This document shows, piece by piece, positions 1 to 64,000 of a DNA stretch of 64,000 bases; position 1 is the stretch's first letter, and the number at the start of each line of letters is the position of its first letter. The stretch comes from Minisyncoccota bacterium (GTDB taxonomy: Bacteria; Patescibacteriota; Minisyncoccia; Phycocordibacterales; CAJBRS01). The notes below the pieces were generated by a model. The model worked only from the letters and a program-made list of their open reading frames with translations. It was not told where the DNA came from and ran no database searches. Position numbers and translations under genes: made by a program. Where the stretch lies: assembly GCA_017881075.1 (NCBI GenBank), contig JADGRH010000003.1, forward strand, positions 64,682-128,681, in the 5' to 3' direction.

Positions 1-218
1 TCCGGTCGATGGGGTCGAGAAACGACATGGTCACAGGCTCTGTTTCGTCAGTGAGGATACGGATACCTTCCGTCAGGATTTCAGATGTGTTCATTGCTCT
101 GCCCCCATGTTTAACACAGGACAAAACAAATGTCGAATACTTTGGCGGAGAGAGTGGTGTGAAGTTGGAACCAATTTGTTGGGAAATAAGGGTATTTGAG
201 GATTTTGTTCTACTTACT

Positions 219-554
219 CTAAAAATGTATTAGTGGTTTAAATCCTAATTTATTTTGTAATATAAAACCAATTGTTATAAGCAGAATTGGTACAATAACT
301 CTGATGACGAATTTTGTCGTTTTAGAATTTAAATTAGGATAGATTTTTCTTAAATAATACCAAATAAAAGTTTCGTTTCTATCTTTACCCATTTCTATGT
401 GGGTTAAAATACATCCATCAATTATCCAATACTGAATTTGCAAAAGAATAACTCCCAAAATGATTATTTTCCAGCTAATAAGTAAAGGTGAAAGATATGC
501 TGGTATTAACAGTAGTACATGTATCCAAAACCATAATCCAAATTCTTTTTTCAT
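219..554 (-). CDS. small hydrophobic membrane protein (start trimmed to internal Met so it does not overlap tRNA-Ser)
   Basis: ORF 219..653 minus; internal Met gives a 111-aa product with 3 predicted TM stretches; the untrimmed ORF would overlap the tRNA at 570..660. Confidence 0.3.
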   Translation of the reverse strand: MKKEFGLWFWIHVLLLIPAYLSPLLISWKIIILGVILLQIQYWIIDGCILTHIEMGKDRNETFIWYYLRKIYPNLNSKTTKFVIRVIVPILLITIGFILQNKLGFKPLIHF

Positions 555-569
555 AAATTTAAAATATAT

Positions 570-660
570 TGGCGGAGAGAGCGAGATTCGAACTCGCGGT
601 ACCCTTTCGAGCACACAGACTTTCCAGGTCTGCCCATTAAACCGCTCTGGCATCTCTCCA
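570..660 (-). tRNA. tRNA-Ser (anticodon GGA), type II with long variable arm, CCA encoded
   Basis: revcomp reads GGAGAGA.GCCAGAGCGG..; anticodon stem CAGAC/GTCTG with loop CTGGAAA; long variable arm; T-arm GCGAG-TTCGAAT-CTCGC; acceptor 3' CTCTCCG-CCA. Confidence 0.8.
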
Positions 661-858
661 AGATAATTAAAACTAACCTATTTTTGACACAAATTCAATT
701 CAGAGATGTCCGAAACGGGGTGTCGGACACCTCGTTTCGGACATTCAATTTGACTTGACAATAACTTCCATCAGGAGTAATTTCAAAAATAGATGATTGG
801 TCGAGTGATCAGCCAGTACTAAGACAAACCAAACAAGAACAAAAAAGAAAGGTTCATT

Positions 859-1455
859 GTGAACTTGAAGAAAAAAATAATGGTGTCCGTGGTAGCTGCC
901 GCGATAGTGGTGGCCACTATGGGGATTAGTGAGCATTTCCTTAACCAAGCAGAGATTCGCTTCAATCAACGACAGGAAGCAGAACTTGGCGCCAAACAGT
1001 TTCGTCAGGATGTCCAGCCGATGCTCGACAGCTTCTATTTTGAACACAACTTGCAGGCTGGAGACATGGCTCTTCATGCGGTGGCGTTGGAGAGGGCTCG
1101 TCTCGCAACCTACTACCATGGCGGCTTCGCCCATTACTTATGGGAATCGAATGACCCGATTGACCAAAAGAATGTTCCTCTCGTCGTTATGGCCCGGGAC
1201 AATCTACAACAGTATGTGATCGTCTCTGGAAAGATAACCTATCTGAAAGATGGTGATTGTCAGGAAGAACTCCGATTGGTTATCTATACCTTCCCGCACA
1301 AGAAAGGTGATCCACGACGTCGCGTTGACGAAAATGGGCAAGTGAGTGCCTTTATTAACGAAAAATGGCTCGTCGATCTGGATCAAACTCTTGCAGACAA
1401 AATCCGGGCCCAAGCTTATCTGGCACTTATTGATCGACCGCTTCATATACTCTGA
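859..1455 (+). CDS. secreted/periplasmic hypothetical protein with N-terminal signal peptide
   Basis: 198-aa ORF; N-terminus MNLKKKIMVSVVAAAIVVATMG is signal-peptide-like; GC richer than flanks. Confidence 0.5.
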   Translation: MNLKKKIMVSVVAAAIVVATMGISEHFLNQAEIRFNQRQEAELGAKQFRQDVQPMLDSFYFEHNLQAGDMALHAVALERARLATYYHGGFAHYLWESNDPIDQKNVPLVVMARDNLQQYVIVSGKITYLKDGDCQEELRLVIYTFPHKKGDPRRRVDENGQVSAFINEKWLVDLDQTLADKIRAQAYLALIDRPLHIL

Positions 1456-1583
1456 TGGATGTAGTCGGCGCCCATACTTCAAGTCCTTCACAACGCGACG
1501 TTGTGGAGGCTTTTTATTTTCCTCATGAAATTTTTTTAAAGTTTTGGTTTGAATAATCCTCGGCGATAGGCGATACTCTATCC

Positions 1584-3242
1584 ATGACTCAAGCAGAAGC
1601 ACTGGATATCTTAAAGATGGGACACAATGTATTTATCACCGGCGCAGCTGGAAGTGGCAAAACTCACACTCTGCGTGCCTATATTGATTATTTGAACAAG
1701 AGCAATGCGAGCGTTGCCATTACCGCATCCACGGGAATTGCGGCTACGCACATTGGTGGTAGCACCATTCACTCATGGAGCGGCCTGGGAGTCCGCGATT
1801 CTCTTTCCGAGCAGGACTTAAGTGAAATGGAAGAGCGACAATATCTCTGGCGACGATATGATCAAGTAAGGATTTTAATAATTGATGAAGTTTCAATGCT
1901 CCATCATTTTCGATTTGATCTTTTGGATAAAATTTGCCGATTTTTCAAAAGAAACGATGCCCCCTTCGGGGGCATGCAAATAGTGCTTTGCGGTGACTTC
2001 TTCCAACTGCCGCCAGTCACCATAATGGGGGAGCCGGAGGCAAGCTTCATTCATAAATCAGATGTTTGGGAAGAGATGAATTTGAAGATCTGCTATCTCT
2101 CCGAACAGCATCGCCAAAATATTGAAGACGAATATTTTAAAATCCTAAATGAGATCCGCGGGAATGATGTCGGCACGGATACATACGAACTCCTACAATC
2201 CCGTCTTAACCAAGAATCCGAATCAAAAATTCCGCCGACTCGTCTCTACACTCACAACATTGATGTTGATGCCGTGAATAACCGCGAGCTCGGAAAGATT
2301 GCGGGGGAGGCAAAAATTTACGCCATGTCTTCCAAAGGAAGGGCCGCTATAGTGGAGACTTTGAAAAAGAGTTGTCTTTCACCGGAGAAACTTTCTCTTA
2401 AAATTGGAGCCAAAGTAATGTTCGTTAAAAATAATTTTGAGAAACATTATGTTAATGGAACATTGGGGATAGTTGTGGCTTATGATTCAGCCGGTTATCC
2501 TATTGTGGAAACTCTTTCTGGAAAGAGGATACTGGCCACACCGGAGAGCTGGATGATAGAAGAAGAGGGCAAGATTAAAGCCGAGATCAATCAAGTGCCG
2601 CTCCGGCTCGCCTGGGCTATTACTGTGCATAAAAGCCAAGGAATGAGCCTTGATGCGGCAGAAATGGACCTATCAAAATCTTTCATTAAAGGGATGGGAT
2701 ATGTGGCTCTTTCGCGAGTGCGTAGTTTAAAAGGCTTGAAGCTACTCGGTATCAATCAAATGGCTCTGCGAGTAGATGAAGGTGTTTTTGAATACGATCA
2801 AACTCTCCGATCACTTTCAAAACAAAGCCAAAGTGAGTTAAAGAAGATGACCGCAAGCGAAATGAAAAAAGAGCAGGGAGAATTTCTGGCGAAAGTTGCT
2901 GGCTCCAAAAAAATTAAGGAAGAAAAAATAGCCACTCATCACAAAACCAAAAATCTTTTGCTCCAGAAGCTCTCTTTGGAAGAAATGGCAGAGGCGCGTG
3001 GGATGACCACCGAGACTATTGTCAGTCATATTGAGAAATTACTAGAGGAAGATCCGTCGTTTGATGTTCAGTATCTTTTCAATGCTAATTTTACTGATGA
3101 GCGTTTTCAGAAAATTGAAAAAGCTTTTGAAAAATCTTTAGCCAAGAATGGCGACTATCGTTTGGCGCCGGTGCGAGGTCTGCTTGGGCCCGATTTTGAT
3201 TATTTGGAACTGCGCATAGCGAGGTTGTTTTTGGGAAAGTAG
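1584..3242 (+). CDS. PIF1/RecD-family ATP-dependent DNA helicase
   Basis: Walker A GAAGSGKT, LIIDEVSM (motif II), FFQLPPV, AITVHKSQG, C-terminal HhH-like tail; typical PIF1-like SF1B motif order. Confidence 0.8.
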   Translation: MTQAEALDILKMGHNVFITGAAGSGKTHTLRAYIDYLNKSNASVAITASTGIAATHIGGSTIHSWSGLGVRDSLSEQDLSEMEERQYLWRRYDQVRILIIDEVSMLHHFRFDLLDKICRFFKRNDAPFGGMQIVLCGDFFQLPPVTIMGEPEASFIHKSDVWEEMNLKICYLSEQHRQNIEDEYFKILNEIRGNDVGTDTYELLQSRLNQESESKIPPTRLYTHNIDVDAVNNRELGKIAGEAKIYAMSSKGRAAIVETLKKSCLSPEKLSLKIGAKVMFVKNNFEKHYVNGTLGIVVAYDSAGYPIVETLSGKRILATPESWMIEEEGKIKAEINQVPLRLAWAITVHKSQGMSLDAAEMDLSKSFIKGMGYVALSRVRSLKGLKLLGINQMALRVDEGVFEYDQTLRSLSKQSQSELKKMTASEMKKEQGEFLAKVAGSKKIKEEKIATHHKTKNLLLQKLSLEEMAEARGMTTETIVSHIEKLLEEDPSFDVQYLFNANFTDERFQKIEKAFEKSLAKNGDYRLAPVRGLLGPDFDYLELRIARLFLGK

Positions 3243-3310
3243 TCTTGAAAGGAATTGAACAAAAACCAAAACTAAGTAATAATGGAATGGTTATATAATA
3301 AATCAAAACA

Positions 3311-3730
3311 ATGAGCGAAAAATTTGAACCAAATCCATTGACTCCTGAAACACCTCCTGAGAAATCGATTCAGAGACTTGCTGAAGAGATTTACAAGAAG
3401 AGACCAAAGGATGGCCCTATGATTATTATGGATGTGGACGAGACAAAAAGAGAAGCTCTTTTGACTGCAGTGTCAGTGCTCTGTAAGACTGGTGAAGTTG
3501 AGGAACCAATGCCTCCAATATTTTTTGTTAACGATAAAGAAGATCTTGCTTCATTAGCCCCGAAATTAGTGGATGACGAAAGCACAATAAGACAAGCAAT
3601 GGAAAAACTTCAGCTCGCCGATTTTCCCGAACCAATCTTAGTCGATGAGAAACCTCCAGAACCATGGCACCCAAAAGCTAAACATCCTCCCTGGGAAAAA
3701 CGTCCCAAGAAAAAAGGAAGGAGAAAATAA
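3311..3730 (+). CDS. hypothetical protein, Pro/Lys-rich C-terminus
   Basis: 139-aa ORF immediately upstream of the TrmB-like gene (8-nt gap), probably co-transcribed. Confidence 0.45.
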   Translation: MSEKFEPNPLTPETPPEKSIQRLAEEIYKKRPKDGPMIIMDVDETKREALLTAVSVLCKTGEVEEPMPPIFFVNDKEDLASLAPKLVDDESTIRQAMEKLQLADFPEPILVDEKPPEPWHPKAKHPPWEKRPKKKGRRK

Positions 3731-3737
3731 ATAAAAA

Positions 3738-4505
3738 ATGGCTCAAAATTTATATCAGTTTTTAAAAAACATAGGCATTTCTCAAAAAGAGGTAAATGTT
3801 TACATCTATCTTTTGTCGGTGGAATCAGCTCTGCCAATGGAAATTGCTAAGGAGACCAATCTTAAGAGGTCCACTGTATATGTAATCCTCGAACTCCTAA
3901 AAGAGAAAGGGTTAGTGCGCGAGGTAGAGCGAGGCAAACGCTCCGCCTATATCTCGGAAGACCCGGAAAGAATCAGATTTCTTTTGGAACAACTTCGACT
4001 TCAGACGGAAAATAGTATTAAGGGATTGAATATCATAATTCCTCAACTGAAAGCCACTCTTCGAAAAGAAGGGGAGCCGCCACTGATCAGATTCTTTGAA
4101 GGAGAAAAAGCGGTTCAGGTCTCAATGGAGGAATTGGCGGACAATCCTAAATTTAGAAAAGAGTTAAATTATGATGTTTTTCCACTTGAGCTAATCTATA
4201 AATTATTCCAGAGAAAGAATTTGCGAAAATATATTAATCTTCGCATTCATAACAATGAAAACTTCAAAATCCTCTATACATCAGATGAAGGAGGGTTAAC
4301 CAACGCGGAGACACACGGACAAGAAGCGATCAAGATTGACCAAAAAGAATTTCCTCTATCATGTGACATCGCCATCTTTGAAGATGAGGTTAGAATTCAT
4401 ATGTTGGGTAAACCTATTTACGGCATATTGATTAAAAACTTGGAATTGGCCCAGACTCTCACTAGTATTATCAAATTGGCAATAAAAGGAGCCAAGGTAA
4501 ATTAG
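3738..4505 (+). CDS. TrmB-family winged-helix transcriptional regulator
   Basis: N-terminal HTH pattern Y.FLK..G.S..E..VY.YLL......EIA.ET.L.RSTVY.IL..L.EKGLV typical of TrmB; ~255 aa. Confidence 0.6.
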   Translation: MAQNLYQFLKNIGISQKEVNVYIYLLSVESALPMEIAKETNLKRSTVYVILELLKEKGLVREVERGKRSAYISEDPERIRFLLEQLRLQTENSIKGLNIIIPQLKATLRKEGEPPLIRFFEGEKAVQVSMEELADNPKFRKELNYDVFPLELIYKLFQRKNLRKYINLRIHNNENFKILYTSDEGGLTNAETHGQEAIKIDQKEFPLSCDIAIFEDEVRIHMLGKPIYGILIKNLELAQTLTSIIKLAIKGAKVN

Positions 4506-4858
4506 GCAAATATTTCTCATACAGATTGTTTCAATTATCTAGTAAGAATTAGACAATTATTGTATTTAGTTTGTTAAAACAGGCCTGATTACCCAATTCT
4601 TTTGTTATATATAAACATTTTCTACTTAAAATGAGAGCAACAATTCTTACTCGTCTAATCATCATTGACACTTATTGTCACTTGCTCTAATTTTACATCA
4701 GAAACAGTTTTTTGACAGCCGGCACGGGCTTCCACTTACAGTTTCGCCGGCCTTCTTCACAGCTCGGAGGGGAATTCATTAATGCCCTCCAAGCTGTGAT
4801 CTGCGTTCAAATGGACGTGGAAGGCTAGCAAAACCAAGTAAATAAGGAGAAATAAGTT

Positions 4859-6139
4859 ATGAGTATACGTTTCGTTATCTCAGTTATGTTGGTTGGCCTT
4901 TACATGGCCATATCAATCCTGTATCCAGTAGCCCAAGGCCCGATCGAAGGAAAGATCGCGGCCAGTATGGTCCAAGATAGTGATGCGTCTTATGCAGCGG
5001 CTCACGCCCTGCTCACGACGCATTCGCCGATAACCATTATCGGTTGGGCAGTGTTCATAGCATTGCTCGTCATCTGGGTGCCAGTTTTACGGCGCGCCCT
5101 CAAGCGCCCCACTAAAACGGCAGCGACATTTCTCGGGTGTATCGCCTTTTTGGCGACCATTCTCACCACGGGATGTGTGGGACCTTATAAGGTAGAGAAG
5201 TTCGAGACCATCGAATCAAACGAGACGGCCTTCGTCGTTCCCTTGGAGGGTGCGACGCTCGCCAATCAAGCGAAGTTCATGTCTATCGACTATCTCAATT
5301 CGCCTGAAGTGAAAGTGGCGACCAAGCGGATCACTATTCCGCAACGGCAACGCGACACAGGACGGGTGGCCGGTAATTACGAATGGATTGACACCGTTCG
5401 CGTCATCAAGGTAAACCGGGCGCCTATCACCAGACAGTGGGTGAAGGCCTCAACACAAGGCACTTCTAAATCCGACGAGGCCATCGAGGTGGAGTCTAAA
5501 GAGTCAATCGACTTCTACACCGGAGCGGTCTGCAGCGGGTTTATCGCTGAAGAGGATGCGGCAAGGTTCCTCTATTATTTCGCCGGGAAACCTTTAAGCG
5601 AAGTGATGGACGAGAACGTACGCGGGTATGTTCAAAACCTGATGTGGGTGGAGTTTGGTACGCGGGACTTGACCGCTGCCAAAGAGGCCAAGAAAGAGAT
5701 CATGGATGCGGTTTCCAAATCGACGAAGGAGTTCTACTCCAAGCAAGGGATAACGATCTCTTACGTCGGTGGAGCTGAAGGTCTGACCTACAAGGATCCA
5801 AAGATCCAAGAATCCATCAACTCGGCCTTCATCGCCGAGAATGACCGCAAAGTGGCGGATCAGGAGAATCAGGCCCAAACGATTAGGAATACCAAATTGG
5901 TTTCCATCGCTACAGCACAGCGTCAGGCGGCTGAAGAGTTCGCCAAAGCGCAGAATGCCATGATTGCCAAGACCCAGCTCGAGATCCAAATGAAGCAGGC
6001 AGACGCCATGCTGGAGATCGCGCATAACTCGCACGGCATCAGCATCCAACCGGGTGCGATCTTGTCTGAAGGGTCGCCCTTCCTGTTTGGCCTGGATAAG
6101 GTCACGGGAGCTCGGCCGCCGGTCACTGCAAATAAGTAA
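4859..6139 (+). CDS. membrane-anchored SPFH/band-7-like protein (inferred), GC-rich
   Basis: N-terminal TM segments; C-terminal Ala/Gln/Glu-rich coiled coil resembling HflC/K tails; visibly higher GC than the backbone; SD AGGAGA upstream. Confidence 0.45.
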   Translation: MSIRFVISVMLVGLYMAISILYPVAQGPIEGKIAASMVQDSDASYAAAHALLTTHSPITIIGWAVFIALLVIWVPVLRRALKRPTKTAATFLGCIAFLATILTTGCVGPYKVEKFETIESNETAFVVPLEGATLANQAKFMSIDYLNSPEVKVATKRITIPQRQRDTGRVAGNYEWIDTVRVIKVNRAPITRQWVKASTQGTSKSDEAIEVESKESIDFYTGAVCSGFIAEEDAARFLYYFAGKPLSEVMDENVRGYVQNLMWVEFGTRDLTAAKEAKKEIMDAVSKSTKEFYSKQGITISYVGGAEGLTYKDPKIQESINSAFIAENDRKVADQENQAQTIRNTKLVSIATAQRQAAEEFAKAQNAMIAKTQLEIQMKQADAMLEIAHNSHGISIQPGAILSEGSPFLFGLDKVTGARPPVTANK

Positions 6140-6167
6140 CGACCTTTAAAACGTAGAGAGAAATCTC

Positions 6168-6206
6168 GGCGCGTGGTCCGGTTGAGCAATCAACCCCCAC
6201 GCGCTT
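6168..6206 (+). terminator. rho-independent terminator after the SPFH-like gene
   Basis: GCGCGTGG..loop..CCACGCGC followed by TTTTTT. Confidence 0.6.
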
Positions 6207-6316
6207 TTTTAATTTAACTTTTCTTTATGGGAGATTCATCACCCATTTATATATTTAAGTAATAGCAGAAAGATTTGCAAGGATTTGGGTATTCCTGAAG
6301 AAGATTAAAATTAAAA

Positions 6317-6347
6317 AATCCGGCCGAAGCATTTGTCGGCCGGATTA
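6317..6347. terminator. conserved hairpin AATCCGGCCGA-N8-TCGGCCGGATT (family copy 1), bidirectional terminator
   Basis: perfect stem; A-run upstream and T/A-run downstream; sits between convergent genes; same arms as copies at 7708 and 9474. Confidence 0.65.
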
Positions 6348-6361
6348 TCAAAACCATTCGC

Positions 6362-6733
6362 TTAGCTCACGGATGATTGTGTGAGCTGGAGATCAAGAAG
6401 TCGGATTACTGTGTCGGGCACGTCGTCCTTGCGCGATGCATGACTACATCCGGCCGACATCATCAGTTGTTGGACCTTAAAGCATCCCGCCGCTGTTACT
6501 ATCGGCATGGCAGACTTCTGGCGCAATTCGCGAATGAAAGGTTCAGTATTATAGGTATAGCCCGGAACACAGCCATCAACGACTACCAGATCAAAAGGAT
6601 CCGAGCGGTCCAGGATTTTCTGGGCACCCTCCAAGTCAAACGCTTGGTTGATAACAACCTCGTATCTGCAAAGTTTCTTCTCCCAGTCGAGCTGGTACTG
6701 CGGGTTATCCTCTACAAGTAAGATTTTTTTCAT
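6362..6733 (-). CDS. stand-alone CheY-like receiver domain protein (canonical acidic pocket: LLVEDN .. DLVVVD .. T .. K)
   Basis: MKKILLVEDN, FDLVVVDGCVPG, PIVTAAG motifs; 123 aa; paralog of 7736..8089 and 9503..9856. Confidence 0.6.
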   Translation of the reverse strand: MKKILLVEDNPQYQLDWEKKLCRYEVVINQAFDLEGAQKILDRSDPFDLVVVDGCVPGYTYNTEPFIRELRQKSAMPIVTAAGCFKVQQLMMSAGCSHASRKDDVPDTVIRLLDLQLTQSSVS

Positions 6734-6793
6734 AATTCTAAATCGGATACTACATTAAATGCCAAAAAAATCAAAATCAGGTAGTATTAACCC

Positions 6794-7705
6794 ATGGATC
6801 AATCTCAAAACTCCACTAGAGAATATTCTGCCATTAGCCCAACATCTCGCAGCTCATTTTGGATGAAAACTTTCACCGACATTCCTTACGTGCGGGAAAT
6901 ATACGACGAGCTGGAAAAAGGGAAGCAGAGTGGAGCGGAAAGCAAAATCAGGGATTACGGAATCAATCATGTTGGTCTCTCAAGTATTGCTCCATATTTT
7001 GAGGCGAGATACTTAATCATTAATAGATTATTGAAAGAAGTTGGAGCGACACAGATTATTGAATTAGCTTCCGGCCTCACTCCTCGGGGTCTTGAGCTTA
7101 CCAAAGATCCAAATATCACTTTCATCGAATTAGACCTCCCTGATGTAATCGAAGAGAAAAAGAAAATAGTGGAAAATATTATAAGAGAGCATAAAATCGG
7201 CGATCGTAACAATTTGTATCTGGAAGCAGGAAGCGCCCTGGAAGAAGCGGATATCATGAAAGCCGCCTCTCATTTTGATGAAAAGAAAGAGATCGCTATT
7301 ATTAATGAAGGATTACTTCGCTATCTGAAAAGAGACGAACAGGCAAAAATGGCTCAGGCGATCTTACCCGTGCTTCAAAAATTCGGGGGAGTATGGATCA
7401 CCCCTGATATTGGCATCAGAGATAAAATGCTGGCAGGACAAGCGAAATTGTCGCCGATATTCATAGACAGAACTAAAAAGTTGGAAAAAATGACGGGCGC
7501 TGGAAATTTTTCCGACAACCTTTTCGCCGATGCTGCAGAAGCCAAGGCAATCTATGAAAAACTAGGATTTGAGATAGAGATGCATACTTACTCTGAAGTA
7601 TCCGATCAACTCGTTTCACCCACTAAACTCGGTCAACCAAAAGAGATTACAGACTCACTTATGGAATGGAGCAAGGTCTTTGTGATGCACCCAAAGACCA
7701 AATAA
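6794..7705 (+). CDS. class I SAM-dependent methyltransferase, leucine carboxyl methyltransferase (LCM)/TcmP-like
   Basis: IIELASGLTPRGLEL resembles the LCM motif VV.LGAGLDTR; acidic residue after beta2 (IELDLPD); 303 aa; leaderless-style start 6 nt after TAGTATTA. Confidence 0.5.
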   Translation: MDQSQNSTREYSAISPTSRSSFWMKTFTDIPYVREIYDELEKGKQSGAESKIRDYGINHVGLSSIAPYFEARYLIINRLLKEVGATQIIELASGLTPRGLELTKDPNITFIELDLPDVIEEKKKIVENIIREHKIGDRNNLYLEAGSALEEADIMKAASHFDEKKEIAIINEGLLRYLKRDEQAKMAQAILPVLQKFGGVWITPDIGIRDKMLAGQAKLSPIFIDRTKKLEKMTGAGNFSDNLFADAAEAKAIYEKLGFEIEMHTYSEVSDQLVSPTKLGQPKEITDSLMEWSKVFVMHPKTK

Positions 7706-7707
7706 AA

Positions 7708-7738
7708 AATCCGGCCAGAGAATTCACGGGCCGGATTA
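7708..7738. terminator. conserved hairpin AATCCGGCC-N12-GGCCGGATTA (family copy 2)
   Basis: same arms as 6317 and 9474; between convergent genes. Confidence 0.65.
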
Positions 7739-8089
7739 CGAAAAACTTCTGAGTCCTAACAGCATGATGATGGTATTTACCAAATCGTCAGGATGAGCCT
7801 CATGGGTGCATCGAAAATAATTCAACATAATCTGTCGGATACCGGGACTTTTGTCCACAACCACAATGGGTCCATTGCAATGAGGAGGAAGACTCTTCAG
7901 AAGTGCTCCGGTGTTGAACGTTTTTGACCCAACACAAGTTTCGACGGCTACAAGGTCATAACGATCAGATTCCTCAATCGCGAATCTAACGTCGTAGGCG
8001 TAGCTTGCGCTGACGTCATATTCCTCCAACCTCCTTTGCCACTCGGTCGCCAGGTCATTGTCATTAGTCACAATTAAGATATTCTTCAT
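7736..8089 (-). CDS. receiver-fold paralog with degenerate phospho-acceptor site (ILIVTNDND .. DLVAVETCVG)
   Basis: 117 aa; ~65% identical to 9503..9856; the Asp of the DLVxxD pocket is replaced by Glu and the beta4 Thr is absent. Confidence 0.55.
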   Translation of the reverse strand: MKNILIVTNDNDLATEWQRRLEEYDVSASYAYDVRFAIEESDRYDLVAVETCVGSKTFNTGALLKSLPPHCNGPIVVVDKSPGIRQIMLNYFRCTHEAHPDDLVNTIIMLLGLRSFS

Positions 8090-8219
8090 TAGTCTTTCCT
8101 CATATTACACAGCCTTCCTTGGAAATCAAGGTAGAAATGGAAGTTATACCGAAAATAAAAAAGCGGCCACCCCTTTCGAAGTGCCGCTTGTTTGAACGCG
8201 ATGCGCGCTAAGATACCGC

Positions 8220-9350
8220 TTACTCTCTTAGCATCAGCGAGACCGTGTCGGGGAACGTTGTTGTGTAATCCCCGAAGATCTGCATGCCGAAACTTTTCGG
8301 CGTCACTTTGTCCCAAGTGATCTTCTCGTTGGCACCGGCGCCGGAATATGATCCGACACTCATTGGGGATGTGTGGTACTCGACGAAACCTCCCCATGGT
8401 CTGATGAGCTTGTCCTGTAGACGATGTGATTCGTCTGCGAGGAAGTCATGCTTGAGGTGGGGGACAACGCAAATGGCGAAGTCTCCAGCAATGCCGCCAC
8501 CAAGCTGGACGAAAGCCAGCGGAGTTTTGCGGGTCACGTCCATGTAGAATTCCGCGAGCGCATGCATGTACGAAATCCCCGGAAGGACCACGTTCATGTC
8601 GATCGGCGCCTCGATCTTGTAATTTTTCAAGAACCAATGGTCGCCCTTGTAGCACGCCTGAGCAAAAATATTGCCCATCGTAGAATCTTCGAATCCAGGA
8701 ACGAAGAGCGGAATGTCGAGTTTTGCAGCTTTGCGAAGCCAACATTCTTCCGCATTGGCCGTCGGATCTTTTCTGATCAGATCGTGCTTGAACAGGTGAT
8801 AGAAATACTGATGCCAGAGTTTCCGCTCCTTATTTACTCCGGCGATCCTCCATTGCTTCATGAGCTTGGGCAGGATGACTCTGACCGATTCGTCTTCCGG
8901 CAGGATCGTGTCTGTGATTCGGCGGAAACGAAGGCGGCGAAGCTCCTCTTCCTGTTTGGGCGTCAAGGATTGATAGTTGGGAATGTAGACATAATACTGA
9001 TTTGCTGAGAATCGGTAGGCGCTTTCTTCCATGTTCGCGCCGGTAACTGACATTCCGGCGATGTATCCGGCGTCCATCAGTCTGGTGATGGGTACACCGA
9101 GCTGGAATGATGATCCGGCTCCGGCCATTGATAAGAATATCTTGCCGCCCTCTTCGCAGAAATCTCGAAGCCAAAGGCCGGCATCGACAGTTCTTCCTCC
9201 GTTGCAATGGCGCTTGTTCTGGACCAGTGAATTTGAGACGGGGCTGTCTGCGCTGGGGGTATAACGTCGTTCTCCCACAGTGATCATCTTGCGAAGCCCA
9301 GGACTGAGCTGAGCCATTTTTTGTTTAAGGGACATGATTTGATTTGACAT
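8220..9350 (-). CDS. deoxyhypusine synthase-like protein (DHS/homospermidine synthase family)
   Basis: Blocks matching eukaryotic/archaeal DHS: IPLFVPGFEDSTMGNIF ~ IPVFSPALTDGSLGDMIF, LGGGIAGDF ~ LGGGVVKHH, YSGAGANEKITWDKV ~ DSGARPDEAVSWGKI, C-terminal F.D..TTFP ~ YADASLVFP. Confidence 0.7.
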   Translation of the reverse strand: MSNQIMSLKQKMAQLSPGLRKMITVGERRYTPSADSPVSNSLVQNKRHCNGGRTVDAGLWLRDFCEEGGKIFLSMAGAGSSFQLGVPITRLMDAGYIAGMSVTGANMEESAYRFSANQYYVYIPNYQSLTPKQEEELRRLRFRRITDTILPEDESVRVILPKLMKQWRIAGVNKERKLWHQYFYHLFKHDLIRKDPTANAEECWLRKAAKLDIPLFVPGFEDSTMGNIFAQACYKGDHWFLKNYKIEAPIDMNVVLPGISYMHALAEFYMDVTRKTPLAFVQLGGGIAGDFAICVVPHLKHDFLADESHRLQDKLIRPWGGFVEYHTSPMSVGSYSGAGANEKITWDKVTPKSFGMQIFGDYTTTFPDTVSLMLRE

Positions 9351-9473
9351 AGTGCTTTCCTCGGTTTGTGTTGTTCTTCTCTTCTGAAATCATATTACTT
9401 AAATAGGGGATTAGTTCAAGTTATGGGTTTTCCAAATTTTGAGCGGGTTTTTCACGAAATTGAAGAAAATAAA

Positions 9474-9505
9474 AAATCCGGCCTGTGAATCGGTCGGCCG
9501 GATTA
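9474..9505. terminator. conserved hairpin AATCCGGCC-N12-GGCCGGATTA (family copy 3)
   Basis: same arms; lies directly 3' of receiver paralog 9503..9856. Confidence 0.65.
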
Positions 9506-9856
9506 AGAATAGCGCTTCAATTCAAGAAGAGTGACGATGAGAGACACCAACAAGTCCGGATGCGCGCCATGTGTGCATCCAAAATCTCTAATCATTGCCT
9601 GACGGATCTCCGAACTCTCGTCCACGATCACTATTGGTCCATTAGAATGGGCAGGGAGACTCTTGAGGAGTGGGCCCGTATTGAATGTCTTGGAGCCAAC
9701 GCAGGTCTCTACCGCCACGAGGTCATAACGGTCTTGATTGGAAACCGCATAACTTACGTCATAGGCGTAGCTTGCGTTGACTGCGTATTCATCCAGTCTA
9801 TTCCGCCAATCGGACAGATGGTCATTGTTAGTAGACACAATTAGGATAAACTTCAT
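9503..9856 (-). CDS. receiver-fold paralog with degenerate phospho-acceptor site
   Basis: MKFILIVSTNND .. YDLVAVETCVGSKTFNTG; 117 aa; paralog of 7736..8089. Confidence 0.55.
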   Translation of the reverse strand: MKFILIVSTNNDHLSDWRNRLDEYAVNASYAYDVSYAVSNQDRYDLVAVETCVGSKTFNTGPLLKSLPAHSNGPIVIVDESSEIRQAMIRDFGCTHGAHPDLLVSLIVTLLELKRYS

Positions 9857-9954
9857 ATTTCTATTTCCGATACTACATCAAATATCCCAAAAATCAATTT
9901 TTCCTGGACACCCCTTGAAATTGAAGAAAAAACAAAATCGGGTAGTATTACCTC

Positions 9955-10353
9955 ATGAACATACCAGCTTGGTATTCACAATTAATTAAACCTTCTTGGG
10001 CGCCACCATCGTGGCTCTTCGGGCCGGTATGGACATTTCTGTATGTCTTGATCGCCATTTCATTTGGCAAAGTATTTTTGATGGCATGGAAGAAAGAGAT
10101 TGCCCTCATGGTGGCCTTGCCGTTTTTACTCAATCTAATATTCAACTTCGCTTTCACACCCCTCCAATTTGTCCTCAAAAGCAACCTCCTCGCCGCCCTC
10201 GACATCCTTCTAGTTCTCGGCACTCTCATCTGGGCCATGCTGGCTATCTATCCCTATGCCAGATGGATCGCCTATATCCAAGTCCCATACCTCCTCTGGG
10301 TCCTCTTCGCCACCATTCTCCAATTAACGATTACGTATCTCAATCTAAATTAA
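9955..10353 (+). CDS. tspO: TspO/MBR family tryptophan-rich sensory protein
   Basis: KPSWAPPSWLFGPVWTFLY signature plus further TM helices; 132 aa (slightly short, so the N-terminus may be truncated or extended). Confidence 0.75.
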   Translation: MNIPAWYSQLIKPSWAPPSWLFGPVWTFLYVLIAISFGKVFLMAWKKEIALMVALPFLLNLIFNFAFTPLQFVLKSNLLAALDILLVLGTLIWAMLAIYPYARWIAYIQVPYLLWVLFATILQLTITYLNLN

Positions 10354-10390
10354 ACCTGAACAAAAATTGAAGATTTAATGAATTTGTGGG

Positions 10391-10750
10391 ATGATTTTTA
10401 ATATGACTAAGATTGAGGATCTGATTACAAGAGTGACTGCATTTAGAGATGATAGAGACTGGAAACAGTTCCATAATCCCAAAGATAATGCTATCGGATT
10501 AGTTCTGGAAGCCTCGGAGGTTTTAGAGCTATTCCAGTGGAAAAATAAAGAAGAAATTGACAAGTATATAAAATCACATAGCGAAAATATTTCTGACGAA
10601 CTAGCGGATGTTATGTATTGGGTTTTATTAATGTCACATGACTTGAATATTGATATCGGAAAGGCTATAGAAAAGAAACTTAAGAAAACAGAAGAAAAAT
10701 ACCCTATAGAAAAATCCAAAGGTAATCATAAGAAGTACACAGAACTTTAA
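10391..10750 (+). CDS. MazG-like nucleotide pyrophosphohydrolase
   Basis: DWKQFHNPKDNAIGLVLEASEVLELFQW followed by ELADVMYW .. L: MazG/NTP-PPase EExxE-type helix pair; 119 aa. Confidence 0.7.
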   Translation: MIFNMTKIEDLITRVTAFRDDRDWKQFHNPKDNAIGLVLEASEVLELFQWKNKEEIDKYIKSHSENISDELADVMYWVLLMSHDLNIDIGKAIEKKLKKTEEKYPIEKSKGNHKKYTEL

Positions 10751-10754
10751 TCTT

Positions 10755-12608
10755 ATGATTCTATATAAAAATAATCTAAAGGATTTTAAAATTCACGTTG
10801 ATACTAATCAGATCGGGGATTTAATCGAGAAATCTTTTAGAGAAAAATTAGGGCACAAAGTTGCTCCAAATGAAAAAAGGTCATGGACTAATTCTATGTC
10901 GTTTATGGAGAAAATAGTCAGAAGGGCTGATCTTTCGGATACTTGCGGAGTTATGTTGGAATATATTATTCCAAACACTTCTAACAGAATCGACTTTTTA
11001 ATTTCCGGGGAAGACGAGAAAGGGAACAAGAATTTTATAATTATTGAATTGAAACAATGGGAAACATCAGAATCTACTGATAGAGATGGTGTAGTAAGGA
11101 CTTTTGTGGGAGGAGGAGTACGCGAAACTACGCACCCATCTTACCAGGCCCATTCCTATAAATTGTTTTTAAGTGACTACAATGAAAATATTGATTCTGG
11201 CATTCTTTCACCATACGCTTGCGCGTATCTGCATAATTATAAAGAGCGGAGTCCGGAGCCTCTAAAGGCTCAAATATATGAATCTGTTATTAAGGTAGCG
11301 CCAGTTTATTTTAAGGACGATTATGAAAAATTGGAGCAGTTTTTGCATAATTATGTTAGGTTCGGAAAAGGAGAAGAAATCTTGTATCAAATTGAAGCCG
11401 GCAGAATAAAACCTAGCAAAAAACTTATTGAGCATATTCAAAAAATGTATGAAGGAAACCAGGAATTTATATTACTGGATGAGCAAAAGGTGGCATATGA
11501 GACAGCTCGATCTGTAGCAAAGAAAGTTAAAGAAAAATCTGTCGTAATTATAAAAGGTGGTCCAGGGACGGGTAAATCTGTAATCTCAATGAATTTATTG
11601 GGAAGCCTATTAAAGGATGAACTTAATGTAAACTTTATTGCCCCTAACTCTGCCTTTAGAGAAGTAATGATTCATAGATTAGCAAGGAAGGAGACTAAAT
11701 TAAGGTTAAAAAACTTGTTTAAAGGCTCTGCTGGTTTTGTAAATGCCAAGAAAGACACATTTGATACTTTAATAGTGGATGAAGCACATAGATTAAAGAA
11801 AAAAGGTGCTTATCAATACAAGGGGATAAATCAGATAGAAGATATCGTTAATTCTGCTAGAACGTCTATCTTTTTTGTCGATGATAATCAGATGATTCGT
11901 CCAGACGATATAGGTTCAGTTCAGGAGATTAAAAGAGTGGCTGATAAAAATAAGGCAAGAATTTATGAAATAGAATTAGTCGCCCAATTTAGGTGTGCTG
12001 GGGCAGAAGGTTATCTTAATTGGCTCGACAATACATTACAGATTAAAGAGACAGCGAATTTTGATGGATGGGAGCAAAAAGATTTTGAGTTTAAGATTTT
12101 TAATGATCCTAACGACTTAAGGAAAATGATAAAAGAAAAGCATGATAAAGGATTTAATGCTCGAATTCTTGCTGGCTATGCTTGGAAGTGGACAAGTGTA
12201 GGGGAGGGCAATAAAAGTGGAGAAGTTGAAGATGTCTTAATCCCCGAATTCGATTTCAAAATGCCGTGGAATGCTCGACAAATTGGAACAACTTGGGCGG
12301 TTGATCCAAAAGGTATTGATCAGGCAGGATGCATTCATACTTCACAAGGTCTGGAATTTGACTACGTTGGAGTTTTGGTAGGCAATGATTTACGTTTTGA
12401 TTCCAAAAAACTTGACTACCATGCTCACTGGGTATCCTACAAAGATACGACGGGGAAAAAAGGGCTGAAAAATAACCCGGAAGAATTAACTAAATTAGTA
12501 AAAAATATCTACAAGGTTCTTATGAGCAGGGGTATGAAGGGATGCTATGTTTATTTTACTGACAAAGAAATGGAGAGATATTTTAAATCACGCTTAGGTA
12601 TCAAATAA
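10755..12608 (+). CDS. nuclease-helicase: N-terminal PD-(D/E)xK-like fold + P-loop SF1-like NTPase + DUF2075-type C-terminal region (Schlafen-helicase / Nhi-like architecture)
   Basis: N-term RIDFLI .. IIELKQWE (D .. ExK); Walker A VVIIKGGPGTGKSVIS; Walker B/DEAH LIVDEAHRL; 4-nt gap after the MazG-like gene (operon). Confidence 0.65.
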   Translation: MILYKNNLKDFKIHVDTNQIGDLIEKSFREKLGHKVAPNEKRSWTNSMSFMEKIVRRADLSDTCGVMLEYIIPNTSNRIDFLISGEDEKGNKNFIIIELKQWETSESTDRDGVVRTFVGGGVRETTHPSYQAHSYKLFLSDYNENIDSGILSPYACAYLHNYKERSPEPLKAQIYESVIKVAPVYFKDDYEKLEQFLHNYVRFGKGEEILYQIEAGRIKPSKKLIEHIQKMYEGNQEFILLDEQKVAYETARSVAKKVKEKSVVIIKGGPGTGKSVISMNLLGSLLKDELNVNFIAPNSAFREVMIHRLARKETKLRLKNLFKGSAGFVNAKKDTFDTLIVDEAHRLKKKGAYQYKGINQIEDIVNSARTSIFFVDDNQMIRPDDIGSVQEIKRVADKNKARIYEIELVAQFRCAGAEGYLNWLDNTLQIKETANFDGWEQKDFEFKIFNDPNDLRKMIKEKHDKGFNARILAGYAWKWTSVGEGNKSGEVEDVLIPEFDFKMPWNARQIGTTWAVDPKGIDQAGCIHTSQGLEFDYVGVLVGNDLRFDSKKLDYHAHWVSYKDTTGKKGLKNNPEELTKLVKNIYKVLMSRGMKGCYVYFTDKEMERYFKSRLGIK

Positions 12609-12658
12609 TTTATCTTTATTTTAGCGTTGCTTCATGATACACATGGTAGGTTGTCGTC

Positions 12659-12820
12659 ATGAAGAAACAAAAGATCAAAGATAGTGACAACGCCTATTTA
12701 ATAAGCAGTAACAACTATGAAGACGATAATTGCCCCATCTGCAATCTAATGAGGCGATGTGAAATAGAGGAAAGAGAACCCACCTCACAAGAGATTAAAG
12801 AGGTGATGAAATTTAAATGA
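12659..12820 (+). CDS. small CxxC zinc-ribbon-like protein (53 aa), speculative
   Basis: MKKQKIK .. CPICNLMRRC ..; not in the ORF track (under 60 aa); AT-rich. Confidence 0.25.
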   Translation: MKKQKIKDSDNAYLISSNNYEDDNCPICNLMRRCEIEEREPTSQEIKEVMKFK

Positions 12821-12910
12821 TCCTATTTATGCACGGCCTTTATCTAAAAAATGGCCAATGGACCAAAGAGAGAGCAGTAAAAATATCTGCGTATCATTTC
12901 ACTTATGGAT

Positions 12911-12932
12911 AATCCGGCCTGCTCTGCCACGC
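12911..12932. repeat. left arm of 22-bp terminal inverted repeat AATCCGGCCTGCTCTGCCACGC
   Basis: revcomp matches 13320..13342 at 21/22; shares the AATCCGGCC core with the three cassette terminators. Confidence 0.6.
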
Positions 12933-13319
12933 TTGTATTGCCCTCTACTTTTTTTATGGCATACTTAAAAAAGAAATCCATGACAGACCTAATCTGATCT
13001 TTAAATATAAACCCTATTTTGCAGGTATGAAGAGACAATAAAGCATCGATTAAAAAATAATATGACCAATAAATATAGCAATAATCTTGTTACATAGAAT
13101 TTCAAATTTACTTAAAATATGGCTCTAATCAAGAACTAATTAAGATATGCACAGCTTATCCACTGGTAAGCTATTTACAAAACTGCTAGATTATGATACA
13201 TTAAGAGAGGAATATTTCTTTTTCCCCTCTTGCTGATTATAATAAGCTTTTCTTTCATAATAGGAAAAATAATATTAGCTAAATACTTGACTCCAAAAAT
13301 TTTGGAGAGTATTATGCAA

Positions 13320-13342
13320 GCGCGGCAGAGCAGGCCGGATTA
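13320..13342. repeat. right arm of the 22-bp inverted repeat GCGCGGCAGAGCAGGCCGGATTA
   Basis: see 12911..12932; arms flank ~390 bp of AT-rich non-coding DNA. Confidence 0.6.
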
Positions 13343-13359
13343 TCAATAAATTAAATTAT

Positions 13360-13761
13360 ATGACCAACGACAAATCTTTTTTGGAGGATCTCTATACTGA
13401 CAGTGGGGGATTCGACCGCGAACGGGTAGTGCGGGTGCTCCAAACCATACTAACCATTCAGCGGGGCGACCATAAAGTCTTCTTTAAAAAAGAGGCAACA
13501 CTAGAAGCTGCGGACAAAATTTTGGCTTATGCGTTAGTAAAAAAGCTTTTAAAGACAGAGGGGGTAACTGAAACGAGTAGTGTCTCGGGAAAGGAACTGA
13601 AGAAGCAAACGGGTGTAAAGTCCGGGACGGTCGATTTTACAATTAAAAAACTTAAAGAGGAAGATGGTCTGCTTGTTGGCAGCGGTAGCAATTATGAAAT
13701 ACCAGCACACAAAGTTGAAGACATCTTAGAGCGTCTTGAAAAATGCGCTTCCAAAAAATAA
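13360..13761 (+). CDS. hypothetical protein with C-terminal winged-HTH-like motif
   Basis: SVSGKELKKQTGVKSGTVDFTIKKLKEEDGLLVG resembles a wHTH recognition helix/wing; first gene of a tight 4-gene operon. Confidence 0.4.
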   Translation: MTNDKSFLEDLYTDSGGFDRERVVRVLQTILTIQRGDHKVFFKKEATLEAADKILAYALVKKLLKTEGVTETSSVSGKELKKQTGVKSGTVDFTIKKLKEEDGLLVGSGSNYEIPAHKVEDILERLEKCASKK

Positions 13762-14206
13762 ATCTATGGAAAATAACATAAAAAAAATACTCGGAGAAAT
13801 ACTCACATCCATAAAGAGCCTTGAAAAACGAGTTACTCTCATAGAAAGCAAGACACCGAGCATGAGTACACCATCACATGATCTTCCCATTGCCTCGAAG
13901 AAGATGTCGATAAAGGAGTTCCTAATTGATCGCTCTCCAGCAAATGGAGTACAAACAACTCTCGCGGTCGCATATTATCTAGAAAAATATGACAAGATCT
14001 CGCCATTTAATGCCAGTGACATAGAGAAAGCATTTCGTTCCGCTAAGGAACCAGTGCCCAACAATATCAATGATAAAGCAAATATGTGTATTAAAAATGG
14101 TCATTTAATGGAAGGAGAGGATAAGAAAGACAATATGAAAGCGTGGGTAGTCACTCGAAGCGGAGAACAATACGTTCAGGAAAAATTTGATCGTTATAGT
14201 CATTAA
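13736..14206 (+). CDS. hypothetical protein; C-terminal domain shared with the next gene
   Basis: 26-nt overlap with the upstream gene; C-terminal pattern (hydrophobic stretch .. SPFNASD .. K.G .. KAWVVTRSGEQY) parallels 14236..14784. Confidence 0.4.
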   Translation: MKNALPKNKSMENNIKKILGEILTSIKSLEKRVTLIESKTPSMSTPSHDLPIASKKMSIKEFLIDRSPANGVQTTLAVAYYLEKYDKISPFNASDIEKAFRSAKEPVPNNINDKANMCIKNGHLMEGEDKKDNMKAWVVTRSGEQYVQEKFDRYSH

Positions 14207-14235
14207 AAATAAAATTATTCACTAATATAAATATT

Positions 14236-14784
14236 ATGTCTGAAGCAGAAATAGTAGAAATCGTAGGGAAAATTGTTACTGCACTCACTCCTCTTTCTCA
14301 TGAGGAACGACAGAGGGCGGTGCAAGCGTCTTTAAATGTATTTGGTGAATCCATGCTCAGGTCTACACAAAGAAAAGACGAACTCAATGAAATTCCCTCT
14401 GCATTTAGTGAACGCGCGCGGATATGGATTAAACAGAACGAGCTTTCTTTGGAAAATTTAGAACAAATTTTTCATATTACTGATACTGGAGCAGAATTGA
14501 TTATTCAAGAAGTGCCGGGAGGAAAGGATAACAAACCCAGGGTGCTAAATGTGTATGTTCTTTCTGGCGTAGCTTCCCTACTCACCTCAGAAAATTCTAA
14601 TTTCGACGACAAAGTTGCAAGAACCATATGTGAATCATTTGGATGTTACGATCCAACAAATCACACTAAATACCTAAAGAAAAGTAAATTCTTTACAGGA
14701 TCCAAAAAAACAGGATGGACCTTGACTGCTCAGGGTTTAAAACATGCAGCCATGTTAGTTAGAGAACTGAGTAAGCCCCAATAG
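14236..14784 (+). CDS. hypothetical protein; C-terminal domain paralogous to the previous gene
   Basis: C-terminal .. VYVLSGVASLL .. NFDDKVARTI .. TGWTLTAQGLKHAA aligns with the preceding protein's tail. Confidence 0.4.
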   Translation: MSEAEIVEIVGKIVTALTPLSHEERQRAVQASLNVFGESMLRSTQRKDELNEIPSAFSERARIWIKQNELSLENLEQIFHITDTGAELIIQEVPGGKDNKPRVLNVYVLSGVASLLTSENSNFDDKVARTICESFGCYDPTNHTKYLKKSKFFTGSKKTGWTLTAQGLKHAAMLVRELSKPQ

Positions 14785-14786
14785 AT

Positions 14787-15527
14787 ATGATTTTCACATT
14801 TAAAAATATTCCGATCAATCTTTCTGAAAAATTGGTTGAGGAATACTTGGAAATAAAGAAACGCCATTCAATGAGTGATTGGGGCCCAAGTCAATTAAAA
14901 GGCGGTAGATTTGCAGAAGCTATGTTACGCATTTTCCAACATTTGCTCGGTATTTCTATTACACCATTTGGGACCAACATTCCAAACAAAGACCGTATTT
15001 TAAATGCTGTAAAAATTCACCCGTCATTGGATGACCACATTCGTCAAAAAGTAGCACCTCTTATAAGACTTCTTCTAGATTTTCGTAATAATCGAGATGT
15101 AGCACACCTCGGAGGATTCAATGCAAATAGCATGGATACTCTTTTTGTGATGACAACAGCGACATGGATTTTGTGTGAACTGATCCGTGTTTATGGAGGG
15201 CAAAGTATGGACACCGCTCAAAAACTAGTAGACTCACTTTCCGTTAAAGAGTATCCAGTGCTAATGGAGTTCGAAGGAGAGCTCTTTATTACTCGACACA
15301 ATCTCAACGCAGAACAAGAAGTGCTAATATTTTTGTATAAAAATCGTAAAGCAGGCTACAATTTTTTGTCTTCAAAGACAAAGGACAGCAATTCTTCACG
15401 TTTTAAGAAAATTTTAGAGAAAATGGTTGCGGTAAAGTTCATTGGCAGCAAGGCAAATCAGTACTTTATCATGCCTCGTGGAATCGAGCGTGTAGAAAAA
15501 GAACGCTTATTGATCTATTCAAACTAG
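14787..15527 (+). CDS. hypothetical protein with HEPN-like R-x6-H motif (RNNRDVAH), candidate RNase
   Basis: 3-nt gap from the previous gene; motif LLLDFRNNRDVAHLGGF fits the HEPN Rx4-6H signature within a predicted helical context; inference only. Confidence 0.35.
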   Translation: MIFTFKNIPINLSEKLVEEYLEIKKRHSMSDWGPSQLKGGRFAEAMLRIFQHLLGISITPFGTNIPNKDRILNAVKIHPSLDDHIRQKVAPLIRLLLDFRNNRDVAHLGGFNANSMDTLFVMTTATWILCELIRVYGGQSMDTAQKLVDSLSVKEYPVLMEFEGELFITRHNLNAEQEVLIFLYKNRKAGYNFLSSKTKDSNSSRFKKILEKMVAVKFIGSKANQYFIMPRGIERVEKERLLIYSN

Positions 15528-15612
15528 GAATCAACAAGGCCAAGGCTGTTTTTTATATCTATTTCATCTTTTCTTCATAAATTTTTCATATTTAAAATGT
15601 TATGATGTGTGA

Positions 15613-16083
15613 ATGCAAAAGGACTTTACCTTTCAATTAATAAAGGGAAAAATCAGCGAAACTATATTTGATCAGATGTTTCGAGAAGCAGGGGAGTTTA
15701 CAGTTATCCCCTTTGGTTATGAAGCTTTAGTCCCGGAAATTGCTCAGCTTGCTCGTTCATTAGAACGCAAGGAAGTTCTGGACTCAATTAGGAATAGTCC
15801 TGATTTTGCACTGGTCTCTCATAGTCAGAAAAAGGTATTTCTAGTTGAAGTGAAATATAGGTCGCATTTACACGAAGATGACGTGTTAAATATTGCTCAG
15901 ATGGTTCACGACAGATGGAAACTAGCGTGGTTGTTCATTGCTACTCCGGAAGGATTCTATTTTGATAGTTGCTCGGATGTCTTAAATACTAAGACCATTA
16001 ATAAACTTAAACCAACATGGATCAATGCCGAACTCCAGGAAAAGTATTTAGCAGTAATGAATAAGTTTCAAGTTAACCATTAA
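15613..16083 (+). CDS. PD-(D/E)xK restriction-endonuclease-fold protein
   Basis: E(A)L .. PDFALVSH .. VFLVEVKYR = canonical E .. PD .. (D/E)xK arrangement; 156 aa. Confidence 0.5.
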   Translation: MQKDFTFQLIKGKISETIFDQMFREAGEFTVIPFGYEALVPEIAQLARSLERKEVLDSIRNSPDFALVSHSQKKVFLVEVKYRSHLHEDDVLNIAQMVHDRWKLAWLFIATPEGFYFDSCSDVLNTKTINKLKPTWINAELQEKYLAVMNKFQVNH

Positions 16084-16102
16084 GTAGAGGTAAGAATTTC
16101 TT

Positions 16103-16861
16103 ATGTTCTCAGATCCAATCATTGAAAATTTAAAGTATTACGTTTATATACTTGTTGATCCGAGCAATAATAAGCCTTTTTATATTGGAAAAGGAATAGG
16201 AAATAGGGTTTTTTCCCATCTAAAAAATGAAATTGAAGACGAGTCTAAGATTTCATTAAAACAAGCGCTTATTAAAAATATTCAGGATCAAGGGAAAGAT
16301 GTTGAGATATACATAGTACGACACGGTTTAAATGAGAAGGAGGCATTTGAGATTGAGGCGACACTTATTGATTTTATCCAACTTAGAAATCTTACTAATG
16401 AAATAGTAGAGCACGACTATAAGGAAGAAATACCAGCTAAAAATCTGGCTAATATTGTTTTAGGACATCATGCGGGAGAAAGGGGGCTTATGACGCTAAA
16501 TGAAATACTCCAGTTGTATGGTGCAGAAGAGGCTAATATTACCGACCCAGTAATAATAATTAATATAAATCGAAAATATAAACGGGGCATGAGTCCGAAT
16601 GAAATATATGAAGCAACTCGAGCATCTTGGGTCATAAGCAAAGATAGGTCACAGAAAGCTAAATTTGTTCTCGCATCATTTCGTGGAATAGTAAAAGAAG
16701 TTTTCTATGTTAATCATTGGCAACAATCTAAGAATTCAAACCGCTTAGAATTTGAAGGAGGTGTTGCTCAGTTAGAGATTGCTGAAAAATATAGAAACAA
16801 AGCTATAACTAATTATTTGAAGACGGGGGCACAAAACCCAATTAGATACGTAAATTGTTAG
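16103..16861 (+). CDS. GIY-YIG nuclease domain protein with ~150-aa C-terminal extension
   Basis: YYVYILVDPSNNKPFYIGKGIGNRVFSH .. E (GIY/YIG with Arg, His and Glu); 20-nt gap after the PD-(D/E)xK gene. Confidence 0.6.
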   Translation: MFSDPIIENLKYYVYILVDPSNNKPFYIGKGIGNRVFSHLKNEIEDESKISLKQALIKNIQDQGKDVEIYIVRHGLNEKEAFEIEATLIDFIQLRNLTNEIVEHDYKEEIPAKNLANIVLGHHAGERGLMTLNEILQLYGAEEANITDPVIIININRKYKRGMSPNEIYEATRASWVISKDRSQKAKFVLASFRGIVKEVFYVNHWQQSKNSNRLEFEGGVAQLEIAEKYRNKAITNYLKTGAQNPIRYVNC

Positions 16862-16963
16862 ATTAAATTGTACTATTCTCATGCCAGATGAATTGGAAAA
16901 TCAGGAATTAAAGGGGTCAGAAGTCATTTTTATATTAAATTTTATCTTTCTGTTGTATTAATC

Positions 16964-17107
16964 ATGGACTCCGATGAAATCTTAGAATTAGTTAAAGATG
17001 GCGTGATAGAGCCGGATCAGGTGGAAGATTTTCAGAATTTGGATGAGGAGATCCAGCAAATGGTGGCGGATGGGGATTTGGATGCAGATGAGGCGTTGAG
17101 TTTATAA
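16964..17107 (+). CDS. 47-aa highly acidic small protein (MDSDEILELVKDGVIEPDQVEDFQNLDEEIQQMVADGDLDADEALSL)
   Basis: not in the ORF track (under 60 aa); strongly acidic; sits between the GIY-YIG and NYN genes. Confidence 0.3.
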   Translation: MDSDEILELVKDGVIEPDQVEDFQNLDEEIQQMVADGDLDADEALSL

Positions 17108-17157
17108 ATTTATCTTTTCTTGACGGGGAATTCATCTGCAAGTTCTATTCTATATGA

Positions 17158-17661
17158 GTGGAAAATGAGTTTAAGAATCTTGCTTTTATAGATGGACAGA
17201 ATCTGTATATGGGTACGTCAAAGCGAGAGATCGATCCGTGGGAAATTAACCTTACCCGATTCTGTGTATATCTGGATGAAAAATACAATGTCGGTAATGC
17301 CTATTATTTTTTAGGATATGTGCAGGAGGCAAATCAAGAACTCTACGAAGAAATACAAAAGGCTGGTTTCTTGCTAGTATTTCGAGAACATAATCCAGCG
17401 ATGATTGGGAAGAAAAAAGGAAATGTGGATTCAGATATTGTCTTTCATGTCATGAAAAATCTATACAAGAAAGAGAATTTTAAAAAGATAATCCTTGTTT
17501 CTGGAGATGGTGACTATAAATTACTGGTTGATTTTTTGATAGCAGAGAACCGATTCGAGAAGATATTGTTTCCGAATAGAGAATTTGCGTCTTCTTTGTA
17601 CAAGAAACTCGGTTCGGAATATTTTGATTACTTAGAAAATATAAAGACATATATCACATAA
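17158..17661 (+). CDS. NYN-domain (PIN-like, LabA/YacP-like) ribonuclease
   Basis: AFIDGQNLY .. D .. VSGDGDY signature of NYN domains; terminator hairpin follows at about 17671..17708. Confidence 0.7.
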   Translation: MENEFKNLAFIDGQNLYMGTSKREIDPWEINLTRFCVYLDEKYNVGNAYYFLGYVQEANQELYEEIQKAGFLLVFREHNPAMIGKKKGNVDSDIVFHVMKNLYKKENFKKIILVSGDGDYKLLVDFLIAENRFEKILFPNREFASSLYKKLGSEYFDYLENIKTYIT

Positions 17662-17823
17662 AAAGAAAAGGGCTCCTAAGGCACTTACACCTTTCGGATC
17701 CCTTTTCGTCTGAATATTTAAATAATATCGAAATCTGCGAATCTGTCAAACCAAAACTTCATAAATTCTTTATATGAAAGCACCTTTTATGTTAATATGG
17801 AATAAATAATCATCTTTAAACCT

Positions 17824-18138
17824 ATGCAAAATAAATACCCAATTTGGCACAGTTTGGGGCATGCGATATTGGTCTTTCTATATGTATCGGGAGTATCGTG
17901 GCTTATGTTCAATAGCCAAAATCTTTTCGGCCAAGTCAAAGATAGTTTTCTCGATCCGCTTGCCGTACTTCTTCTTTTTGTGCTCTCGGCCACTATTGTC
18001 GGCACACTCGTCCTCGGCCGGCCGATTCTCCTTTATTGGGATGGTAAGAAGAAAGAAGGTCTAGAGTTTTTTGGCCTGACCGTTCTATGGATGATCATTA
18101 TCACCACTATTGTCTTTATTTATCTTTTGGCTAGGTAG
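17824..18138 (+). CDS. small membrane protein
   Basis: 104 aa, 3 hydrophobic helices. Confidence 0.4.
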   Translation: MQNKYPIWHSLGHAILVFLYVSGVSWLMFNSQNLFGQVKDSFLDPLAVLLLFVLSATIVGTLVLGRPILLYWDGKKKEGLEFFGLTVLWMIIITTIVFIYLLAR

Positions 18139-18379
18139 AAATAAAAGGGTCAGGAGACATTTTTATGGATTGATTGATCCCAATAATCGAAAGGACCACA
18201 ATAAGGAGGACCAATATTCCTATACAGATGAACAGTTTCTTTTCTTCGAGCAAAATCCGTAAGATCTTCATAAAGATTTTATCACGGAATAAAAAGGGCC
18301 AGTTTTTTGACAATATAAGGATTCTGGATCCTAAGGGGATATAAAAAATAAAAAGCGCCTGATTGGGTAATGAATCCAA
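18131..18379 (-). CDS. small membrane protein
   Basis: 82 aa, hydrophobic. Confidence 0.3.
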   Translation of the reverse strand: MDSLPNQALFIFYIPLGSRILILSKNWPFLFRDKIFMKILRILLEEKKLFICIGILVLLIVVLSIIGINQSIKMSPDPFIST

Positions 18380-18877
18380 TCAAGCAACTTTGAATGTACG
18401 AGTCAGGAGCTCACAAGCAGCTGGCTTGCCGAAGTCAACGATTCGGATTGTTCCGTCGGAGTATCGACAATACTGCCTAGCTTCCTGCAGATCGGCGAGA
18501 GATGTGTCCACCCCTCCAATATTGTCCCATCCGTTCGGAAAACGCTCACGCACTTCCTCCAGAGTAACGGCTGTTCCTCGATCTTGGGTGGCGATCAGGC
18601 CGCCCCACATCAGACGGCGCATTGGCATCAGCCTGTCATCATGGGTTCTGAGGTACTGGCTATATTCCAACCGATTCCCCAGAATTCCATCCATGAAGCT
18701 GTGTTTAATGGAGGAACGGTAGCTGCCGAAACGTTGGATGTGTCGCCGACGTCTGTCTGCCGAAACTGCTAACCCGAGCAGCCTCTCAATGAGCCGAAGA
18801 GGGCGGAAAAAACCGATTCTTATAGCGCGATCTTCCAAAAGAATGACCACGCGGGTAGAGCCTTTCAGGATTTTCAT
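18380..18877 (-). CDS. hypothetical protein, GC-rich relative to surroundings
   Basis: 165-aa Arg-rich ORF; visibly elevated GC; no family recognised. Confidence 0.4.
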   Translation of the reverse strand: MKILKGSTRVVILLEDRAIRIGFFRPLRLIERLLGLAVSADRRRRHIQRFGSYRSSIKHSFMDGILGNRLEYSQYLRTHDDRLMPMRRLMWGGLIATQDRGTAVTLEEVRERFPNGWDNIGGVDTSLADLQEARQYCRYSDGTIRIVDFGKPAACELLTRTFKVA

Positions 18878-18988
18878 CTGTAAAAATACTACAACTCTTA
18901 TTAGAAACAGTCAAATATGGGAAAAGGTGTAATGGTGTATGATGAAGGATCGTCACCTAAGGTAATTATTCTTTAATCATTTATTTAT

Positions 18989-19438
18989 ATGAACAAAGAC
19001 ATTAACGCCAAGGATCTAAAAAAAGAATCACCCCGAAGCGCTTACGAGACCATGGGAGGCTACGCCATTTTACCAAGAGCGATCGATAAAGGCCGTGCCA
19101 CCATTGCAGGAACGCAGTGGGAATATAATTTTGACTGCCCGGTGGATAATAAATTTTTAAGTTTTAGCGGTCTGAAAGGGGAAGATATGAAAGCGGTGCT
19201 CGCGAGCGGAGCGAGCGACGAAGAAGTGCTTGAATGGGTGAAGAAGAGTGCCACATCGCACACAGATGAAGAGATCAAAGAATGGTCCGATCATTTTCAC
19301 AGCGACTACTCCTATACCACCGATCCGGATAAAAGCGGCTGGTTTAGGGGAGAATGCGCTAAGTATGGTCTTGATCCCGACAAAACCACTCTGTTTGATT
19401 TTCTTGATGTAGATGACCGTGAGTCTCATAAGAGCTAA
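18989..19438 (+). CDS. conserved hypothetical protein
   Basis: 149 aa; MGGYAILPRAIDKGRA motif; terminator-like hairpin at 19477..19527. Confidence 0.45.
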   Translation: MNKDINAKDLKKESPRSAYETMGGYAILPRAIDKGRATIAGTQWEYNFDCPVDNKFLSFSGLKGEDMKAVLASGASDEEVLEWVKKSATSHTDEEIKEWSDHFHSDYSYTTDPDKSGWFRGECAKYGLDPDKTTLFDFLDVDDRESHKS

Positions 19439-19527
19439 AGTTATATAATAAACGGCAAGATGAATAAATTAAATGGACAGGTGCATTATTCATACATTAT
19501 TTAAAATACACCTGTCCCTTTTTACCC

Positions 19528-19791
19528 ATGAAAATCATCGTCAAGGCAAAACCAAAGGCGAAGGAGGAGAAAGTAGAGAGGGTGACCCCTCACCAAATTT
19601 CTTTGAATTTGAAATTTGGTGAGGGGGCTGAAATGGATGTCTATAAAGTTTCGGTCAAAGAGCCGCCGGTAGATGGACGGGCAAATGAGGCCATAACGAA
19701 AGCTTTGGCCAAGCATTTCGGCGTTTCTTTGTCTCAAGTCCGTCTGGTGTCTGGGGCGAGAGGAAAGAAGAAGATTTTTGAAATTAAGTAA
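19528..19791 (+). CDS. YggU/DUF167 family protein
   Basis: PVDGRANEAITKALAKHFGVSLSQVRLVSGARGKKK matches the DUF167 core. Confidence 0.7.
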   Translation: MKIIVKAKPKAKEEKVERVTPHQISLNLKFGEGAEMDVYKVSVKEPPVDGRANEAITKALAKHFGVSLSQVRLVSGARGKKKIFEIK

Positions 19792-19811
19792 TAGGGATTA
19801 TCATTTAGAAG

Positions 19812-20462
19812 ATGAAAAACCTATTTTACAAATTGCCAGAGAATGTTGCCGCCTGTTTTAAGGGCCGTAATTTGCTGTGGCAAATTGCGGCAATTGTTTT
19901 GACTTATCTTTTAGTGGTGACGGGGGCGGATTGGGCTTACTTTCAACTTTTTCAGGGGAAGGGGATCTATCAATATCTTTTCTTGGCCGGACTTGTAGGG
20001 TTTCTGGTGCCGGTGATCTTACCGATAATCTTTTTACTGATTGGGGTAATGAAGAAGAACGGGAGATTATTGAATGCCGGATGGGGAATTGCTCAAGCGG
20101 AAATTCTGGCCTGGTGTTTATCCGCTTTTTATAAATTTTTCACCGGTCGGGCACATCCGAGCATGTCGGGAGTCAATACAGACATCACCCATGTTTTTAA
20201 TTTTGGTCTTGATCGCGGCGGCATCTTCTGGGGTTGGCCGTCATCGCACACCATCGTCGCCTTTGCCATGGCCAGCGCCATCGCCGCTCTATTTCCCGAG
20301 AAAATGGCCACGAAAGTCTTGGTTTTTATCTACGCTTTCTATATAGGCCTCAGTGTCGCCGGCAGCTTCCACTGGTTCTCCGATTTCATTGCTGGTGCCA
20401 TCATCGGTGCCATCGTGGGTACGGTGGTGGGCAGGAGTTTTCGAATAAAGCCGTTTTCATAA
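19812..20462 (+). CDS. PAP2-family membrane phosphatase
   Basis: K-x6-RP-like KFFTGRAHP, PSSHT, and SFHWFSD (SR .. H .. D) motifs with TM helices. Confidence 0.65.
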   Translation: MKNLFYKLPENVAACFKGRNLLWQIAAIVLTYLLVVTGADWAYFQLFQGKGIYQYLFLAGLVGFLVPVILPIIFLLIGVMKKNGRLLNAGWGIAQAEILAWCLSAFYKFFTGRAHPSMSGVNTDITHVFNFGLDRGGIFWGWPSSHTIVAFAMASAIAALFPEKMATKVLVFIYAFYIGLSVAGSFHWFSDFIAGAIIGAIVGTVVGRSFRIKPFS

Positions 20463-20533
20463 TTCTTTTGTACCCTTTACAAAATCTTATTTTGTGTTAA
20501 TATGTAGGAAGACTTGAAAACTACATATTAAGA

Positions 20534-21133
20534 ATGAAAACTAACTCAACGAACCTTTTCCTGATTATTGTCGGTCTCGGTATTATGACCATCGGTCTAT
20601 TTCGAGAAGTTCCTCTAAAATTTGATCAACGTTTTTGGTGGAACACCGTTCCGCTAGCCGTGGTCTTTCTCGCCGTTATTACACTGGCTATTTATGTTGG
20701 AGGGATTAAATATTTCCTTGTCGGCATTGATGGAGCGGTGTCTACCTCGGCGACCTTCCTTCTGACTCTCGTTCTACTCATGCCACTCATTGGCTTTAGC
20801 GCTCCGGTCGCCCATCACTTTGAAGCGACTATTGGTCAGGCATTGAGCGGACCTTTCGGCTATGGATGGGGAATCATCAGCGCCTTTCTTACACCAGGCG
20901 GTAATGCTCTCTCCGGTGTGGTCAGCCGATTGTGGGCGGTTAATCACCACTTACGACCACTTCTTCTTTACTTTCTGACCACTGTGCCTCTTACTAGTTT
21001 GACGATCTACTATATTCGTCAGCTGGGACTTGGTCCGGAGATTGCCAAGGAGATGTACAAAGTCAACTGGATGGTAGCCATCTGGCTCATGCCGTTCTTT
21101 TGGGTCTGGGGCAGATACTTCTACAAGGTTTAA
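20534..21133 (+). CDS. polytopic membrane protein
   Basis: 199 aa, about 6 TM segments. Confidence 0.45.
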   Translation: MKTNSTNLFLIIVGLGIMTIGLFREVPLKFDQRFWWNTVPLAVVFLAVITLAIYVGGIKYFLVGIDGAVSTSATFLLTLVLLMPLIGFSAPVAHHFEATIGQALSGPFGYGWGIISAFLTPGGNALSGVVSRLWAVNHHLRPLLLYFLTTVPLTSLTIYYIRQLGLGPEIAKEMYKVNWMVAIWLMPFFWVWGRYFYKV

Positions 21134-21253
21134 ATCCTTTTGCATCCGACTGTTCATAGGAACTATCGGATGTTTTTATTTAATATCGTTCGGAGTGTTA
21201 TAATTACACCTAAGACGAACTCTTGCCAGATAAAATATGCTAGACTTCTTTTT

Positions 21254-21715
21254 ATGATAATGAATCTGTCGGAAAACATGAAAGATGATAAGGAACGCCA
21301 AAAAGACGTCGGTTCTATAGATATTACTCGGGAGAAAGTTCTCGGTCTAATTAAAGACACTCCCAATTTTCAGAAAAATCTAGAGAGCATATTGGACTTG
21401 TTGGATAATCTAACTACGGGGATTAAAACTTTTGAAGCAGATGGATTTCCAGAAACAGATGATTATGTGGCCTTCCTTGACCAGACGTATGATGCGGCGA
21501 GCGATGTTTTTGAGGCATTAAAAAAACAATTTATGGAATTGCCTTGGGCGCCGGAATCGATGGAGAAATTAAAGACGATTATTGCTACCGCCCGTGAGGC
21601 CTTTCAAGGGGTAAAAGAAGAAATGCCGGAGGAATATGAAGAATTTGATATGACTCTTATCGATCTTGAGGTGATGGTAAGTGATCAGCTGGAGATGGCC
21701 GGGGAGCATGTCTAA
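21254..21715 (+). CDS. hypothetical cytoplasmic protein (start uncertain; ORF opens at 21140)
   Basis: acidic helical protein; internal Met chosen to avoid an unlikely hydrophobic leader. Confidence 0.35.
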   Translation: MIMNLSENMKDDKERQKDVGSIDITREKVLGLIKDTPNFQKNLESILDLLDNLTTGIKTFEADGFPETDDYVAFLDQTYDAASDVFEALKKQFMELPWAPESMEKLKTIIATAREAFQGVKEEMPEEYEEFDMTLIDLEVMVSDQLEMAGEHV

Positions 21716-22811
21716 TTCTTGGAAAAAACTATCTGATTGGTATTGGCGATATGAGCGACATCTCTCCTCGCTCGGTCTTATTGGTGGTTTCCTTTTTGAT
21801 ATTTTTACTTTGACCAGAATAGATCACGCTCTGGAAAATATTTGGGTGGGATTCCATCTATTGGTGGCGGCCTTCGGAATCTTAATGCTTAATCTTTATG
21901 AAGAAGGGAAGTTAAAAGCGAAAGTGCCGGGGCGTGCACATTTTTGGTGGACTTTTGTCATTCAATTTGCTTTCGGAGGATTATTCAGTGTCTTTTTAGT
22001 TTTTTATTCCCGAAGTACTTCCTTTTTCGCCAGCTGGCCATTTCTTTTACTACTGGCTCTGAATTTCCTGGCCAATGAACGCCTGCGCAAGCATTATGTT
22101 CGCACCGGTTTTCAAATGGCAATGCTTTTTCTCGGCATCTTCTTTTACGATATCTACATTGTGCCTATCATCTTCAAATCAATCTCGTCGGGAATCTTTA
22201 TTATCAGCGGCGTGGTCAGCTTGATGATAATGGGAATTTTTATTTTTATTCTTTCTCTGCTTACACCCAATCGGATCTGGAAAGAAAAATGGATATTGGT
22301 CTGGAGTATCGGCGGATCCTTCCTTCTGATCAATCTTTTATATTTCACCCATCTTATTCCACCCATCCCGCTCTCGCTAAAAGAGGCGGGGGTTTATCAT
22401 TTAGTTTCTAAGGATGCTAGCGGAACGGGCTACAATGTTTTAGAAGAATATCAGAACGGCCAGTCTTGGTTCCACTATTTTCTGCCGGCGGACACTATTC
22501 ATTTAGTGGTAGGCCAGCCAGCTTATGTCTATAGCGCCGTCTTTGCTCCTACCAATTTTGCTACTTCCATTGTGCACCGATGGCAATATTACTCCGATAC
22601 GGAAAAGAAATGGCAGACGGTAAGCCTTATTCCGCTCACAATTATCGGAGGCCGTGACGGGGGTTTCCGAACCTTTTCGTTAAAGACTAATCTCGCTCCA
22701 GGCAAATGGAGGGTGAGTGTGGAAACTACGACGGGGCAGGTGATAGGCCGGCTCGACTTTTTGGTCGAGCCGGCCGAATTTACCCCGCTCTTGAGGGAAG
22801 TGGCTAGATAG
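21681..22811 (+). CDS. membrane protein with C-terminal extracytoplasmic domain
   Basis: 376 aa, 6-7 TM segments then a soluble domain. Confidence 0.45.
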   Translation: MISWRWPGSMSNSWKKLSDWYWRYERHLSSLGLIGGFLFDIFTLTRIDHALENIWVGFHLLVAAFGILMLNLYEEGKLKAKVPGRAHFWWTFVIQFAFGGLFSVFLVFYSRSTSFFASWPFLLLLALNFLANERLRKHYVRTGFQMAMLFLGIFFYDIYIVPIIFKSISSGIFIISGVVSLMIMGIFIFILSLLTPNRIWKEKWILVWSIGGSFLLINLLYFTHLIPPIPLSLKEAGVYHLVSKDASGTGYNVLEEYQNGQSWFHYFLPADTIHLVVGQPAYVYSAVFAPTNFATSIVHRWQYYSDTEKKWQTVSLIPLTIIGGRDGGFRTFSLKTNLAPGKWRVSVETTTGQVIGRLDFLVEPAEFTPLLREVAR

Positions 22812-23027
22812 GGTATGTTATAGATAAGATGAAAAAAAGATACGAATTCCTAATCATATTAATTATCCTCGTTCTTATTATCGGCCTCGGTCTGTGGCGA
22901 GCCATCTCCCTCTCTCTTCCTCCCCCGAGTCTTCACCCCCTATCTTCCAAAACTTTTGTGCCACTAAGTCCACCGATTTATTCTACTTCTTCTACTCCAA
23001 ATGCCACCTCCACTATTTAATTTTTTA

Positions 23028-23414
23028 ATGAAAATTGACGAAGAATTAAAAAAAGAAAATCCGGAGCTCTATCATGTGGCCAGAGAGAAGGGAACCGAGA
23101 TGCCTTTCACCGGCAAATATGTTCACGCTACGGAAAAGGGAACATACAACTGTGCCGTCTGTGGCCAGCCGCTTTTCAATTCTGATGTCAAATTTGATTC
23201 CGGAAGTGGTTGGCCGAGTTTTTATGATGCTATTTCGGGAAGTATTAAAAAAGAAGAAGACAATAGTGGTGGGATGAGAAGAATGGAGGTGACTTGCTCT
23301 CGTTGTGGCGCCCACTTAGGGCATCTTTTTGACGACGCGCCGCAGACTCCCACTGGCGCCAGATACTGTATTAACGGAGTCTGTTTGGATTTGGAAAAAA
23401 ATGAAAATAAATAA
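23028..23414 (+). CDS. msrB: peptide-methionine (R)-S-oxide reductase MsrB
   Basis: two CxxC pairs (CAVCGQ, CSRCGA); GSGWPSF; HLGHLFDD; RYCINGV; start set to MKIDEE. Confidence 0.8.
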   Translation: MKIDEELKKENPELYHVAREKGTEMPFTGKYVHATEKGTYNCAVCGQPLFNSDVKFDSGSGWPSFYDAISGSIKKEEDNSGGMRRMEVTCSRCGAHLGHLFDDAPQTPTGARYCINGVCLDLEKNENK

Positions 23415-24039
23415 ACTCGGACATTGCTGTCTAATAATAGAAGAAAACGGACTACGGATTTTAACTGATCCGGGCAATTACACTGAAAAACAAAATGAAG
23501 TGACCGGTATTGATATTGTACTCATTAGTCATGAACATAGTGATCACTATCATGTTGAATCGGTGAGAGCGGTAATGAAGAATAATCCGCAGGCGAAGAT
23601 TATTACCAATAGCGCCGTCGGTAAGATTCTGGATACAGAAGGTTTTATCTACACTATTATCGGTGATGGTCAGAGCATAACCGAAAAAGGAGTTTTGATC
23701 GAAGGTTTTGGAAAAGAACACGCTCCGATCTATAAAGATTTAATGATGGTGGAGAACACCGGATACTTAATCGCCTCACGACTTTATATTCCTGGTGACG
23801 CATTCCATAATCCGGCAAAGCCCGTGGAGCTTCTGGCTTTGCCGGTTGCCGGACCGTGGGTCAAAATTTCCGATTCAATAGATTATGCAATTGCCGTAAA
23901 TCCTAAAATTGTTTTTCCGGTTCACGATTCTAATTTACGAGTACTTGGCGGGGCGCCATACTATATTACTGAAGGAGTACTGGCAAAACACAGCATCAAA
24001 TTCTTACCCCTTGAAATTGAGAAGGAAACAGAGATATAA
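23401..24039 (+). CDS. MBL-fold metal-dependent hydrolase
   Basis: HEHSDHYH (HxHxDH); further His/Asp ligands; start set to MKINKLGH to avoid overlap with msrB. Confidence 0.6.
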   Translation: MKINKLGHCCLIIEENGLRILTDPGNYTEKQNEVTGIDIVLISHEHSDHYHVESVRAVMKNNPQAKIITNSAVGKILDTEGFIYTIIGDGQSITEKGVLIEGFGKEHAPIYKDLMMVENTGYLIASRLYIPGDAFHNPAKPVELLALPVAGPWVKISDSIDYAIAVNPKIVFPVHDSNLRVLGGAPYYITEGVLAKHSIKFLPLEIEKETEI

Positions 24040-24046
24040 TTAATCC

Positions 24047-24349
24047 ATGGAAACCATCTTTGCTTACGGCACTCTGAAGGATCCCAAGGTCCAGCAGGAG
24101 GTGATAGGTAGAAAAGTTGTCGGCATGCCGGATCATTTGGACGGCTGTATTAAATCTCATTTTCAACACGGCACCCGCAAGACCTACCCGGTCATTCTTT
24201 GTTCTATTGAAGGGCATGGAGTGGATGGTCTGCTCTTTTCTGTGACGCCGGAGGAACTTACAAAAATTGACGAATATGAAAACGACATCTATCGACGGGA
24301 AAAAGTGACATTGAAGAGCGGCACTCCCGCCTGGGCATACGTTAAATGA
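24047..24349 (+). CDS. gamma-glutamylcyclotransferase (AIG2/GGCT-like) family protein
   Basis: IFAYGTLKDP start and a conserved Glu near the C-terminus. Confidence 0.6.
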   Translation: METIFAYGTLKDPKVQQEVIGRKVVGMPDHLDGCIKSHFQHGTRKTYPVILCSIEGHGVDGLLFSVTPEELTKIDEYENDIYRREKVTLKSGTPAWAYVK

Positions 24350-24434
24350 GAACATAGAAGGTTTTTTATTATATTTTTAATTTCTTTTCATCAGTCACCA
24401 GTTAAAATGGTGAATTATTATTTAATAATTCGCC

Positions 24435-25556
24435 ATGAATACAATCAAAGCAGGGGTTTTTCTTCTCGGTCTAATTCTTCTCGGGCTACCTCTTCCCTCG
24501 CTTGCTAGTTCCAAGATTACTGATTTCAAAGCTCGGCCGCCGGTGCATGTGCTCGGCGCACCGGCGGCCTTCCCCAAAGGTCTTTCTCCAGATCAGGTTA
24601 AAGGTGTTTACCATCTGCCGAAAACTGGCGGTCATGGAACCATTGCCATCATTGTAGCCTATGACGATCCGACTATTGAAAACGATCTAAATGTTTTTAG
24701 TCGAGCATTTAATTTACCGACCTGTACATATCAGAATAATTGTTTAGAGAAACATCCGATGGGCGAAAATCTTTCTTCCAATAAGAATTGGTCGCTCGAG
24801 ACCTCGCTTGATGTTGAGTGGGCACATGCCATAGCTCCAAGAGCAAAGATTCTTTTAATTGAATCAAAAACATCCGGCGGTAATAATCTTCTTGGAGCTA
24901 TTGATTATGCAAGAAGTCGTAGAGATGTGGTAGCTGTATCAATGAGTTGGGGAGGGGCGGAGTTTCCGAGTGAAGTTAATTTGGATTCTCAATTCCAAAG
25001 TTCATCTGGCGCCACTTTCTTTGCTTCTTCTGGCGACAACGGCGCCGGTGTAAGTTGGCCATCTGTTTCTTCAAATGTAGTATCTGTCGGTGGTACTTCT
25101 CTCGGGTTTTCTTTAAACGGGAATTTTCTTAAAGAAATGGCCTGGAGTGGAAGCGGTGGTGGGGTAAGTAAATATGAGAAAGAACCGACATACCAACTCT
25201 CTTACAATATCCCAAGATCAAATAGTATGAGATCTATTCCGGATGTTTCTTATAATGCCGATCCGGCTTCAGGCTTTTCGGTCTATCGAAGTGTTCCGCA
25301 TTCATTACAGTCAACTAAAAATTGGTACGTCATTGGTGGCACCAGTGCTGGCGCTCCACAATGGGCCGCCATAAAATCTCTTGGCCTCTCAGCGTCCAAT
25401 GAAAAGTTTTACACTGATAAAGCAGCGGATAACAATGCCTCATATTTTCGTGATATAACCAGCGGCACGAATGGCGATTGCACCTATTATTGTCAGGCCA
25501 GAAAACATTATGATTATGTTACCGGTCTCGGCAGTCCACAAACTATCTCTTTCTGA
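24435..25556 (+). CDS. secreted S8/S53 (sedolisin-like) serine peptidase
   Basis: signal peptide; SSGDNGAG and GGTSAGAPQWAAI motifs. Confidence 0.5.
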   Translation: MNTIKAGVFLLGLILLGLPLPSLASSKITDFKARPPVHVLGAPAAFPKGLSPDQVKGVYHLPKTGGHGTIAIIVAYDDPTIENDLNVFSRAFNLPTCTYQNNCLEKHPMGENLSSNKNWSLETSLDVEWAHAIAPRAKILLIESKTSGGNNLLGAIDYARSRRDVVAVSMSWGGAEFPSEVNLDSQFQSSSGATFFASSGDNGAGVSWPSVSSNVVSVGGTSLGFSLNGNFLKEMAWSGSGGGVSKYEKEPTYQLSYNIPRSNSMRSIPDVSYNADPASGFSVYRSVPHSLQSTKNWYVIGGTSAGAPQWAAIKSLGLSASNEKFYTDKAADNNASYFRDITSGTNGDCTYYCQARKHYDYVTGLGSPQTISF

Positions 25557-25568
25557 TATAATCGCCAG

Positions 25569-26024
25569 ATGAAATTCAAGTCCATTTTGATCATTATTGT
25601 CGTTGTTTTGATTGTGGTGACGTTATCTTTTTTATATTTCTCTCATTCTCCCTCGCAACAAAAAAACTACGGATTTGAGCCACTTTCTATCGGACAGAGC
25701 ACTGTTAATGTAGAAATCGCCAACACCGAAGCTAAAAGAACTTTAGGCTTGGGTAATCGTTCCACTCTGTTAGAAAATAATGGCATGCTCTTTGTATTTG
25801 ATAAACCGGGTACCTATGGTTTTTGGATGAAGGATACGAATTTTCCGCTAGATTTTATCTGGATTGATGAAAATAAAAAAATTATTGACATCACCAATGA
25901 TGTTTTACCAGAAACGTACCCGAAAGTTTTCTATTCGTCCAGTCCGGTGCTCTATGTCTTGGAGGTAGGGGGTGGATGGGCCGAATCTCACGGAATCAAA
26001 ATTGGGGCAGAGGTTGGTTTCTAA
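25569..26024 (+). CDS. DUF192 domain protein
   Basis: NGMLFVFD .. FWMKDTNFPLDFIWIDENKKII pattern. Confidence 0.6.
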   Translation: MKFKSILIIIVVVLIVVTLSFLYFSHSPSQQKNYGFEPLSIGQSTVNVEIANTEAKRTLGLGNRSTLLENNGMLFVFDKPGTYGFWMKDTNFPLDFIWIDENKKIIDITNDVLPETYPKVFYSSSPVLYVLEVGGGWAESHGIKIGAEVGF

Positions 26025-26030
26025 AAATTG

Positions 26031-26068
26031 ACGGCAAAAGAGCCCTATTTCCTAGGCTCTTTTGCCGT
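26031..26068 (+). terminator. rho-independent terminator
   Basis: GGCAAAAGAGCC..loop..GGCTCTTTTGCC. Confidence 0.6.
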
Positions 26069-26167
26069 CGCCGTTTACATTTAAAAATTTTCATTTCCGT
26101 CTGAGGAATTTCCTTGCTTCGGTATAGAAATTCAGCTTTCATTGATGTAGAATGGTGGAATAAAGTC

Positions 26168-28828
26168 ATGGCAATCTCAATCACCAAACACGACGGCACC
26201 AAAGAAACTTTCAATGCCGATCAAATCAATCGATCAATTGAAAGAGCCTGTCGTGGATTGATGGATCCTATCGCCATGGTTACTCAAATCGCCACTGAAA
26301 CTCGATTAACTCTTTATGATGGCATCACAACCGAAGAAATGGACAAGGCCACCATCAATGCGGCCCTTCAAAACGTCAAAGATGATCCTGCCTATGACAA
26401 AGTAGCCACCCGCATTCTATTAAAAACTATTTACAGACAGGTTTTAGGTGATTACGACAAAGATAACAACCTCGCTTTAACTAAGAAGCATCGCGAAGGG
26501 TTCACTAAATATATTAAAGAGGGAATTGCCGATAATAAACTTAGTCCGCGCATGGCGGAGAAATTTAATCTGAAAGAATTAACAAACACTCTTGATCTTG
26601 AGCGTGATGATCTATTTCAATATGCCGGTCTCTCCACTTTTCTCAATCGCTACTCCTTAAAAAATATGGATCAGACTCCGCGCGAGACTCCGCAATATTT
26701 TTTCATGCGAGTGGCCATGGGACTTTCTTTCAATGAAAAGAAACCAACGGAGTGGGCTAAAAAGTTTTACAACAAAATGTCTCGGTTTGAATATATTCCC
26801 GGCGGCTCTACTAATCTCGGGGCCGGCACTGTGAAGTCGGCACTCTCAAATTGTTTTTTAATGGAAGTGCATGACGACATGGGACACATTGCTAAGACCG
26901 TCGCTGACGTCATGATGCTTTCAAAAGATTCCGGTGGTCTTGGCGTATCGGTGACCAAGCTTCGCGCCGCAGGATCTCCGCTGAAATCAAATAATGGAAT
27001 TTCCACCGGCCCGACTCCTTTTGCCAAGATTATGGATACTGCCATCAGAGCCATTCAGAGAGGAGGAAAGAAAAAAGGAGCACTTTGCTTCTACATGGAG
27101 AACTGGCACGTTGACTTCATTGAATTTATTGATTGGAAGAACAGTAGTGGAGATGACTATATGAGAATGAGAACGGCCAATACAGCGGCCTTTATCTCCG
27201 ATGAATTCATGAAAAGGGTTAAAAATAAGGATATTTGGTATATGTTTGATCCTGCGGAGACCGCCGATCTCAATGAACTTTACGGAAAGGCCTTTAGTAA
27301 ACGATATGCCGAATACGTAAAGATGGCAGATGAAGGAAAACTGCGCATGTTCAAGAAAATTCCGGCAGCCGAGCTCTATCGCAAGATGCTTGTTTCCCTT
27401 CAGACCACTTCTCATCCATGGCAGATTTGGAAGGACGCTGTTAATATTCGGGCCCTTAATAACAATACCGGCACCATTCATATGTCTAATCTCTGCACCG
27501 AAATTTGTTTGCCACAAGATAAAGAAAATATTGCAGTCTGCAACCTCGCCTCCCTTAACTTGGCGGCCCATGTCATTAATAAGGAAGTCAGCTGGGGAAA
27601 ATTGGAAGAATCTGTACGGCTGGCCATTCATCAACTTGATAATTTGATTGATATTAATATTTTGTCGGTAAAAGAAGCGGAGAAAGCAGACAAAGAGAAT
27701 CGGGCCGTGGGCTTAGGTGTCATGGGCTTCGCCGATGCATTGGAAAAAATGGGCCTTGCTTACGACAGTCAGCCAGCATATGACTTTGCCGACAGAATTT
27801 TTGAATTCATTAGTTACATGGCTATTGATGAAAGCACAAACTTAGCGGCAAGCCGCGGCAGTTACAAAAACTTTAAAGGATCGGAATGGTCAAAAGGAAA
27901 AGTACCGTTCGATACCATCGCGAAATTACAGGAAGAAAGAGATCTGCCGGTAACTGTTACTATGGAAAGCAAGCACAAGGGACTGAACTGGGATATTTTA
28001 CGAGAGAAAGTAAAGAGAGGAATGAGAAATGCTACCTTACTCGCCGTTGCCCCGAATGCCAACATTGGTCTCCTTGCCGCTACCACTCCCGGAGTGGACC
28101 CTCGATTTGCCCAAGTATTCTCGCGCAATAAAATTTCCGGAAAATATTTGGATATCAATCATAATTTAGTAAAAGATTTAAAAAATCACGGCATCTGGGA
28201 AAAAGTAAAAGAGAGAATCATTGAATACCAAGGAGACATTTCAAATATCGAAGAGATTCCGGAATACATTAAAGCTGTTTATAAAACCTCGTTTACCACT
28301 TCACCCTATGGTTTTATTGAGGTGGCGGCCAGAGCCCAAAAATGGGTTGATCAGGCACTTTCACGCAACATATATCTTAGGACTCGGGATATTGACGAAA
28401 CGATGGATATTTATACTAGCGCTTGGGAAAAAGGACTGAAGAGCACTTATTATCTACACATGGAACCACGCCACACGGCCGAGCAGAGCACTGTTGCTGT
28501 CAATAAATCTCAGAAAATGGGACGAGCGGGCTTTGGCTCTTTGCGAAAACATACAGCGGTGGAAAAAGCAGATGAATCGGAGCTTTTGGCTGATAGCGCA
28601 CCAGAGACGATGATAGTGGAGCCGATGGTCAGCCCGATTACGGAAGCGGAAATGCCACAGCCGGTGCCGGTAGTAAAGGTGGCACCGGCCCTAGAGGCAA
28701 TGGAAAAAGAGATGCCGGATAATAACCCAGCACCTAAATCAGAATCTAAACCTAACGTTCGTTTTATCGGCGCCAAGACCTGCCCGACCGACCCCGCCGA
28801 ATTCAATCAGTGTGATAGCTGTCAGTAG
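26168..28828 (+). CDS. nrdA: ribonucleoside-diphosphate reductase alpha subunit (class I) with ATP-cone
   Basis: ATP-cone VTKHDGTKETF; NLCTEI active site; C-terminal Cys pair; long low-complexity tail; start trimmed to MAISITK. Confidence 0.85.
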   Translation: MAISITKHDGTKETFNADQINRSIERACRGLMDPIAMVTQIATETRLTLYDGITTEEMDKATINAALQNVKDDPAYDKVATRILLKTIYRQVLGDYDKDNNLALTKKHREGFTKYIKEGIADNKLSPRMAEKFNLKELTNTLDLERDDLFQYAGLSTFLNRYSLKNMDQTPRETPQYFFMRVAMGLSFNEKKPTEWAKKFYNKMSRFEYIPGGSTNLGAGTVKSALSNCFLMEVHDDMGHIAKTVADVMMLSKDSGGLGVSVTKLRAAGSPLKSNNGISTGPTPFAKIMDTAIRAIQRGGKKKGALCFYMENWHVDFIEFIDWKNSSGDDYMRMRTANTAAFISDEFMKRVKNKDIWYMFDPAETADLNELYGKAFSKRYAEYVKMADEGKLRMFKKIPAAELYRKMLVSLQTTSHPWQIWKDAVNIRALNNNTGTIHMSNLCTEICLPQDKENIAVCNLASLNLAAHVINKEVSWGKLEESVRLAIHQLDNLIDINILSVKEAEKADKENRAVGLGVMGFADALEKMGLAYDSQPAYDFADRIFEFISYMAIDESTNLAASRGSYKNFKGSEWSKGKVPFDTIAKLQEERDLPVTVTMESKHKGLNWDILREKVKRGMRNATLLAVAPNANIGLLAATTPGVDPRFAQVFSRNKISGKYLDINHNLVKDLKNHGIWEKVKERIIEYQGDISNIEEIPEYIKAVYKTSFTTSPYGFIEVAARAQKWVDQALSRNIYLRTRDIDETMDIYTSAWEKGLKSTYYLHMEPRHTAEQSTVAVNKSQKMGRAGFGSLRKHTAVEKADESELLADSAPETMIVEPMVSPITEAEMPQPVPVVKVAPALEAMEKEMPDNNPAPKSESKPNVRFIGAKTCPTDPAEFNQCDSCQ

Positions 28829-28921
28829 GATAGAGTGAAACCATTTTGCCTTTTTTAGCCTAGCGCCAGGTACATTTTTTGTCTACAATATAAAAACTAT
28901 TAATTTAACTTTTAACTACCC

Positions 28922-29932
28922 ATGCCACTAATCGGAAAAGCGTCGCCGGAGGATATGAATTTACACCCAATGAAGTATCAGTGGGCCTATGATCTTTATA
29001 ATCAAGCAGTTCGAAATACATGGTTTCCTCATGAGATTGCTTTGAAGGAAGACTTGGAAGATTGGGAAAAGATGACGGAGGACGAAAGACACGCAGTGAA
29101 ATTCCTGATGGCCTTTTTTAATCCGGCCGAGCTGATCGTAAATCGCTCCATCGCTCTCGGCATTTATCCGTATCTGAAGTCGCCGGAGTGCCATCTCTAT
29201 CTAGCCAAGGTGATGTGGGAGGAGGCTAATCATTGCGTTGCTTTTGAGTATGTTCTAGAGACCTTTCCGCTCGATCGCGAAAAAGTTTTCGGCATTCATC
29301 TGGAAGTGCCCTCAATGAAGGCTAAGGAGGATTATATTTTTCGCTACATGAAACGCATGACCGAAAACACCTTGGATATTGAAACAGTAGAAGGGAAGAA
29401 GGATTTCATCCGCAACCTTGTGGCAACTAACATTGTCATGGAAGGCATCTGGTTTTATTCCGGTTTCATGGTGGCTCTTTCCTTTCGTCAGCGCAATCAG
29501 CTTCGCAATTTTGGCTCCATGATCAACTGGGTTTTGCGAGACGAGTCACTTCACTTAAAATTTGGCATCAATCTCATTCATACCATCCTGGAAGAGAACG
29601 CCGAGTTAATTACCGAAGAATTTGCCGCCGAGATTCGCAATATCGTTATTGAAGGAGTGGACAAAGAAGTGGCCTATAACAAGGATCTCTTTCCAAATGG
29701 TATTCTTGGTTTAAATGCCGACTATGTTAATCAGTATGTGCAGTATGTGGCTGACAGGCGACTGGAAGAGTTGGGAATGGAGAAACATTACAATGCTACT
29801 AATCCGGCCAAGTGGATGAGCACTGCAACTGATGTTTTTGAATTGGTTAATTTCTTTGAGGCGCAAAACACTAGCTACGAAGTGGATGCGAGAGCGCATT
29901 CGGAGAAAAAGAAAGATGAACCAGCCGTTTAA
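28922..29932 (+). CDS. nrdB: ribonucleoside-diphosphate reductase beta subunit (ferritin-like, class I)
   Basis: EEANHC, E..H pairs, and a C-terminal tail typical of R2. Confidence 0.85.
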   Translation: MPLIGKASPEDMNLHPMKYQWAYDLYNQAVRNTWFPHEIALKEDLEDWEKMTEDERHAVKFLMAFFNPAELIVNRSIALGIYPYLKSPECHLYLAKVMWEEANHCVAFEYVLETFPLDREKVFGIHLEVPSMKAKEDYIFRYMKRMTENTLDIETVEGKKDFIRNLVATNIVMEGIWFYSGFMVALSFRQRNQLRNFGSMINWVLRDESLHLKFGINLIHTILEENAELITEEFAAEIRNIVIEGVDKEVAYNKDLFPNGILGLNADYVNQYVQYVADRRLEELGMEKHYNATNPAKWMSTATDVFELVNFFEAQNTSYEVDARAHSEKKKDEPAV

Positions 29933-29941
29933 GGACGAAAC

Positions 29942-30009
29942 CTACAACTTTTTTAGAGACTAAGACTTGGGCAAACGCCCCGGAGTGGTCTCTAAAAAAG
30001 TTCGTAGGT
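29942..30009. repeat. 68-bp structured palindromic element, copy 1 (20-bp stem + loop TAAGACTTGGGCAAACGCCCCGGAGTG)
   Basis: near-perfect inverted repeat CCTACAACTTTTTTAGAGAC / GTCTCTAAAAAAGTTCGTAGG; a second copy in opposite orientation lies at 55729..55794. Confidence 0.7.
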
Positions 30010-30061
30010 GAGTCATTAAACGGACTTGTCTTATTTAAAAAATTTTATATAATAGACTCTT

Positions 30062-30453
30062 CTTGAATCGGGTAATTGCTCCGCCACCTAAAAAGGGCGG
30101 GGAGGAAAGTCCGAACACAGGCCCTTCACCAAAATTGGTGAAGGGAAGAGTAGCGGGTAATACCCGTCTGGAGCAATCCACGAGGTGCGAACAGAGACGA
30201 ACCGGTTAAGTCCGGGTGAAACGGCTAAATCCTTACTTCTGTGCAAGGCCGCGCGCCAATTTTGTCCGCTAGAGGCGGTTACAAAATTGAGCGTCCCGAG
30301 ATTTTCGAGGGATTGATCCTTCGACAAGCTCAGGGCACTCAATCTTGCAGCCACCTGCAGTGGGCAAGATTGGTGAGTGCCGCTTGACTCCGAGAGTAAT
30401 CGAGGAGCTAGATAAATAATTATCGATAACAGAATTCGGCTTATAGATTCAAG
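30062..30453 (+). ncRNA. rnpB: RNase P RNA (bacterial type A)
   Basis: P4 GGAGGAAAGTCCG.ACACAGG and 3' ACAGAATTCGGCTTAT conserved blocks; P1 pairing CTTGAATC/GATTCAAG; the minus-strand ORF 30088..30504 is spurious. Confidence 0.85.
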
Positions 30454-30464
30454 AAGACAAATCA

Positions 30465-30494
30465 AAAGCCTCCGCCTAACGGCGGAGGCTTTTG
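30465..30494 (+). terminator. terminator hairpin after rnpB
   Basis: AAAGCCTCCGCC taac GGCGGAGGCTTT. Confidence 0.6.
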
Positions 30495-30497
30495 CTA

Positions 30498-30590
30498 TTT
30501 GCATCGTCTTTTCAAGATGTTATAATAAATGAAAGCTAATGAAAGAATTTGCATCGTCTTTTCAAAATGTTATAATAAATGAAAGCTAAT
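30498..30590 (+). promoter_or_regulatory. tandemly duplicated (~50 bp x2) promoter segment carrying an extended -10 TGTTATAAT
   Basis: TTTGCATCGTCTTTTCAA[G/A]ATGTTATAATAAATGAAAGCTAATG occurs twice with one mismatch; the second copy ends at the ATG of 30589. Confidence 0.55.
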
Positions 30591-32985
30591 GGAAAAAATT
30601 GAAATCAAAACAGAAGAAGTTGTTCCGGAGAGAAATATTTTAACTACCATCCCTCATGTTCTGGTCGGAGCCTTATTGTTTCTGTTGCCAATATTTTTTA
30701 TCCCATCACCTCTTATTGCTTTTGGTTACGGTAAAATGATAATTGTGGCGGTGGTTGTTCTAATCTCACTTTTTAGCTGGATCGTCATTGTTTTTAAAGT
30801 TGGTAAGCTAACCTTGCCGATCAATTGGCTCTCTCTTTCTATTGTAGCTATTCCAATAATTTTTTTATTGGCCGCCATCTTTTCCCCTAATAGAGCAACT
30901 TCACTTATAGCCTCCGGTCTTGAACCTGGCACCTTCAGTTTCATCTTACTACTCTTTCTCTTAATGTTTCTGGTTTCCGTCTTTGTTCGAAACAAAAAAA
31001 ATATTTTTTCTTGCTACCTTTGGTTTGGAGTCGGGTTTATTGTTCTGGCCATTTATCAGATACTTCATTTGTTTTTAGGACCAAACTTTTTATCCTTTAA
31101 TTATTTTACCGATGTTGCCTCCAGTCCTTTGGGCAAATGGAATGATTTAGCCATCTTTGCGGGTGCTGCTGTTTTACTGACGCTTGTCAGTCTGGAGCTT
31201 TTGGTTTTAAGTCGTTTGGCGAAAAGTTTACTTTACACCCTTTTAATTATCGAATTATTTCTTTTAGCCATAACAAACTTTACCATCATTTGGGCTACTC
31301 CCGTCAGTATCATTACTCTCATCGGTTTTTTTGCCCTGCTCTTTTTTGTATATTTCATTTCATCAAATCACCTTTCCACAAATCAGGCTCCGGAGATGGG
31401 AAATTATTACCAGGCGACGACCCCACAAGGACTGGGGCACCGCCGTCTACCCTGGCCTTCATTAATAGTGTTGGTTTTTGCGGTGATCTTTACCCTGGGG
31501 GCCGGCCCGATTGGATCTTCCATCACTTCATTTTTTAAAATTAATGTTCTGGACGTCTCACCCACCTGGCAGTCCACTTTCACGGTGGCCAAGGCTAGTA
31601 TTTCTCGAAGCCCGATTTTGGGAATTGGACCCAACCGTTTTAGTAGTGAATGGAATCTTTCAAAACCGGACGGAGTCAATGCCACCGACTTCTGGAGCAC
31701 CGATTTTGACTCTGGAGTAGGAACGATTCCGACATTCTTAGTCACTACCGGCTCTTTGGGAATCTTAGCCTGGCTTATCTTTTTAGGCTTTCTTCTTTAC
31801 TTGGGTGGAAAAGCGATCTTTTCTGGGGTTAAAGATCAGCTCTCTCTTTATTTGATTATTTCCTCTTTCTTTGTGGCTATCTATCTATGGATTGTCCATA
31901 TTATGTATGTGTCGGGTGTTGTGATGTTTATCTTTGCCTTTATTTTTACCGGTCTCTTTTTAGCTTCTCTTTTTCGGGAGGGTATGCTTAAGGAGAGGAC
32001 CATTTTTTATGTTCAAGACTCTCGGAAAGGGTTTGTGACAATCTTGCTTTTAGTACTAATTTTAATCGGAGTGATTAGCGGAGGGTATTTATTATCAGAA
32101 AAAGTTTTGGCCTCGGTTTATGCCAACAGAGGAGTTACAACTCTCAATTCGGCAGATGTTCAAGGGGCCGAAAATTACACCCTTCAGGCAATTAACGCTG
32201 ATAAAAATCCGGCATATTATCGTTTACTTTCCCAGATTGAATTAGTCAAAATTAGTAATATTCTTCAGCAAGGCAGTCTCACTGCCGATATTGTCAAAAC
32301 CCAATTTCAGAATGGTCTGACTAACGCTGTTTCTGCCGCTTCTACCGCTACCAGTCTAGACCCAACCGATTATCAGAATTGGCTCTCTCTCGGGGCTGTT
32401 TATGAAAATGTCATTCCCCTCGGTGTAGCGGGGGCTTCAGGACAAGCGGCAAGTGCTTATCTGGAAGCCTTGAAGAGAAGTCCACAGAATCCATCTATAT
32501 ATCTAATGTTGGCTCGAGCAGAGTTAGCAAATAAGAATTATGATAAATCCAAGGAATATATTCTGGATGCTCTTCGGTTAAAAAATAATTATCTTGATGC
32601 CATTTATCTTTTGACACAACTTGATCTTTCTCAAGGTAACGGAGCGGCCGCTCTGGCTGATTTAGGTGTAGCGGTCACAGTAGCTCCAAATGATGCAGGA
32701 CCCTATTTCCAGATCGGCGTTTTAAATTATAATTTAGGTAATTATGAACCGGCCGCCACCGCCCTCACTCAATCTCTACGTTTAGTACCCAATTATGCGG
32801 ATGCAAAATACTATCTCGCTCTTAGCGACTATAAACTGAACCAAAAAGATGAAGCCACCAGACTTTTTCAGGAGCTTGTTGATGCTAACCCTATTAATAC
32901 CACTCTTACCGCCATTTTGGACAACATTAAGGGTGGTCGCGACCCTCTTTCAACTTCCACCGCGGCTACCAGTAGTAAAAAATAA
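30589..32985 (+). CDS. large polytopic membrane protein with C-terminal TPR repeats (O-antigen-ligase-like, inferred)
   Basis: more than 10 TM helices then a TPR-like helical repeat region. Confidence 0.45.
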   Translation: MEKIEIKTEEVVPERNILTTIPHVLVGALLFLLPIFFIPSPLIAFGYGKMIIVAVVVLISLFSWIVIVFKVGKLTLPINWLSLSIVAIPIIFLLAAIFSPNRATSLIASGLEPGTFSFILLLFLLMFLVSVFVRNKKNIFSCYLWFGVGFIVLAIYQILHLFLGPNFLSFNYFTDVASSPLGKWNDLAIFAGAAVLLTLVSLELLVLSRLAKSLLYTLLIIELFLLAITNFTIIWATPVSIITLIGFFALLFFVYFISSNHLSTNQAPEMGNYYQATTPQGLGHRRLPWPSLIVLVFAVIFTLGAGPIGSSITSFFKINVLDVSPTWQSTFTVAKASISRSPILGIGPNRFSSEWNLSKPDGVNATDFWSTDFDSGVGTIPTFLVTTGSLGILAWLIFLGFLLYLGGKAIFSGVKDQLSLYLIISSFFVAIYLWIVHIMYVSGVVMFIFAFIFTGLFLASLFREGMLKERTIFYVQDSRKGFVTILLLVLILIGVISGGYLLSEKVLASVYANRGVTTLNSADVQGAENYTLQAINADKNPAYYRLLSQIELVKISNILQQGSLTADIVKTQFQNGLTNAVSAASTATSLDPTDYQNWLSLGAVYENVIPLGVAGASGQAASAYLEALKRSPQNPSIYLMLARAELANKNYDKSKEYILDALRLKNNYLDAIYLLTQLDLSQGNGAAALADLGVAVTVAPNDAGPYFQIGVLNYNLGNYEPAATALTQSLRLVPNYADAKYYLALSDYKLNQKDEATRLFQELVDANPINTTLTAILDNIKGGRDPLSTSTAATSSKK

Positions 32986-33009
32986 AAAGAAAAAGAAAAT
33001 CCTCCCCCT

Positions 33010-34698
33010 ATGGTTAGAAGGATTCTCAATATTTTCAATAAAGAGATAGGCGGCGTTCATGAGGCCGCCTATCTTCTTGGCTCCTTTGCCATAATCTCCC
33101 AAATTCTAGCCCTTATTCGGGACCGGCTTTTGGCTCATTACTTCGGCGCCGGTCAAACCTTAGATATCTATTACGGCGCTTTCAGAATTCCCGATTTTTT
33201 ATTTGCTTCCATTGCTTCGTTAGTCTCTATTTCAGTACTTATTCCGTTTCTGGTGGAGAGGTTGGATCGCGACAAGGAGGAATCAAAGATATTTCTCAAT
33301 AATATATTTACCGCTTTTTCAATTGTGATGGGACTGGGTTGTCTGATTGCCTTCTTTTTAATCCCTCATCTTTTGAAATTCATTCTGCCGGGCCTCGCGG
33401 TCGGGCCCCAACAGACCGAATTAATAACCTTATCAAGACTTTTGCTTCTTTCTCCGATTTTTCTTGGTATTTCAAATTTTCTTGGATCCATCACTCAGAC
33501 TTTCCGCCGTTTTTTTATTTATGCCTTGAGCCCGATTGTTTATAACGCCTCCATTATCTTCGGCATCATTTTTCTCTACCCTCATTTCGGCATCAAGGGA
33601 GTGGTTTTTGGAGTAATCATTGGAGCCTTTCTTCATTTTTCCATTCAGGTTCCTTTTGTCAAAAGTCAGAAAATGATTCCACGTCTTGTTTCCAATCTTG
33701 ACTGGCAAAAGGTTAAACAAGTTATTTTTCTTTCTTTGCCCCGTACCCTGGCCCTTTCGGCGGACAGCCTTTCTCTTTTAGTAGTCACGGCATTTGCCTC
33801 GCTGATGATTGGTGGCTCTATTTCCATTTTTAATTTCGCTCTTAATCTTCAGTCGGTGCCACTGGCCATTATCGGAGTCAGTTATACCCTGGCTGCTTTT
33901 CCGACCTTAGCCAGGCTCTATTCGCGTGGAGAGAAGAGTCAATTTGTGGAGCAGGTCATTACGGCTGCCAGGCACATTATTTTTCTCTCCATTCCCATCA
34001 CCGTTCTTTTTATCGTTCTGCGAGCCCAAATTGTTCGATCAATTCTGGGGTCCGGTAATTTCAGTTGGGCCAATACTCGGCTAACAGCGGCGGCACTTTC
34101 AATGTTTACCATATCGCTCTTTGCCCAGGGGCTAACACTTCTTTTTGTCCGAGGGTATTACGCCGCCGGCAATACTAAAAAACCCTTAATCATTAACGCT
34201 ATTACTACTGTTGGGGACATTCTTTTTCCGTTTTTACTCTGGAAAGCTTTCTTGCATTATCCGATGTTTCAATATTTCATTGAAAGTCTTTTCAAGGTTA
34301 GTGATGTACCGGGAACGGTGGTGTTGATGTTGCCTCTCGGTTATTCTCTCGGTGTTCTATTGAATGTTTTAATATTTTTCATTTGCTTCGAGCGCGACTT
34401 TCAAAATGTGTCGCGCTCGCTTCTCCGCACCTTTCGGGAAAGCTTCTCGGCCGGTATTTTAATGGGATTTGTTTCATATCTCTGTCTTAATATTTTTGAC
34501 AAAGTTTTTGACTTGACCACACTCCCCGGTATTTTCTTCCAAGGACTCTGTTCCGGCCTTATCGGTATTTTCTTCGGTGTGTTGATCCTGAAGCTCCTGA
34601 AAAATCGGGAGATAGAGGAGGTGTGGCAGACGCTTCATACCAAGATCTGGAAGACCAACGAAGTGGTCATCGCCGAGCAGGAGAAGTTGGAGGTGTGA
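33010..34698 (+). CDS. murJ: lipid II flippase MurJ (MviN)
   Basis: LLGSFAIISQILALIRDRLLAHYFGAG .. DIYYGAFRIPDFLF, 14-TM MOP family. Confidence 0.8.
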   Translation: MVRRILNIFNKEIGGVHEAAYLLGSFAIISQILALIRDRLLAHYFGAGQTLDIYYGAFRIPDFLFASIASLVSISVLIPFLVERLDRDKEESKIFLNNIFTAFSIVMGLGCLIAFFLIPHLLKFILPGLAVGPQQTELITLSRLLLLSPIFLGISNFLGSITQTFRRFFIYALSPIVYNASIIFGIIFLYPHFGIKGVVFGVIIGAFLHFSIQVPFVKSQKMIPRLVSNLDWQKVKQVIFLSLPRTLALSADSLSLLVVTAFASLMIGGSISIFNFALNLQSVPLAIIGVSYTLAAFPTLARLYSRGEKSQFVEQVITAARHIIFLSIPITVLFIVLRAQIVRSILGSGNFSWANTRLTAAALSMFTISLFAQGLTLLFVRGYYAAGNTKKPLIINAITTVGDILFPFLLWKAFLHYPMFQYFIESLFKVSDVPGTVVLMLPLGYSLGVLLNVLIFFICFERDFQNVSRSLLRTFRESFSAGILMGFVSYLCLNIFDKVFDLTTLPGIFFQGLCSGLIGIFFGVLILKLLKNREIEEVWQTLHTKIWKTNEVVIAEQEKLEV

Positions 34699-34757
34699 AG
34701 TTTTTTATTTTCACAAAAGCTGAAATTTAGGCCGTTTCCTGCTAAGATAGACAAACT

Positions 34758-36584
34758 ATGGACTTGGAAAGAATCAGAAATTTCAGTATCATTGCTCATA
34801 TTGACCACGGAAAATCGACGCTGGCGGACCGTATGCTGGAGATCACTCATACTATAGAAAAGCGCAAAATGATGGATCAGGTGCTGGATAATATGGAGCT
34901 TGAGCGGGAGAAGGGAATCACCATCAAGATGCGGCCGGTGAGGATGATTTACACCACCTCCAACCCCCTCCTTGATCAAAGAGGGGGCACATCCTACATC
35001 TTAAATCTTATTGACACCCCCGGCCACATCGATTTCTCCTACGAAGTGTCGCGGGCCCTGAAAGCCGTGGAGGGCTCTATTTTGCTCGTAGATGCCACAC
35101 AGGGCGTCCAGGCGCAGACCCTTACAACCTTAGGCATGGCTCGCGACCTTGGCCTTACCATCATCCCAGTGCTCTCAAAAGTGGATTCACCACTGGCTCG
35201 AATTAAGGAGGTAAAAGAGGAAGTGTCGCGACTATTAGATTGTCTACAGGAAAGCATTTTAGAGACTTCCGGTAAAACAGGTCAAGGGGTTGACAACTTA
35301 CTTCAGGAAATCATTCGAAGAGTGCCGCCACCTCACGAATTATTGAAGTCAGACTTCGATAAATCTAATTTTCGTGCTCTAGTTTTCGATTTCCAGTACT
35401 CAAATCATAAGGGGGTAATTGTTTACGTGCGAGTTTTGGATGGACAGGTGGCTAAGAATGCCGAGCTTTTATTTACTGTGGCGAAAGAAAAGTTTTTTGC
35501 ACTAGAAGTGGGGATTTTTAAGCCGGAAGAGTCGCCGGCGGCGGTCTTAGCCGCCGGCGAGATTGGCTATATTGTCACCGGCATTAAAAAGCCAGGCATT
35601 GCTTCGGTTGGAGACACTGTCACTCTTCTGAAAAAACCACTGCCGGCTCTTTCTGGTTACGAGCGACCAGCTCCGGTGGTTTGGGCATCAATTTATCCAG
35701 AAGATGCTGATGATTTTGATTTGCTTCGACAGGCGCTTGGGCGTCTTCGCCTGTCGGACTCCTCCTTTTCATATGAAGAGGAATCATCAGGCTCGCTGGG
35801 CCGCGGCTTTAGATGCGGTTTTCTTGGACTGTTGCATCTTGAAATTATCACGGAGCGATTGAAGCGAGAATTTCGTTTGCAACTAATTATCGCTACCCCT
35901 TCTATTACCTATGAGGTGACGTATAAGAATGGGAAGAAGGCGATTGTTTATTCACCATCATTATTTCCCGAACAGAACGAAGTGGAAAGCGTCTTGGAAC
36001 CGTGGATGAAGCTACAAATCCTTACCCCATCATTATATTTAGGGAAACTATCCCAGCTTCTCTATGACCACGAAGGAGAAATGGATCATTCAGAAACATT
36101 TGGTGATGGCAGAACTTCGCTCTCTGTTAAGATTCCGCTTCGGGAACTGATGCGGAACTTTTTCGATGAGTTAAAAAGCGTTTCTTCCGGCTTCGCCTCA
36201 CTCTCATACGAATTTGAAAGTATGCGTCCGGCCGAAGTGGTGCGGCTGGATATTTTGGTAGCAGATGAGCCGGTGGAGGCTTTTACCAGAGTGGTATCGG
36301 TGAGGAGAGTACAGGAAGAGGCGGAGAAAGCGGTGGAAAAACTCCACTCCATTTTGCCTCGACAAATGTTTGTAACTAAGATTCAAGGAAAGGCCCTTGG
36401 CAGAATTCTCTCATCTGCAACCCTATCAGCTATGAAGAAAGATGTTACCCAGCACATGTATGGAGGAGATATCACTCGAAAGATGAAGCTGCGGGAAAAA
36501 CAAAAAAAAGGAAAGAAAAAAATGAAGGCGCGCGGCAAGGTCAATATTCCGCACGAGACGTTTTTGAAGATGATGAAAAGCTAG
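34758..36584 (+). CDS. lepA: elongation factor 4 (LepA)
   Basis: NFSIIAHIDHGKSTLADR, DTPGHIDF, LepA-specific C-terminal domain, Lys-rich tail; contains the in-frame palindrome at 34964..34987. Confidence 0.85.
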   Translation: MDLERIRNFSIIAHIDHGKSTLADRMLEITHTIEKRKMMDQVLDNMELEREKGITIKMRPVRMIYTTSNPLLDQRGGTSYILNLIDTPGHIDFSYEVSRALKAVEGSILLVDATQGVQAQTLTTLGMARDLGLTIIPVLSKVDSPLARIKEVKEEVSRLLDCLQESILETSGKTGQGVDNLLQEIIRRVPPPHELLKSDFDKSNFRALVFDFQYSNHKGVIVYVRVLDGQVAKNAELLFTVAKEKFFALEVGIFKPEESPAAVLAAGEIGYIVTGIKKPGIASVGDTVTLLKKPLPALSGYERPAPVVWASIYPEDADDFDLLRQALGRLRLSDSSFSYEEESSGSLGRGFRCGFLGLLHLEIITERLKREFRLQLIIATPSITYEVTYKNGKKAIVYSPSLFPEQNEVESVLEPWMKLQILTPSLYLGKLSQLLYDHEGEMDHSETFGDGRTSLSVKIPLRELMRNFFDELKSVSSGFASLSYEFESMRPAEVVRLDILVADEPVEAFTRVVSVRRVQEEAEKAVEKLHSILPRQMFVTKIQGKALGRILSSATLSAMKKDVTQHMYGGDITRKMKLREKQKKGKKKMKARGKVNIPHETFLKMMKS

Positions 36585-36586
36585 GT

Positions 36587-36707
36587 TTGCCTCGCTTGAA
36601 ATTGTACGTTTGTCCGGCCCTACGCCAAAAACTCTTCGTTGCGTCTGACGCAAGTCGAGTTTTTGGTCTGCGGGCACTCTGCCACCCTTCAGCGTAGCGC
36701 GAGGCAA
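36587..36707. repeat. complex ~120-bp palindromic structure (outer stem TTGCCTCGC/GCGAGGCAA, inner 20-bp stem CCAAAAACTCTTCGTTGCGTC/GACGCAAGTCGAGTTTTTGG)
   Basis: nested inverted repeats immediately 3' of lepA; GC-rich. Confidence 0.55.
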
Positions 36708-36843
36708 TCTTATCGAAATGCCGGGAAGTAGAGCAAGATCATACTAATAATGATCAAGACGCAGACTACGCTCCAGACGATTTTAATGATTTTTTGGTTC
36801 TTTTTGTGGAATAACATAGAGAATTATTATATCATAGACACTG

Positions 36844-37230
36844 ATGAGAGAATTTCAAGAAAGAAAAAGACTAAAAAGGCTCATCTACTCTAAACCAGTC
36901 CTAATTTTCCTATTTATCTTACTGGTCTTAGTGATTGACGGGACATGGAAAATCTACCAGAAAGAAAGGGAGAGCCGAGCCAATCTGGCGCGAGTGGAAA
37001 ATCAGCTAACGACTTTAAAAGAAAGAAGCGGCAATCTTTCGTCTGACGTGACTAGGTTAAAAACGGAGCAGGGAATGGAAGAGGAGATTCGCAGTAAATA
37101 TGAGGTTTCAAAACCTGGGGAACAGCTCCTAGTCATTGTGGATAAAGATGCGGCGGCGACTACGTCGCCGCCGCAGAACCTCTGGGAGCACTGGTGGTCC
37201 AGTTTTACCAATCTTTTTAAGCGGAATTAG
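36844..37230 (+). CDS. FtsB/DivIC-like septum formation initiator (inferred)
   Basis: single N-terminal TM then coiled coil; 128 aa. Confidence 0.35.
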   Translation: MREFQERKRLKRLIYSKPVLIFLFILLVLVIDGTWKIYQKERESRANLARVENQLTTLKERSGNLSSDVTRLKTEQGMEEEIRSKYEVSKPGEQLLVIVDKDAAATTSPPQNLWEHWWSSFTNLFKRN

Positions 37231-37291
37231 TTTAGTGGTAGAACTAGTGCTTCCCAAGCATTGGGCGGGAGTTCGATTCTCCCATTCCGCA
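37221..37291 (+). tRNA. tRNA-Gly (anticodon CCC)
   Basis: GCGGAAT acceptor, D-loop AGTGGTAG, anticodon loop TTCCCAA, T-arm GGGAG-TTCGATT-CTCCC; no CCA encoded. Confidence 0.75.
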
Positions 37292-37344
37292 CATTTTATC
37301 TTTCTTTTAAGGATCCTTCATCAGTCATTGTTTATGATTGATGG

Positions 37345-37815
37345 ATGAAAAACATACAAAAACAAAAGCCTAACGGCTTTACATTAATAGAAATTTTGGT
37401 CGTAATTGGTATCATTGCTATTTTGGCCGCAGTGGTTCTGATCGCTATTAATCCAACAAGACAATTCAAACTCGCTCGTGATTCACAACGACAAAGCAAT
37501 ATCACTGCCATTTTAAATGCAGTGGGGCAGGACATGGCGGAAAATAGAGGAGTCTTTACTTGTGGGGCAGCTTCTACTTCGCTTCCTACTACGGCGACCA
37601 TAATGAAAAGTCCGGGAGGATTTGATATTGGGACGTGTGTAGTGCCCATCTATATTTCTTCTCTTCCGTTTGACCCGAGCGCGACAGGTGCTCACTACAC
37701 CAGCACTACTGATTACGACACTGAATACACTATCATTTCAGACGCTAATGGTCGTGTTACTGTCAGTGCGCCGGCGACAGAGTTGGCCACTCCGGTAATT
37801 TCTGTCACAAGATAA
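37345..37815 (+). CDS. type IV pilin / pseudopilin (prepilin N-methylation motif)
   Basis: KPNGFTLIEILVVIGIIAILAAV class III signal sequence. Confidence 0.8.
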   Translation: MKNIQKQKPNGFTLIEILVVIGIIAILAAVVLIAINPTRQFKLARDSQRQSNITAILNAVGQDMAENRGVFTCGAASTSLPTTATIMKSPGGFDIGTCVVPIYISSLPFDPSATGAHYTSTTDYDTEYTIISDANGRVTVSAPATELATPVISVTR

Positions 37816-37825
37816 AGATAAATAA

Positions 37826-37858
37826 AAACGGCGGCCATTTTTTAAAGGCCGCCGTTTT
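37826..37858. terminator. bidirectional terminator
   Basis: AACGGCGGCC attttttaaa GGCCGCCGTT with flanking A/T runs. Confidence 0.65.
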
Positions 37859-38085
37859 CTATTACTTCTTGTTTTTCTTAGGCTTCTTCTTTTCCTTCTT
37901 TTGTCTATTTGCTCCTTTGGCCATTTTTAGTCAGCTTATAGGTATTTAGCTGATAGCTTATAGTCTTTATTTTTTCTATAAGTTAATTTCCTATAAGCTA
38001 TAAGCTATTTAATAAAGTCGACCTATTTAATTCACATCGAAATTGTCGTCACCCTCATTATACATAAAAAGTATCTGTAATAGGA

Positions 38086-38340
38086 GTGAAATTCAATACG
38101 TCATATACTGTATACAGAAGGTCGCTACTTATTAATCCAATAACTCGTTTCTCTATGAATATAAATTATAAAGGCGGAAATAGCACCGGAATTATCATTG
38201 GCATCGTCGTGATAATTCTTCTGGTCGCTTTCTTTGTCTATGTTCTTCCTGCCATTCGGGGCAATAACAATGGGGGCAGTGCTACTGTCACCCTTCCAAA
38301 CACTACGTCGAATGGCAATAGCGGCGGGCCAGCATACTAA
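38086..38340 (+). CDS. small membrane/secreted protein with Gly/Asn-rich tail
   Basis: 84 aa, one TM; terminator at 38364..38398. Confidence 0.35.
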   Translation: MKFNTSYTVYRRSLLINPITRFSMNINYKGGNSTGIIIGIVVIILLVAFFVYVLPAIRGNNNGGSATVTLPNTTSNGNSGGPAY

Positions 38341-38447
38341 AAAGGTCTCTTAATCTAGGGAAAAACACCCGCCGACCCAAGGGTTCGGCGGGTGTTTGCG
38401 TTGATTATTGGGGGTGATATACTATTGGCACATTAAATAATAACCAT

Positions 38448-38681
38448 ATGAAAAAAGTCTCAATTTACACCACGGATACCTGTACCTATTGCAAGATGGC
38501 TAAGGAGCTATTCAACGAATACAAAGTAAAATACGACGAATATAATGTCGGCAATGACCTGGAAAGGCGCAAGGAGATGATTGAAAAAAGCGGCCAAATG
38601 GGAGTGCCAGTCATTGTGGTGGATAATGAAGTAATGGTTGGATTTGATCGAGACACTCTGAAAGAAAGCCTCGGAGTCTAA
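38448..38681 (+). CDS. glutaredoxin-like protein (NrdH/Grx family)
   Basis: CTYC active site in a thioredoxin-fold 77-aa protein; GVPVIVVD. Confidence 0.75.
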   Translation: MKKVSIYTTDTCTYCKMAKELFNEYKVKYDEYNVGNDLERRKEMIEKSGQMGVPVIVVDNEVMVGFDRDTLKESLGV

Positions 38682-38697
38682 TTTTTCAACCCTCTCC

Positions 38698-38769
38698 GCC
38701 CTCGTAGTTCAACGGATAGAACGGATCCGTCCTAAGGATTTGATGTCAGTTCGATTCTGGCCGGGGGCA
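38698..38769 (+). tRNA. tRNA-Arg (anticodon CCT)
   Basis: acceptor GCCCTCG/CGGGGGC, D-stem GTTC/GAAC, anticodon loop GTCCTAA, T-arm GTCAG-TTCGATT-CTGGC. Confidence 0.75.
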
Positions 38770-38778
38770 CTTTAAGTC

Positions 38779-39678
38779 ATGAATGAAATTCTTATAACTA
38801 AAGCTTCTAAAGATTACGAGCTTATTGATAGTGGAAAAGGGGAGAAACTGGAACGATACGGTCAGTTTGTTTTGCGTCGGCCGGATCCGCAGGCTCTTTG
38901 GCCTAGATTTTTAAATAAGGAAGTTTGGGAAAAGGCCGACGCCATTTTCGCCCCGCCTCGGGCGGGACAGGGTGGCGTCGGCAAACCGAGTTGGACATTA
39001 AAATCCGGCATTCCTAATAGCTGGCAGATTAATTTTGGCGGATTGAAATTTGTAATTAAACTGACAGCTTTCAAGCATACCGGTCTTTTTCCGGAGCAAC
39101 TGTCTAATTGGGAATGGATTGAGGAAAGAGTAAGGGCGGCCGCCGGAGGCACAGGCGGCCGCCAGTTGTCTATTCTCAATCTCTTCGGTTACACAGGCGG
39201 TGCAAGCCTCGCTGTCGCCAAAGCTGGTGCCTCTGTCACCCACGTGGATGGCTCTAAAAGCGCCATAACTTGGGCTAAAGGGAACGCCGAGGCCTCCGGC
39301 CTCGGCTCCGCCCCCATCCGCTGGATTCTCGACGATTGCCGCAAATTTCTAGAACGAGAGATAAAAAGAGGTAATCACTACGACGGCGTTATCATGGATC
39401 CGCCCGCCTTCGGCCATGGGCCAAATAAGGAGCTGTGGAAGATAGAGGACCATTTTTTAAAACTTTTAGAACTATCTTTTCAAGTTCTTTCGCTGAATCC
39501 CGCTTTCTTTTTGATTAACGGTTATGCTTCTGGATACTCGGCAGTAGCTTATGAAAATAATTTGAAAGTACTCGTAGATAAATTCGGCGGCAAAATTGAA
39601 AAAGGGGAACTCACCATCATGGAATCCACTGGTAAGCGCCTCTTACCTTGTGGCATTTTTGCCAGATGGGCTGATTAA
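38779..39678 (+). CDS. class I SAM-dependent RNA methyltransferase (RlmI/RlmK-like)
   Basis: NLFGYTGGASLAVAKAGA (motif I), VIMDPPAFG (motif IV), N-terminal PUA-like region. Confidence 0.55.
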   Translation: MNEILITKASKDYELIDSGKGEKLERYGQFVLRRPDPQALWPRFLNKEVWEKADAIFAPPRAGQGGVGKPSWTLKSGIPNSWQINFGGLKFVIKLTAFKHTGLFPEQLSNWEWIEERVRAAAGGTGGRQLSILNLFGYTGGASLAVAKAGASVTHVDGSKSAITWAKGNAEASGLGSAPIRWILDDCRKFLEREIKRGNHYDGVIMDPPAFGHGPNKELWKIEDHFLKLLELSFQVLSLNPAFFLINGYASGYSAVAYENNLKVLVDKFGGKIEKGELTIMESTGKRLLPCGIFARWAD

Positions 39679-39707
39679 TATTGCAAAATATGATATAAAA
39701 ATAGAAT

Positions 39708-39783
39708 GCCGGGGTAGCTCAGTTGGTAGAGCATGTGCCTGAAGAGCATGGGGTCGGCGGTTCAAGTCCGCCCCCCGGCACCA
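39708..39783 (+). tRNA. tRNA-Phe (anticodon GAA), CCA encoded
   Basis: GCCGGGGTAGCTCAGTTGGTAGAGC .. CTGAAGA .. GGTTCAAGTCC .. CACCA. Confidence 0.8.
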
Positions 39784-39792
39784 ATGTCGTTA

Positions 39793-40068
39793 TTATTTAC
39801 TTATAAAAAAACTGGAAAAGTTGGGCATCTGGTGCCCGGTTATAGTTTGATAGGAAGTGGCCAAAGAATCAATAACGGGCTTTAAATAGTAGAATAGGCC
39901 TATGGTGGCGGCCACGATCACTATCCACTTAACTACAGAAAAGACAGAAGACCATTTAGTGGAGCGATAGATATATCGAATCATCCGATTGTTCTCATTT
40001 TCCAATCGAGCATTCTCTCTCAAGAGATTTTTTAGTTCCGGATCTTCTATCCCGTTAGGAGTAGTCAT
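39793..40068 (-). CDS. small membrane protein
   Basis: 91 aa with one TM. Confidence 0.35.
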   Translation of the reverse strand: MTTPNGIEDPELKNLLRENARLENENNRMIRYIYRSTKWSSVFSVVKWIVIVAATIGLFYYLKPVIDSLATSYQTITGHQMPNFSSFFISK

Positions 40069-40070
40069 TT

Positions 40071-40562
40071 TTACGATGCTCGCACTTTCAATTTTGTCTG
40101 TTTTTCCTTATCAATTTTGGGTAGTTTGATGGAGAGAAGCCCCTGGTTCTCAACCGCCTCCGCTCCTTCAATTTCTATCTCATGCGGTAAAAGAATAGTT
40201 CTGGAAAATCCTCCCCAATAAAGCTCCTTATGGAAATAATCCTGCTCTGAAATACCACCCTCTTCTTCTCGTCGCCCTTTAATGGTAACCATATCGCGGG
40301 TGATGGAAATATCCAGATCTTCTCTTCGGACCCCGGCTACCATTGTTTTAATAACAATTTCTTGAGGTGTCTGATAGACATCCACATTTAACTCTCCTTC
40401 GCCGGTATCTTCCTCAAGCCAGTTGCTAGTGGTAGATTTTTCTTTAGCAATACCCGCAATACCTACAGGACTCTTAGCTACCGCCGTCTCCTCATCCTCC
40501 TCATACTCATTCGCATTGACACTACCCGTCAGTCTCTCAAAAAATGATTTTTTTTCTTTCAT
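40071..40562 (-). CDS. Hsp20/alpha-crystallin family small heat-shock protein
   Basis: alpha-crystallin domain: VDVYQT .. VIKTMVAGV .. ITRDMVTIKG .. LLSIKLPK. Confidence 0.7.
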   Translation of the reverse strand: MKEKKSFFERLTGSVNANEYEEDEETAVAKSPVGIAGIAKEKSTTSNWLEEDTGEGELNVDVYQTPQEIVIKTMVAGVRREDLDISITRDMVTIKGRREEEGGISEQDYFHKELYWGGFSRTILLPHEIEIEGAEAVENQGLLSIKLPKIDKEKQTKLKVRAS

Positions 40563-40573
40563 ATAAATTAAAT

Positions 40574-41296
40574 TTAAGAATTAGTTTTTTTGATACCTTT
40601 AATTTTTTCAAACACCAGAATCAATATAATGATAGAAAGCCAAACTAAGCCAAAAATGATTATCAGACTGTGTCCACTATCGTTTATTATAGAAAAATTA
40701 AAGAGAGCATGCAAGATGATTGCTAGGGCAATACCACATAGAAGGAAAAGCCTTTTCTGCCACTTATTTTTATAAAAAGCAAAGGCAATAAAGACTCCTA
40801 TGATGGCTGAAGAAATAACATGGAGAAGATTGGCTCCGACAAAACGAAGATTACCGGTAATAATTCCTCTTAGATCATCATTGGACAAGAAAGGTTGAAT
40901 AAGGAAGAAAATGTTTTCAAGAGCGGCGAATCCTAGGGCGCTTGTAATAAGGTAAATAACGCAATCAATAGGCTCGTCGTCATGTTTTGTTTTTAAAGCG
41001 CTCCAAGAAGCCGCCCAGTATTTCAAAAGTTCCTCAACAACAGCAAATAAAAGGAAGGCGATAATAGCTGTTTCTTCAAAGTGAACGCTAATGAAGTGCT
41101 CAAAAGGAAGAGCTATTACCACCGCAATCATACCGGCGATGAAGGACCGGATGATTATCCGTTTCGGTTCAGGATGAAGCTTGTCTTCCTGGAGCCAGAA
41201 CCAAAGCCAAATGATGGAGGGAAGAATACCGGCGCCGACAGCGTAAATTAAAGCCCTGAAGATCATATAATTAAGTCGAAACTGGCCATTTTGCAA
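40574..41296 (-). CDS. PrsW-family intramembrane protease (inferred)
   Basis: EELLKY (EExxK), FAALENIFF, HALFNF motifs across TM helices. Confidence 0.5.
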   Translation of the reverse strand: MQNGQFRLNYMIFRALIYAVGAGILPSIIWLWFWLQEDKLHPEPKRIIIRSFIAGMIAVVIALPFEHFISVHFEETAIIAFLLFAVVEELLKYWAASWSALKTKHDDEPIDCVIYLITSALGFAALENIFFLIQPFLSNDDLRGIITGNLRFVGANLLHVISSAIIGVFIAFAFYKNKWQKRLFLLCGIALAIILHALFNFSIINDSGHSLIIIFGLVWLSIIILILVFEKIKGIKKTNS

Positions 41297-43343
41297 CCAT
41301 TAATAAACCCGACTCCTGATTCGGAACGAGTGACCAAATCTCTTCGGTGATGAATGGCATGAAGGGGTGAAGCAGTTTCAGAATGATATTTAAAGTATAA
41401 CCCAAAACTTGAGCAGTCGTTTCGGTGTCTTGTGTCTTAGAATACTCAATATATTTATCAGCGAAATCATGCCAAATAAAATCATACAGGTCGTGAGAGG
41501 CTTTACCGAACTGGTAAGTTTCAATATTCTGACTAACGAAAGCCCCGACCTCGTCCAATCGGGTCAAAAGTTCATGATCTTCGTCACTACTAATATTACC
41601 GGGTAATTTGACACCGATTTTGTCACCAGTCTTTTCTAAAACATAGCGACTGATATTCCAAAGCTTGTTGCTGAACTTCTTTCCCATAGCAATATTATCT
41701 TCGCTGAATCGGATCTCTTGTCCACCGAATTCCTGGTAGATCAGTCCAAAACGAACGGCGTCGGCCCCATACTTATCAATGAAAGTTACTGGATCAAGCC
41801 CAGTGCCGAGAGATTTACTCATTCTTTTACCGTCCTTAGTCAGAATGGTGGCGTGGATAAGCGCATCTTTAAAAGGTTTCTCGTTCATGAATTCCAGACC
41901 GGAGAAAATCATTCGAGACATCCACAAATGCATGATATCTCGAGCTGAAGTAACAAAGGCCGTTGGATAAAAAGTGTCTAAATCCTTTGTTTTCTCTGGC
42001 CAACCTAAAGCGGCAAAAGGCCAGAGAGCGGCGGAAAACCAGGTATCAAAAGTATCCTCACTCCCTTCAATTGGAATTTTATGACCCCACCAAATCTGTC
42101 GGGAAATACACCAGTCTCTAACGTTTCCAAGCCAATCAAGCGCTACTCCTTTCCATCTATCGGGATAATAATTAACCTCGCTGGATTCAATGGCCTTAAT
42201 GGCTTTTTCGGCGAGTGGTTTCATTTTCAAAAACCATTGTTTGGAGAGCAGGGGTTCGATAGTGGATCTGCAGCGGTAACATTTTGCCACGTTGTGAGTG
42301 AAATCTTCCTCTTTCTCTATCAGATTTAATCTTCTTAATTCATCTAGGATTTTTTCTCGAGCGGCGGCGATTTTAAGCCCATCGAAATCGCCGCCGATAT
42401 TTATAATCTTTCCGATCTCGTCAACGACTTTGTGATAGGGAAGTTTATTTTGATCAGCCACCTGACTGTCAAAATAATCGTGAGCCGGAGTGATTTTCAC
42501 CGCGCCGGTGCCGAATTCTTTATCAATCAATCTGTCGGTAATAATTGGAATCTTTCTATTAAGGATCGGCAAAACTGCCGTTTTGCCGATCATTTTTTTA
42601 TATCGTTCGTCATTCGGATTGACTGCGACAGCGCTGTCACCAAGCATTGTTTCCGGCCGAGTAGTGGCGACGGTAATAAATTCAACGGAATCTTCAATCG
42701 GATATTTAATATAGTAAAGTTTTGATTTCTCCTCCTGATATTCCAATTCCAGATCAGATAGGGCCGTTTGGTCTTTAATACACCAATTAATCACACGCTC
42801 TCCTTGATATATTAAACCCTTCTCGTGATAATGATTGAAAGCGGTTTTAACCGCCTGCTGATATTTCTCGTCCATGGTAAATCGGAGCCGTGACCAATCA
42901 AGAGAACAGCCCAATGATTTTAGTTGTTCTAGAATAGTACTGCCGTATTTTTCTCTCCATTCCCAAATTTTCTCAATAAATTTTTCTTTACCGAGATCAT
43001 GACGAGTCAGCCCCTGTTTTTTCAGATCTTTTTCCACAACATTTTGAGTGGCAATGCCAGCGTGGTCGGTGCCAGGGACCCACAATGTTTTGAAACCGCG
43101 CATGCGGTGATATCGTATTAAGACGTCAGAGACGGTATTCTCCAGCGCGTGACCCATGTGGAGCGAGCCGGTAATGTTGGGGGGAGCGATCATGATGGTG
43201 TAGGGCTTCTTTCGCTCGCCCGGCAGGTTATCCGGATTAAAAAAACCGCTCTTTTCCCAGAGCGAATAGATGCGGGACTCAGTGTCCTTTGGATCGTAAG
43301 GTTTAAGCAGTTTTTCGGGAGTCATTGGGATAAATATTAACAT
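41271..43343 (-). CDS. valS: valyl-tRNA synthetase (short form lacking C-terminal coiled coil)
   Basis: PPNITGSLHMGHA, KMSKSLGTG, ValRS editing/CP1 region; 690 aa. Confidence 0.8.
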   Translation of the reverse strand: MLIFIPMTPEKLLKPYDPKDTESRIYSLWEKSGFFNPDNLPGERKKPYTIMIAPPNITGSLHMGHALENTVSDVLIRYHRMRGFKTLWVPGTDHAGIATQNVVEKDLKKQGLTRHDLGKEKFIEKIWEWREKYGSTILEQLKSLGCSLDWSRLRFTMDEKYQQAVKTAFNHYHEKGLIYQGERVINWCIKDQTALSDLELEYQEEKSKLYYIKYPIEDSVEFITVATTRPETMLGDSAVAVNPNDERYKKMIGKTAVLPILNRKIPIITDRLIDKEFGTGAVKITPAHDYFDSQVADQNKLPYHKVVDEIGKIINIGGDFDGLKIAAAREKILDELRRLNLIEKEEDFTHNVAKCYRCRSTIEPLLSKQWFLKMKPLAEKAIKAIESSEVNYYPDRWKGVALDWLGNVRDWCISRQIWWGHKIPIEGSEDTFDTWFSAALWPFAALGWPEKTKDLDTFYPTAFVTSARDIMHLWMSRMIFSGLEFMNEKPFKDALIHATILTKDGKRMSKSLGTGLDPVTFIDKYGADAVRFGLIYQEFGGQEIRFSEDNIAMGKKFSNKLWNISRYVLEKTGDKIGVKLPGNISSDEDHELLTRLDEVGAFVSQNIETYQFGKASHDLYDFIWHDFADKYIEYSKTQDTETTAQVLGYTLNIILKLLHPFMPFITEEIWSLVPNQESGLLMVAKWPVST

Positions 43344-43539
43344 AAAAGCAAACGACCCCCGAACACAATATGCGCTCTAGGGGGTCGAAAAAGGAGAAGG
43401 TTCTAACGTCCGGACCTAAGACCCAAAGGTGCTCAATGGGAAAATGATTCGTCCCTTTGCGGCTGGCCATAACTCTCAATCAACTTTTCTATTTAGAATT
43501 ATAGCATATCGGTGAAAAAAGTCAAGGTTAGAATAGGTC

Positions 43540-44793
43540 TTATTTTAAGGCTAGATTTCCATTAGCTCCGAAATCGGATTTCGGGTTTTTGTCACTTAAA
43601 TAATTGAAATAACCAGCCATGGCGATCATAATGGCGTTGTCGGTGGAGAGGTGGGAGTCGGGAATTAGGAGTTGGGTGTCAGGAGAAGCAGCGATTAAAT
43701 CTTGAAAGGAGCGGCGGAGGTGGGTATTGGCGATTACACCTCCGCCGACTATTAGAGTTTTAATATCAAATTCTTCAATGGCTCGTTTGGTTTTGGTAAT
43801 CAATACTTCAGTGACCGAATCTTCAAATTCTCTGGCCATTTTTGCTTTCCATTCTGGATCTGATTTTTCTTTGTCGGTCATTTTTTTAATTGTGTAAAGG
43901 ACGGCAGTTTTCAATCCGGAAAAAGAGAAATCGTAATCGTTTGATTTGATCATTGGTCTGGGCAAAACAAAGTTGCAGAGGTTTGACCTCTGCAAGTGAT
44001 CTGCAGAGGTCAGACCTCTGCAACGCTCTAAATCGGCCAATTTTGAGATTTCAGGCCCGCCAGGGTAGGGAAGATCCAGCATTCTAGCCACCTTATCAAA
44101 AGCTTCTCCAACCGCGTCATCACGAGTTTGACCAATGATTTTGTATTTTTTCCATGCTTCAATTAAGACTAGCTCAGTATGGCCACCGCTAATGAGAAGT
44201 GCTAAAGCTGGAAAAGAAAAGCTGACAGTTGGTAACTGATAGCTTTCAGCTTTAGATTTTTTTGGTAATAAAGCTGACATAATGTGTCCTTCCATGTGAT
44301 TAGTAGGAATGACAGGCAGATCCCAAACGAATCCCAACGCCTTGGCAAAATTAATACCGACCCAAAGTGCTGGCTCAAGACCGGGGCCGGTGGTGACGGC
44401 AATGGCTTCAATATCCGGCTTAGGAATTGTCGGAATAAATTTAAGAAATTGTTCGAGTAATTCAGGCTCGCGTTCTAGGATCTTTTTCAAACCCCCTCCA
44501 ACTCCCCCTTGTCTAAGGGGGAGAGGAAGCCCCCCCTCCTCAAACGAGGAGGGGGTAGGGGGTGGTGTTGAACCCAATTTATCTAATAACTCTTTTAACA
44601 ACGGAATCAGATTTCTAGAATGCTCTCTCTTCGCCATCATCGGATACACTCCGCCATATTTTTCATGAATTTTAGTCTGGGAATTAAGCGCTTCAGCAAT
44701 CACTTTAAATTGAGGTCGCTCAAAACCGCCATTGGATTCCACGATAGCGAGCGCTGTTTCATCACAGCTAGTTTCAATACCTAGGATTTTCAT
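43540..44793 (-). CDS. tsaD: tRNA N6-adenosine threonylcarbamoyltransferase TsaD with two in-frame repeat-derived insertions
   Basis: MKILGIETSCDETA, HMEGH, GGVAN-type, DFSFSGLKTA motifs; 417 aa vs ~340 typical; see findings for the insertions. Confidence 0.8.
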   Translation of the reverse strand: MKILGIETSCDETALAIVESNGGFERPQFKVIAEALNSQTKIHEKYGGVYPMMAKREHSRNLIPLLKELLDKLGSTPPPTPSSFEEGGLPLPLRQGGVGGGLKKILEREPELLEQFLKFIPTIPKPDIEAIAVTTGPGLEPALWVGINFAKALGFVWDLPVIPTNHMEGHIMSALLPKKSKAESYQLPTVSFSFPALALLISGGHTELVLIEAWKKYKIIGQTRDDAVGEAFDKVARMLDLPYPGGPEISKLADLERCRGLTSADHLQRSNLCNFVLPRPMIKSNDYDFSFSGLKTAVLYTIKKMTDKEKSDPEWKAKMAREFEDSVTEVLITKTKRAIEEFDIKTLIVGGGVIANTHLRRSFQDLIAASPDTQLLIPDSHLSTDNAIMIAMAGYFNYLSDKNPKSDFGANGNLALK

Positions 44794-44816
44794 TTGCTTG
44801 CCATGAGTTTATCGAA

Positions 44817-44893
44817 TGGTGGGCGATAGAGGACTCGAACCTCTGGCATCAACAACGTCAATGTTGCGCTCTACCAGCTGAGCTAATCGCCCG
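44817..44893 (-). tRNA. tRNA-Val (anticodon GAC), CCA encoded
   Basis: revcomp GGGCGATTAGCTCAGCTGGTAGAGC .. CAACA-TTGACGT-TGTTG .. GGTTCGAGTCC .. CCACCA. Confidence 0.8.
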
Positions 44894-44930
44894 TTCGTTT
44901 AATCTATCATTTTAACAATTTGTAAACAAT

Positions 44931-45018
44931 GCGGAGGAGAGAGGATTTGAACCTCTGATGCGGTTTCCCACATGCCGGTTTTCGAAACCGGTGCCTTCAA
45001 CCACTCAGCCACTCCTCC
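44931..45018 (-). tRNA. tRNA-Ser (anticodon CGA), type II
   Basis: revcomp GGAGGAGTGGCTGAGTGGTTGAAGGC .. CCGGT-TTCGAAA-ACCGG; long variable arm; GGTTCAAATCC. Confidence 0.75.
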
Positions 45019-45046
45019 GTGAGAATTTATGGTAGCATATTTTGGA

Positions 45047-45118
45047 GGCCCTATCGTCTAACGGTTAGGACATCGCCTTTTCAAGGCGGTAATCCGGGTT
45101 CGATTCCCGGTAGGGTCA
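45047..45118 (+). tRNA. tRNA-Glu (anticodon TTC)
   Basis: GGCCCTATCGTCTAACGGTTAGGAC .. loop TTTTCAA .. GGTTCGATTCC .. TAGGGTC-A. Confidence 0.75.
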
Positions 45119-45239
45119 CAGATTTTGTAACTATATTTTGCAACGTATTTTGACTTACCCGATAGGATGTTCAGAACTTTTGTTGTGTTCTATTGATCAT
45201 CCTTTCGTGAGCCGAGTAAAATTTGATATAATTGAAACA

Positions 45240-45515
45240 ATGAATAACATTACCAAAAGTTTTTTACTTTTTATTTTCTCCTATATTCCCATATTAATTC
45301 CTTATTACTTATCTCTGAACATTCAGGGTGATTATTTTTCTTATATAACTTATGGATTATGGCTTTTATTGTCTGGAATATCTGCCTATTTCGCTTATAA
45401 AACATTTAAAAAAGATGAGCATCGTGTTGGAGGAGTTCTTCTTTTTATGGTTGACTTACTCCCTTTTATCTTGACCTTATATCTTTGGTATTTAAACGAA
45501 AATCTTTATGGTTGA
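45240..45515 (+). CDS. small membrane protein
   Basis: start trimmed to MNNITKSF; 3 TM helices. Confidence 0.35.
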   Translation: MNNITKSFLLFIFSYIPILIPYYLSLNIQGDYFSYITYGLWLLLSGISAYFAYKTFKKDEHRVGGVLLFMVDLLPFILTLYLWYLNENLYG

Positions 45516-45524
45516 TAAGTTTTA

Positions 45525-45670
45525 ACATCCTCTACTAGACTGATCAAGCGTGAACTTGTGAACGTCGTGAACCTTATCTAACCACCAACTCCAACTCTTG
45601 AATACTACTTTTTATACAATACTTATAACTCACCAGTTCTGAAAGCCACCCTATAGGGTCATATCATTAA
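45525..45670 (+). repeat. ~150-bp direct repeat, copy A (about 70% identical to 47823..47990)
   Basis: shared blocks CATCCTCTACT, ACTTGTGAAC..CGTGAAC, AGTTC.GAAAGCCACCCTAT.GGGTCAT. Confidence 0.55.
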
Positions 45671-45835
45671 TGAGGAGAGGCGTCTGATACAACGCCAACA
45701 TAGTGTTGACGAGCGTGCGGAGACATTACATTCATTCCATATAAAAAAGCATTGATCAATATTAGTAAAACAATAGTGGTTATAGCCCCTTTTAATGCTT
45801 TAGATGAAAATATGGAATGTGCTTCGGGCATAGAA

Positions 45836-46432
45836 TTATACGTATTGTGGGTTCTTTTTGAGCTTGTTAATTTCTTTCACTAATTCTCCGATATGGATCT
45901 CCAAGTTCTGTGTTCGCTCCGCCAGTTTTATTTCCAGTTGATTTGAATGTTTGGCCATTGTTTCGGCGATCTTCATCATTTCAGTTACATCTTCTATGGC
46001 CAAAAGAATAATTGGTGGAAATATTTTTGAGGCACTTTCTTCTTGAAAATGTATTTGCCGAGCATTTAAGATCATTACCTTACGGCCGATGGAAGGAAAT
46101 TCATGGGCCACTTCAAAACCTTTGAGGAAAGTATTTTTAGGTAGAATGTCTTCCAATAGATCACGCAGTGATGGGATATTCCATTGACCATTACCGAGTT
46201 CATAAACATGCGTATGAGTAGTATCTTTTTCTTCCACTTGAAACATCTTGTAGAAGGACTCGTTGGCCGCCATGACACAGAGATCTTTATTAAGGATTAA
46301 GACTGGTTCCCGTACTACATCCACTACCGTTTTAATGTATGTCCATCCTTCTGCCGATAAGCGCTCGAAAAAACTAGCCCCAAATGGCTTAGAAGACTCG
46401 GCTATCTCATTTTTAGGTGCTTTCATATTCAT
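45836..46432 (-). CDS. PAS-domain protein with C-terminal coiled coil (paralog of 47210..47791)
   Basis: about 70% identity to the other PAS gene over the PAS fold: VREPVLILNKDLCVMAANESFYKMFQVEEKDTTHTHVYELGNGQWNIP. Confidence 0.6.
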   Translation of the reverse strand: MNMKAPKNEIAESSKPFGASFFERLSAEGWTYIKTVVDVVREPVLILNKDLCVMAANESFYKMFQVEEKDTTHTHVYELGNGQWNIPSLRDLLEDILPKNTFLKGFEVAHEFPSIGRKVMILNARQIHFQEESASKIFPPIILLAIEDVTEMMKIAETMAKHSNQLEIKLAERTQNLEIHIGELVKEINKLKKNPQYV

Positions 46433-46570
46433 ATAGCCGAGAGCGTGCCTAAAGCATTACAGCTTGCTATAAGTAGCATAATGTGATAGGCTTAAAGTCT
46501 AGTTACAGTCTCCTTGGTGGCAACACTGAAATACTCTTGTAATAGAAGCTCGCCGCGTGCGGCATATCTT

Positions 46571-47104
46571 ATGATTAGTCCAAAACAACTGACAAAGATG
46601 CAGGGGGTATTAACGAGCGCCCACCTCGACTTTGAAAGGGCGCTTAATAAACATGCCTTTTTCAAGGTAAATGACCATAATATCGGTGAAGATTTGGTAC
46701 AAGACACTTTCCTAAAAACATGGGCCTACCTTGTAAAAGGTGGGGAGATTGTTTTGATGAGAGCTTTTTTATATCACATCCTCAACAATCTCATTATTGA
46801 TCAATATCGAAAACCAAAAACAACCTCTCTTGACGTTTTGCTTGAAAAAAACTTTGAGCCGAGCACCGATATTACCGATAGCCTTTTTAATATCATTGAT
46901 GGCAAAGCAGCCGCTTTACTCATTGAACGTCTGCCTGAAAAATACCAAAAGGTCATGAAGATGCGACACATAGAGCTTCTGTCACTTAAAGAAATATCCG
47001 CCATCACCGGACAATCCCAAAATACCATTGCCGTTCAAACCCATCGCGGATTAATGAAACTGAAGGTGTTGTATGATAATCCTCTACCGGGTGGAGCAGA
47101 TTAG
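46571..47104 (+). CDS. ECF-type sigma-70 family RNA polymerase sigma factor (start uncertain; ORF opens at 46514)
   Basis: region 2 DLVQDTFLKTWAY; region 4 HTH LSLKEISAITGQSQNTIAVQTHRGLMKLK. Confidence 0.65.
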   Translation: MISPKQLTKMQGVLTSAHLDFERALNKHAFFKVNDHNIGEDLVQDTFLKTWAYLVKGGEIVLMRAFLYHILNNLIIDQYRKPKTTSLDVLLEKNFEPSTDITDSLFNIIDGKAAALLIERLPEKYQKVMKMRHIELLSLKEISAITGQSQNTIAVQTHRGLMKLKVLYDNPLPGGAD

Positions 47105-47209
47105 ATTTTATTAATTGGAGGCATGGTAAGATACTGGAACCCCTATTAGAAAACCCTGATACTGAAACTTGTCTTGTAATAGGCTAGCCTATCCAATGGC
47201 TTCATTGTT

Positions 47210-47791
47210 ATGAAAAAATACAAAAAGGACCTTGGCCGAGAATTTAATCAAGCGGAGATAGATTTTATCGAGCGTATAGATAAAGAAAGTAGGTTATATA
47301 TTAAGACCTTGGTGGATATTGTCCGGGAGCCAATTTTAATACTTGATGAAGATCTTCGGGTGAAGATGGCCAACGAGTCCTTCTACAAGATGTTTCAAGT
47401 GGAAGAAAAAGATACTACTCATATGCATGTTTATGAACTCGGTAATGGTCAGTGGAATATTCCTGCTCTCCGAAAACTTCTTGAAGAGATTCTGCCTAAA
47501 AATACCTTCTTCAAAGGTTTTAATGTTACTCATGAGTTTCCTATAATCGGCCAGAAATCAATGGTCTTAAATGCCCGCAAGATTTATTTCGCGGATAACA
47601 CTACTCCACAAATATTTCCGTCTATTATCTTTCTTGCTATAGAAGACAACACCGCAATGATGGCTGTTGCTGAAACTCTGGCTATTCACGTAAAAGAACT
47701 TGCATCTAAAAATGCAGAACGAACCTGGAAACTAGAAATGTATATCTCTAAATTAGAAAAAGAAATTAATGAAATCAAGGAGAATATTTAG
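47210..47791 (+). CDS. PAS-domain protein with C-terminal coiled coil (paralog of 45836..46432)
   Basis: see paralog; opposite orientation. Confidence 0.6.
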   Translation: MKKYKKDLGREFNQAEIDFIERIDKESRLYIKTLVDIVREPILILDEDLRVKMANESFYKMFQVEEKDTTHMHVYELGNGQWNIPALRKLLEEILPKNTFFKGFNVTHEFPIIGQKSMVLNARKIYFADNTTPQIFPSIIFLAIEDNTAMMAVAETLAIHVKELASKNAERTWKLEMYISKLEKEINEIKENI

Positions 47792-47822
47792 ATCCCGACA
47801 CTAGACAAACATTCTGTAGAAA

Positions 47823-47990
47823 TCATTGGATGGTCTGGTTCTAGCATCCTCTACTGGGCGGGGCAAAGGTATACTTGTGAACACCGTGAACGTTATTTCA
47901 TTACTAAACTCAATTCTTGTATGCTAGATTTGATATAATCACTCTGACCTTCAAGTTCGGAAAGCCACCCTATGGGGGTCATGCCATATG
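47823..47990 (+). repeat. ~150-bp direct repeat, copy B; also the promoter/5' region of the HAD gene
   Basis: contains GATATAAT -10-like box; ends at the ATG of 47988. Confidence 0.55.
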
Positions 47991-48608
47991 AACGCTCACA
48001 TGCAGTCCAAATCAGTTATAGCAATTGATGTCGATGATGTTATTGCTGCAAACGCAAAGGCTTTTATAGAATATAGCAATCAGAAATTTGACACTAATTT
48101 AACGATTGATGATTACCAAGAACATTGGGGTGAAGTTTGGAAGGTAGAGTATAACGAGGGAGAAGAGCGTGCGGTTGAATATATTGATTCTGGTCACATA
48201 GCAACATATGGGATGATTGAAGGTGCTAGAGAGGCTCTTCTGCAACTAAAAAAACATTTTGAACTCATAGTATTAACTACAAGGCGAAATTCTGTAAAAC
48301 AGCTGACGAAAGACTGGCTTGAAAAATATTATCCCGACGTTTTTGACGACTTCATTTTTACCGGATTTTTCGATTCTCCAACTAAAGATAGTATTAATAT
48401 GACTAAAGCAGAATTGGCCAAAAGTATTAGGGCGGATTATCTTATCGATGATCAACTAAAACACATTATGGCTGCATCAGAGATCGGCATAAAAGGTCTT
48501 CTCTTTGGTAATTATTCATGGAATAAGACTGATAATCTTCCGAAAAATGTTACTCGAGTTACGGATTGGCAACAGATACTTATTTATTTTGAGAATCATA
48601 TAAGCTGA
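47988..48608 (+). CDS. HAD-superfamily 5'(3')-deoxyribonucleotidase-like hydrolase
   Basis: IAIDVDDVIA (DxDx[TV] nucleophile motif); NT5C-like spacing of later motifs. Confidence 0.5.
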   Translation: MNAHMQSKSVIAIDVDDVIAANAKAFIEYSNQKFDTNLTIDDYQEHWGEVWKVEYNEGEERAVEYIDSGHIATYGMIEGAREALLQLKKHFELIVLTTRRNSVKQLTKDWLEKYYPDVFDDFIFTGFFDSPTKDSINMTKAELAKSIRADYLIDDQLKHIMAASEIGIKGLLFGNYSWNKTDNLPKNVTRVTDWQQILIYFENHIS

Positions 48609-48693
48609 TTCCAATTCTCTCCCACTCGGGTCACGTCATTCGTTACTTTTTGTCTATTCACGAAGCGGTTGTTCCCTGTTAAAATAGGAGATT

Positions 48694-49476
48694 ATGAAAT
48701 ATTTTTCAATCCTCGAACAGTCAAGCAAAGAAGCTATTCGAGAATTTGCAGAAAAGAGAAATCTTACTGATTATATTAAAGGAAATTATCAGCACTCCCA
48801 AGAAGACTACTTAATCGCTTCGAATACTCCTCCAATTTTTGTCGTTTCAGACGGCGTTACTTTGAATTTTATGAAATTAGTCGAAAGTAATACTAAATAC
48901 CCGAATCCTTCGCCTGCCGGTGCAGTTGCGAAGATATTTTGTGAAGCGGTGATAAAAAGCGTTAAAGAAAAATATGAGAAATTTAATGAGAAAGATCTTG
49001 CGGCTGTTTTCAAAGAAGCCAATAATGAAGTCGCTGAATATAATAGAAGGGTCGGAAAGAGTGATATTTCAGGAAATAAAACAGGATTTTATTCGGCGAC
49101 AGGCTCATTTGTAATCATTCGTGATAATAAAGCATATTGGGTATCTATCTGTGATTCCTTCGTTGCCCTTTTTGATAATGAAATGAATCTAAAATTTATG
49201 TCTACCGGAGTATGTAGTCCTTATGCCGTCATCAATGGCGAGAAATATATGGTTGATTATTTAGAAAAAGGGATTTTTAATCTAGAAAGAGGAGATCGTA
49301 TTTTTGTCTTTACCGACGGCTTCGAACAATACGTTAGAAATCCTGATTTTCAGAAACTCTTTTTAGAATGGAATGGAAACATAAAGGAACGCATTGCGAT
49401 ATTTTCTGAAAAAATGAACCTCGAAGACCCTACAAAATATGGGCAAGAGCGTTCTATCATAGCAATATCTAGTTAA
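48694..49476 (+). CDS. PP2C/SpoIIE-like phosphatase fold protein (divergent, inferred)
   Basis: FVVSDGVT, IIRDNKAYWVSICDSFVALF, IFVFTDGFEQYV spaced like PPM motifs. Confidence 0.35.
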   Translation: MKYFSILEQSSKEAIREFAEKRNLTDYIKGNYQHSQEDYLIASNTPPIFVVSDGVTLNFMKLVESNTKYPNPSPAGAVAKIFCEAVIKSVKEKYEKFNEKDLAAVFKEANNEVAEYNRRVGKSDISGNKTGFYSATGSFVIIRDNKAYWVSICDSFVALFDNEMNLKFMSTGVCSPYAVINGEKYMVDYLEKGIFNLERGDRIFVFTDGFEQYVRNPDFQKLFLEWNGNIKERIAIFSEKMNLEDPTKYGQERSIIAISS

Positions 49477-49575
49477 ATATTTTGAAGTGAAAAATGGCTC
49501 CTGACCCCATTTTTCTACTCAGTGATGTGGTAGAATCTGAAGACGGAATTTTTATTCGTTAATTAATATAAAATC

Positions 49576-49845
49576 ATGGTTGACCCAACAAAAATAGACA
49601 TGAATCAGTTGCCGAAGAAATTTTGTGACGGTGCCATTGGGGCGTTCGGTAAGGAACTTTTTTCTTTTGCTCTTACTTCTGGCAATAACCTAGATTCTTT
49701 TGCCACCACACCCCAGACAATGAAAAGTATTGCTGTCTGGATGGGAGCTCAAATAGAGAATTACGAAAAACAATTCGGAGTTATTGATATGACCCCGCCA
49801 CAAATCCAGAGCCCAATCCAGGCAGCTGATTTGGATAATAAATAG
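49576..49845 (+). CDS. hypothetical small protein
   Basis: 89-aa ORF. Confidence 0.3.
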   Translation: MVDPTKIDMNQLPKKFCDGAIGAFGKELFSFALTSGNNLDSFATTPQTMKSIAVWMGAQIENYEKQFGVIDMTPPQIQSPIQAADLDNK

Positions 49846-49847
49846 CC

Positions 49848-50771
49848 CTATTTTGTATGTAGATGGACATAAATGTCCTCGAGAGCCTTGACGGCGTCGC
49901 CGGCGGCGATGTTGTTTTGGTGATAGAGACCATCGGTGCAGTCACCGGCGGCCCAGATGCCAGGCGAGCTAGTCTGCTGGGTGCGAGGGTCCACAATGAT
50001 TTGGCCGTAAGTATTTTGAGCTACCAGACCCTTGGTAAAATCAGTTGAGGGAATAAGGCCAATTTCTACGAAAACGCCGGTGACCGAAAGCTCGGTATTT
50101 TCTTTCGTCTCTCTATTTTGATAGACAATTGATTTAACAAATTTTTCACCTTTTACTTCCACCAGATCGGCATTTAAAACGGCATGCATTTTTGGATTGG
50201 AGAGTACTTTTTTAACAGTGACGGGATCAGCTCGAAACTCCTCGCTTCGATTGAGAAGGGTGACGCTTTTGCAATAAGCTAAAAGTTGAGCGGCTGTCTC
50301 AAATGCGGCATTGCCGCCGCCTATCACCACCACGTCCTGATCGGAAAAGAGTGGGCCGTCGCAGGAGGCGCAATAAGTAATGCCTTTATTCTCAAACTCC
50401 ACAGCGCCGGGAACAATCAATTTTCGGCGAGTACTGCCGGCAGTAAGAAGAACGGTCTTGCCTTCAAAATCACCCTCGGAAGTTTTAACCATGAAACCGT
50501 CAGAAGTTTTTTTAATAGAATTAACATATCCACCTTCTTTAATATCCACTGTGTCGCCGGCGTAAGCTTTTAGGTGCTGGCGAAAATTATCAGCCAGCGC
50601 CAATCCTTTAATTGAAATGGTCCCTATCCAATTTTGGATGTCTTCAGAAACATTACTCTGTCCGCCGATCTCTTTAGCCACTAGAACAGTCTTCAGGCGC
50701 TTGCGCGCCGCATATACTCCGGCGGCGACCCCTCCGGGGCCGCCGCCAATAATTATTAAATCGTAAATCAC
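49848..50771 (-). CDS. trxB: thioredoxin-disulfide reductase
   Basis: GGGPGG FAD site, CASCDG redox-active disulfide, GGGNAA NADPH site. Confidence 0.85.
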   Translation of the reverse strand: MIYDLIIIGGGPGGVAAGVYAARKRLKTVLVAKEIGGQSNVSEDIQNWIGTISIKGLALADNFRQHLKAYAGDTVDIKEGGYVNSIKKTSDGFMVKTSEGDFEGKTVLLTAGSTRRKLIVPGAVEFENKGITYCASCDGPLFSDQDVVVIGGGNAAFETAAQLLAYCKSVTLLNRSEEFRADPVTVKKVLSNPKMHAVLNADLVEVKGEKFVKSIVYQNRETKENTELSVTGVFVEIGLIPSTDFTKGLVAQNTYGQIIVDPRTQQTSSPGIWAAGDCTDGLYHQNNIAAGDAVKALEDIYVHLHTK

Positions 50772-50774
50772 AAT

Positions 50775-51914
50775 TTATTTTAACTTTGATCTTCGAAGAA
50801 AGGCCGGAACGGCACCCCAGTCGTTGTCATCATCGCCGACGGTCTCCAGTTTTTTTTCTTCCACTGCCGTTTTGGTTGGTTCTTTAGGAACAGAATTGTA
50901 TATTTTGCCTTTTTCGGCTTTTAGATCAAACTCGCTTTGAGGGCTGTTGCGCCGGGCACTTTCAGGGAAGCCAGAAGCAATAACTGTTACTCGCACTTCG
51001 CCTTTCTTAAGCCGATCGTCTTTAATAGTACCGAAGATAACCTTTGCTCCTGCATCAATTGATTCAGTAATGACCTTGGCGGCATCCTGGATTTCATGAA
51101 GAGTGAGGTCATCACCGCCGGCCACGGAAAAGAGAACCCCTTTGGCGCCATGTATGGAAGTATCAAGAAGGGGAGAGTTAATAGCCATTTTGGCAGCCTC
51201 TACAGCACGACTTTCACCACTCGCCGTGCCGATGCCCATAAGGGCCGATCCGGCATTGGCCATTACAGATCTAATATCGGCGAAGTCTATATTAATAAAC
51301 CCCGGAGTAGTAATTAGATCGGAAATGCCTTCCACAGCCTGTCTTAGAACCTCATCGCACATAGCGAAGGCGTTTTTAGCCGTAGTTTCCTTAGTAACGG
51401 TACTAAGCAGACGATCATTCGGGATAACAATCAGAGCGTCCACTTCCTTTGATAGCTCATCCAATCCTGCTTCAGCGATTTTCATCCTCTGCATACCCTC
51501 AAAGAAAAAAGGTTTAGTGACTACTCCGACAGTTAAAGCCCCTAGCTCTTTGGCTACCCGAGCCAAGATTGGTGAAGCGCCGGTGCCGGTGCCTCCACCT
51601 AATCCGCAAGTGATAAAAACCATATCCGCTCCCTTAATCGCTTCCTGAATTTCTTCCTTGTTTTCTTCAATGGCACGCTTTCCAAGATCAGGACTCATGC
51701 CAGTGCCCAAACCTTTGGTCAGGTTTTTGCCGATGTGAATTTTTTTCTTCGCTAATGCATGATGAAGATCTTGAGCATCAGTATTGACGGCAATAAAATC
51801 AACACCTTTCACTTTACTACTAACCATATGATCTAGAGCGTTATTACCGGAGCCTCCGACGCCGATCACTTTTATTCTGGCAAATGTTTCAACTTCTGGT
51901 TTTATTTGTGGCAT
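50775..51914 (-). CDS. ftsZ: cell division GTPase FtsZ
   Basis: VIGVGGSGNNAL, GLGGGTGTGASPI tubulin signature; start trimmed to MPQIKPEV. Confidence 0.9.
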   Translation of the reverse strand: MPQIKPEVETFARIKVIGVGGSGNNALDHMVSSKVKGVDFIAVNTDAQDLHHALAKKKIHIGKNLTKGLGTGMSPDLGKRAIEENKEEIQEAIKGADMVFITCGLGGGTGTGASPILARVAKELGALTVGVVTKPFFFEGMQRMKIAEAGLDELSKEVDALIVIPNDRLLSTVTKETTAKNAFAMCDEVLRQAVEGISDLITTPGFINIDFADIRSVMANAGSALMGIGTASGESRAVEAAKMAINSPLLDTSIHGAKGVLFSVAGGDDLTLHEIQDAAKVITESIDAGAKVIFGTIKDDRLKKGEVRVTVIASGFPESARRNSPQSEFDLKAEKGKIYNSVPKEPTKTAVEEKKLETVGDDDNDWGAVPAFLRRSKLK

Positions 51915-51964
51915 ATAGAGTAGAATACAAAAGAAATAGAAAAAAGACAAATGGCCAAAAAGGA

Positions 51965-53152
51965 TTATGGTAATAACTTCTTGATCCAGCGCCAAAAGTT
52001 GCTGGGCGCCTTATCTATAGCCCTAATTCCTAGGCGGGTTAAAGAATCATCCTCACTTGCAGAAAGGCCGAAAATACAAAGGCCGTAGGCCACAGCCCAC
52101 TCTGCTCCTTTAATAATGCTTCGGACATTACCCTCCAATCGGAGGTCCGATTTCTTAGAAGGCAGTTTTAAAGCGGCCTTAGCTAAGTCTTCAATGGTGG
52201 CAATGCCGGAGCCGCCGCCACTGATAATAACTCCGGCCGGCAACAAACCGTTTCGGCCTATTTTTTTTAGATGAGCCTCAATTAATTCAAAGATGTCAGA
52301 CATTCGAGCGACCACTATCTCATCTAATTTTTTCTTGGAATAATTTTCCGCTCGGCTGCTGCCAAGTTTAACCAACTCCGCTTCTTCAATCGGAATCTTC
52401 AATCCGAGAGCAATGTCATTAGTAATATCATTTGAACCGATAGGAAAGACTTCCAGCGAAATGGGAATATCATTTTCAAACACCACTATGGATACTGTTT
52501 CCGATCCAATATTAGCCAAGACACAGCCAGCGATTTTTTGAGTTTTAGTAAGAGAGACTAAACTGGCGGCAATGGGTGCGGCCATGACGTCTTCTACTTG
52601 GATACCGGCTTCTTCTACGGCACTAATAATGTCGTTAAGGTGATTGGAGAGGGAATTAATGAACAGGGTCCTTACCTCGAGCCTGGTGCCCTTCATCCCT
52701 TGAGGCCTTCCAAGAACCGCTTTGCCGTCTATCTTGAACTGGAGGGGTATGCTGTGAAGTATGGTGCGGTTTAGCGAAAACGATGGCGGTATTTCGCTTT
52801 CGCTGGCTTCAATAACCTTTTTAATATCAGATTCACCGATCTCCGAATCGGCTCGACTAATGACTAGCGAGCCGATAGAGATAAAGGCCGAGAGCCCGGT
52901 GCCTCCGATGGGTAGATAGGCCTTGGAGATTTTTAGGCCGCTGGCGGCTTGAGCTTGGCGGACAGCCGATCTTATACTTTTAGTGGCTTCAGGAAGGTTA
53001 ATAACATAACCGTGCCGTAAACCCTTGGTCTCGGCGGATCCGGTGCCAATGATCCGCACAGTTTCCTTGCCATTTTCGATCACTGCTTCAGCCACCACCA
53101 CCTTTATTTGGTAGCTGCCGATATCTATTCCAGCTGCGATGTGACGGGCCAT
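51965..53152 (-). CDS. ftsA: cell division protein FtsA
   Basis: actin-like ATPase; IAAGIDIGSYQIKVVVAE; immediately upstream of ftsZ. Confidence 0.85.
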   Translation of the reverse strand: MARHIAAGIDIGSYQIKVVVAEAVIENGKETVRIIGTGSAETKGLRHGYVINLPEATKSIRSAVRQAQAASGLKISKAYLPIGGTGLSAFISIGSLVISRADSEIGESDIKKVIEASESEIPPSFSLNRTILHSIPLQFKIDGKAVLGRPQGMKGTRLEVRTLFINSLSNHLNDIISAVEEAGIQVEDVMAAPIAASLVSLTKTQKIAGCVLANIGSETVSIVVFENDIPISLEVFPIGSNDITNDIALGLKIPIEEAELVKLGSSRAENYSKKKLDEIVVARMSDIFELIEAHLKKIGRNGLLPAGVIISGGGSGIATIEDLAKAALKLPSKKSDLRLEGNVRSIIKGAEWAVAYGLCIFGLSASEDDSLTRLGIRAIDKAPSNFWRWIKKLLP

Positions 53153-53524
53153 TTAAATATTAAAAAATTTGTGATAGGTTTTCTCCTTACTCTCCATTCT
53201 ACTACCATGACTAAAGCCTTTCAAATGACAGAGGCCGTGGATAAAGAGAGAAATTACTTCTTCTTTTAATTTGTTCGAGAGAAAAATCTCGCCCTGGGAA
53301 GGAGTGATCGAGAAGCTTAAAATATTTGCCGGCTGGTTTTTCTTCCGATAAAGTCGATTGAGTTTTTTAGAATGAGAGGTAGTAGTGAAGACCAGACTCA
53401 ATGTATATTTCCTCCCCAAGACCTTATTTTTTATTTTACTTAAAAACACCCCGCTTATTTTCGGAGTGTTCTTGACTAGAAAGGTGATGGTGAAATTGTT
53501 CTGGTATTGGCGAGTTCTCTGCAT
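53153..53524 (-). CDS. ybeY: rRNA maturation endoribonuclease YbeY
   Basis: HGLCHLKGFSHG (H..H .. H zinc motif). Confidence 0.7.
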   Translation of the reverse strand: MQRTRQYQNNFTITFLVKNTPKISGVFLSKIKNKVLGRKYTLSLVFTTTSHSKKLNRLYRKKNQPANILSFSITPSQGEIFLSNKLKEEVISLFIHGLCHLKGFSHGSRMESKEKTYHKFFNI

Positions 53525-53527
53525 GTC

Positions 53528-53779
53528 TTATCCGCGCTTGCCCATATTATTTTCTCTGGGTCGCATTTTGCCCAACTTAATCAGTTTCTCAACCTCTTCT
53601 TTTCGACGCAGAGATTTTAAAGTCTTTTTCTTGCGAACATAGGGTGATGCGGCGCGCTTGGCATATCTTAATGAGCGCACTCGATTTAAAACTCCCGATT
53701 CCTGAACCCGCCGGGTGAATTTCCGAATCATACTGACATTATTTTCGTTGCGGGTTTTATTTATTTCTACGTTAATCAT
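53528..53779 (-). CDS. rpsU: 30S ribosomal protein S21
   Basis: basic 83-aa protein; KFTRRVQESGVLNRVRSLRYAKRAASP pattern typical of bS21. Confidence 0.55.
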   Translation of the reverse strand: MINVEINKTRNENNVSMIRKFTRRVQESGVLNRVRSLRYAKRAASPYVRKKKTLKSLRRKEEVEKLIKLGKMRPRENNMGKRG

Positions 53780-53798
53780 GGGCTAATAGAATAGCATA

Positions 53799-55025
53799 CT
53801 ATTTCAACTTCTTCAAATATTTCACCAAATTTTCTATTTTGATGGTTTCTTGGGAGCGACTGTTCATGTGGCGGACCACCACGCTATTTTCCAGAGCCTC
53901 TTTTTGACCCATGATAATGATGTAAGGGATATTCATTTTTTCAGCGCTGGCAATTTGAGCGGTTAATTTATCTTTAGAAAGTGATTGATGAACGGGAATT
54001 TTAGCCTGTCGAAGCATCTCAATGATCTTCAAACTTTTCAATTTAGCTTCAAAAGCGAATTGAATAAAATAAAATTTCGGTCTGACTTCCGCTTTGTTGG
54101 CCGTTCGTTTTAAGTGATCTGGCTGGATAAGAATGGCTACACCTATGGCCGGCACATCTTTTTTGTTCCAGATTTTTTTAGCCAGGCCATTATATCGTTC
54201 ACCGATAGCCAAAGTCTTTACCTCAGTGCCTTTTTGGTTAGTGCCGCGAATCTCAAAGAGAGTACCGGTGCAGAAGCTGCGACTACCCACCAATGAATGC
54301 TCGATATCATAAGAGATGGAAAGAGACTCTAGATACTCCAAGATCTCCTTGAAATGAATCCGGCTTGGCTCGGAGAGAAAACTCATTGGTTTAGGAGCGC
54401 CTTCCAGCAACTCCAGGCACTTTCCTTCCTTGCAATGGAAAAGACCAAATACATCCTTTTTAAAAGTCTGTCGGCAATGGACCGGCAAAACATTCCAATT
54501 TTTTCTATAATAAAGAGTTAGCTCTCGGACGAATTTAGCCAACGACTCTTTGTCGCCCAGACTATTGATGTGCAGGTAAAGATTCTGGTGCGGGTATTGC
54601 TCTTTTAAAATAACGTAAGCCGTTTCAATAATCATGACATCGGCGATACTTTTTGAATTCCCGATGATTTCCAGATTAAAAGTCTTTTCTCTTTTGATCT
54701 TGCGGATGTGGGGGTTGCCTTCAATAGGACCCTCGTAATAGATCATTATGGGCGAGGAAAGATGGACCATTCTCTTTTCCATATAGGTTCGTAAGATGGA
54801 AATTTTTTCTTCCAGATATCCGGAGAATTTAAATTCGTCCTCTCTAAATGGGTGGACTTCCTTAGTGTGAGATTCTTTGAAGGCTCTGGCTCGAGAGAAG
54901 TCTTCCTTTTCTATTTTAAATTTAGGCGCTTCAAAATAACCATAGAATTTGGCGGTTTGAGTGGCTTTTTCATATTCTCGACTGCTGTTTTTAGAGCGCA
55001 CTCTCTTTTTGATCTTTGTTTTCAT
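53799..55025 (-). CDS. hisS: histidyl-tRNA synthetase-like class II aaRS (divergent N-terminus)
   Basis: INSLGD .. Y .. L .. YY; IGERYNGL (HisRS GGRYD-like); C-terminal class II anticodon-binding domain. Confidence 0.5.
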   Translation of the reverse strand: MKTKIKKRVRSKNSSREYEKATQTAKFYGYFEAPKFKIEKEDFSRARAFKESHTKEVHPFREDEFKFSGYLEEKISILRTYMEKRMVHLSSPIMIYYEGPIEGNPHIRKIKREKTFNLEIIGNSKSIADVMIIETAYVILKEQYPHQNLYLHINSLGDKESLAKFVRELTLYYRKNWNVLPVHCRQTFKKDVFGLFHCKEGKCLELLEGAPKPMSFLSEPSRIHFKEILEYLESLSISYDIEHSLVGSRSFCTGTLFEIRGTNQKGTEVKTLAIGERYNGLAKKIWNKKDVPAIGVAILIQPDHLKRTANKAEVRPKFYFIQFAFEAKLKSLKIIEMLRQAKIPVHQSLSKDKLTAQIASAEKMNIPYIIIMGQKEALENSVVVRHMNSRSQETIKIENLVKYLKKLK

Positions 55026-55027
55026 GA

Positions 55028-55705
55028 TTATTTAACTGCAGTTTCTGAAACACTACCGGGGAGAATAGCAATTCTGTCAGGTGGCAGTAATCTCAAGAAA
55101 GCTCTTCCAACAATCTCATTTCGCGAGACTGGTCCCCATGAACGGGAATCATAACTTACCGGTCGATTATCACCCATAACAAAATATTGGTCGGGACCGA
55201 GGGTAACAGTCATATTTTTTTCACCTTGGTATTTGATGTATGACTCGTCCAACTGAAATCCTTCGAGATTAGAAGCATTTTTTATGATTATTTTGTCATT
55301 GCGAATTTCCAAAGTCTCATTAGGCAGACCAATAACTCTTTTAATATAAAAAACCTTTTGATCAAGTGGCGGACGGAAGATTACCACATCGCCACGGTTC
55401 GGATTATGTAGGTGATACGACAATTCATCCACAATCAAATATTCTCCCCCGGAAAAGTTTGGTTCCATGGAAGTGCCGACAACAATAAATGGTTGAGCAA
55501 CGAAGAAGCGCAGAGGTACAAGCACTACCAAGATGAAAAAAACAAATTTCAGAAGCTCTTTGAAAAAACTGGCACTCTTAAATGTTTTATTAGTTGGAAT
55601 TTCTACTGATCTTGCCATTTTTTCACTCTCAATCTCTTCATTCATGGCCACATAATATAGGCAAAGAGTGCTTGACACAAGGATATAAGCCGTGTTATGG
55701 CTCAT
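55028..55705 (-). CDS. lepB: signal peptidase I
   Basis: VVGTSMEP (catalytic Ser), KRVIGLPNE, FVMGDNRPVSYDSRSWGPV. Confidence 0.8.
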   Translation of the reverse strand: MSHNTAYILVSSTLCLYYVAMNEEIESEKMARSVEIPTNKTFKSASFFKELLKFVFFILVVLVPLRFFVAQPFIVVGTSMEPNFSGGEYLIVDELSYHLHNPNRGDVVIFRPPLDQKVFYIKRVIGLPNETLEIRNDKIIIKNASNLEGFQLDESYIKYQGEKNMTVTLGPDQYFVMGDNRPVSYDSRSWGPVSRNEIVGRAFLRLLPPDRIAILPGSVSETAVK

Positions 55706-55728
55706 TTTGTCCTACTTCGAAATCTCGT

Positions 55729-55794
55729 CTACGAACTTTTAAACAGACCACTCCGGGGCGTTTGCCCAAGTCTTAGTCTGTTTAAAAGTTGTAG
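55729..55794. repeat. 68-bp structured palindromic element, copy 2 (reverse orientation relative to 29942..30009)
   Basis: CTACGAACTTTTAAACAGAC CACTCCGGGGCGTTTGCCCAAGTCTTA GTCTGTTTAAAAGTTGTAG; about 90% identical to the revcomp of copy 1 including the loop. Confidence 0.7.
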
Positions 55795-55824
55795 ACTTCG
55801 CTTCCGAAGTAGTAAGATACAAAG

Positions 55825-56415
55825 ATGTTTTATATTATTGGCCTAGGAAATCCTGGAGAAGAGTACGACAACACTCGACACAATGTCGGCAGAATGAGCG
55901 TGGAAATTTTCAGCAAGAATCATAAGCTTCCTGAATTTTCCATAAATAAAAAATTAAGAGCGCTGGTGTCCGAGGGGAAGGTCGGCCGCGATAAAGTGAC
56001 GCTTGTCTTGCCGGAAACTTTTATGAATAAGTCCGGTGAATCGGTGAAGCCGATAATTACCAGTAAGAAAAAAGCGGCCAGTCTTGTTGTTGTTTCCGAC
56101 GACCTGGACTTGCCGCTCGGCCGTTTCAAGATTGCTTTCAATCGCGGCTCCGGCGGACACAAGGGCGTGGAGTCCATTATTCGAGCGGTGAAGACAGAAG
56201 AATTTATCAGAGTGAAAGTGGGTATCTCACCCTCGACCGCCTCCGGTAAATTAAGAAAGCCCGACAGCAAAGAAATTCTAGATTTCATCATTGGTAAATT
56301 TAAAAAGCCAGAATTGGAAAAAATGAAGAAAGTTTTTAAAAAAGTCTCCGAAGCACTCGAGATGATTGTTGTTGAAGGAAAAGATAGAGCCATGGGAGAA
56401 TTCAATAGCCGATAA
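55825..56415 (+). CDS. pth: peptidyl-tRNA hydrolase
   Basis: IIGLGNPG..Y..TRHNVG; DDLDLPLGRFKI; GGHKGV. Confidence 0.85.
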   Translation: MFYIIGLGNPGEEYDNTRHNVGRMSVEIFSKNHKLPEFSINKKLRALVSEGKVGRDKVTLVLPETFMNKSGESVKPIITSKKKAASLVVVSDDLDLPLGRFKIAFNRGSGGHKGVESIIRAVKTEEFIRVKVGISPSTASGKLRKPDSKEILDFIIGKFKKPELEKMKKVFKKVSEALEMIVVEGKDRAMGEFNSR

Positions 56416-56419
56416 AATT

Positions 56420-56662
56420 ATGGATTCCAATTGGAAAGAAGAAAATAATTTTTTAAAAGCCACCTTTAAATTTAAAGATTTTAAAGAAGCACTTATTTTT
56501 GTAAATAAGGTGGGGGAGTTGGCCGAGCGACAGAATCATCATCCTGATATATGCATCAAGGATTATAACACCGTCACCATCGCCACCACTTCTCACGACG
56601 CCGGAAAGACTGTCACTCAAAAAGACCATGATCTTGCTAAAGCGATTGATGACTTGAGCTGA
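56420..56662 (+). CDS. pterin-4a-carbinolamine dehydratase (PCD/DCoH)
   Basis: F.F.DF.EAL.FVNKV..AE..NHHPD..I..YN.V.I..T.HD; start trimmed to MDSNWKE. Confidence 0.7.
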   Translation: MDSNWKEENNFLKATFKFKDFKEALIFVNKVGELAERQNHHPDICIKDYNTVTIATTSHDAGKTVTQKDHDLAKAIDDLS

Positions 56663-56778
56663 AACAGACCCACCTTTACTTTTGCCCTCCTTTTGAGTAA
56701 TTTGAGACTAGAGTTTCGTTGAAAACTACACAAATTTTCGGTTCAAACACAAACAAAAAAAGGAGAAAGTAGCAGCTT

Positions 56779-59700
56779 ATGATAACAACTCTCTACCAGA
56801 GTAACGGCGATAATCGTCGTGAATTTTGTTTCTGCGTGGAGACTAGTGCTCCGCTCACAGAAACAGAAATGCAGTTATTGCACGGGCTTCTGGCTGAGAC
56901 TTCTCAACCAGAGCTTACCAGAACAAATTCATTTTTGTCTGGCGGTGTAATGCAAGTAGGTCCGCGGCCGGCAGTTGAAACTGCGGCGTCATCAAACGCT
57001 GTGGCCATCTGTCGCTCTTTGGGAATTAACAAGGTGACGCGCATTGAAACTTTGCGCCGATACCTCCTTCCTATGGAAGGTCCATTCGATCGGATGACGG
57101 AGTGTGTCTACAACGTCATTCCTGAATCGTTCACCAATAACACAACTCCCGAGCCAGTCAGCATCATTCCGCTCATCGAGGATGGGCCGAAGGCGCTTCA
57201 AGTCATTAATCGTGACTGGGGTTTGGGCATGGATGACTTCGACATCGAGTTCAATTACGATCTCTTCGCGAACGTCTTCAAACGGAATCCGACAATCGTC
57301 GAGTGTTTCGGTTTGGCTAATGCGAACAGTGAACATTCTCGGCACTGGTTCTTCAAAGGGAAGATGATTATTGATGGCATTCCGATGCCACGCTCGCTGA
57401 TGCAGTTGGTAAAAGAATCACTTCGTCTGCTGGGCCAACATTCAAACAGTGTCATCGCCTTTGCCGATAACTCAAGTGCCATTCAAGGGCGCGAGATCAA
57501 GGTTCTCGTTCCGGCTCAAGTCGGTCCGAGGGCATTCAGTCTGCGACATCGCTTGTACGACATTATCTTCACTGCGGAAACCCACAATCATCCAACGATG
57601 GTTGAAGAGTTTCGCGGGGCTGAGACGGGTACCGGTGGTCGCATTCGCGATATTCAAGCCACCGGTCGCGGTGGTTTAGTGGTTGCGGGAACTGCCGGCT
57701 ACTGTGTCGGCAATCTCTTGATTCCGGGATTCAGTATTTCGGGTGAAAATCTAGATTTCAAATATCCCGAGAAATATCGGCGACCGCTCCAAATTCTCAT
57801 CGGCGCCTCTAACGGTGCTTCCGATTACGGAAATAAATTCGGCGAGCCGCTTATCAACGGCTTTGTTCGAAGTTTCGGTCTCTCTTTACCTAACGGCGAG
57901 CGGCGTGAGTGGATCAAACCAATTATGTTCACCGGAGGCATTGGCCAAATGGAGAGGAGTCATGTAAAGAAACGCAACCCCCAGAAGGGGATGTTCATCA
58001 TTCAGATCGGCGGTCCAGCATATCGGATTGGTCTCGGCGGCGGTGCAGCTTCAAGCATGACTCAAGGACAAAACACCGAGAATCTCGACTTTAATTCCGT
58101 CCAACGCGGCAACGCGGAGATGGGACAAAAAGTGAATCGTGTTGTTCGTGCCTGCGTGGAACTTCGAGAGAAGAATCCCATTCTCTCTATTCACGATCAG
58201 GGTGCGGGCGGACCATGCAATGTGCTTACAGAGCTGGTTCATCCGGCAGGTGGCAAGGTGAATATCCGCGCCATCAATGTTGGTGATACCAGTATGTCGG
58301 TTTTGGAAATCTGGGGGGCGGAGTATCAAGAGAGACTAGCCATTCTTCTTAAGCCGGAGGACCTGGAAATGTTTCAGGAAATCTGTGCGAGGGAAGTGGT
58401 GCCGTGTGAAGTCTTGGGAGAGGTGACGGGCGATGGCAACATCACTGTTTATGACTCTAATGACGGAACAACTCCTGTTAACCTGGTCTTGGATAAAATC
58501 CTTGGCTCGGTTCCGCAGAAAACTTTTCGGTCAGATTATCCGAACATGAAGCTTCAACCACTAGCAATTCCTTCAGAGGAGTCGGTGGGAGAGCTTCTCA
58601 AGAAAGTTCTTCGTCTCCCTTCAGTGGGATCGAAGGGTTACCTCATTCGGAAAGTCGATCGGAGCGTTACGGGTTTGGTTGCGCAGCAGCAGTGCTGTGG
58701 GCCGCTGCATCTTCCTGTTAGTGATTTCGCAGTCTGTGCTCAAAGTCATTCCGATCTCTTCGGTATGGCGACGGCGAACGGCGAACAGCCGATTAAGATG
58801 CTTGTGAATGCGGGGGCGGGCGCTCGGATGGCGATCGGCGAAATGTTGACCAACATCGTCTGGGTCAAGTCGGAAGGATTGGTGACTATTAAGTCGTCAG
58901 GTAATTGGATGTGGCCGGCAAAACTTCCCGGCGAAGGAGCTCTCATTTACGATGCGGCGGCCGCAGCTAGCGACTTGCTCGTCGCACTTGGAGGAGCGGA
59001 AATTGATGGAGGTAAGGACAGTCTTTCCATGGCGGCCAGTTTTGATGGAGAGACGGTCAAAGCACCGGGGCAATTTGTGGTGTCGGGGTACGTCGCCGTG
59101 CCGGATATCACGAAGAAAGTTACGCCCGATCTGAAAAAATGGGGGAAAAGCAAACTTGCTCTCATCGATATATCCGCGGGACAGTCTCGTCTCGGCGGAT
59201 CGGCGCTTGCACAAGCATTTGGACAGATCGGAAACGAAAGTCCTGATGTCGATGGTCCGATACGCCTTCGCCGCGGGTTTGAGGCAGTGCAGGAAATGAT
59301 TGATCAAGGTTTAATTTTGTCAGGGCATGATCGGAGTGACGGTGGCCTCATCGTAGCTTTGGTCGAAATGGCTCTGGCAGGAAATATCGGGATCGATGTG
59401 ATTCTAAAGGGTCAATACGACGAGGTGGCGAGACTGTTTGCCGAAGAGCTTGGTCTCTTGATTGAGTATTTGCCGGAGAAGGAAGAAGAAATTCTCTCTG
59501 TGCTGGATAAACATTTTCAGCATTTACCTCTGGACGAGTGCTTCCATGAGCTCGGCTCTACAACAGTGGACAGCAGAGTGAAGATTGGTTTCGACGGTCT
59601 CGATTCGACAGATGTCGTATTAAATGAAGACCTAGAAACAATTCGCTCCTGGTGGGAAGCGACGAGTGATAAACTCGAGGAGTTCCAGATGAATCCCGAG

Positions 59701-60615
59701 TGTGCGAAAGCAGCTGCGTCTGCTAGACGTCAGCATGTGCCTTGCTCGCATCTCTCATTTACTCCGTCGACAACACCGAAAGAGTGGATGAAGAGGGATG
59801 GTAGGCCAAGAGTGGCAATCGTTCGTGAGGAGGGATCAAACGGCGATCGGGAAATGGCGGCAGCTTTCTACGCTGCTGGCTTTGAGCCCTGTGATGTGCC
59901 AATGGCAGACCTTCTGAAAGGAAAAATTAATCTCAACGATCCTCGCGTGGGGTTCCGAGGAGTCGCCTTTGTTGGAGGATTCTCCTATGCCGACGTCTTT
60001 GGCAGTGCCAAGGGCTGGGCGGCAATCATTCGTTCAAACGAGCGACTGAAAGAGATGTTCGAGACGTTTAAACGACGTTCCGACACTTTCTCTCTGGGAG
60101 TCTGTAACGGCTGTCAGCTGATGGCCATTCTCGGATGGGTTCCGGGAATCGTCGAAGATGAGCGCGACCAATTACGGTTTGTGCACAACACGTCGGGGAG
60201 ATTTGAATCAAACTGGCTGCGTGTGCGAATCGAAAAAAGTCCTGCAATCATGCTTCGGGAAATGGAAGGGTCCGTTCTCGGAGTATGGGTTGCTCATGGC
60301 GAAGGGAGACTCTTTGCTCCAAAGGAAGAGATTCTCCTCGACGTCATTGAAAGGAGGCTAGCGCCGATGGTTTATGTGGATCAAGGGGAAATTTCTACGG
60401 AGTCTTATCCCTTAAATCCGAATGGCTCGCCAAGAGGAATCACTTCACTGTGTTCACCTTGCGGCAGACATTTGGCAATGATGCCTCATCCGGAACGCAG
60501 TTTTCTGAAATGGCAATGGCCGTGGTTGCCCAAAGAAGTGGCCGAAGCCGAAGTCTCGCCATGGCTCCGACTATTCCAAAATGCCCGTGAGTGGTGCGAG
60601 TTAAGAGAAGTGTAG
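56779..60615 (+). CDS. purL: phosphoribosylformylglycinamidine synthase, single-chain large form (lgPurL)
   Basis: 1278 aa; N-terminal PurS-like domain, duplicated PurM-like domains, C-terminal class I glutaminase with GVCNGCQLM; GC visibly above backbone. Confidence 0.85.
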   Translation: MITTLYQSNGDNRREFCFCVETSAPLTETEMQLLHGLLAETSQPELTRTNSFLSGGVMQVGPRPAVETAASSNAVAICRSLGINKVTRIETLRRYLLPMEGPFDRMTECVYNVIPESFTNNTTPEPVSIIPLIEDGPKALQVINRDWGLGMDDFDIEFNYDLFANVFKRNPTIVECFGLANANSEHSRHWFFKGKMIIDGIPMPRSLMQLVKESLRLLGQHSNSVIAFADNSSAIQGREIKVLVPAQVGPRAFSLRHRLYDIIFTAETHNHPTMVEEFRGAETGTGGRIRDIQATGRGGLVVAGTAGYCVGNLLIPGFSISGENLDFKYPEKYRRPLQILIGASNGASDYGNKFGEPLINGFVRSFGLSLPNGERREWIKPIMFTGGIGQMERSHVKKRNPQKGMFIIQIGGPAYRIGLGGGAASSMTQGQNTENLDFNSVQRGNAEMGQKVNRVVRACVELREKNPILSIHDQGAGGPCNVLTELVHPAGGKVNIRAINVGDTSMSVLEIWGAEYQERLAILLKPEDLEMFQEICAREVVPCEVLGEVTGDGNITVYDSNDGTTPVNLVLDKILGSVPQKTFRSDYPNMKLQPLAIPSEESVGELLKKVLRLPSVGSKGYLIRKVDRSVTGLVAQQQCCGPLHLPVSDFAVCAQSHSDLFGMATANGEQPIKMLVNAGAGARMAIGEMLTNIVWVKSEGLVTIKSSGNWMWPAKLPGEGALIYDAAAAASDLLVALGGAEIDGGKDSLSMAASFDGETVKAPGQFVVSGYVAVPDITKKVTPDLKKWGKSKLALIDISAGQSRLGGSALAQAFGQIGNESPDVDGPIRLRRGFEAVQEMIDQGLILSGHDRSDGGLIVALVEMALAGNIGIDVILKGQYDEVARLFAEELGLLIEYLPEKEEEILSVLDKHFQHLPLDECFHELGSTTVDSRVKIGFDGLDSTDVVLNEDLETIRSWWEATSDKLEEFQMNPECAKAAASARRQHVPCSHLSFTPSTTPKEWMKRDGRPRVAIVREEGSNGDREMAAAFYAAGFEPCDVPMADLLKGKINLNDPRVGFRGVAFVGGFSYADVFGSAKGWAAIIRSNERLKEMFETFKRRSDTFSLGVCNGCQLMAILGWVPGIVEDERDQLRFVHNTSGRFESNWLRVRIEKSPAIMLREMEGSVLGVWVAHGEGRLFAPKEEILLDVIERRLAPMVYVDQGEISTESYPLNPNGSPRGITSLCSPCGRHLAMMPHPERSFLKWQWPWLPKEVAEAEVSPWLRLFQNAREWCELREV

Positions 60616-60728
60616 TGTAGGTTGCCCTGTCCGTTCGTACGCGAATGGCCGGGGCACTTTTATTTTTAATTTAGACCAATTTGTTTTTGTTTATATTTCT
60701 GCTAATCTGAATCGAGAAGAATTTCATT

Positions 60729-61400
60729 ATGAGTAGAATAAAAACAGCAAAGTTTGTTGAACCGAACGATCCGGTTCTCACTAGGGTCGCCGAAGAAGTG
60801 TACTTGCCGGAACTTTTTTCTGAGGAGATTTCCGACTATATAGACACCATGTTCTATATGGCGAGGGAGAATCAGTCGAACAGGGGTGAGCGAGTGTTAG
60901 TCGGCCTTGCCGCGCCACAGATTGGCATTTCCAAACGAATCATTCTAGTGGATGTCATTGCCGACGGAGAAGGAGAAGTGGGAGACCTACGTCTCTACAT
61001 CAATCCGAAGATCACTTGGCGCTCGGAAGAGGAGAGCGAGTGGTATGAAGGGTGTTTTTCTACGAGTTGTGTTTGCGGTGTATTTTTACGACCAACCACA
61101 ATAAGGGTTAAGGCTCTGAAAATCGATTGGAAGAAAAAGACCATGGAGACGTCAGAAGAAGAGGAGTATTCCGGTTACGTCGCCCGCATCTTCCAACACA
61201 AAATTGATCACTTAGATCGAAAGGAATTCACCACTCATGTGACGGATCCTGAAAAACTTCACTGGGTAGAGAAGGACGAATTCTTTGAGTATCGTGATAA
61301 GCAGGGCTGGAAAAACTGGCCAAATAAATGCTCTCTCGATGATTGGGAGAAAATCAAACTTTTTGGGCTCCTCGCCCGGAAAGTGATCGCTCGGGAATAG
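60729..61400 (+). CDS. peptide deformylase homolog with catalytic Glu replaced by Lys (QHKIDH) and an internal insertion
   Basis: GLAAPQIG (motif 1), YEGCFS (motif 2), QHKIDHL instead of QHEIDHL (motif 3). Confidence 0.6.
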   Translation: MSRIKTAKFVEPNDPVLTRVAEEVYLPELFSEEISDYIDTMFYMARENQSNRGERVLVGLAAPQIGISKRIILVDVIADGEGEVGDLRLYINPKITWRSEEESEWYEGCFSTSCVCGVFLRPTTIRVKALKIDWKKKTMETSEEEEYSGYVARIFQHKIDHLDRKEFTTHVTDPEKLHWVEKDEFFEYRDKQGWKNWPNKCSLDDWEKIKLFGLLARKVIARE

Positions 61401-61431
61401 GTATTCCGAGCGATTTTTATTTAACAGCTAT

Positions 61432-62556
61432 CTACGCGTGCTCTACAAACGAGAGAGCCATCTTTTGCTCTTTGGCATCAAAGAGAGTGATGCGGAAGGT
61501 GTAGCTTTTGCCGAGCTCCAGTTTTTGTCGGAGTTTTTCTTCACTACCGAATTCGGAGATATGAACGAGGCCGGCGACACCCTCTTCAATGGAAGCAAGA
61601 GCACCATGCTTATTGAACTTAATAATAACAGCTTGAACAACGTCATCTTTTTTATATTTTTTCTCCGCCTCTTTCCATGGATTTTCTTTCAAAGCCTTAA
61701 TGGAGAGAGAAATCTTGCCGTCCTTAATCTCAATAATCTTTACCTTCACTTTATCACCAACGCTGAAAAGGGTTCGCGGATCGTCTATCAACGACCAGTC
61801 AATTTCAGAGATGTGAACCAATCCTTCCAATCCTTCCTCAACTCTGACGAAGACGCCGAAGTCCACCATACCTGTTACTTCGCCTTCCATTTCATCACCG
61901 ACGGTATATTTGCCGATGATTTTTTCTTTATCTTTCAATTCCGGATTCTTTTCGGAGAAAATAAGTTTGCCCTCTTTTGGCAGAGCGGAGATAACGGCAA
62001 CGGAAATTTTCTGGCCAATTAATTTTTTTAGCTCTTCTAAAATCTTGTCCTTGTCGCCATCCATTACCCGAGGGTAATGCTCAGTCTTTAATTGTGAAGC
62101 TGGCAAGAATCCCTGGAGGCCCTGCCAGGTCAAAATAAGCCCACCTTTGTTTGCTTCAATTACAAGAAGATCCAAAATGCGTTTATCGCGAATAGCTGAT
62201 TCCGCCTCGCTCCAAATGAGGGCCTGTTTTGCTTCCTTCAGAGAGAGTTCCAGATATCCTTCAACATTTTCCAAGTCAACAACCTTGGCCGCCACTCGGT
62301 CGCCAATGTTTATTCTCTTAATGATGTCTCGGGCGTTGATGTATTCCTTGCCGTAGATGATACCGGTACCATATGGAGGCAGATCAACAAAAACACCGCT
62401 TTTATCAATAGCGATAACAGGACCTTCCACAAGGTCTCCGACACTTGGAGGAGTGACGGAATCATTGAGGAATTTCCCCATAGCGTTTTCTTTTTTTGGT
62501 TTAGCCTCTTTTTCCTGTTTTTCTACTTCAGCTTGGGCTGTAATTGTTTTTGGCAT
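61432..62556 (-). CDS. rpsA: 30S ribosomal protein S1 (four S1 domains)
   Basis: repeated S1/OB motifs: GD.V.G.V..I...G.FV.L..G..GL.HISE. Confidence 0.75.
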   Translation of the reverse strand: MPKTITAQAEVEKQEKEAKPKKENAMGKFLNDSVTPPSVGDLVEGPVIAIDKSGVFVDLPPYGTGIIYGKEYINARDIIKRINIGDRVAAKVVDLENVEGYLELSLKEAKQALIWSEAESAIRDKRILDLLVIEANKGGLILTWQGLQGFLPASQLKTEHYPRVMDGDKDKILEELKKLIGQKISVAVISALPKEGKLIFSEKNPELKDKEKIIGKYTVGDEMEGEVTGMVDFGVFVRVEEGLEGLVHISEIDWSLIDDPRTLFSVGDKVKVKIIEIKDGKISLSIKALKENPWKEAEKKYKKDDVVQAVIIKFNKHGALASIEEGVAGLVHISEFGSEEKLRQKLELGKSYTFRITLFDAKEQKMALSFVEHA

Positions 62557-62808
62557 ATTAATTTTTGTACAAAAAATATCCCCGCGTTTCGCCTGAAAAT
62601 CTATCGTGACAAGGGCGAGATTACGCTACAGGGGTTTGGTTGGTAATAAGATGAGTATATAGGAGAAAAGGGATTTGTAAACACACATAGGCCGCAACAT
62701 ACTCGATATCAGCCTAACTATGGTTCCAATCCTTGACCCCCAGCTAGACAATTTTCCTTTCTATGATAGTAGAAAATACCCGACATCGGATATCGGGTTC
62801 GAGCGAAG

Positions 62809-62998
62809 CCAAAAGACTCTTGCGAAACCCACGCAGGAGCTTAGAAAATTAAGAGGCAAAAAGCTTCAGAACGGAGGAGACTGTTTGAGCGAAGCGAGTT
62901 TGACGGAGTAGGAGCTTTTTGACTCTATAATTTTCTTGAGCGACGAGTTAAGCAAAAACTCACCAGAGTTTTATGCGGGTTCCGCAAGAGTCTTTTGG
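62809..62998. repeat. imperfect 28-bp (perfect 16-bp core CCAAAAGACTCTTGCG) inverted repeat pair flanking ~160 bp
   Basis: CCAAAAGACTCTTGCG at 62809..62824 and its exact revcomp at 62983..62998; triplicated TGAGCGA[A/C]G words inside. Confidence 0.55.
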
Positions 62999-63021
62999 CA
63001 GAGCTATGTTATAATCCCGCC

Positions 63022-63627
63022 ATGGTAATCACATATCACGGACTGGAATTTTTTAAATTACAGCTAGGGGACTTAACAATTGCCCTAAATCCTCCATCAA
63101 AGGAGTCTAAATTCAAGGCGCCAAGATTCGGTGCTGATATTGTTCTTATTTCAATGAATAATCCCGATATGAACGGAGCCGAGCAGATGTCTCATGGCGA
63201 CCGCCAACCTTTTGTCATCTCCGGCCCGGGCGAATACGAAGTAAAAGAAATATTTATTAAAGGTTTCCCCGATTCTGCAAATACTATTTACACCCTATCT
63301 CTTGATGGAATGAATCTCTGTTTTCTCGGAGCGTTGTCGTCAAAAGAATTACCAAAAGAAACCGTGGAATCTTTAGACGACATCGATATATTATTTGTGC
63401 CGATCGGTGGCCACGGAGTGCTTGCCCCACCTGAGGCCTATAAACTGGCAGTCAGTTTGGAACCGAAAATTGTCATCCCTATGCATTATGTAGATGCCGA
63501 CAAAGCCCCACTGAAAGCCTTTCTCAAAGAGTCAGGGGAAGAAGTCAAAGCAATTGACAAGCTGACCATTAAGAAGAAAGATTTGGAAGGTAAGGAAGGA
63601 GATGTAATTATATTAAGTGCTGTCTAA
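63022..63627 (+). CDS. MBL-fold metal-dependent hydrolase (UPF0173-like)
   Basis: start trimmed to MVITYHG, 6 nt after TGTTATAAT; later His/Asp ligands. Confidence 0.5.
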   Translation: MVITYHGLEFFKLQLGDLTIALNPPSKESKFKAPRFGADIVLISMNNPDMNGAEQMSHGDRQPFVISGPGEYEVKEIFIKGFPDSANTIYTLSLDGMNLCFLGALSSKELPKETVESLDDIDILFVPIGGHGVLAPPEAYKLAVSLEPKIVIPMHYVDADKAPLKAFLKESGEEVKAIDKLTIKKKDLEGKEGDVIILSAV

Positions 63628-63629
63628 TC

Positions 63630-63917
63630 ATGTGGAATTTTATAGGTAAATTACAGAAGAAGCCCAAAGGCGAACGAAAGCGAATTGTATTTATGACTGC
63701 CAGTGGAATTACCTTAATAATTGCCGGCATCTGGTTTGTGTCATTTTATTTTAATGTACTTACCGTTAGGCAAACAAAAAAGACGGCCGAGACAAGTCCA
63801 ATTATGATTTTGAAAGCAAACCTCTCAAACGTCTATCAAAGCTTTTCTCAAACTGCTCCGACTACGACGAATTCAACCACCACCCTCACAAATTCCAGCA
63901 CCACCACTTCCCAATGA
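63630..63917 (+). CDS. small membrane protein with Thr-rich tail
   Basis: one TM helix plus low-complexity TTTNSTTT tail. Confidence 0.3.
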   Translation: MWNFIGKLQKKPKGERKRIVFMTASGITLIIAGIWFVSFYFNVLTVRQTKKTAETSPIMILKANLSNVYQSFSQTAPTTTNSTTTLTNSSTTTSQ

Positions 63918-64000
63918 AGCCTTTAAAACTGGCTGATTTTGTGTTAAAATTGCTAAATAATGGCTTCCAAACCTGATAAAAAAGACGGCTCGGCCGCATC

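Follow-up and report, generated by a model that had tools for sequence, protein, structure and literature searches.

Three short paralogous genes for stand-alone receiver proteins, RR1, RR2 and RR3, are located within the 64 kb stretch of DNA analyzed here (referred to as the window), which stems from a Paceibacterota/CPR bacterium. The open reading frames listed in a preliminary description of this DNA were all found on the minus strand: RR1 at 6362..6733 (123 aa), RR2 at 7736..8089 (117 aa) and RR3 at 9503..9856 (117 aa). An alignment of RR2 with RR3 is free of gaps and resulted in an identity of 65% (E = 8e-57), in agreement with the value of about 65% given previously. RR1 and RR2 share about 32–33% identity (E = 2e-21). 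These E-values exclude a chance resemblance and identify RR1, RR2 and RR3 as true paralogs. The motifs LLVEDN and DLVVVD reported for RR1 as well as DLVAVETCVG reported for RR2 and RR3 are all present. The N-terminal pattern given for the latter two needs a small correction, as RR3 actually reads ILIVSTNND. An output domain is absent from all three proteins, whose 117–123 aa are covered over approximately the full length by the AF2 models and the clade profile described below. Orthologs of RR2 and RR3 above ~35% identity were not found among 5.8 billion protein clusters, and none of the three proteins matched the PADLOC defence-system models. A defence-like island begins approximately 900 nt from the RR genes.

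Each RR gene is preceded by a promoter-like element on the minus strand. The element of RR1 (6747..6774) consists of a -35 hexamer and an extended -10 motif and reads TTGATTT-N13-TGTAGTAT; the element of RR3 (9870..9897) has the same form and that of RR2 (8102..8129) reads TTGATTT-N13-TGTAATAT. This pattern occurs three times in the window, once upstream of each RR gene, with an expected number of 0.00. A terminator scan identified a hairpin on the minus strand at 6317..6346 (repeat family D3) as the terminator of RR1, with the stem AATCCGGCC-N12-GGCCGGATT and a subsequent T-run. This 9+9 nt stem recurs in the terminators of RR2 (7708..7737, minus strand) and RR3 (9475..9504, minus strand), and all three occurrences of the pattern in the window (expected: 0) lie directly 3' of the RR genes. 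Both kinds of element are putative and represent consensus-level matches. The divergent intergenic region next to RR1 (6734..6796; repeat families D4, D5 and D6) has a duplicated counterpart next to RR3 (9857..9957). Both regions are homologous (~75%) as far as the ATG of the respective plus-strand gene. As judged from these elements, the duplicated unit appears to be a self-contained cassette composed of a promoter-like element, the open reading frame and a hairpin terminator.

Three further genes adjoin the RR genes. An LCM-like SAM-dependent methyltransferase (6794..7705, plus strand, 303 aa; Pfam LCM, 42 bits; TIGR00027, 36 bits and thus below the cutoff) is oriented divergently to RR1 and convergently to RR2, whose terminator lies 3 nt past the stop codon of the methyltransferase gene. 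A protein of the deoxyhypusine-synthase (DS) superfamily (8220..9350, minus strand, 376 aa; Pfam DS, 78.7 bits) is encoded on the strand of the RR genes in the interval between RR3 and RR2; every NCBIfam equivalog scored far under its cutoff. The third neighbor, a TspO/MBR family membrane protein (9955..10353, plus strand, 132 aa; Pfam TspO_MBR, 101 bits), is divergent from RR3. The suggestion of the preliminary description that each RR protein is tied to one enzyme cassette was not borne out. Each RR gene has a promoter-like element and a terminator of its own, and 12 non-redundant loci of the receiver clade introduced below have no neighbor gene in common. At least 551 homologs of the DS-like protein are spread over many phyla; among the 80 genomes retained (~38–42% identity), none contained a clade receiver, TspO or an LCM-like gene at a distance of up to 8 kb from the DS-like homolog. 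LCM-like homologs were also absent from the vicinity of clade members (12 loci) and of DS-like homologs (80 genomes). Operon linkage or a conserved neighborhood of receivers and enzymes was thus not observed in these loci, and gene context does not support a functional link of the RR genes to the LCM-like, DS-like or other neighbors.

As stated previously, no gene for a histidine kinase or HPt protein lies in the window: Pfam scans and an existing Pfam list, jointly covering nearly all open reading frames of at least 110 aa, gave no HisKA, HATPase_c or Hpt match. The mean number of kinases per 100 genes of a CPR genome is 0.289 (PMC10805038). Since this amounts to ~0.2 expected kinases in the ~65 genes of the window, their absence carries no weight.

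AF2 models were calculated for RR1 and RR2, and RR3 was judged via its 65% identity to RR2. The model of RR1 (pLDDT 95.6) shows a (βα)5 fold; that of RR2 (pLDDT 90.1) has alternating β and α elements in a (βα)5 topology. In a Foldseek search of the PDB the top 50 hits for RR1 were all receiver domains or receiver-derived constructs with TM-scores of 0.69–0.79. RR2 retrieved almost only receivers, the best hit being the FrzS pseudo-receiver (PDB-entry 2gkg, E = 1.4e-6, TM-score 0.77). On the sequence level, RR1 matches the Pfam family Response_reg (PF00072) with 20.2 bits (E = 7e-4), which is under the gathering score of 30.2 bits. RR2 and RR3, searched singly, have no match in Pfam or NCBIfam, and a sequence search of the PDB yielded nothing significant for them. 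RR2 is, however, homologous to RR1 as well as to the clade profile. PF00072 is in turn matched at E<0.01 by 50 of 60 clade members, and PDB chains matched by the profile are almost exclusively response regulators or receivers (E down to 5e-10). The receiver homology of RR2 and RR3 is therefore transitive only, leading via RR1 and the clade to PF00072 and the PDB receivers. RR1, RR2 and RR3 are proteins with a receiver (CheY-like) fold, and their earlier assignment was upheld when checked by HMM and structure searches for a non-receiver fold.

The clade consists of uncharacterized orphan receivers of ~115 aa, most of which are under the Pfam Response_reg threshold. It comprises at least 349 representatives at 50% identity (E≤1e-3; 1246 clusters), mainly from CPR/DPANN metagenomes, and its few named sources are CPR bacteria and DPANN archaea. 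The clade signature is …EDD…D-x-C-V-P-G…N-T…S-S…G-C-x-H…K. A Cys two residues past the acceptor Asp is nearly invariant across the clade, which also has a G-C-x-H motif. In loci with Pfam lists no kinase adjoins a clade member. RR1, RR2 and RR3 score 88–124 bits against the clade profile, but all three were part of its own alignment. They fall into one NJ clade, which also contains the sequence P0007. Since, in addition, the promoter-like and terminator sequences are unique to the RR genes in the window, the duplication appears to have taken place in situ.

For a census of the catalytic pocket we used an alignment of 260 clade domains and five positions: the acidic pair (DD), the acceptor Asp (D), the Thr/Ser (T/S) and the Lys (K). 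The complete quintet is found in 236 domains and the acceptor Asp in 250. The pocket of RR1 had been described as canonical, which holds for Glu8, Asp9, Asp53 and Lys102. The Thr assigned to it is out of register: Thr80 is located in β4 two residues upstream of Ala82, and it is Ala82 that aligns with the Ser column of the clade as well as with the Ser of a KdpE receiver. The resulting pattern EDDAK, with four of five catalytic residues, is common to four other clade members. In RR2 and RR3 the reported replacement of the acceptor Asp by Glu (Glu50) and the loss of the β4 Thr (now Asp79) stand against the 260-domain alignment, and the loss extends further. The acidic pair is replaced by Thr8-Asn9 in RR2 and by Ser8-Thr9 in RR3, and the Lys by Pro100 in both, so that none of the five residues is left. 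Apart from RR2 and RR3, all five are absent only from one half of the fused tandem P0009; among single-domain members of the clade the two proteins are the most degenerate found. They retain the non-catalytic clade residues Cys52, Val53, Asn59, Thr60, Gly73, Pro74 and Cys94. Under the strict definition of PMC12632262, for which the loss of a single catalytic residue suffices, all three proteins are pseudo-receivers, RR1 by its missing Thr/Ser. The aspartate-less subset includes RR2 and RR3, but not RR1, which keeps Asp53.

These replacements bear on the phosphorylation of the three proteins. As the acidic pair, the acceptor Asp and the Lys are kept, RR1 is probably still able to accept phosphate; with Ala82 at the Thr/Ser position, this ability may have been lost here too. 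Glu50 of RR2 and RR3 had been regarded as a potential phosphomimetic. A Glu mimic is thought to act through contacts with the conserved Thr and Lys (PMC12632262). Because both partners are lost (Asp79, Pro100), and with the metal-binding acidic pair gone as well, such a role of Glu50 is unlikely. The loss of the pocket rules out conventional phospho-acceptor chemistry in RR2 and RR3, and a phosphorylation-independent role, as put forward in the preliminary description, is therefore the best reading for both.

A comparison of RR2 and RR3 resulted in dN = 0.26, dS = 1.32 and dN/dS = 0.19, the ratio being approximate with dS near saturation. This points to purifying selection on both genes despite the total loss of the pocket. 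Residues 42–66 are identical at 24 of 25 positions, compared with 5 of 11 in α1 and 4 of 10 in α4. The β3-α3 loop (TCVGSKTFNT) is kept at 10 of 10 positions and the β1-α1 loop at 0 of 3. Since β3, the β3-α3 loop, α3 and β4 are best conserved between these two sequences, they likely form the binding surface of RR2 and RR3.

Based on these results we propose a lineage-specific expansion of one orphan receiver gene, with RR1 being probably phosphorylatable and RR2 and RR3 phosphorylation-independent pseudo-receivers, as the probable explanation of the locus. A gene for a stand-alone receiver would have been duplicated as a cassette of promoter-like element, open reading frame and terminator. RR1 would obtain its phosphate from an unlinked kinase or from a small-molecule donor. 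Neither RR2 nor RR3 would require phosphorylation; both most likely serve as small protein-binding modules.

RR2 and RR3 could also be decoys or antagonists that mimic RR1 and compete for its kinase, phosphatase or downstream partner, thereby tuning or insulating the RR1 pathway while remaining unphosphorylated. We regard this as rather unlikely. Both are paralogs of RR1 in the same genome, retain the non-catalytic clade residues and have the promoter-like element in common with RR1, which suggests co-expression. However, α1, the usual kinase-docking helix, differs even between RR2 and RR3 (5 of 11 identical), the overall identity to RR1 is only ~33%, and competition of this kind is a special case of the proposed expansion rather than a true alternative.

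The chances are slim that the pocket has been remodeled to bind a metal or a small molecule via Glu50, Cys52 and Asp79, with His96 and His99 nearby. The same replacement residues in both paralogs and the selective retention of the β3-α3 over the β1-α1 loop would fit, and ligand-binding pseudo-receivers are already known; the pseudo-receiver of ShkA reportedly binds c-di-GMP. Against this, RR2 and RR3 lack a known ligand-binding motif, and His99, which we take to correspond to Val108 of CheY, probably faces away from the pocket. In a wider and similarly improbable version the whole clade would be a kinase-independent signaling module of ultra-small cells, with metabolic phosphodonors or the thiol redox state as its possible input. 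RR2 and RR3 would then have been rebuilt to a ligand or metal pocket of Glu50, Cys52 and Asp79 that is independent of phosphorylation.

It is very doubtful that Glu50 locks RR2 and RR3 in the 'on' state and that each paralog is the dedicated adaptor of the adjacent LCM-like, DS-like or TspO gene. Glu is the commonest replacement of the acceptor Asp and partly activates some regulators (PMC12632262, PMC4395418), and the homologous intergenic regions of the divergent pairs RR1/LCM-like and RR3/TspO could allow co-regulation. The replacement of Thr and Lys, the loss of the acidic pair, the separate promoter-like elements and terminators and the lack of conserved neighbors in the 12 clade and 80 DS-like loci argue against it. 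Still less credible is that RR2 and RR3 are decaying, non-functional duplicates on the way to loss. While the loss of all five catalytic residues and the missing orthologs among the protein clusters would be in line with decay, both open reading frames are intact and of equal length, 65% identity without indels is maintained at a near-saturated dS of ~1.3 and a dN/dS of 0.19, the predicted fold is confident, and conservation extends to the promoter-like and terminator elements. Membership of RR1, RR2 and RR3 in another flavodoxin-like family, with which the missing Pfam, NCBIfam and PDB sequence matches of RR2 and RR3 on their own would agree, is practically negligible and was rejected on the homology chain via RR1 and the clade to PF00072 and the PDB receivers and on the Foldseek lists.

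RR2 and RR3 are aspartate-less pseudo-receivers and thus of an already known kind, and decay of this type is familiar. Pseudo-receivers account for ~6–13% of receiver domains, and their commonest replacements are Glu for D, Asn for the second acidic residue (DD2) and Ala for T (PMC12632262). The receiver fold, Glu50 in RR2 and RR3, Asn9 in RR2 and Ala82 in RR1 agree with this, and the three proteins are orphans like most characterized atypical regulators. Aspartate-less receivers usually keep the first acidic residue and the Lys (PMC4395418), whereas none of the five residues is left in RR2 and RR3, where Pro takes the place of the Lys and Asp that of the Thr. The lack of an output domain and the CPR host are further differences. 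Being under the PF00072 threshold, RR1, RR2 and RR3 would be missing from published censuses.

Pseudo-receivers are common, and their switching mechanism is largely unknown (PMC12632262). Within a single genome, the locus provides a natural series from a near-canonical parent (RR1) to two copies that are fully degenerate and appear to be selectively maintained. This series could be used to ask what role the receiver fold has once the phosphorylation chemistry is gone. The CPR/DPANN clade is mostly missed by standard annotation, so signaling proteins would be under-counted in these organisms. CPR bacteria have very few two-component genes, and we know of no pseudo-receiver studied in them. Neither the series nor the clade overturns the present understanding.

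The best structural match of RR2, the receiver of Myxococcus xanthus FrzS (PDB-entries 2gkg and 2i6f, TM-scores 0.77–0.79, 24% identity), is a protein-binding pseudo-receiver. It binds its partner via the α3-β4-α4 surface (PMC12632262), which overlaps with the best-conserved segment of RR2 and RR3. In contrast to RR2, which has no extra domain, the FrzS receiver is joined to a long C-terminal coiled coil. Its D position is occupied by Ala, and FrzS does not belong to the orphans. A phmmer comparison with the FrzS chains was not significant (E = 0.47–1.1). The similarity is a resemblance of fold and not membership in the FrzS type.

CheY, Spo0F and DivK are likewise receiver-only proteins of ~120 aa, which act by protein-protein contacts. 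Their phosphorylation-competent pocket is probably retained in RR1 and is present in the 236 clade domains with a complete quintet, whereas Asp phosphorylation is impossible in RR2 and RR3. The RR locus also differs in that genes for chemotaxis, a phosphorelay or a kinase are not found nearby. Distinctive features of the clade are the Cys at D+2, Asn-Thr in the region of the usual Gly at D+8, G-C-x-H before the Lys and the absence of an aromatic residue at K-3.

The three response-regulator ORFs of the preliminary description were confirmed at their positions on the minus strand: RR1 (6362–6733, 123 aa), RR2 (7736–8089, 117 aa) and RR3 (9503–9856, 117 aa). RR2 and RR3 share 65% identity in a gap-free alignment (E = 8e-57), and RR1 and RR2 share 32% (E = 2e-21); as judged from these alignments, the three are true paralogs. 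When all ORFs of the window were searched with a profile of their clade, a group of orphan stand-alone receivers defined from RR1–RR3, no fourth copy emerged. RR1 and RR2 adjoin a plus-strand gene for an LCM-like SAM methyltransferase (6794–7705), a minus-strand gene for a protein of the deoxyhypusine-synthase superfamily (DS-like, 8220–9350) lies between RR2 and RR3, and RR3 adjoins the TspO gene (9955–10353, plus strand). A MazG-like protein is also encoded near the RR genes and a TrmB-family regulator further left.

In gene content the window is part of a bacterial chromosome: it encodes seven tRNAs, RNase P RNA, NrdAB, ValS, FtsAZ, MurJ, LepA and a single-chain PurL. Since the named closest relatives of LepA come from Candidatus Pacebacteria, Parcubacteria or Paceibacterota MAGs (72–85% identity among the matches listed), we assign the host to the CPR (Patescibacteria) bacteria. 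The RR1–RR3 proteins were found in one NCBI contig (197,977 bp) and one sequencing run. The ~2.3 kb adjoining the window start on its outer side, covered by locus L001, encode Peptidase_M48, NUDIX and LemA proteins. A phage origin of the RR genes was rejected, as 2.9 million viral contigs gave a single weak partial match.

RR1 matched the Pfam Response_reg model with 20.2 bits, which is below the gathering score of 30.2. RR2 and RR3 had no match in Pfam or NCBIfam, a sequence search of the PDB with RR2 gave nothing significant, and a word-indexed protein search with RR1–RR3 recovered only the three paralogs themselves. The clade was recovered by an exhaustive HMMER search with a three-sequence profile (349 representatives at E ≤ 1e-3, 25 at E ≤ 1e-10), and a word-indexed search with a 60-member alignment yielded 1246 clusters. 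The three-sequence alignment produced 456 pattern matches in genome contigs of species representatives, none of which was confirmed. In a metagenome scan only seven loci proved to hold clade members; 60 further matches came from generic regulators caught via the KVLIVED motif. The clade is coherent, with a length of ~115 aa and the consensus KKVLIVED…DLIVMDACVPG..PNT.PLV..R.TF.GPMIA.SS…YR..L..AGCDHE..K..VP…LGL. PF00072 was matched at E < 0.01 by 50 of 60 members (best E = 8e-12). Nearly all of the 39 PDB matches to the clade profile (E down to 5e-10) were chains of response regulators or receivers, the one clear exception being a de novo designed receiver-like protein. On these profile matches the clade is placed as a divergent branch of the receiver superfamily.

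AlphaFold2 models built on clade alignments show the (β-α)5 element order for both RR1 (pLDDT 95.6, pTM 0.88) and RR2 (pLDDT 90.1, pTM 0.84). A Foldseek search of the PDB with either model returned receivers almost exclusively (TM 0.69–0.79); the best match of RR2 was the FrzS pseudo-receiver from Myxococcus xanthus (2gkg, E = 1.4e-6). The receiver fold is thus borne out by profile, AlphaFold2 and Foldseek matches, and together the PF00072 and PDB matches of the clade, the models and the Foldseek results exclude another flavodoxin-like family.

For a census of the phospho-acceptor pocket, 260 clade domains, including RR1–RR3, were aligned to the profile and the five catalytic columns were read; the two scripts employed used one and the same domain set. 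The columns are given here by RR2 position. Acidic-1 (position 8) is Glu or Asp in 252/260 domains (RR1 Glu, RR2 Thr, RR3 Ser) and acidic-2 (position 9) is Asp in 251/260 (Asp, Asn and Thr, respectively). The acceptor (position 50) is Asp in 250/260 (Asp, Glu, Glu), the T/S position (position 79) is Ser in 249/260 (Ala, Asp, Asp), and the Lys position (position 100) is Lys in 250/260 (Lys, Pro, Pro). The complete quintet is present in 236 of the 260 domains, so the clade as a whole looks phosphorylation-competent.

The pocket of RR1 reads E-D-D-A-K and contains no Ser/Thr. The preliminary description had called this pocket canonical, which holds for both acidic residues, the acceptor Asp and the Lys (4/5). 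The conserved Thr that it had listed as kept is out of register: Thr80 lies inside β4, two residues upstream of the T/S column, which is occupied by Ala82. In the alignments this residue stands opposite the Ser of the clade and that of a KdpE receiver. In RR2 (T-N-E-D-P) and RR3 (S-T-E-D-P) all five residues are replaced, and both the change of the acceptor Asp to Glu and the loss of the β4 Thr stood up in the 260-domain census. The described grading from canonical to degenerate is therefore real and steeper than had been stated (4/5 versus 0/5). Elsewhere in the census, just one domain, half of the fused tandem protein P0009, has lost the whole quintet.

A receiver in which at least one quintet residue is lost is a pseudo-receiver. 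Under published definitions (PMC12632262, PMC4395418) the aligned residues class RR2 and RR3 as aspartate-less pseudo-receivers and RR1 as a mild one (Thr to Ala). Pseudo-receivers account for ~6–13% of receiver domains (PMC12632262), and where the acceptor Asp is replaced, it is most often by Glu (PMC12632262, PMC4395418).

The RR2 and RR3 ORFs are intact and of equal length. A Nei-Gojobori comparison gave dN = 0.26, dS = 1.32 and dN/dS = 0.19, a ratio that is approximate with dS near saturation and that points to clear purifying selection. Identity between the two is high in β3 (5/5), the β3–α3 loop (10/10) and α3 (5/6), with 24 of 25 residues identical at positions 42–66, and low in α1 (5/11), α4 (4/10) and the β1–α1 loop (0/3). 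Both also keep the non-catalytic residues of the clade, namely Cys52 (D+2), Val53, Asn59-Thr60, Gly73-Pro74 and Cys94.

We favor a mode of action in which RR2 and RR3 would act by phosphorylation-independent protein binding, most likely through the conserved β3–loop–α3–β4 region. FrzS binds SgmX via an α3–β4–α4 surface, which overlaps this region. Under two sub-hypotheses, RR2 and RR3 could be decoys for the partners of RR1, or the remodeled pocket (Glu50, Cys52, Asp79) could bind a ligand or metal. The earlier suggestion that Glu50 is a phosphomimetic is unattractive, since Glu phosphomimicry is thought to need the conserved Thr and Lys, both of which are gone in RR2 and RR3; it is for this reason that phosphorylation-independent binding is favored. 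Simple decay is unlikely in view of the selective constraint.

Pseudo-receivers, orphan regulators and stand-alone receivers are already well known. New are the CPR host, the complete pocket loss in a stand-alone domain, including the change of Lys to Pro, and the series within one genome from near-canonical (RR1) to fully degenerate (RR2 and RR3). New, too, is a sizeable clade from mainly CPR/DPANN sources, with a conserved Cys at D+2 and with most members below the Pfam threshold.

This Cys is near-invariant (248/260). A second Cys is found at K-6 in 244/260 domains as part of a G-C-x-H motif, and K-3 is without an aromatic residue. The degenerate RR2 and RR3 keep both cysteines (residues 52 and 94 in RR2, with His96). 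The signature as a whole is unusual for receivers and might hint at redox sensitivity. That the two cysteines form a disulfide within the protein or share a metal site was judged unlikely because, by analogy with CheY, D+2 would lie at the top of the sheet and K-6 at the bottom, in the α4–β5 turn.

Some clade members are fused as tandem pairs (P0004, at 8001–8705 of locus L002, and P0009), and in locus L097 two lie as adjacent genes (5297–6357). The two halves of P0009 are both degenerate (NEEAR and SNAAR), and by these residues the protein provides an independent example of a pocket lost following duplication. Domains fused to other clade members (P0019, P0088, P0102, P0119, P0124, P0140 and others) had no significant Pfam match and so gave no clue to function.

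The motif TTGATTT-N13-TGTARTAT, a -35 hexamer with an extended -10 element, is located upstream of RR1, RR2 and RR3 and occurs exactly three times in the 64 kb (0.00 expected). Directly 3' of each RR gene there is a hairpin, AATCCGGCC-N12-GGCCGGATT, followed by a T-run (6317–6346, 7708–7737 and 9475–9504 for RR1, RR2 and RR3, respectively). It likewise occurs exactly three times in the window, and among the other fetched loci only in L001, the same genome's own Logan assembly. As consensus matches, these are putative promoters and terminators. RR1 and RR3 further have the whole divergent intergenic region in common, as far as the ATG that starts the LCM-like gene on the RR1 side and TspO on the RR3 side. 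In a neighbor-joining tree RR1, RR2 and RR3 fall into one clade with one other member, P0007. The simplest history would be a repeated in-lineage duplication of a self-contained promoter–ORF–terminator cassette, after which the RR2/RR3 branch would have lost its pocket.

The three cassettes carry exactly the same 9+9 nt stems (AATCCGGCC/GGCCGGATT), with differing 12-nt loops and ORFs down to 32% amino acid identity. This conservation exceeds the need of a generic GC-rich terminator; it could stem from gene conversion, or the stem could serve as a recombination site or protein-binding palindrome. In the duplicated intergenic region (6745–6796 and 9906–9957) a conserved TAGTAT element lies only ~7 nt upstream of the starts of the LCM-like and TspO genes, an arrangement that suggests a duplicated back-to-back promoter whose transcripts are leaderless or nearly so.

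The proposal that each RR is tied to one enzyme cassette failed every test run, at 12 clade loci and 80 DS-like loci. At six clade loci with precomputed Pfam lists the RR is solitary among housekeeping genes (ribosomal proteins, tRNA synthetases, RuvABC, GlmS and others), with no adjacent kinase and no DS-like or LCM-like neighbor. An all-versus-all ORF comparison of 12 non-redundant clade loci revealed no common gene family beyond the RR. Homologs of the DS-like protein number at least 551 and span CPR, Planctomycetota, Myxococcota, Acidobacteriota and other phyla. Eighty of their loci (38–42% identity, up to 8 kb of flanking sequence per side) were retained for the neighborhood test, and none contained a clade member, LCM-like gene, TspO or other window neighbor. 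Against NCBIfam equivalogs the DS-like protein scored far below every cutoff (best 54.7 bits versus 450); the branch of the family into which it seems to fall is widespread and apparently without a name. A neighbor of P0004 was considered for synteny with the DS-like gene, both products having 376 aa, yet BLASTP showed no similarity. The TrmB-family regulator (3738–4505) lies 1.9 kb from RR1 and has a homolog at 4886–5704 of metagenome locus L098, ~200 nt from the RR; its proximity in 2 of 12 loci may be coincidence.

No HisKA, HATPase_c or Hpt domain was detected in any scanned window ORF, in agreement with the earlier reading that the window encodes no histidine kinase or HPt protein. CPR genomes contain on average 0.289 kinases per 100 genes, and kinases are absent from 19% of CPR MAGs (PMC10805038). 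This absence is uninformative because only ~0.2 kinases are expected in this window. The only other signaling-type genes, at 46.5–49.5 kb, encode an ECF-type sigma factor (46514–47104), a PAS-only protein (47210–47791, 193 aa, PAS and coiled coil without a kinase domain) and a PP2C phosphatase (48694–49476). They form a cluster of non-two-component signaling genes (46514–49476). The PAS-only protein was rejected as a truncated kinase, having no HisKA, HATPase or obvious H-box.

A region starting ~900 nt from RR3 (10755–17661, GC 0.34–0.37 versus ~0.44) carries defense-type genes and is probably a defense island. It encodes a Schlafen-group-3/Nhi/AbiO-like helicase (10755–12608), a PD-T4-3-type GIY-YIG protein (16103–16861; PADLOC, 180 bits), a NYN-domain protein (17158–17661) and several family-less ORFs. 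PADLOC gave no match to RR1–RR3, and a defense role for them was discarded.

PurL (56779–60615) is a full-length single-chain FGAM synthase (1278 aa, 1467 bits). To our knowledge CPR bacteria usually do without de novo purine synthesis, and its presence in a Paceibacterota genome may be due to horizontal transfer or mark an unusually complete metabolism. ValS (41271–43343) has 690 aa, versus ~860 aa in the equivalog models, matches these in two stretches and seems to have no C-terminal extension. The short form may be a trait of a reduced genome, or it may stem from an assembly or frameshift problem. The class A RNase P RNA (30060–30459) scored 113 bits against a gathering score of 100, which is consistent with a divergent lineage, and the minus-strand ORF overlapping it (30088–30504) is almost certainly spurious.

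Follow-up and report, generated by a model that had tools for sequence, protein, structure and literature searches.

The closest described relatives of the enzyme considered here are the SpeY/CdmS proteins, known from work on Thermus thermophilus (PMC10981699) and on a broad range of bacteria (PMC13625781). All bacterial SpeY enzymes that have been assayed are reported to act on agmatine (PMC13625781), and the substrate site of CdmS differs from that of human deoxyhypusine synthase (DHS) at exactly D243 and D316, with Leu286 of CdmS at the position of human Asp316 (PMC10981699). A gene for a SpeY-related protein was identified in a 64-kb stretch of DNA, the whole of which is referred to below as the window.

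A DHS-superfamily gene and its surroundings

The gene is an uninterrupted 376-aa open reading frame running from ATG to TAA (Table 1), and it is intact and conserved, its product being a divergent bacterial member of the DHS superfamily (PF01916). This identity, which the preliminary description had proposed from motifs, was borne out by Pfam (78.7 bits, E = 6.1e-22, gathering cut-off 27; residues 66-367 matching profile positions 29-282 of 288) and by the AlphaFold2 model (pLDDT 88, pTM 0.87), for which all 50 listed Foldseek matches in the PDB were DHS structures with a probability of 1.0 (E from 8e-13 to about 2e-10, TM 0.62-0.78, about 15% identity). The motifs on which the proposal relied are present (GGG, residues 284-286; GSYSGAG...EKITWDK, residues 333-348) and correspond to GGG282-284 and GSDSGAR...SWGK329 of the human enzyme. 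Two other families named at that stage as possible homes for the protein, SIR2-like proteins and carbamoyltransferases, gave no match in Pfam, NCBIfam, PDB sequence or fold searches; the profile search returned PF01916 instead, and there was no Pfam, PDB-sequence or fold-search match besides DHS. The protein keeps all 87 columns that are invariant across a 27-sequence family alignment and at only three further columns does it depart alone from a residue common to the other 26 sequences, the corresponding number for other members being 0-7.

Curated models of individual enzymes fit the protein poorly. Its best NCBIfam match is NF001980 ('Homospermidine biosynthesis protein', PRK00770), at 54.7 bits against a cut-off of 450, and members of its clade from Bacteroidota and Poseidoniales score 114-129 bits with the same model. 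The SpeY equivalog NF002699 gives 32.9 bits against a cut-off of 500 (positive controls: Sphingomonas SpeY, 564 bits; Trichormus SpeY, 592 bits), and the DHS equivalogs give at best 45.6 bits (NF002006, cut-off 434) and 39.2 bits (TIGR00321, cut-off 304). The window protein belongs to a third, unmodelled, SpeY-related clade, and is neither a bona fide DHS nor a member of the modelled SpeY equivalog.

Table 1. Features of the locus, in window coordinates
Feature	Position	Strand	Basis
CDS of DHS-superfamily SpeY-like protein	8220..9350	-	ORF, PF01916, DHS fold, family alignment
Promoter-like TTGAAC-16 nt-TAATAT upstream of the gene	9392..9419	-	read from sequence
Shine-Dalgarno-like GAGGAAAG, 4 nt before ATG	9355..9362	-	sequence
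Terminator-like hairpin (AAGCGGC...GCCGCTT) and T-run, 3' of stop codon	8152..8189	-	sequence
K348 codon, equivalent to catalytic Lys329 of human DHS (enzyme-imine nucleophile)	8307..8309	-	alignment
Y335 codon, position of spermidine-binding Asp316 of human DHS	8346..8348	-	alignment
GGGIAGD: G284-G286 equivalent to human G282-G284, NAD-binding loop	8481..8501	-	alignment
EDSTMGN motif: D222 equivalent to human D238, N227 to human D243	8670..8690	-	alignment
rec117b, degenerate stand-alone receiver-like paralog upstream of the gene	9503..9856	-	65% identical to rec117a
rec117b terminator hairpin	9467-9511
rec117a, degenerate receiver-like paralog downstream of the gene	7736..8089	-	paralog comparison
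rec117a terminator hairpin	7700-7744
rec123, third receiver-like paralog, least degenerate	6362..6733	-	32-34% identical to the 117-aa copies
rec123 terminator hairpin	6309-6353

The DHS-like gene would be monocistronic. It occupies an accessory region of mosaic base composition, and the chromosome is Patescibacteria (Paceibacteria-like), as the nearest named homologs of its LepA indicate. The TTGAAC/TAATAT element, which matches the consensus at 8 of 12 positions (below the scan threshold of 9), is a putative promoter. The gene lies between a tRNA-Ser gene and a low-GC defence island, and its raised GC content, already pointed out in the preliminary description, was confirmed: GC is 0.519 and GC3 0.618, the latter being the second highest in the window, where the 62 open reading frames average a GC of 0.427 ± 0.051 and a GC3 of 0.433 ± 0.084. 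The excess over flanking DNA (+0.112) is beyond the family norm (+0.031 ± 0.034), and the three closest homologs have a GC3 of 0.62-0.63 while the GC of their host flanks ranges from 0.44 to 0.58. Judged by composition, the gene was probably acquired horizontally, as had been suggested. A mobile-element origin was considered and rejected, protein searches of a phage collection having yielded nothing and those of a plasmid collection only a 23%-identical haloarchaeal DHS.

The DHS-like gene is bracketed by direct repeats of 390 nt (71-75% identity), formed by the regions of rec117a and rec117b. Co-orientation with a degenerate receiver paralog had been noted earlier, and there are three such paralogs, all on the minus strand. 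Both 117-aa copies have Glu at the acceptor Asp position, a degenerate acidic pocket and a replacement of the conserved Lys, and neither has a Pfam match; rec123 keeps the Asp and the Lys and matches Response_reg at 20.2 bits (E = 7e-4), below the cut-off of 30.2. The flanking genes do not fit the CheY-like receiver pattern of acidic pocket, acceptor Asp, Thr/Ser and Lys. An exhaustive HMMER search assembled about 349 stand-alone representatives of this receiver-like family with a DGCVPG motif; a word-indexed search of 5.8 billion proteins had recovered no members beyond the three paralogs.

A link in function between the receiver genes and the DHS-like gene was not supported. The receiver genes and the DHS-like gene each have a separate terminator-like hairpin, and when ten window neighbours were compared by tblastn with 81 homolog loci, no receiver, methyltransferase, membrane protein or TspO was found beside the homologs. 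The only counter-example is locus L088, where a TspO of 38% identity is encoded about 3 kb away from the homolog. A receiver/DHS-like functional module was rejected because the neighbours do not recur and the terminators are separate; the flanking receiver-like genes are local paralogs, for which no functional link to the DHS-like gene is supported.

Active-site residues and position within the superfamily

Residue equivalences were taken from an alignment to human DHS, the sequence of which was verified to be identical to that of PDB 1rlz. The catalytic Lys329 is matched by K348 (translation around the codon: YSGAGANEKITWDK), the equivalent of which is invariant in 45 of 45 family members examined. 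Equivalents of human W327, E323, D238, E136/E137, GGG282-284 (residues 284-286, encoded at 8493-8501) and D342 are likewise kept, and the NAD-contact equivalents E109 (human E137), D222 (D238), G285 (G283) and D342 are shared by the window protein and all 45 aligned clade members. The catalytic Lys and the NAD-binding residues, which the preliminary description had singled out for checking, are thus all in place.

The spermidine site, in contrast to the NAD site, has changed: N227 replaces the spermidine contact D243 and Y335 replaces D316, while human His288 lies opposite D290 in the MAFFT alignment but pairs with P297 in hhalign, which places a 7-residue insertion near the GGG loop and pairs H298 with His289, so that the equivalence of His288 is uncertain. 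Y335 is non-acidic like the corresponding residue of CdmS/SpeY, and canonical SpeY references likewise lack D243, D316 and H288; G105, T-G-A at 131-133 and F289 are common to canonical SpeY and the clade. A feature used to recognise SpeY/CdmS enzymes (PMC10981699), non-acidic residues at human D243 and D316 together with a retained catalytic Lys, is present in the protein (N227, Y335, K348). Against a SpeY-type reading, the protein has N and Y at positions 243 and 316 in place of the F and L/C of characterised SpeY proteins, and at position 106 it has Ala where canonical SpeY has Ser; we infer that this Ser corresponds to Ser67, which binds guanidine in the docking model of CdmS (PMC10981699).

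The window protein contains the clade-defining motifs EDSTMGNI, M[SA]GAGS[ST]F[QE] and GSYSGA..EKITW.K and is 36-63% identical to other clade members, which carry no annotation more specific than 'deoxyhypusine synthase family protein'. The hosts are Bacteroidota (Chitinophaga, Myroides, Flavobacteriales), Ignavibacteria, Peregrinibacteria, SR1/Absconditabacteria, Bdellovibrionota metagenome-assembled genomes and, among archaea, Poseidoniales. In a neighbor-joining tree with 200 bootstraps, the EDSTMGNI clade is monophyletic (100%), the window sub-clade joins a 'mid' sub-clade (100%) and is itself supported at 97%, and the terminal branch of the window protein is longer than those of its nearest relatives. 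The split between the clade plus canonical SpeY and the archaeal plus human DHS received 98.5% bootstrap support in this tree, which included four outgroup sequences only. The phylogeny against DHS clades that had been proposed as a check places the protein, as judged from aligned sequences, with SpeY and not with archaeal or human DHS.

The earlier statement that DHS homologs are rare in bacteria was not upheld. At least 7,856 clusters were found at E ≤ 1e-3 among 8,000 candidates, the best 120 homologs of the listed set are all 50-63% identical to the window protein, and a search for two family-specific motifs (EDSTMGNI being used) yielded at least 600 matching stretches across species-representative genomes. 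The validated SpeY of Winogradskyella algicola is a candidate clade member by its matching cluster architecture and phylum only.

Gene context of relatives and proposed function

Sister sub-clades, 45-50% and 36-40% identical to the window protein, occur in Peregrinibacteria, Poseidoniales and Bacteroidota, next to genes for arginine decarboxylase, agmatinase, or agmatine deiminase plus N-carbamoylputrescine amidase. In the mid-clade (43-47% identity by tblastn, 50% over aligned columns), 8 of 13 loci adjoin an Orn/Arg decarboxylase gene, an arginase-family gene, or PAD_porph plus CN_hydrolase genes; all eight Poseidoniales-type loci (seven labelled Poseidoniales or euryarchaeote, and L026, labelled Rhodobiaceae) adjoin such polyamine genes, and about ten Bacteroidota-type loci also adjoin agmatine-pathway genes. 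The clusters are of three types (ADC plus agmatinase; ADC plus AIH plus NCPAH; SpeD-like plus agmatinase), and the same architectures have been reported for experimentally validated SpeY enzymes (PMC13625781). The window sub-clade is arranged differently: its proteins are about 370 aa and stand-alone, whereas those of Bacteroidota have about 325 aa and are often encoded in clusters with ADC and agmatinase genes. Compared with the Bacteroidota forms, the window protein is extended by about 45 aa at its N-terminus. In the window sub-clade, the 6-8 kb around each member examined (L002-L005, L082-L089) contained no polyamine partner gene, and ADC, agmatinase, agmatine deiminase, N-carbamoylputrescine amidase and SpeD-like genes are absent from the 64-kb window, where tblastn with decarboxylase, agmatinase, deiminase, CN-hydrolase and SpeD-like queries gave nothing better than E = 0.09. 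The support from gene context is therefore indirect, coming from relatives that are 36-50% identical.

Because the clade elsewhere occupies agmatine-to-homospermidine gene clusters, the window protein is most likely an ordinary polyamine-synthesis enzyme. More specifically, the gene product is, with reasonable probability, an active, NAD-dependent alkylamine transferase that has the DHS fold and works as SpeY/CdmS does ('diagmatine synthase'), the gene itself having probably been acquired horizontally. The SpeY grouping and the clusters of the sister sub-clades favour homospermidine-type polyamine synthesis over eIF5A modification as the most likely role, in line with the remark of the preliminary description that bacterial DHS homologs usually act as homospermidine synthases or have unknown targets. 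In the proposed reaction, NAD+ would oxidise the primary amine of agmatine, the 4-guanidinobutyl group would be carried as an imine on Lys348, and the amine of a second agmatine would receive this group, followed by reduction to N1,N9-bis(guanidino)homospermidine. Homospermidine would then be released by a ureohydrolase, or by an iminohydrolase and an amidase, encoded elsewhere. Both the use of agmatine and the identity of the product are predictions from sequence relationships, and the partner enzymes are presumed to be encoded elsewhere in the genome.

The same chemistry might instead act on other substrates, the stand-alone sub-clade making homospermidine or a related polyamine from scavenged diamines or triamines (putrescine, spermidine, cadaverine) of host or environmental origin. 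This reading is unlikely, but it would suit a reduced episymbiont without an agmatine pathway of its own and is consistent with the lack of partner genes near any examined member of the sub-clade, with the polar N and Y at 243 and 316 in place of the hydrophobic residues of canonical SpeY, with the retention of E136/E137 as in DHS (canonical SpeY has D-M or D-Q), and with the MFS transporters near two homologs. At L088 the transporter gene lies directly upstream of the homolog and is co-oriented with it; another MFS gene is nearby in L082. Against scavenging, the active-site residues of the stand-alone sub-clade are identical to those of the sub-clades embedded in agmatine clusters except at positions 107, 308 and 313, both Asp residues that hold the spermidine amines in human DHS are absent, and agmatine is the substrate of all bacterial SpeY enzymes assayed (PMC13625781).

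A broader departure, improbable on present evidence, is that the stand-alone sub-clade of about 370 aa catalyses butylamine-type transfer to a protein lysine (e.g. of EF-P) or makes a symbiont-specific product from host polyamines; if true, either would be an undescribed bacterial hypusine-like or scavenging chemistry. The sub-clade is frequent in Patescibacteria with minimal metabolism. Taken separately, a protein-modifying role, in which a lysine of EF-P or some other protein would receive an aminobutyl or guanidinobutyl group in a bacterial counterpart of deoxyhypusination, is very improbable: the DHS fold, the intact catalytic Lys, the stand-alone genes of the closest relatives, the N-terminal extension and the N and L at 243 and 316 of the Haloferax volcanii enzyme annotated as DHS are all compatible with it, but the clade groups with SpeY and not with DHS, the sister sub-clades sit in small-molecule polyamine clusters, no eIF5A or EF-P-like gene was found among the window open reading frames scanned, and no conserved candidate for a substrate gene adjoins the homologs at any locus examined. 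That the gene is a recently transferred passenger without current function, decaying or unexpressed in an accessory island, is the least credible of these readings, since the mosaic region beside a defence island, the lack of partner genes nearby and the long terminal branch are outweighed by an intact frame, full conservation of the family-invariant residues with unique deviations within the range of other members, and a good Shine-Dalgarno sequence and terminator.

Comparison with known enzymes

Nothing here indicates a novel type of system. On the SpeY/CdmS-like reading, Patescibacteria contribute a further example of the DHS-derived SpeY enzymes that were recently shown to make homospermidine from agmatine, and the analysis draws attention to a very large SpeY-related clade that no curated equivalog model covers; a dedicated clade HMM and a single biochemical assay would improve the annotation of polyamine pathways in thousands of genomes.

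Bacterial homospermidine synthase (e.g. of Blastochloris viridis, PDB 4TVB) would have the homospermidine end product and NAD-dependent chemistry in common with the proposed enzyme, but it has a non-homologous fold and depends on putrescine (PMC13625781). Bona fide DHS (EC 2.5.1.46; human 1rlz/6xxj, archaeal 7cmc and 8put) provides the top fold matches and has the same NAD-contacting residues, catalytic Lys and E136/E137. It is only 15-20% identical to the window protein, which does not conserve D243, D316 or H288, falls far below all DHS equivalog cut-offs and belongs to a bacterium, which would be expected to lack eIF5A.

Unlike canonical SpeY, to which it is only about 19% identical, the window protein has N/Y at 243/316, Ala at 106 and EE at 136/137, an N-terminal extension of ~45 aa and an insertion of ~10 aa past the GGG loop; D313 is replaced by V, F or Y in its clade, and no ADC, agmatinase, AIH or NCPAH partner is found in the 64-kb window or in the flanks of its closest homologs. 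With SpeY/CdmS it shares the DHS fold, the catalytic Lys, W327, E323, D238 and the GGG loop, the loss of D243, D316 and His288, and G105, TGA at 131-133 and F289.

Identity and family of the deoxyhypusine synthase-like protein

The deoxyhypusine synthase (DHS)-like gene is intact and encodes a divergent DHS-superfamily protein that resembles SpeY (CdmS), its agmatine-coupling relative. The 376-aa product matches PF01916 (Deoxyhypusine synthase) of Pfam with 78.7 bits (E = 6.1e-22; gathering score 27). A PDB sequence search with this protein alone found archaeal DHS only, weakly (E = 5e-4), and a profile of its 27-sequence family found archaeal and human DHS (E = 1e-8 to 1e-11). An AlphaFold2 model was built from the 27-sequence alignment (pLDDT 88.1, pTM 0.87), and among the Foldseek matches to PDB that were listed, 50 of 50 are solved DHS structures (probability 1.0, TM 0.62-0.78, about 15% identity). 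The protein is thus predicted to have the DHS fold, and the preliminary description of a DHS-like enzyme is borne out by the PF01916 and Foldseek matches; assignment to an unrelated family fails because the Pfam, PDB-profile and Foldseek matches are all DHS. The protein agrees with its family at each of the 87 columns that are invariant in the 27-sequence alignment, with three private deviations versus 0-7 in other members, and by this measure appears free of decay. With its own Shine-Dalgarno-like, promoter-like and terminator-like signals, the gene reads as a monocistronic unit.

Bacterial DHS homologs had been described as rare, which is contradicted by at least 7,856 protein clusters (E <= 1e-3) and at least 600 stretches of species-representative genomes that match the clade-specific motifs EDSTMGNI and M[SA]GAGS[ST]F[QE]. 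The best 120 of the at least 7,856 clusters are 50-63% identical to the window protein, and the named ones are "deoxyhypusine synthase family protein" of Absconditabacterales, Patescibacteria or Pacebacteria. Among the matches listed, SR1/Absconditabacteria-type metagenome-assembled genomes (MAGs) encode proteins 57-60% identical to it, Peregrinibacteria, Doudnabacteria and Bdellovibrionota MAGs 43-47%, and Bacteroidota (Chitinophaga, Myroides, Flavobacteriales), Ignavibacteria and Poseidoniales archaea 34-40%.

The window protein falls short of every NCBIfam equivalog by a wide margin, scoring 54.7 bits against the cut-off of 450 of NF001980 ("homospermidine biosynthesis protein") at most 45.6 bits against the cut-offs of 300-434 of the DHS models, and 32.9 bits against the cut-off of 500 of the SpeY model NF002699. 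Five further members of the clade were scored, and all of them likewise miss the equivalog cut-offs: L035 (Chitinophaga sp.), L078 (a Flavobacteriales MAG), L018 (a Poseidoniaceae archaeon), L008 (a Peribacteria MAG) and the close relative L002. Reference sequences were taken from plasmid records (genes of Sphingomonas and Trichormus variabilis, and Haloferax volcanii DHS) and from human DHS, checked to be identical to PDB 1rlz; the Sphingomonas gene, immediately 3' of a type III PLP decarboxylase, and the Trichormus gene are true members of the SpeY equivalog NF002699 (564 and 592 bits). In a neighbor-joining tree with 200 bootstraps, the clade bearing EDSTMGNI is monophyletic (100%), and the window's sub-clade (97%) is sister to a "mid" sub-clade that includes Peregrinibacteria (100%). 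The split of this clade plus canonical SpeY from archaeal plus human DHS received 98.5%, in a tree that has long branches and no more than four sequences as outgroup. This large clade, which has no curated model, is worth modest follow-up.

Genomic setting and origin of the gene

The window is chromosomal (ribonucleotide reductase, LepA, MurJ, LeuRS, TsaD, FtsZ/FtsA, PurL, S1, Pth, signal peptidase, seven tRNAs and RNase P RNA) and belongs to a Patescibacteria (CPR) bacterium with the standard genetic code; its LepA is 72-77% identical to its nearest named homologs (Candidatus Pacebacteria, Parcubacteria, Paceibacterota).

Features of the window (positions in nucleotides)
Feature	Position	Strand	Remarks
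tRNA-Ser(GGA)	570-659		left edge of variable region
Pif1-family helicase and TrmB-like regulator	859-4505		after tRNA-Ser(GGA); PADLOC PDC-S68/RecD-like matches (helicase)
Predicted membrane protein	4859-6139		426 aa; no Pfam or NCBIfam match
Terminator hairpins	6309-6353, 7700-7744, 9467-9511		AATCCGGCC...GGCCGGATT plus T-run; conserved, 3' of each receiver-like gene
Receiver-like rec123	6362-6733	-	123 aa
Divergent intergenic region, rec123/LCM-like methyltransferase	6714-6796		
Repeat unit (terminator and rec117a)	7700-8089		390 nt
Receiver-like rec117a	7736-8089	-	117 aa
DHS-like gene	8220-9350	-	ORF, 376 aa, ATG to TAA
Shine-Dalgarno-like sequence	4 nt 5' of ATG of DHS-like gene		GAGGAAAG
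Promoter-like sequence of DHS-like gene			TTGAAC-16-TAATAT; below scan threshold
Terminator-like hairpin of DHS-like gene			belongs to the gene itself
Repeat unit (terminator and rec117b)	9467-9856		390 nt
Receiver-like rec117b	9503-9856	-	117 aa
Divergent intergenic region, rec117b/TspO	9837-9957		
Low-GC block, defence-island-like	10391-17661		GC3 0.27-0.43
RNase P RNA	30060-30459		bacterial class A; 113 bits
138-aa ORF	30088-30504		spurious; opposite strand, overlaps RNase P RNA
PurL (FGAM synthase)	56779-60615		single-chain large form, 1278 aa; GC 0.513, clearly above window mean

The GC content of the DHS-like gene (0.519; GC3 0.618) lies above the backbone, as had been noted from the sequence (62 window ORFs: GC 0.427 +/- 0.051, GC3 0.433 +/- 0.084), and exceeds that of its flanks by 0.112, versus a mean of 0.031 +/- 0.034 at 86 homologous loci, only 7% of which reach 0.09. 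The three closest homologs (P0002, P0004 and P0006, at L082-L087; 61-63% identical) have GC3 of 0.62-0.63 in flanks of GC 0.44-0.58, which suggests that their sub-lineage spreads horizontally; as in the window, the gene is richer in GC than the DNA around it, by about 0.10, in two of these three hosts. Within the close sub-clade, CPR lineages stand alongside a diderm-type genome (AsmA/TamB and TonB in context). The window's gene is part of a mosaic region of about 17 kb that extends from tRNA-Ser(GGA), which could be the integration boundary of an accessory region, to the low-GC block. That block looks like a defence island, with a MazG-like pyrophosphatase, an NYN-domain protein, a Schlafen-group-3 helicase (PADLOC matches PDC-S41/AbiO/Nhi), a GIY-YIG nuclease matching PD-T4-3 (E = 1e-53) and several ORFs without a PADLOC match. 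Protein searches of phage and plasmid collections did not find the DHS-like gene. The GC excess, mosaic setting and mixed host lineages make the proposed horizontal acquisition by this Patescibacteria genome plausible; it is probable, though short of proof. No window ORF exceeds the 426-aa membrane protein gene in GC3 (0.642), and this gene shares the GC-rich block of the DHS-like gene. PurL may likewise have been acquired, since CPR bacteria seldom carry genes for purine synthesis.

Two 117-aa receiver-like paralogs (65% identical to each other) flank the DHS-like gene, and the 123-aa paralog, farther away, is 32-34% identical to them. The term "degenerate receiver" is fair for the 117-aa copies, in which the acceptor Asp is replaced by Glu and the conserved Lys is lost. 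About 349 representative stand-alone CheY-like proteins (about 115-125 aa, DGCVPG motif) share the near-invariant signature DGCVPG...NT...GC.H...K, with an invariant Cys two residues past the acceptor Asp; this family, barely detected by Response_reg of Pfam, appears to be undescribed. The two repeat units, 71-75% identical direct repeats that bracket the DHS-like gene, could permit its loss or gain by recombination. Identity of about 75% between the two divergent intergenic regions extends into the opening codons of the genes on the plus strand; the bidirectional promoter region was thus apparently duplicated along with the receiver gene.

None of the window neighbors tested (among them the receivers, LCM-like methyltransferase, 426-aa membrane protein, TspO, MazG-like gene and Schlafen-like helicase) recurs at 80 homologous loci of species-representative genomes, nor beside the closest metagenomic homologs except for TspO in L088. 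In this Patescibacteria-group MAG (L088 positions 4528-4998 and 6740-7921), a co-oriented MFS transporter comes right before the homolog, and a TspO 38% identical to the window's lies 3 kb 5'; the arrangement may be left over from a shared context or may be due to chance. The receiver-like paralogs adjoin the DHS-like gene with no apparent functional link.

Active site, relatives and predicted function

The window protein and each of the 45 clade members retain E136/E137, D238, GGG282-284, E323, W327, K329 and D342 (human DHS numbering), among them the catalytic lysine (K348, codon 8307-8309) and the NAD-binding residues. D243 is replaced by N227 and D316 by Y335; H288 is replaced by D290 in the MAFFT alignment, and the hhalign alternative has an insertion there, with P297-H298 opposite H288-H289. 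At position D313 the window protein has V and other members of the clade have F or Y. The substrate site of Thermus CdmS differs from that of human DHS at exactly Asp243 (Phe204) and Asp316 (Leu286), and the catalytic Lys is retained (PMC10981699); the Sphingomonas and Trichormus SpeY references have F at 243, C or L at 316 and N at 288. The "deoxyhypusine synthase" of H. volcanii pHV3 (L092, 2947-3921) keeps His288 and has Asn at 243 and Leu at 316, thus carrying part of the non-spermidine signature of SpeY and the window's clade; the main polyamines of this archaeon are given as agmatine and cadaverine in PMC5178350.

Neighboring genes of the relatives were assigned with confirmation by Pfam. 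Peregrinibacteria (L007-L009) have PAD_porph (agmatine-deiminase family) and CN_hydrolase genes immediately 5' of the DHS-like gene and an Orn/Arg decarboxylase immediately 3'. All eight Poseidoniales-type loci (seven labeled Poseidoniales or euryarchaeote; L026, Rhodobiaceae) have contiguous arginase-family, AdoMet_dc-like and DHS-like genes in that order and the same orientation, and two Bacteroidota MAGs (L033 and L071) combine DHS-like and arginase-family genes with a 463-aa decarboxylase. The window's own sub-clade is stand-alone at the loci examined: no polyamine partner gene was found in the 64-kb window, in L002-L005 or in L082-L089. In L088 the gene immediately 5' encodes an MFS transporter, and L082 has another close by. 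The window's gene may depend on partner enzymes encoded at other places in the genome or on an imported substrate. Because this CPR-rich sub-clade is stand-alone, there is a small chance that it has another substrate or a protein target. With moderate confidence, the gene product is most likely a NAD-dependent agmatine-coupling enzyme of homospermidine biosynthesis.

The loci of the relatives have the architectures of the experimentally validated SpeY clusters, namely SpeY with SpeB and ADC, with AIH, NCPAH and ADC, or with SpeB and a SpeD-derived ADC (PMC13625781). The validated enzymes include SpeY of Winogradskyella algicola (Bacteroidota; PMC13625781), which, from its cluster architecture and phylum, probably belongs to the EDSTMGNI clade. 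G105, T-G-A at 131-133 and F289 are common to the canonical SpeY references and the window's clade. Judged by alignment, the window protein shows the SpeY-type pattern, its catalytic apparatus apparently whole and the spermidine-binding residues of DHS lost with D243 and D316, but it differs from SpeY in the residues that replace them (N227 and Y335).

Follow-up and report, generated by a model that had tools for sequence, protein, structure and literature searches.

A conserved gene pair encoding a MazG-like pyrophosphatase and a nuclease-helicase in a Minisyncoccota genome: a candidate DNA-targeting immunity module

A gene pair encoding a MazG-like pyrophosphatase and a single-chain nuclease-helicase was identified in a 64,000-nucleotide stretch of a Minisyncoccota genome (contig JADGRH010000003.1, assembly GCA_017881075.1), referred to here as the window. 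The pairing of these two genes is not due to chance. With somewhat more confidence than doubt, the pair is regarded as a mobile two-gene immunity module that would target DNA and in which the MazG partner would edit the dNTP pool. The features of the pair in the window are as follows.

10391..10750, + strand: MazG-like all-alpha NTP pyrophosphatase of the DCTPP1 type, 119 aa (Pfam and solved-structure match)
10508..10609, + strand: metal-binding and catalytic acidic residues E40, E43 and E46 (EASEVLE), E70 and D73 (DELADV) of the MazG-like protein (DCTPP1 alignment)
10755..12608, + strand: single-chain nuclease-helicase, 617 aa; PD-(D/E)xK domain at the N-terminus, DUF2075/PF09848 SF1B-like helicase core behind it (Pfam, AlphaFold2 and Foldseek)
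10755..11459, + strand: N-terminal PD-(D/E)xK restriction-endonuclease-like domain, residues ~1-235
10959-10961, 10992-10994, 11046-11048 and 11052-11054, + strand: catalytic residues E69, D80, E98 and K100, respectively
11556..11579, + strand: Walker A / helicase motif I GGPGTGKS, G268-S275 (from the sequence; about invariant in both alignments)
11778..11789, + strand: Walker B / helicase motif II DEAH, D342-H345 (from the sequence)
12336..12362, + strand: C-terminal helicase motif HTSQGLEFD of the RecD/Dda type, H528-D536 (invariant or almost so)

The gene pair and its two products

The stop codon of the MazG open reading frame lies at 10748-10750 and the ATG of the nuclease-helicase gene at 10755, giving an intergenic gap of 4 nt. 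This gap and the reading frames for proteins of 119 and 617 aa had been described in the original prediction, and both frames are present at these coordinates on the + strand. A second ATG of the MazG frame occurs at 10403 and the aligned orthologues start at approximately residue 5 of the window MazG, so the protein may be 115 aa long instead of 119 aa, with its start at ATG 10403. Co-transcription of the two genes is suggested by their common strand, the 4-nt gap, the ATGA-type overlaps of most of their orthologues and the lack of a terminator-like site between them on the + strand. The promoter and terminator scan performed no better than on shuffled sequence, and the proposed operon structure therefore rests on spacing and synteny. 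The pair was correctly predicted to stand at the edge of an AT-rich island, with a GC content of 0.43-0.50 before ~10.4 kb, 0.33-0.38 from 10.4 to ~18 kb and ~0.44 thereafter. No tRNA gene is present at the island edges (the nearest one within the window is at 570-659) and no convincing direct repeats flank the island boundaries. A PD-T4-3-like gene, recognised by PADLOC, is located in the window 3.5 kb downstream of the pair.

The 119-aa protein belongs to the MazG-like all-alpha NTP pyrophosphatases, with a match to the Pfam profile PF12643 (MazG-like) at 4.7e-18 and 65.7 bits (cut-off 27), a match to PF03819 at 2.3e-06, and an intact ExxE...ExxD metal motif. No regulatory domain was found in it with Pfam. 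Its best solved-structure match and nearest solved relative is dCTP pyrophosphatase 1 (DCTPP1 / RS21-C6; 5e-17, residues 8-119), and the likeness spans the entire protein, its C-terminal KYT-L tail included, whereas the eukaryotic N- and C-terminal extensions are absent. In the alignment, residues E40, E43, E46, E70 and D73 of the window MazG correspond to E63, E66, E69, E95 and D98 of DCTPP1, respectively, and the base-pocket residues W24, F27, H28 and W50 near the acidic motif correspond to W47, F50, H51 and W73. These metal and pocket residues are almost invariant in 59 pair-linked MazG genes and in two constructs of Millman et al. 2022. The metal ligands and the Trp sandwich of DCTPP1 are kept, and the pocket residues retained comprise Trp47, Trp73, Phe41, Phe50, His51, Tyr102 (as an aromatic residue) and Tyr129, whereas His38 is replaced by V in the window MazG and by I, L, V or M in all 61 partner MazGs. 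A pocket that, by alignment, is DCTPP1-like save for one histidine is a new observation here. His38 is the selectivity residue of DCTPP1, and because it is not kept the MazG substrate is uncertain; the missing histidine is also a point against an immunity module. Judged by its retained active-site residues, the small protein is a catalytically intact, predicted DCTPP1-type dNTP pyrophosphatase.

A DUF2075 gene adjoins 31 of the 80 closest metagenomic MazG relatives. Other close relatives often stand alone in housekeeping contexts, beside the genes for TGT, MraW and the CCA-adding enzyme, and a MazG subfamily dedicated to a DUF2075 partner was rejected on these grounds. This lack of partner specificity is among the observations that speak against an immunity module. 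DCTPP1-type enzymes are house-cleaning enzymes.

The sequence motifs claimed for the 617-aa protein (RIDFLI...IIIELKQWE, GGPGTGKS and VDEAHRL) are all found in its translation. The DUF2075-type region that had been proposed was confirmed by the HMM search, in which residues 261-603 match profile positions 1-354 of 354 of PF09848 (DUF2075 / SLFN-g3_helicase) with 4.5e-92 and 309.5 bits (cut-off 24), and the protein is thus a member of this family. The N-terminal domain shows the D...(D/E)xK motif on the alpha-beta-beta-beta-alpha-beta core of the PD-(D/E)xK superfamily, and the nuclease catalytic residues are invariant in the homologue alignments. Within the DEAH motif, D342, E343 and H345 are invariant and A344 is at least 90% conserved. 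The motif HTSQGLEFD, which we take to be SF1 motif V/VI, served as the search pattern of the genome scan.

A sequence-profile search of solved structures returned spurious P-loop matches only (SRP54/Ffh and IGHMBP2, E ~0.002-0.005), and a fold search was used for this reason. The AlphaFold2 model of the 617-aa protein has a mean pLDDT of 87.6, and its top Foldseek matches in the PDB include RecD, RecD2, Dna2, Dda, Upf1, nsp13 and SLFN11, with E-values of 1e-10 to 1e-7 for RecD, RecD2, Dna2, Dda and Upf1 and with SLFN11 at rank 24. The motifs and the modelled fold identify the large protein as an SF1B-type helicase or P-loop translocase, for which unwinding is predicted. Of the 8000 candidates scored, 7996 are homologues with E <= 1e-5, and homologues with E <= 1e-30 form 698 clusters at 50% identity. 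The best 120 homologues are 59-79% identical, an unusually high conservation for an arms-race gene that counts against an immunity module. Neither Pfam nor the fold of the N-domain revealed a modification-reader domain in the large protein, which is another observation on that side. Rare fusion proteins combine this nuclease-helicase with either an N6 DNA methylase or a PNP_UDP nucleoside phosphorylase.

A C-terminal Peptidase_S24 (LexA/UmuD-like) domain is present in 25 of 79 orthologues and absent from the window protein. These tails contain a Ser/Lys dyad and a Cys-Gly site aligned with the UmuD and LexA cleavage sites. The putative self-cleaving tail suggests control by RecA-ssDNA filaments in approximately one third of the orthologues. 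The presence of such a tail on many orthologues is a new observation here, and it offers a testable activation switch of the RecA type.

Conservation and genomic context of the pair

The pair is strongly conserved elsewhere, as the original prediction required, and the large protein was not found to group with housekeeping helicases that lack the nuclease fold. Scanning of 80 genome loci, which span Patescibacteria, Bacillota, Bacteroidota, Pseudomonadota, Chloroflexota, Spirochaetota, Desulfobacterota and Methanobacteriaceae, showed a MazG gene immediately next to the helicase gene in 54 of the 77 loci that were informative. It lies directly upstream in 47 of the 80 loci, directly downstream in seven and within 800 nt in three more. 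The abutting genes are on the same strand and mostly share a 4-nt ATGA-type overlap in the orthologues. The MazG gene is missing from 18 of the 77 informative loci, so the helicase can stand alone; this too counts against an immunity module of two genes. There is no third conserved gene near the pair, the biggest neighbour cluster after MazG being present in 7 of the 80 loci. The pairwise divergences of the two genes are correlated (Mantel r = 0.48, a value reached in 0 of 2000 permutations). The MazG partner is also kept where the DUF2075 helicase has a different N-terminal domain, and it accompanies a DUF2075 subfamily of 24-26% identity.

The distribution of the family is patchy, with almost the same architecture in distant phyla, archaea and plasmids, and is consistent with horizontal transfer. 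The pair is found on chromosomes and also on a haloarchaeal plasmid, on a Priestia plasmid and in a Microcystis phage record. Plasmid records that contain it or its relatives number 110, among them megaplasmids from Bacillus, Priestia, Hymenobacter, Methanosphaera and Halalkalicoccus. Matches were found in 4 of 50,697 phage records and two close full-length relatives in IMG/VR, and the candidate explanation of a mainly phage-borne gene was rejected on these counts. The rarity of close relatives among phage records is also noted against an immunity module. Genes that recur in related loci encode McrB/DUF2357-PDDEXK_7, PLD-helicase-DUF3427, Dcm, type I R-M, AbiE, Fic, Mrr and HNH proteins. The DUF3427 modification-dependent enzymes in the same loci carry a NUDIX or MazG-type partner of their own.

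Relation to known nuclease-helicases and earlier screening

The large protein had been likened to Schlafen helicases and to Nhi. The likeness holds for the PF09848 helicase domain and the architecture, but not for the nuclease core of Schlafens, for which Pfam gave no match, and not for orthology with Nhi. Schlafen proteins were defined here by an N-terminal AlbA_2-type RNase core with an Ex4ExK motif, and the bacterial Schlafen defence proteins of 2025-2026 are also defined by the RNase core. No Schlafen-core Pfam match exists in the 617-aa protein, whose N-domain folds as PD-(D/E)xK, and Schlafen membership was rejected because the RNase core is missing. The group III Schlafens (SLFN11, SLFN5 and SLFN13) have the PF09848 helicase domain in common with the window protein, whereas the latter carries a PD-(D/E)xK domain in place of the Schlafen RNase core.

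Nhi of Staphylococcus epidermidis (SERP2475; Bari et al.) and AbiO resemble the window protein in combining an N-terminal PD-(D/E)xK domain and a DUF2075 SF1-type helicase in a single chain. The PADLOC Nhi/AbiO models (PDLC02372 and PDLC02350) match residues 236-500 at model positions 179-409 of 470 (54.6 and 55.2 bits, ~1e-15); the helicase part alone is matched and the nuclease domain is unmatched, which places the protein outside these families. Nhi also differs in working as a single gene, without a MazG partner. Nhi-like (Bacillus cereus FSL H8-0482, SG141), validated by Millman et al. 2022, has the same architecture as the window protein, but it is a single gene and shows no meaningful sequence similarity: BLASTP against its first 399 residues gave a best E of 0.008 in the P-loop only, and the N-terminal segment gave E = 0.24. 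With partial PADLOC matches and this BLAST value, the window protein was rejected as an orthologue of Nhi or Nhi-like. Phages escape Nhi-like by loss of a DNA methylase, which may by analogy provide a lead for modification-dependent targeting.

The partial PADLOC matches of the large protein are to PDC-S41, AbiO and Nhi. PDC-S41 is the best of them (7.6e-21, 72 bits), and because the match spans residues 3-315, at positions 5-291 of the 657 of the model, the N-terminal nuclease region is related to PDC-S41. This match is partial and modest, and PDC-S41 is a computational single-gene candidate on which no paper was found. The nearest folds for the motor domain of the window protein are the SF1B enzymes Dna2, RecD/RecD2 and Dda, of which Dna2 likewise has a PD-(D/E)xK nuclease and an SF1B helicase in one chain. 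These enzymes differ from the window protein in domain details and in their roles in replication and repair, with an identity of 11-13%, and the NCBIfam RecD and RecD2 scores of the large protein are far below the cut-offs.

The pair of a MazG gene and a DUF2075 gene appears in Millman et al. 2022 (bioRxiv 10.1101/2022.05.11.491447, Table S2) under the name "Pyrophosphatase", among the 45 candidate systems chosen through a defence-island enrichment screen. The window pair belongs to this candidate system by gene adjacency and by homology to both constructs: in each case a MazG-like gene stands beside a gene for a DUF2075 protein with the RxD...ELKQW nuclease motif. The DUF2075 protein of SG192 (Bacillus firmus) is 40% identical to the window protein (E 2e-103) over the 399 listed residues, and the MazG of SG193 is 52% identical to the window MazG, whereas the gene order of SG193 is reversed and its DUF2075 protein is 26% identical. 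The source organisms also differ, and the nearest relatives of the window proteins are in genomes of the candidate phyla radiation (CPR). SG192 gave no defence in E. coli and B. subtilis hosts against 26 phages, SG193 could not be cloned, and the entry consists of a table row without a mechanism; the authors caution about untested conditions. The failure of SG192, the sole orthologous pair tested, is an experimental observation against an immunity module. As for the original prediction of a two-gene anti-phage module, the conservation of the pair and its defence-island context (the PD-T4-3-like gene and the related loci) bear it out, whereas the idea had already been listed in 2022 and the one construct tested showed no defence. 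Literature searches found nothing on DUF2075 together with MazG and nothing relevant on MazG, anti-phage and helicase in combination, and the recent papers on bacterial Schlafens and serine recombinases do not mention the pair.

Candidate function and rival explanations

In the favoured explanation of an immunity module, the 617-aa protein would be an ATP-driven SF1B-type translocase or helicase with its own PD-(D/E)xK endonuclease. Loaded onto foreign DNA that is invading or replicating, it would cut this DNA as it translocates, by analogy with Nhi, Nhi-like/AbiO, Dna2 and RecD-type enzymes; DNA as the target is suggested by this analogy. MazG would edit the nucleotide pool rather than drain it. 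Its substrates would be non-canonical dNTPs, those of the cytosine type and with C5 modifications being the likeliest, which it would split into dNMP and PPi. Modified nucleotides would then be kept out of DNA, whether they come from phage synthesis or from salvage of broken-down phage DNA. As a result, the host DNA would stay a non-substrate for the nuclease, or the phage would be denied a protective base, or both. The proposal thus includes cytosine-type non-canonical dNTPs as the probable MazG substrate, a presumed dependence on DNA modification and an expected anti-phage or anti-plasmid phenotype. Pool editing appears preferable to depletion in view of the stand-alone housekeeping MazG homologues, the conserved Trp sandwich, His51 and metal ligands of DCTPP1, the NUDIX and MazG partners of the DUF3427 enzymes and the escape from Nhi-like by methylase loss.

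If active, the pair would represent a very widespread family of nuclease-helicase immunity, with clusters at 50% identity numbering in the hundreds among bacteria, archaea and plasmids, that is abundant in small CPR genomes and has a nucleotide-sanitising homologue of human DCTPP1 as its partner. It would link quality control of the dNTP pool to restriction of foreign DNA and would give a function to prokaryotic relatives of the Schlafen helicase domain. For now, the finding is of value as a well-documented lead: the candidate failed its one screen, and specific reasons are offered for the failure (phage choice, modified bases or a non-phage target).

A more specific form of the immunity module, put forward tentatively and as rather unlikely in full, is a restriction-like system of which DNA cutting and dNTP-pool editing are the two halves. 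MazG would destroy base-modified dNTPs of phage or salvage origin, the phage could then not shield its DNA nor the host acquire the mark, and destruction of the foreign DNA would fall to the nuclease-helicase. RecA-ssDNA filaments would switch the tailed third of the orthologues by self-cleavage. If true, the same principle would account for the NUDIX and MazG partners that accompany the DUF3427 modification-dependent enzymes of the related loci.

The S24 tails admit a different and improbable reading, in which the pair serves SOS-linked DNA repair or damage tolerance and not immunity. Like SLFN11 and Dna2, the nuclease-helicase would act on damaged DNA or on stalled forks, MazG would clean damaged dNTPs, and the S24 domain, with its UmuD/LexA-like cleavage site in the 25 tailed orthologues, would tie the system to RecA. 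The house-cleaning nature of DCTPP1-type enzymes, the frequent location of the nearest MazG relatives among housekeeping genes, the high sequence conservation and the negative phage-defence test agree with such a role. However, the patchy, horizontal-transfer-like distribution, which includes archaea and plasmids, does not, and the window copy lies in an AT-rich island near a PD-T4-3-like gene. The neighbours are overwhelmingly restriction and defence genes and not repair genes, and the N6 DNA methylase and PNP_UDP fusions fit conflict systems better.

Abortive infection by nucleotide depletion has a slightly smaller chance of being correct than repair. In this mechanism the nuclease-helicase would sense phage DNA or replication intermediates and the MazG effector would starve replication by hydrolysing dCTP or other dNTPs, like the defensive dCTP deaminases and dGTPases; nucleotide-depletion defence is established in the literature, and the intact MazG active site with its dCTP-type pocket would be suited to it. 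The invariant catalytic residues of the nuclease argue that the large protein does more than sense and is an effector in its own right, and the occurrence of the same MazG subfamily alone among housekeeping genes argues for a harmless constitutive enzyme. The 18 loci that have a nuclease-helicase without MazG and the lack of a regulatory domain in the 119-aa protein also weigh against depletion, whereas the fusion of one nuclease-helicase relative to a PNP_UDP domain is in its favour. Toxicity could explain why SG193 was uncloneable, although this is a weak argument.

The immunity mechanism might also act as described above on plasmids, conjugative elements or transforming DNA, or in competition between mobile elements, a proposal given marginally less credence than depletion. 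A target of the plasmid, conjugative or transforming-DNA kind would explain the negative screen of SG192 against 26 phages, and it agrees with the 110 plasmid records noted above; a nuclease joined to an SF1B helicase would suit incoming single-stranded DNA or DNA ends. Against this, the defence-island neighbours (McrBC-like, PD-T4-3 and AbiE) are mostly anti-phage, and a single negative construct is weak evidence; Millman et al. themselves urge caution over untested conditions.

The last and very improbable alternative, a housekeeping MazG gene that by chance stands beside a stand-alone nuclease-helicase gene, could appeal to the often solitary MazG relatives and to the nuclease-helicases without MazG, but it is close to refuted by the conservation data, in which the two genes abut on the same strand across phyla, usually with a 4-nt overlap, while the other neighbours vary, their divergence is correlated, and the two are paired again in archaea and with distant DUF2075 subfamilies.

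Conservation of the gene pair

The pair is composed of two open reading frames, assigned by translation of the window and Pfam searches:

10391-10750, +, MazG-like open reading frame of 119 aa
10755-12608, +, nuclease-helicase open reading frame of 617 aa

Both are found where the original prediction had placed them, on the plus strand and with a 4-nt spacer (TAA tctt ATG), and every motif that it quoted is present in the translation. The MazG-like open reading frame has a second ATG at 10403 and its orthologues begin near residue 5, so the real product may be 115 aa long. The GC content falls from 0.43-0.50 to 0.33-0.38 precisely where the pair begins and stays low to approximately 18 kb, in agreement with the predicted location at the edge of an AT-rich island.

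Relatives of the large protein are numerous: 7996 of the 8000 candidates scored have E <= 1e-5, and 698 clusters at 50% identity reach E <= 1e-30. Synteny was examined in 80 genome loci containing full-length relatives (42-74% identical), with taxa taken from record titles. These include Saccharibacteria, Parcubacteria and Omnitrophica; Paenibacillus, Bacillus and Clostridia; Bacteroidales and Chitinophagaceae; Halomonas and Burkholderiales; Desulfovibrio, Chloroflexota and Sphaerochaeta; and one Methanobacteriaceae archaeon. MazG genes were sought in these loci iteratively, starting from the MazG protein of the window.

Position of the MazG gene relative to the nuclease-helicase gene in the 80 loci
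Directly upstream, mostly with a 4-nt overlap: 47
Directly downstream: 7
At a distance of <=800 nt: 3
Separated by an insert of a DUF3427 enzyme and NUDIX: 2
MazG absent: 18
Locus incomplete: 3

Clustering of all neighbours in the 80 loci revealed no third conserved partner, the next largest cluster being present in 7 loci. The divergence of the two genes is correlated pairwise (Mantel r = 0.48; 0 of 2000 permutations as high). The pair is also present on a Priestia plasmid, on a plasmid of the haloarchaeon Halalkalicoccus and in a Microcystis phage record, and the operon of a DUF2075 subfamily that is only 24-26% identical includes an NTP pyrophosphatase gene too. Across domains of life and on plasmids, the two genes are passed on together, so that the conserved co-occurrence which the original prediction proposed as a check is borne out; coincidental adjacency is essentially excluded by the conserved adjacency and correlated divergence.

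Searched from the MazG side, 31 of the 80 closest metagenomic relatives have a DUF2075 neighbour, which in some cases carries a different N-terminal domain. Many other MazG relatives are located among housekeeping genes (TGT, MraW, CCA-adding enzyme), and a house-cleaning enzyme has evidently been recruited into the module. The same MazG subfamily has an uncharacterised second partner, a family of approximately 320-470 aa without a Pfam match whose genes share a 4-nt overlap with the stop of a closely related MazG gene (loci L110:5336-6451, L145:5339-6745, L098:1817-2809, L088:401-1372 and L094:541-1059). One member weakly matches a model of type II restriction enzymes.

Predicted activities of the two proteins

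The 617-aa protein matches the entire profile of PF09848 (4.5e-92), formerly DUF2075 and currently named 'Schlafen group 3 DNA/RNA helicase domain' in Pfam. Its AlphaFold2 model is confident (mean pLDDT 87.6), and Foldseek groups the motor domain with the SF1B helicases RecD, RecD2, Dna2, Dda, Upf1, nsp13 and IGHMBP2, with SLFN11 ranked lower. All 61 homologues aligned retain E69, D80, E98 and K100, and the Walker A, DEAH and HTSQGLEFD motifs are likewise invariant or almost so. The original prediction's description as a PD-(D/E)xK and P-loop/DUF2075 nuclease-helicase is correct. The 'Schlafen' label holds for the helicase domain but not for the protein, in which no Schlafen RNase core was found.

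The 119-aa protein matches PF12643 (MazG-like, 4.7e-18) and PF03819 (MazG). Its nearest solved structure is mammalian DCTPP1/RS21-C6 (dCTP pyrophosphatase 1; 5e-17), matched over the full length including the C-terminal KYT-L tail. The substrate-pocket residues of DCTPP1 (PMC13291643) were mapped onto 59 DUF2075-linked MazG genes and two sequences of Millman et al. The Trp47/Trp73 sandwich, Phe41, Phe50, His51, Tyr129, an aromatic residue at the Tyr102 position and the metal ligands E63, E66, E69, E95 and D98 (DCTPP1 numbering) are nearly invariant, whereas His38, the second selectivity histidine of DCTPP1, is replaced by an aliphatic residue in all of these sequences. Because of this conservation, the small protein is almost certainly an active enzyme with a DCTPP1-like pocket, putatively for pyrimidines. 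As judged from the conserved residues, both active sites of the pair are intact.

Neighbourhood, known systems and proposed function

Two further genes are located in the AT-rich island:

16103-16861, +, PD-T4-3-like gene encoding a 252-aa GIY-YIG protein (PADLOC PD-T4-3, 1e-53; Pfam LEM-3_GIY-YIG, 1.2e-15)
17158-17661, +, NYN-domain (PF01936) gene after the PD-T4-3-like gene, at the far end of the island

By these matches, the former is a second, putative defence gene of known type in the same island. Recurring neighbours in related loci include McrB-like and DUF2357/PDDEXK_7 pairs, Dcm methylases, type I R-M genes, AbiEi/AbiEii, Fic/RhuM, Mrr and HNH genes, and PLD-helicase-DUF3427 enzymes, every one of them accompanied by a NUDIX or second MazG-type gene of its own. 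The pair resides among restriction and defence genes. Two loci (L033:817-7959 and L046:2136-7962) contain a tight same-strand array of MazG, PLD-helicase-DUF3427, NUDIX and DUF2075 nuclease-helicase genes, in this order, with an additional MazG-type gene beside NUDIX in L033; DUF3427 enzymes with a NUDIX or MazG-type partner are also present in L019, L026 and L009. This arrangement suggests that NTP pyrophosphatases are paired with modification-dependent nucleases in general. The proximity of DUF2075 genes to DUF3427 modification-dependent enzymes has already been remarked upon (PMC6765204). A Priestia aryabhattai plasmid (NZ_CP083270.1; L083:3548-6866) carries an annotated operon of DUF3578, nucleotide pyrophosphohydrolase and DUF2075, flanked by MutT and restriction endonuclease genes upstream and a type I R-M system downstream. 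DUF3578 is an McrB N-terminal-like DNA reader.

In rare relatives, the nuclease-helicase is joined to an N-terminal N6 DNA methylase (P0267, 1153 aa), an N-terminal PNP_UDP_1 nucleoside phosphorylase (P0254, 1092 aa) or a C-terminal Pif1 helicase (P0180, 1068 aa). A C-terminal Peptidase_S24 domain is present in approximately one third of the orthologues (25 of 79, 23 of them also with MazG; e.g., P0009, P0021, P0022, P0047, P0049, P0055, P0063 and L004:6001-8274), and the window protein is without it. Alignment to UmuD and LexA of E. coli shows that this domain retains the catalytic Ser and Lys and has a Cys-Gly in the place of the self-cleavage site, which suggests RecA-stimulated self-cleavage of the tailed proteins.

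Comparison with known systems by PADLOC gave partial matches only: PDC-S41 covers the N-terminal half of the large protein (7.6e-21), and AbiO and Nhi cover the helicase part (approximately 1e-15). The architecture is shared with Nhi (Bari et al.) and Nhi-like (Millman et al.). The predicted kinship to Nhi-like thus holds for architecture but not for sequence, and orthology is rejected because there is no real similarity to the validated B. cereus protein over the first 399 residues of its published sequence (E = 0.008). The pair is a variant of the nuclease-helicase class (Nhi, AbiO, Nhi-like), with a distinct sequence family and a near-obligatory MazG partner, and has been listed before as a candidate that lacked validation. 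In Table S2, Millman et al. 2022 (bioRxiv 10.1101/2022.05.11.491447) give a candidate 'Pyrophosphatase' composed of 'pyrophosphatase' and 'DUF2075' genes; the anti-phage hypothesis is therefore not new. The construct SG192 (Bacillus firmus LK28) has an 'x' under 'observed defense', and the entry for SG193 (B. thuringiensis Lr3/2) is 'Cloning failed'. The window large protein is 40% identical to the SG192 DUF2075 protein over all 399 listed residues (E 2e-103), and the window MazG is 52% identical to that of SG193. In that study, 45 candidates were picked by defence-island statistics and 21 were validated in E. coli and B. subtilis with 26 phages; the authors caution that unverified candidates may yet defend under other conditions. 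Literature searches found no later publication describing the pair. What is new here is how widespread and tight the pairing is, a DCTPP1-type pocket in which one selectivity residue is altered, a predicted self-cleaving tail of the LexA/UmuD type that many orthologues carry, the fusions to a methylase and a phosphorylase, and the parallel with modification-dependent enzymes that also have NTP-pyrophosphatase partners.

The anti-phage module of the original prediction is partly supported by the conserved pair and defence-type context, whereas the hypothesis has been tested once, with a negative result (SG192). That the pair is an immunity module which targets DNA and whose partner edits the nucleotide pool is somewhat favoured; a specific tie to DNA modification is considered rather unlikely. 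The large protein probably acts as a DNA-targeting, ATP-driven nuclease-translocase, because the PD-(D/E)xK and SF1B combination is that of Nhi and Dna2 and a relative is fused to a DNA methylase. We infer that the effect of the small protein on the dNTP pool is editing and not depletion, since its subfamily also serves as a stand-alone housekeeping enzyme, DCTPP1 is known to clear C5-modified dCTP and prevent its misincorporation (PMC13291643), DUF3427 enzymes in the same loci own NUDIX/MazG partners, and phages escape Nhi-like through loss of a DNA methylase. In the most economical model, the nuclease-helicase would destroy foreign DNA, possibly base-modified, and the pyrophosphatase would bar modified nucleotides from DNA; the host chromosome would thereby be kept from becoming a substrate, or the phage be denied a protective base. 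The strongest competitor is an SOS/repair module, for which the S24 tails, high conservation and negative screen argue. Abortive infection would make MazG a dNTP-depleting effector. An anti-plasmid or anti-transformation role ranks below these.

Other features of the window

The stretch between the nuclease-helicase and PD-T4-3-like genes (13360-16083, +) encodes four consecutive open reading frames of 133, 156, 182 and 246 aa, for which Pfam, NCBIfam and PADLOC gave no match, and then one of 156 aa with a weak TnsA-like PD-(D/E)xK match (0.0012). The open reading frames at 13360-16083 may constitute an undescribed system. The 750-nt gap 3' of the nuclease-helicase gene contains a 68-nt inverted repeat (12892-12959 and 13293-13360; 76% complementary, arms 333 nt apart). 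The left arm lies within a 64-aa minus-strand open reading frame; the right arm, which ends at the start codon (ATG) of the following open reading frame, holds a promoter-like TTGACT-17-TATTAT. The repeat might represent a promoter region that is invertible or has been duplicated.

Upstream of the region, a Pif1-family helicase gene with an HTH_40 domain (1584-3242, +) is followed by a TrmB-type regulator. Paralogous 117-aa open reading frames with no Pfam family on record (7736-8089, - and 9503-9856, -) flank a deoxyhypusine-synthase-like gene (8220-9350, -). A class A bacterial RNase P RNA (30060-30459, +), scoring just above the gathering threshold (113 bits against 100), and seven tRNA genes elsewhere in the window confirm that it is bacterial chromosome.
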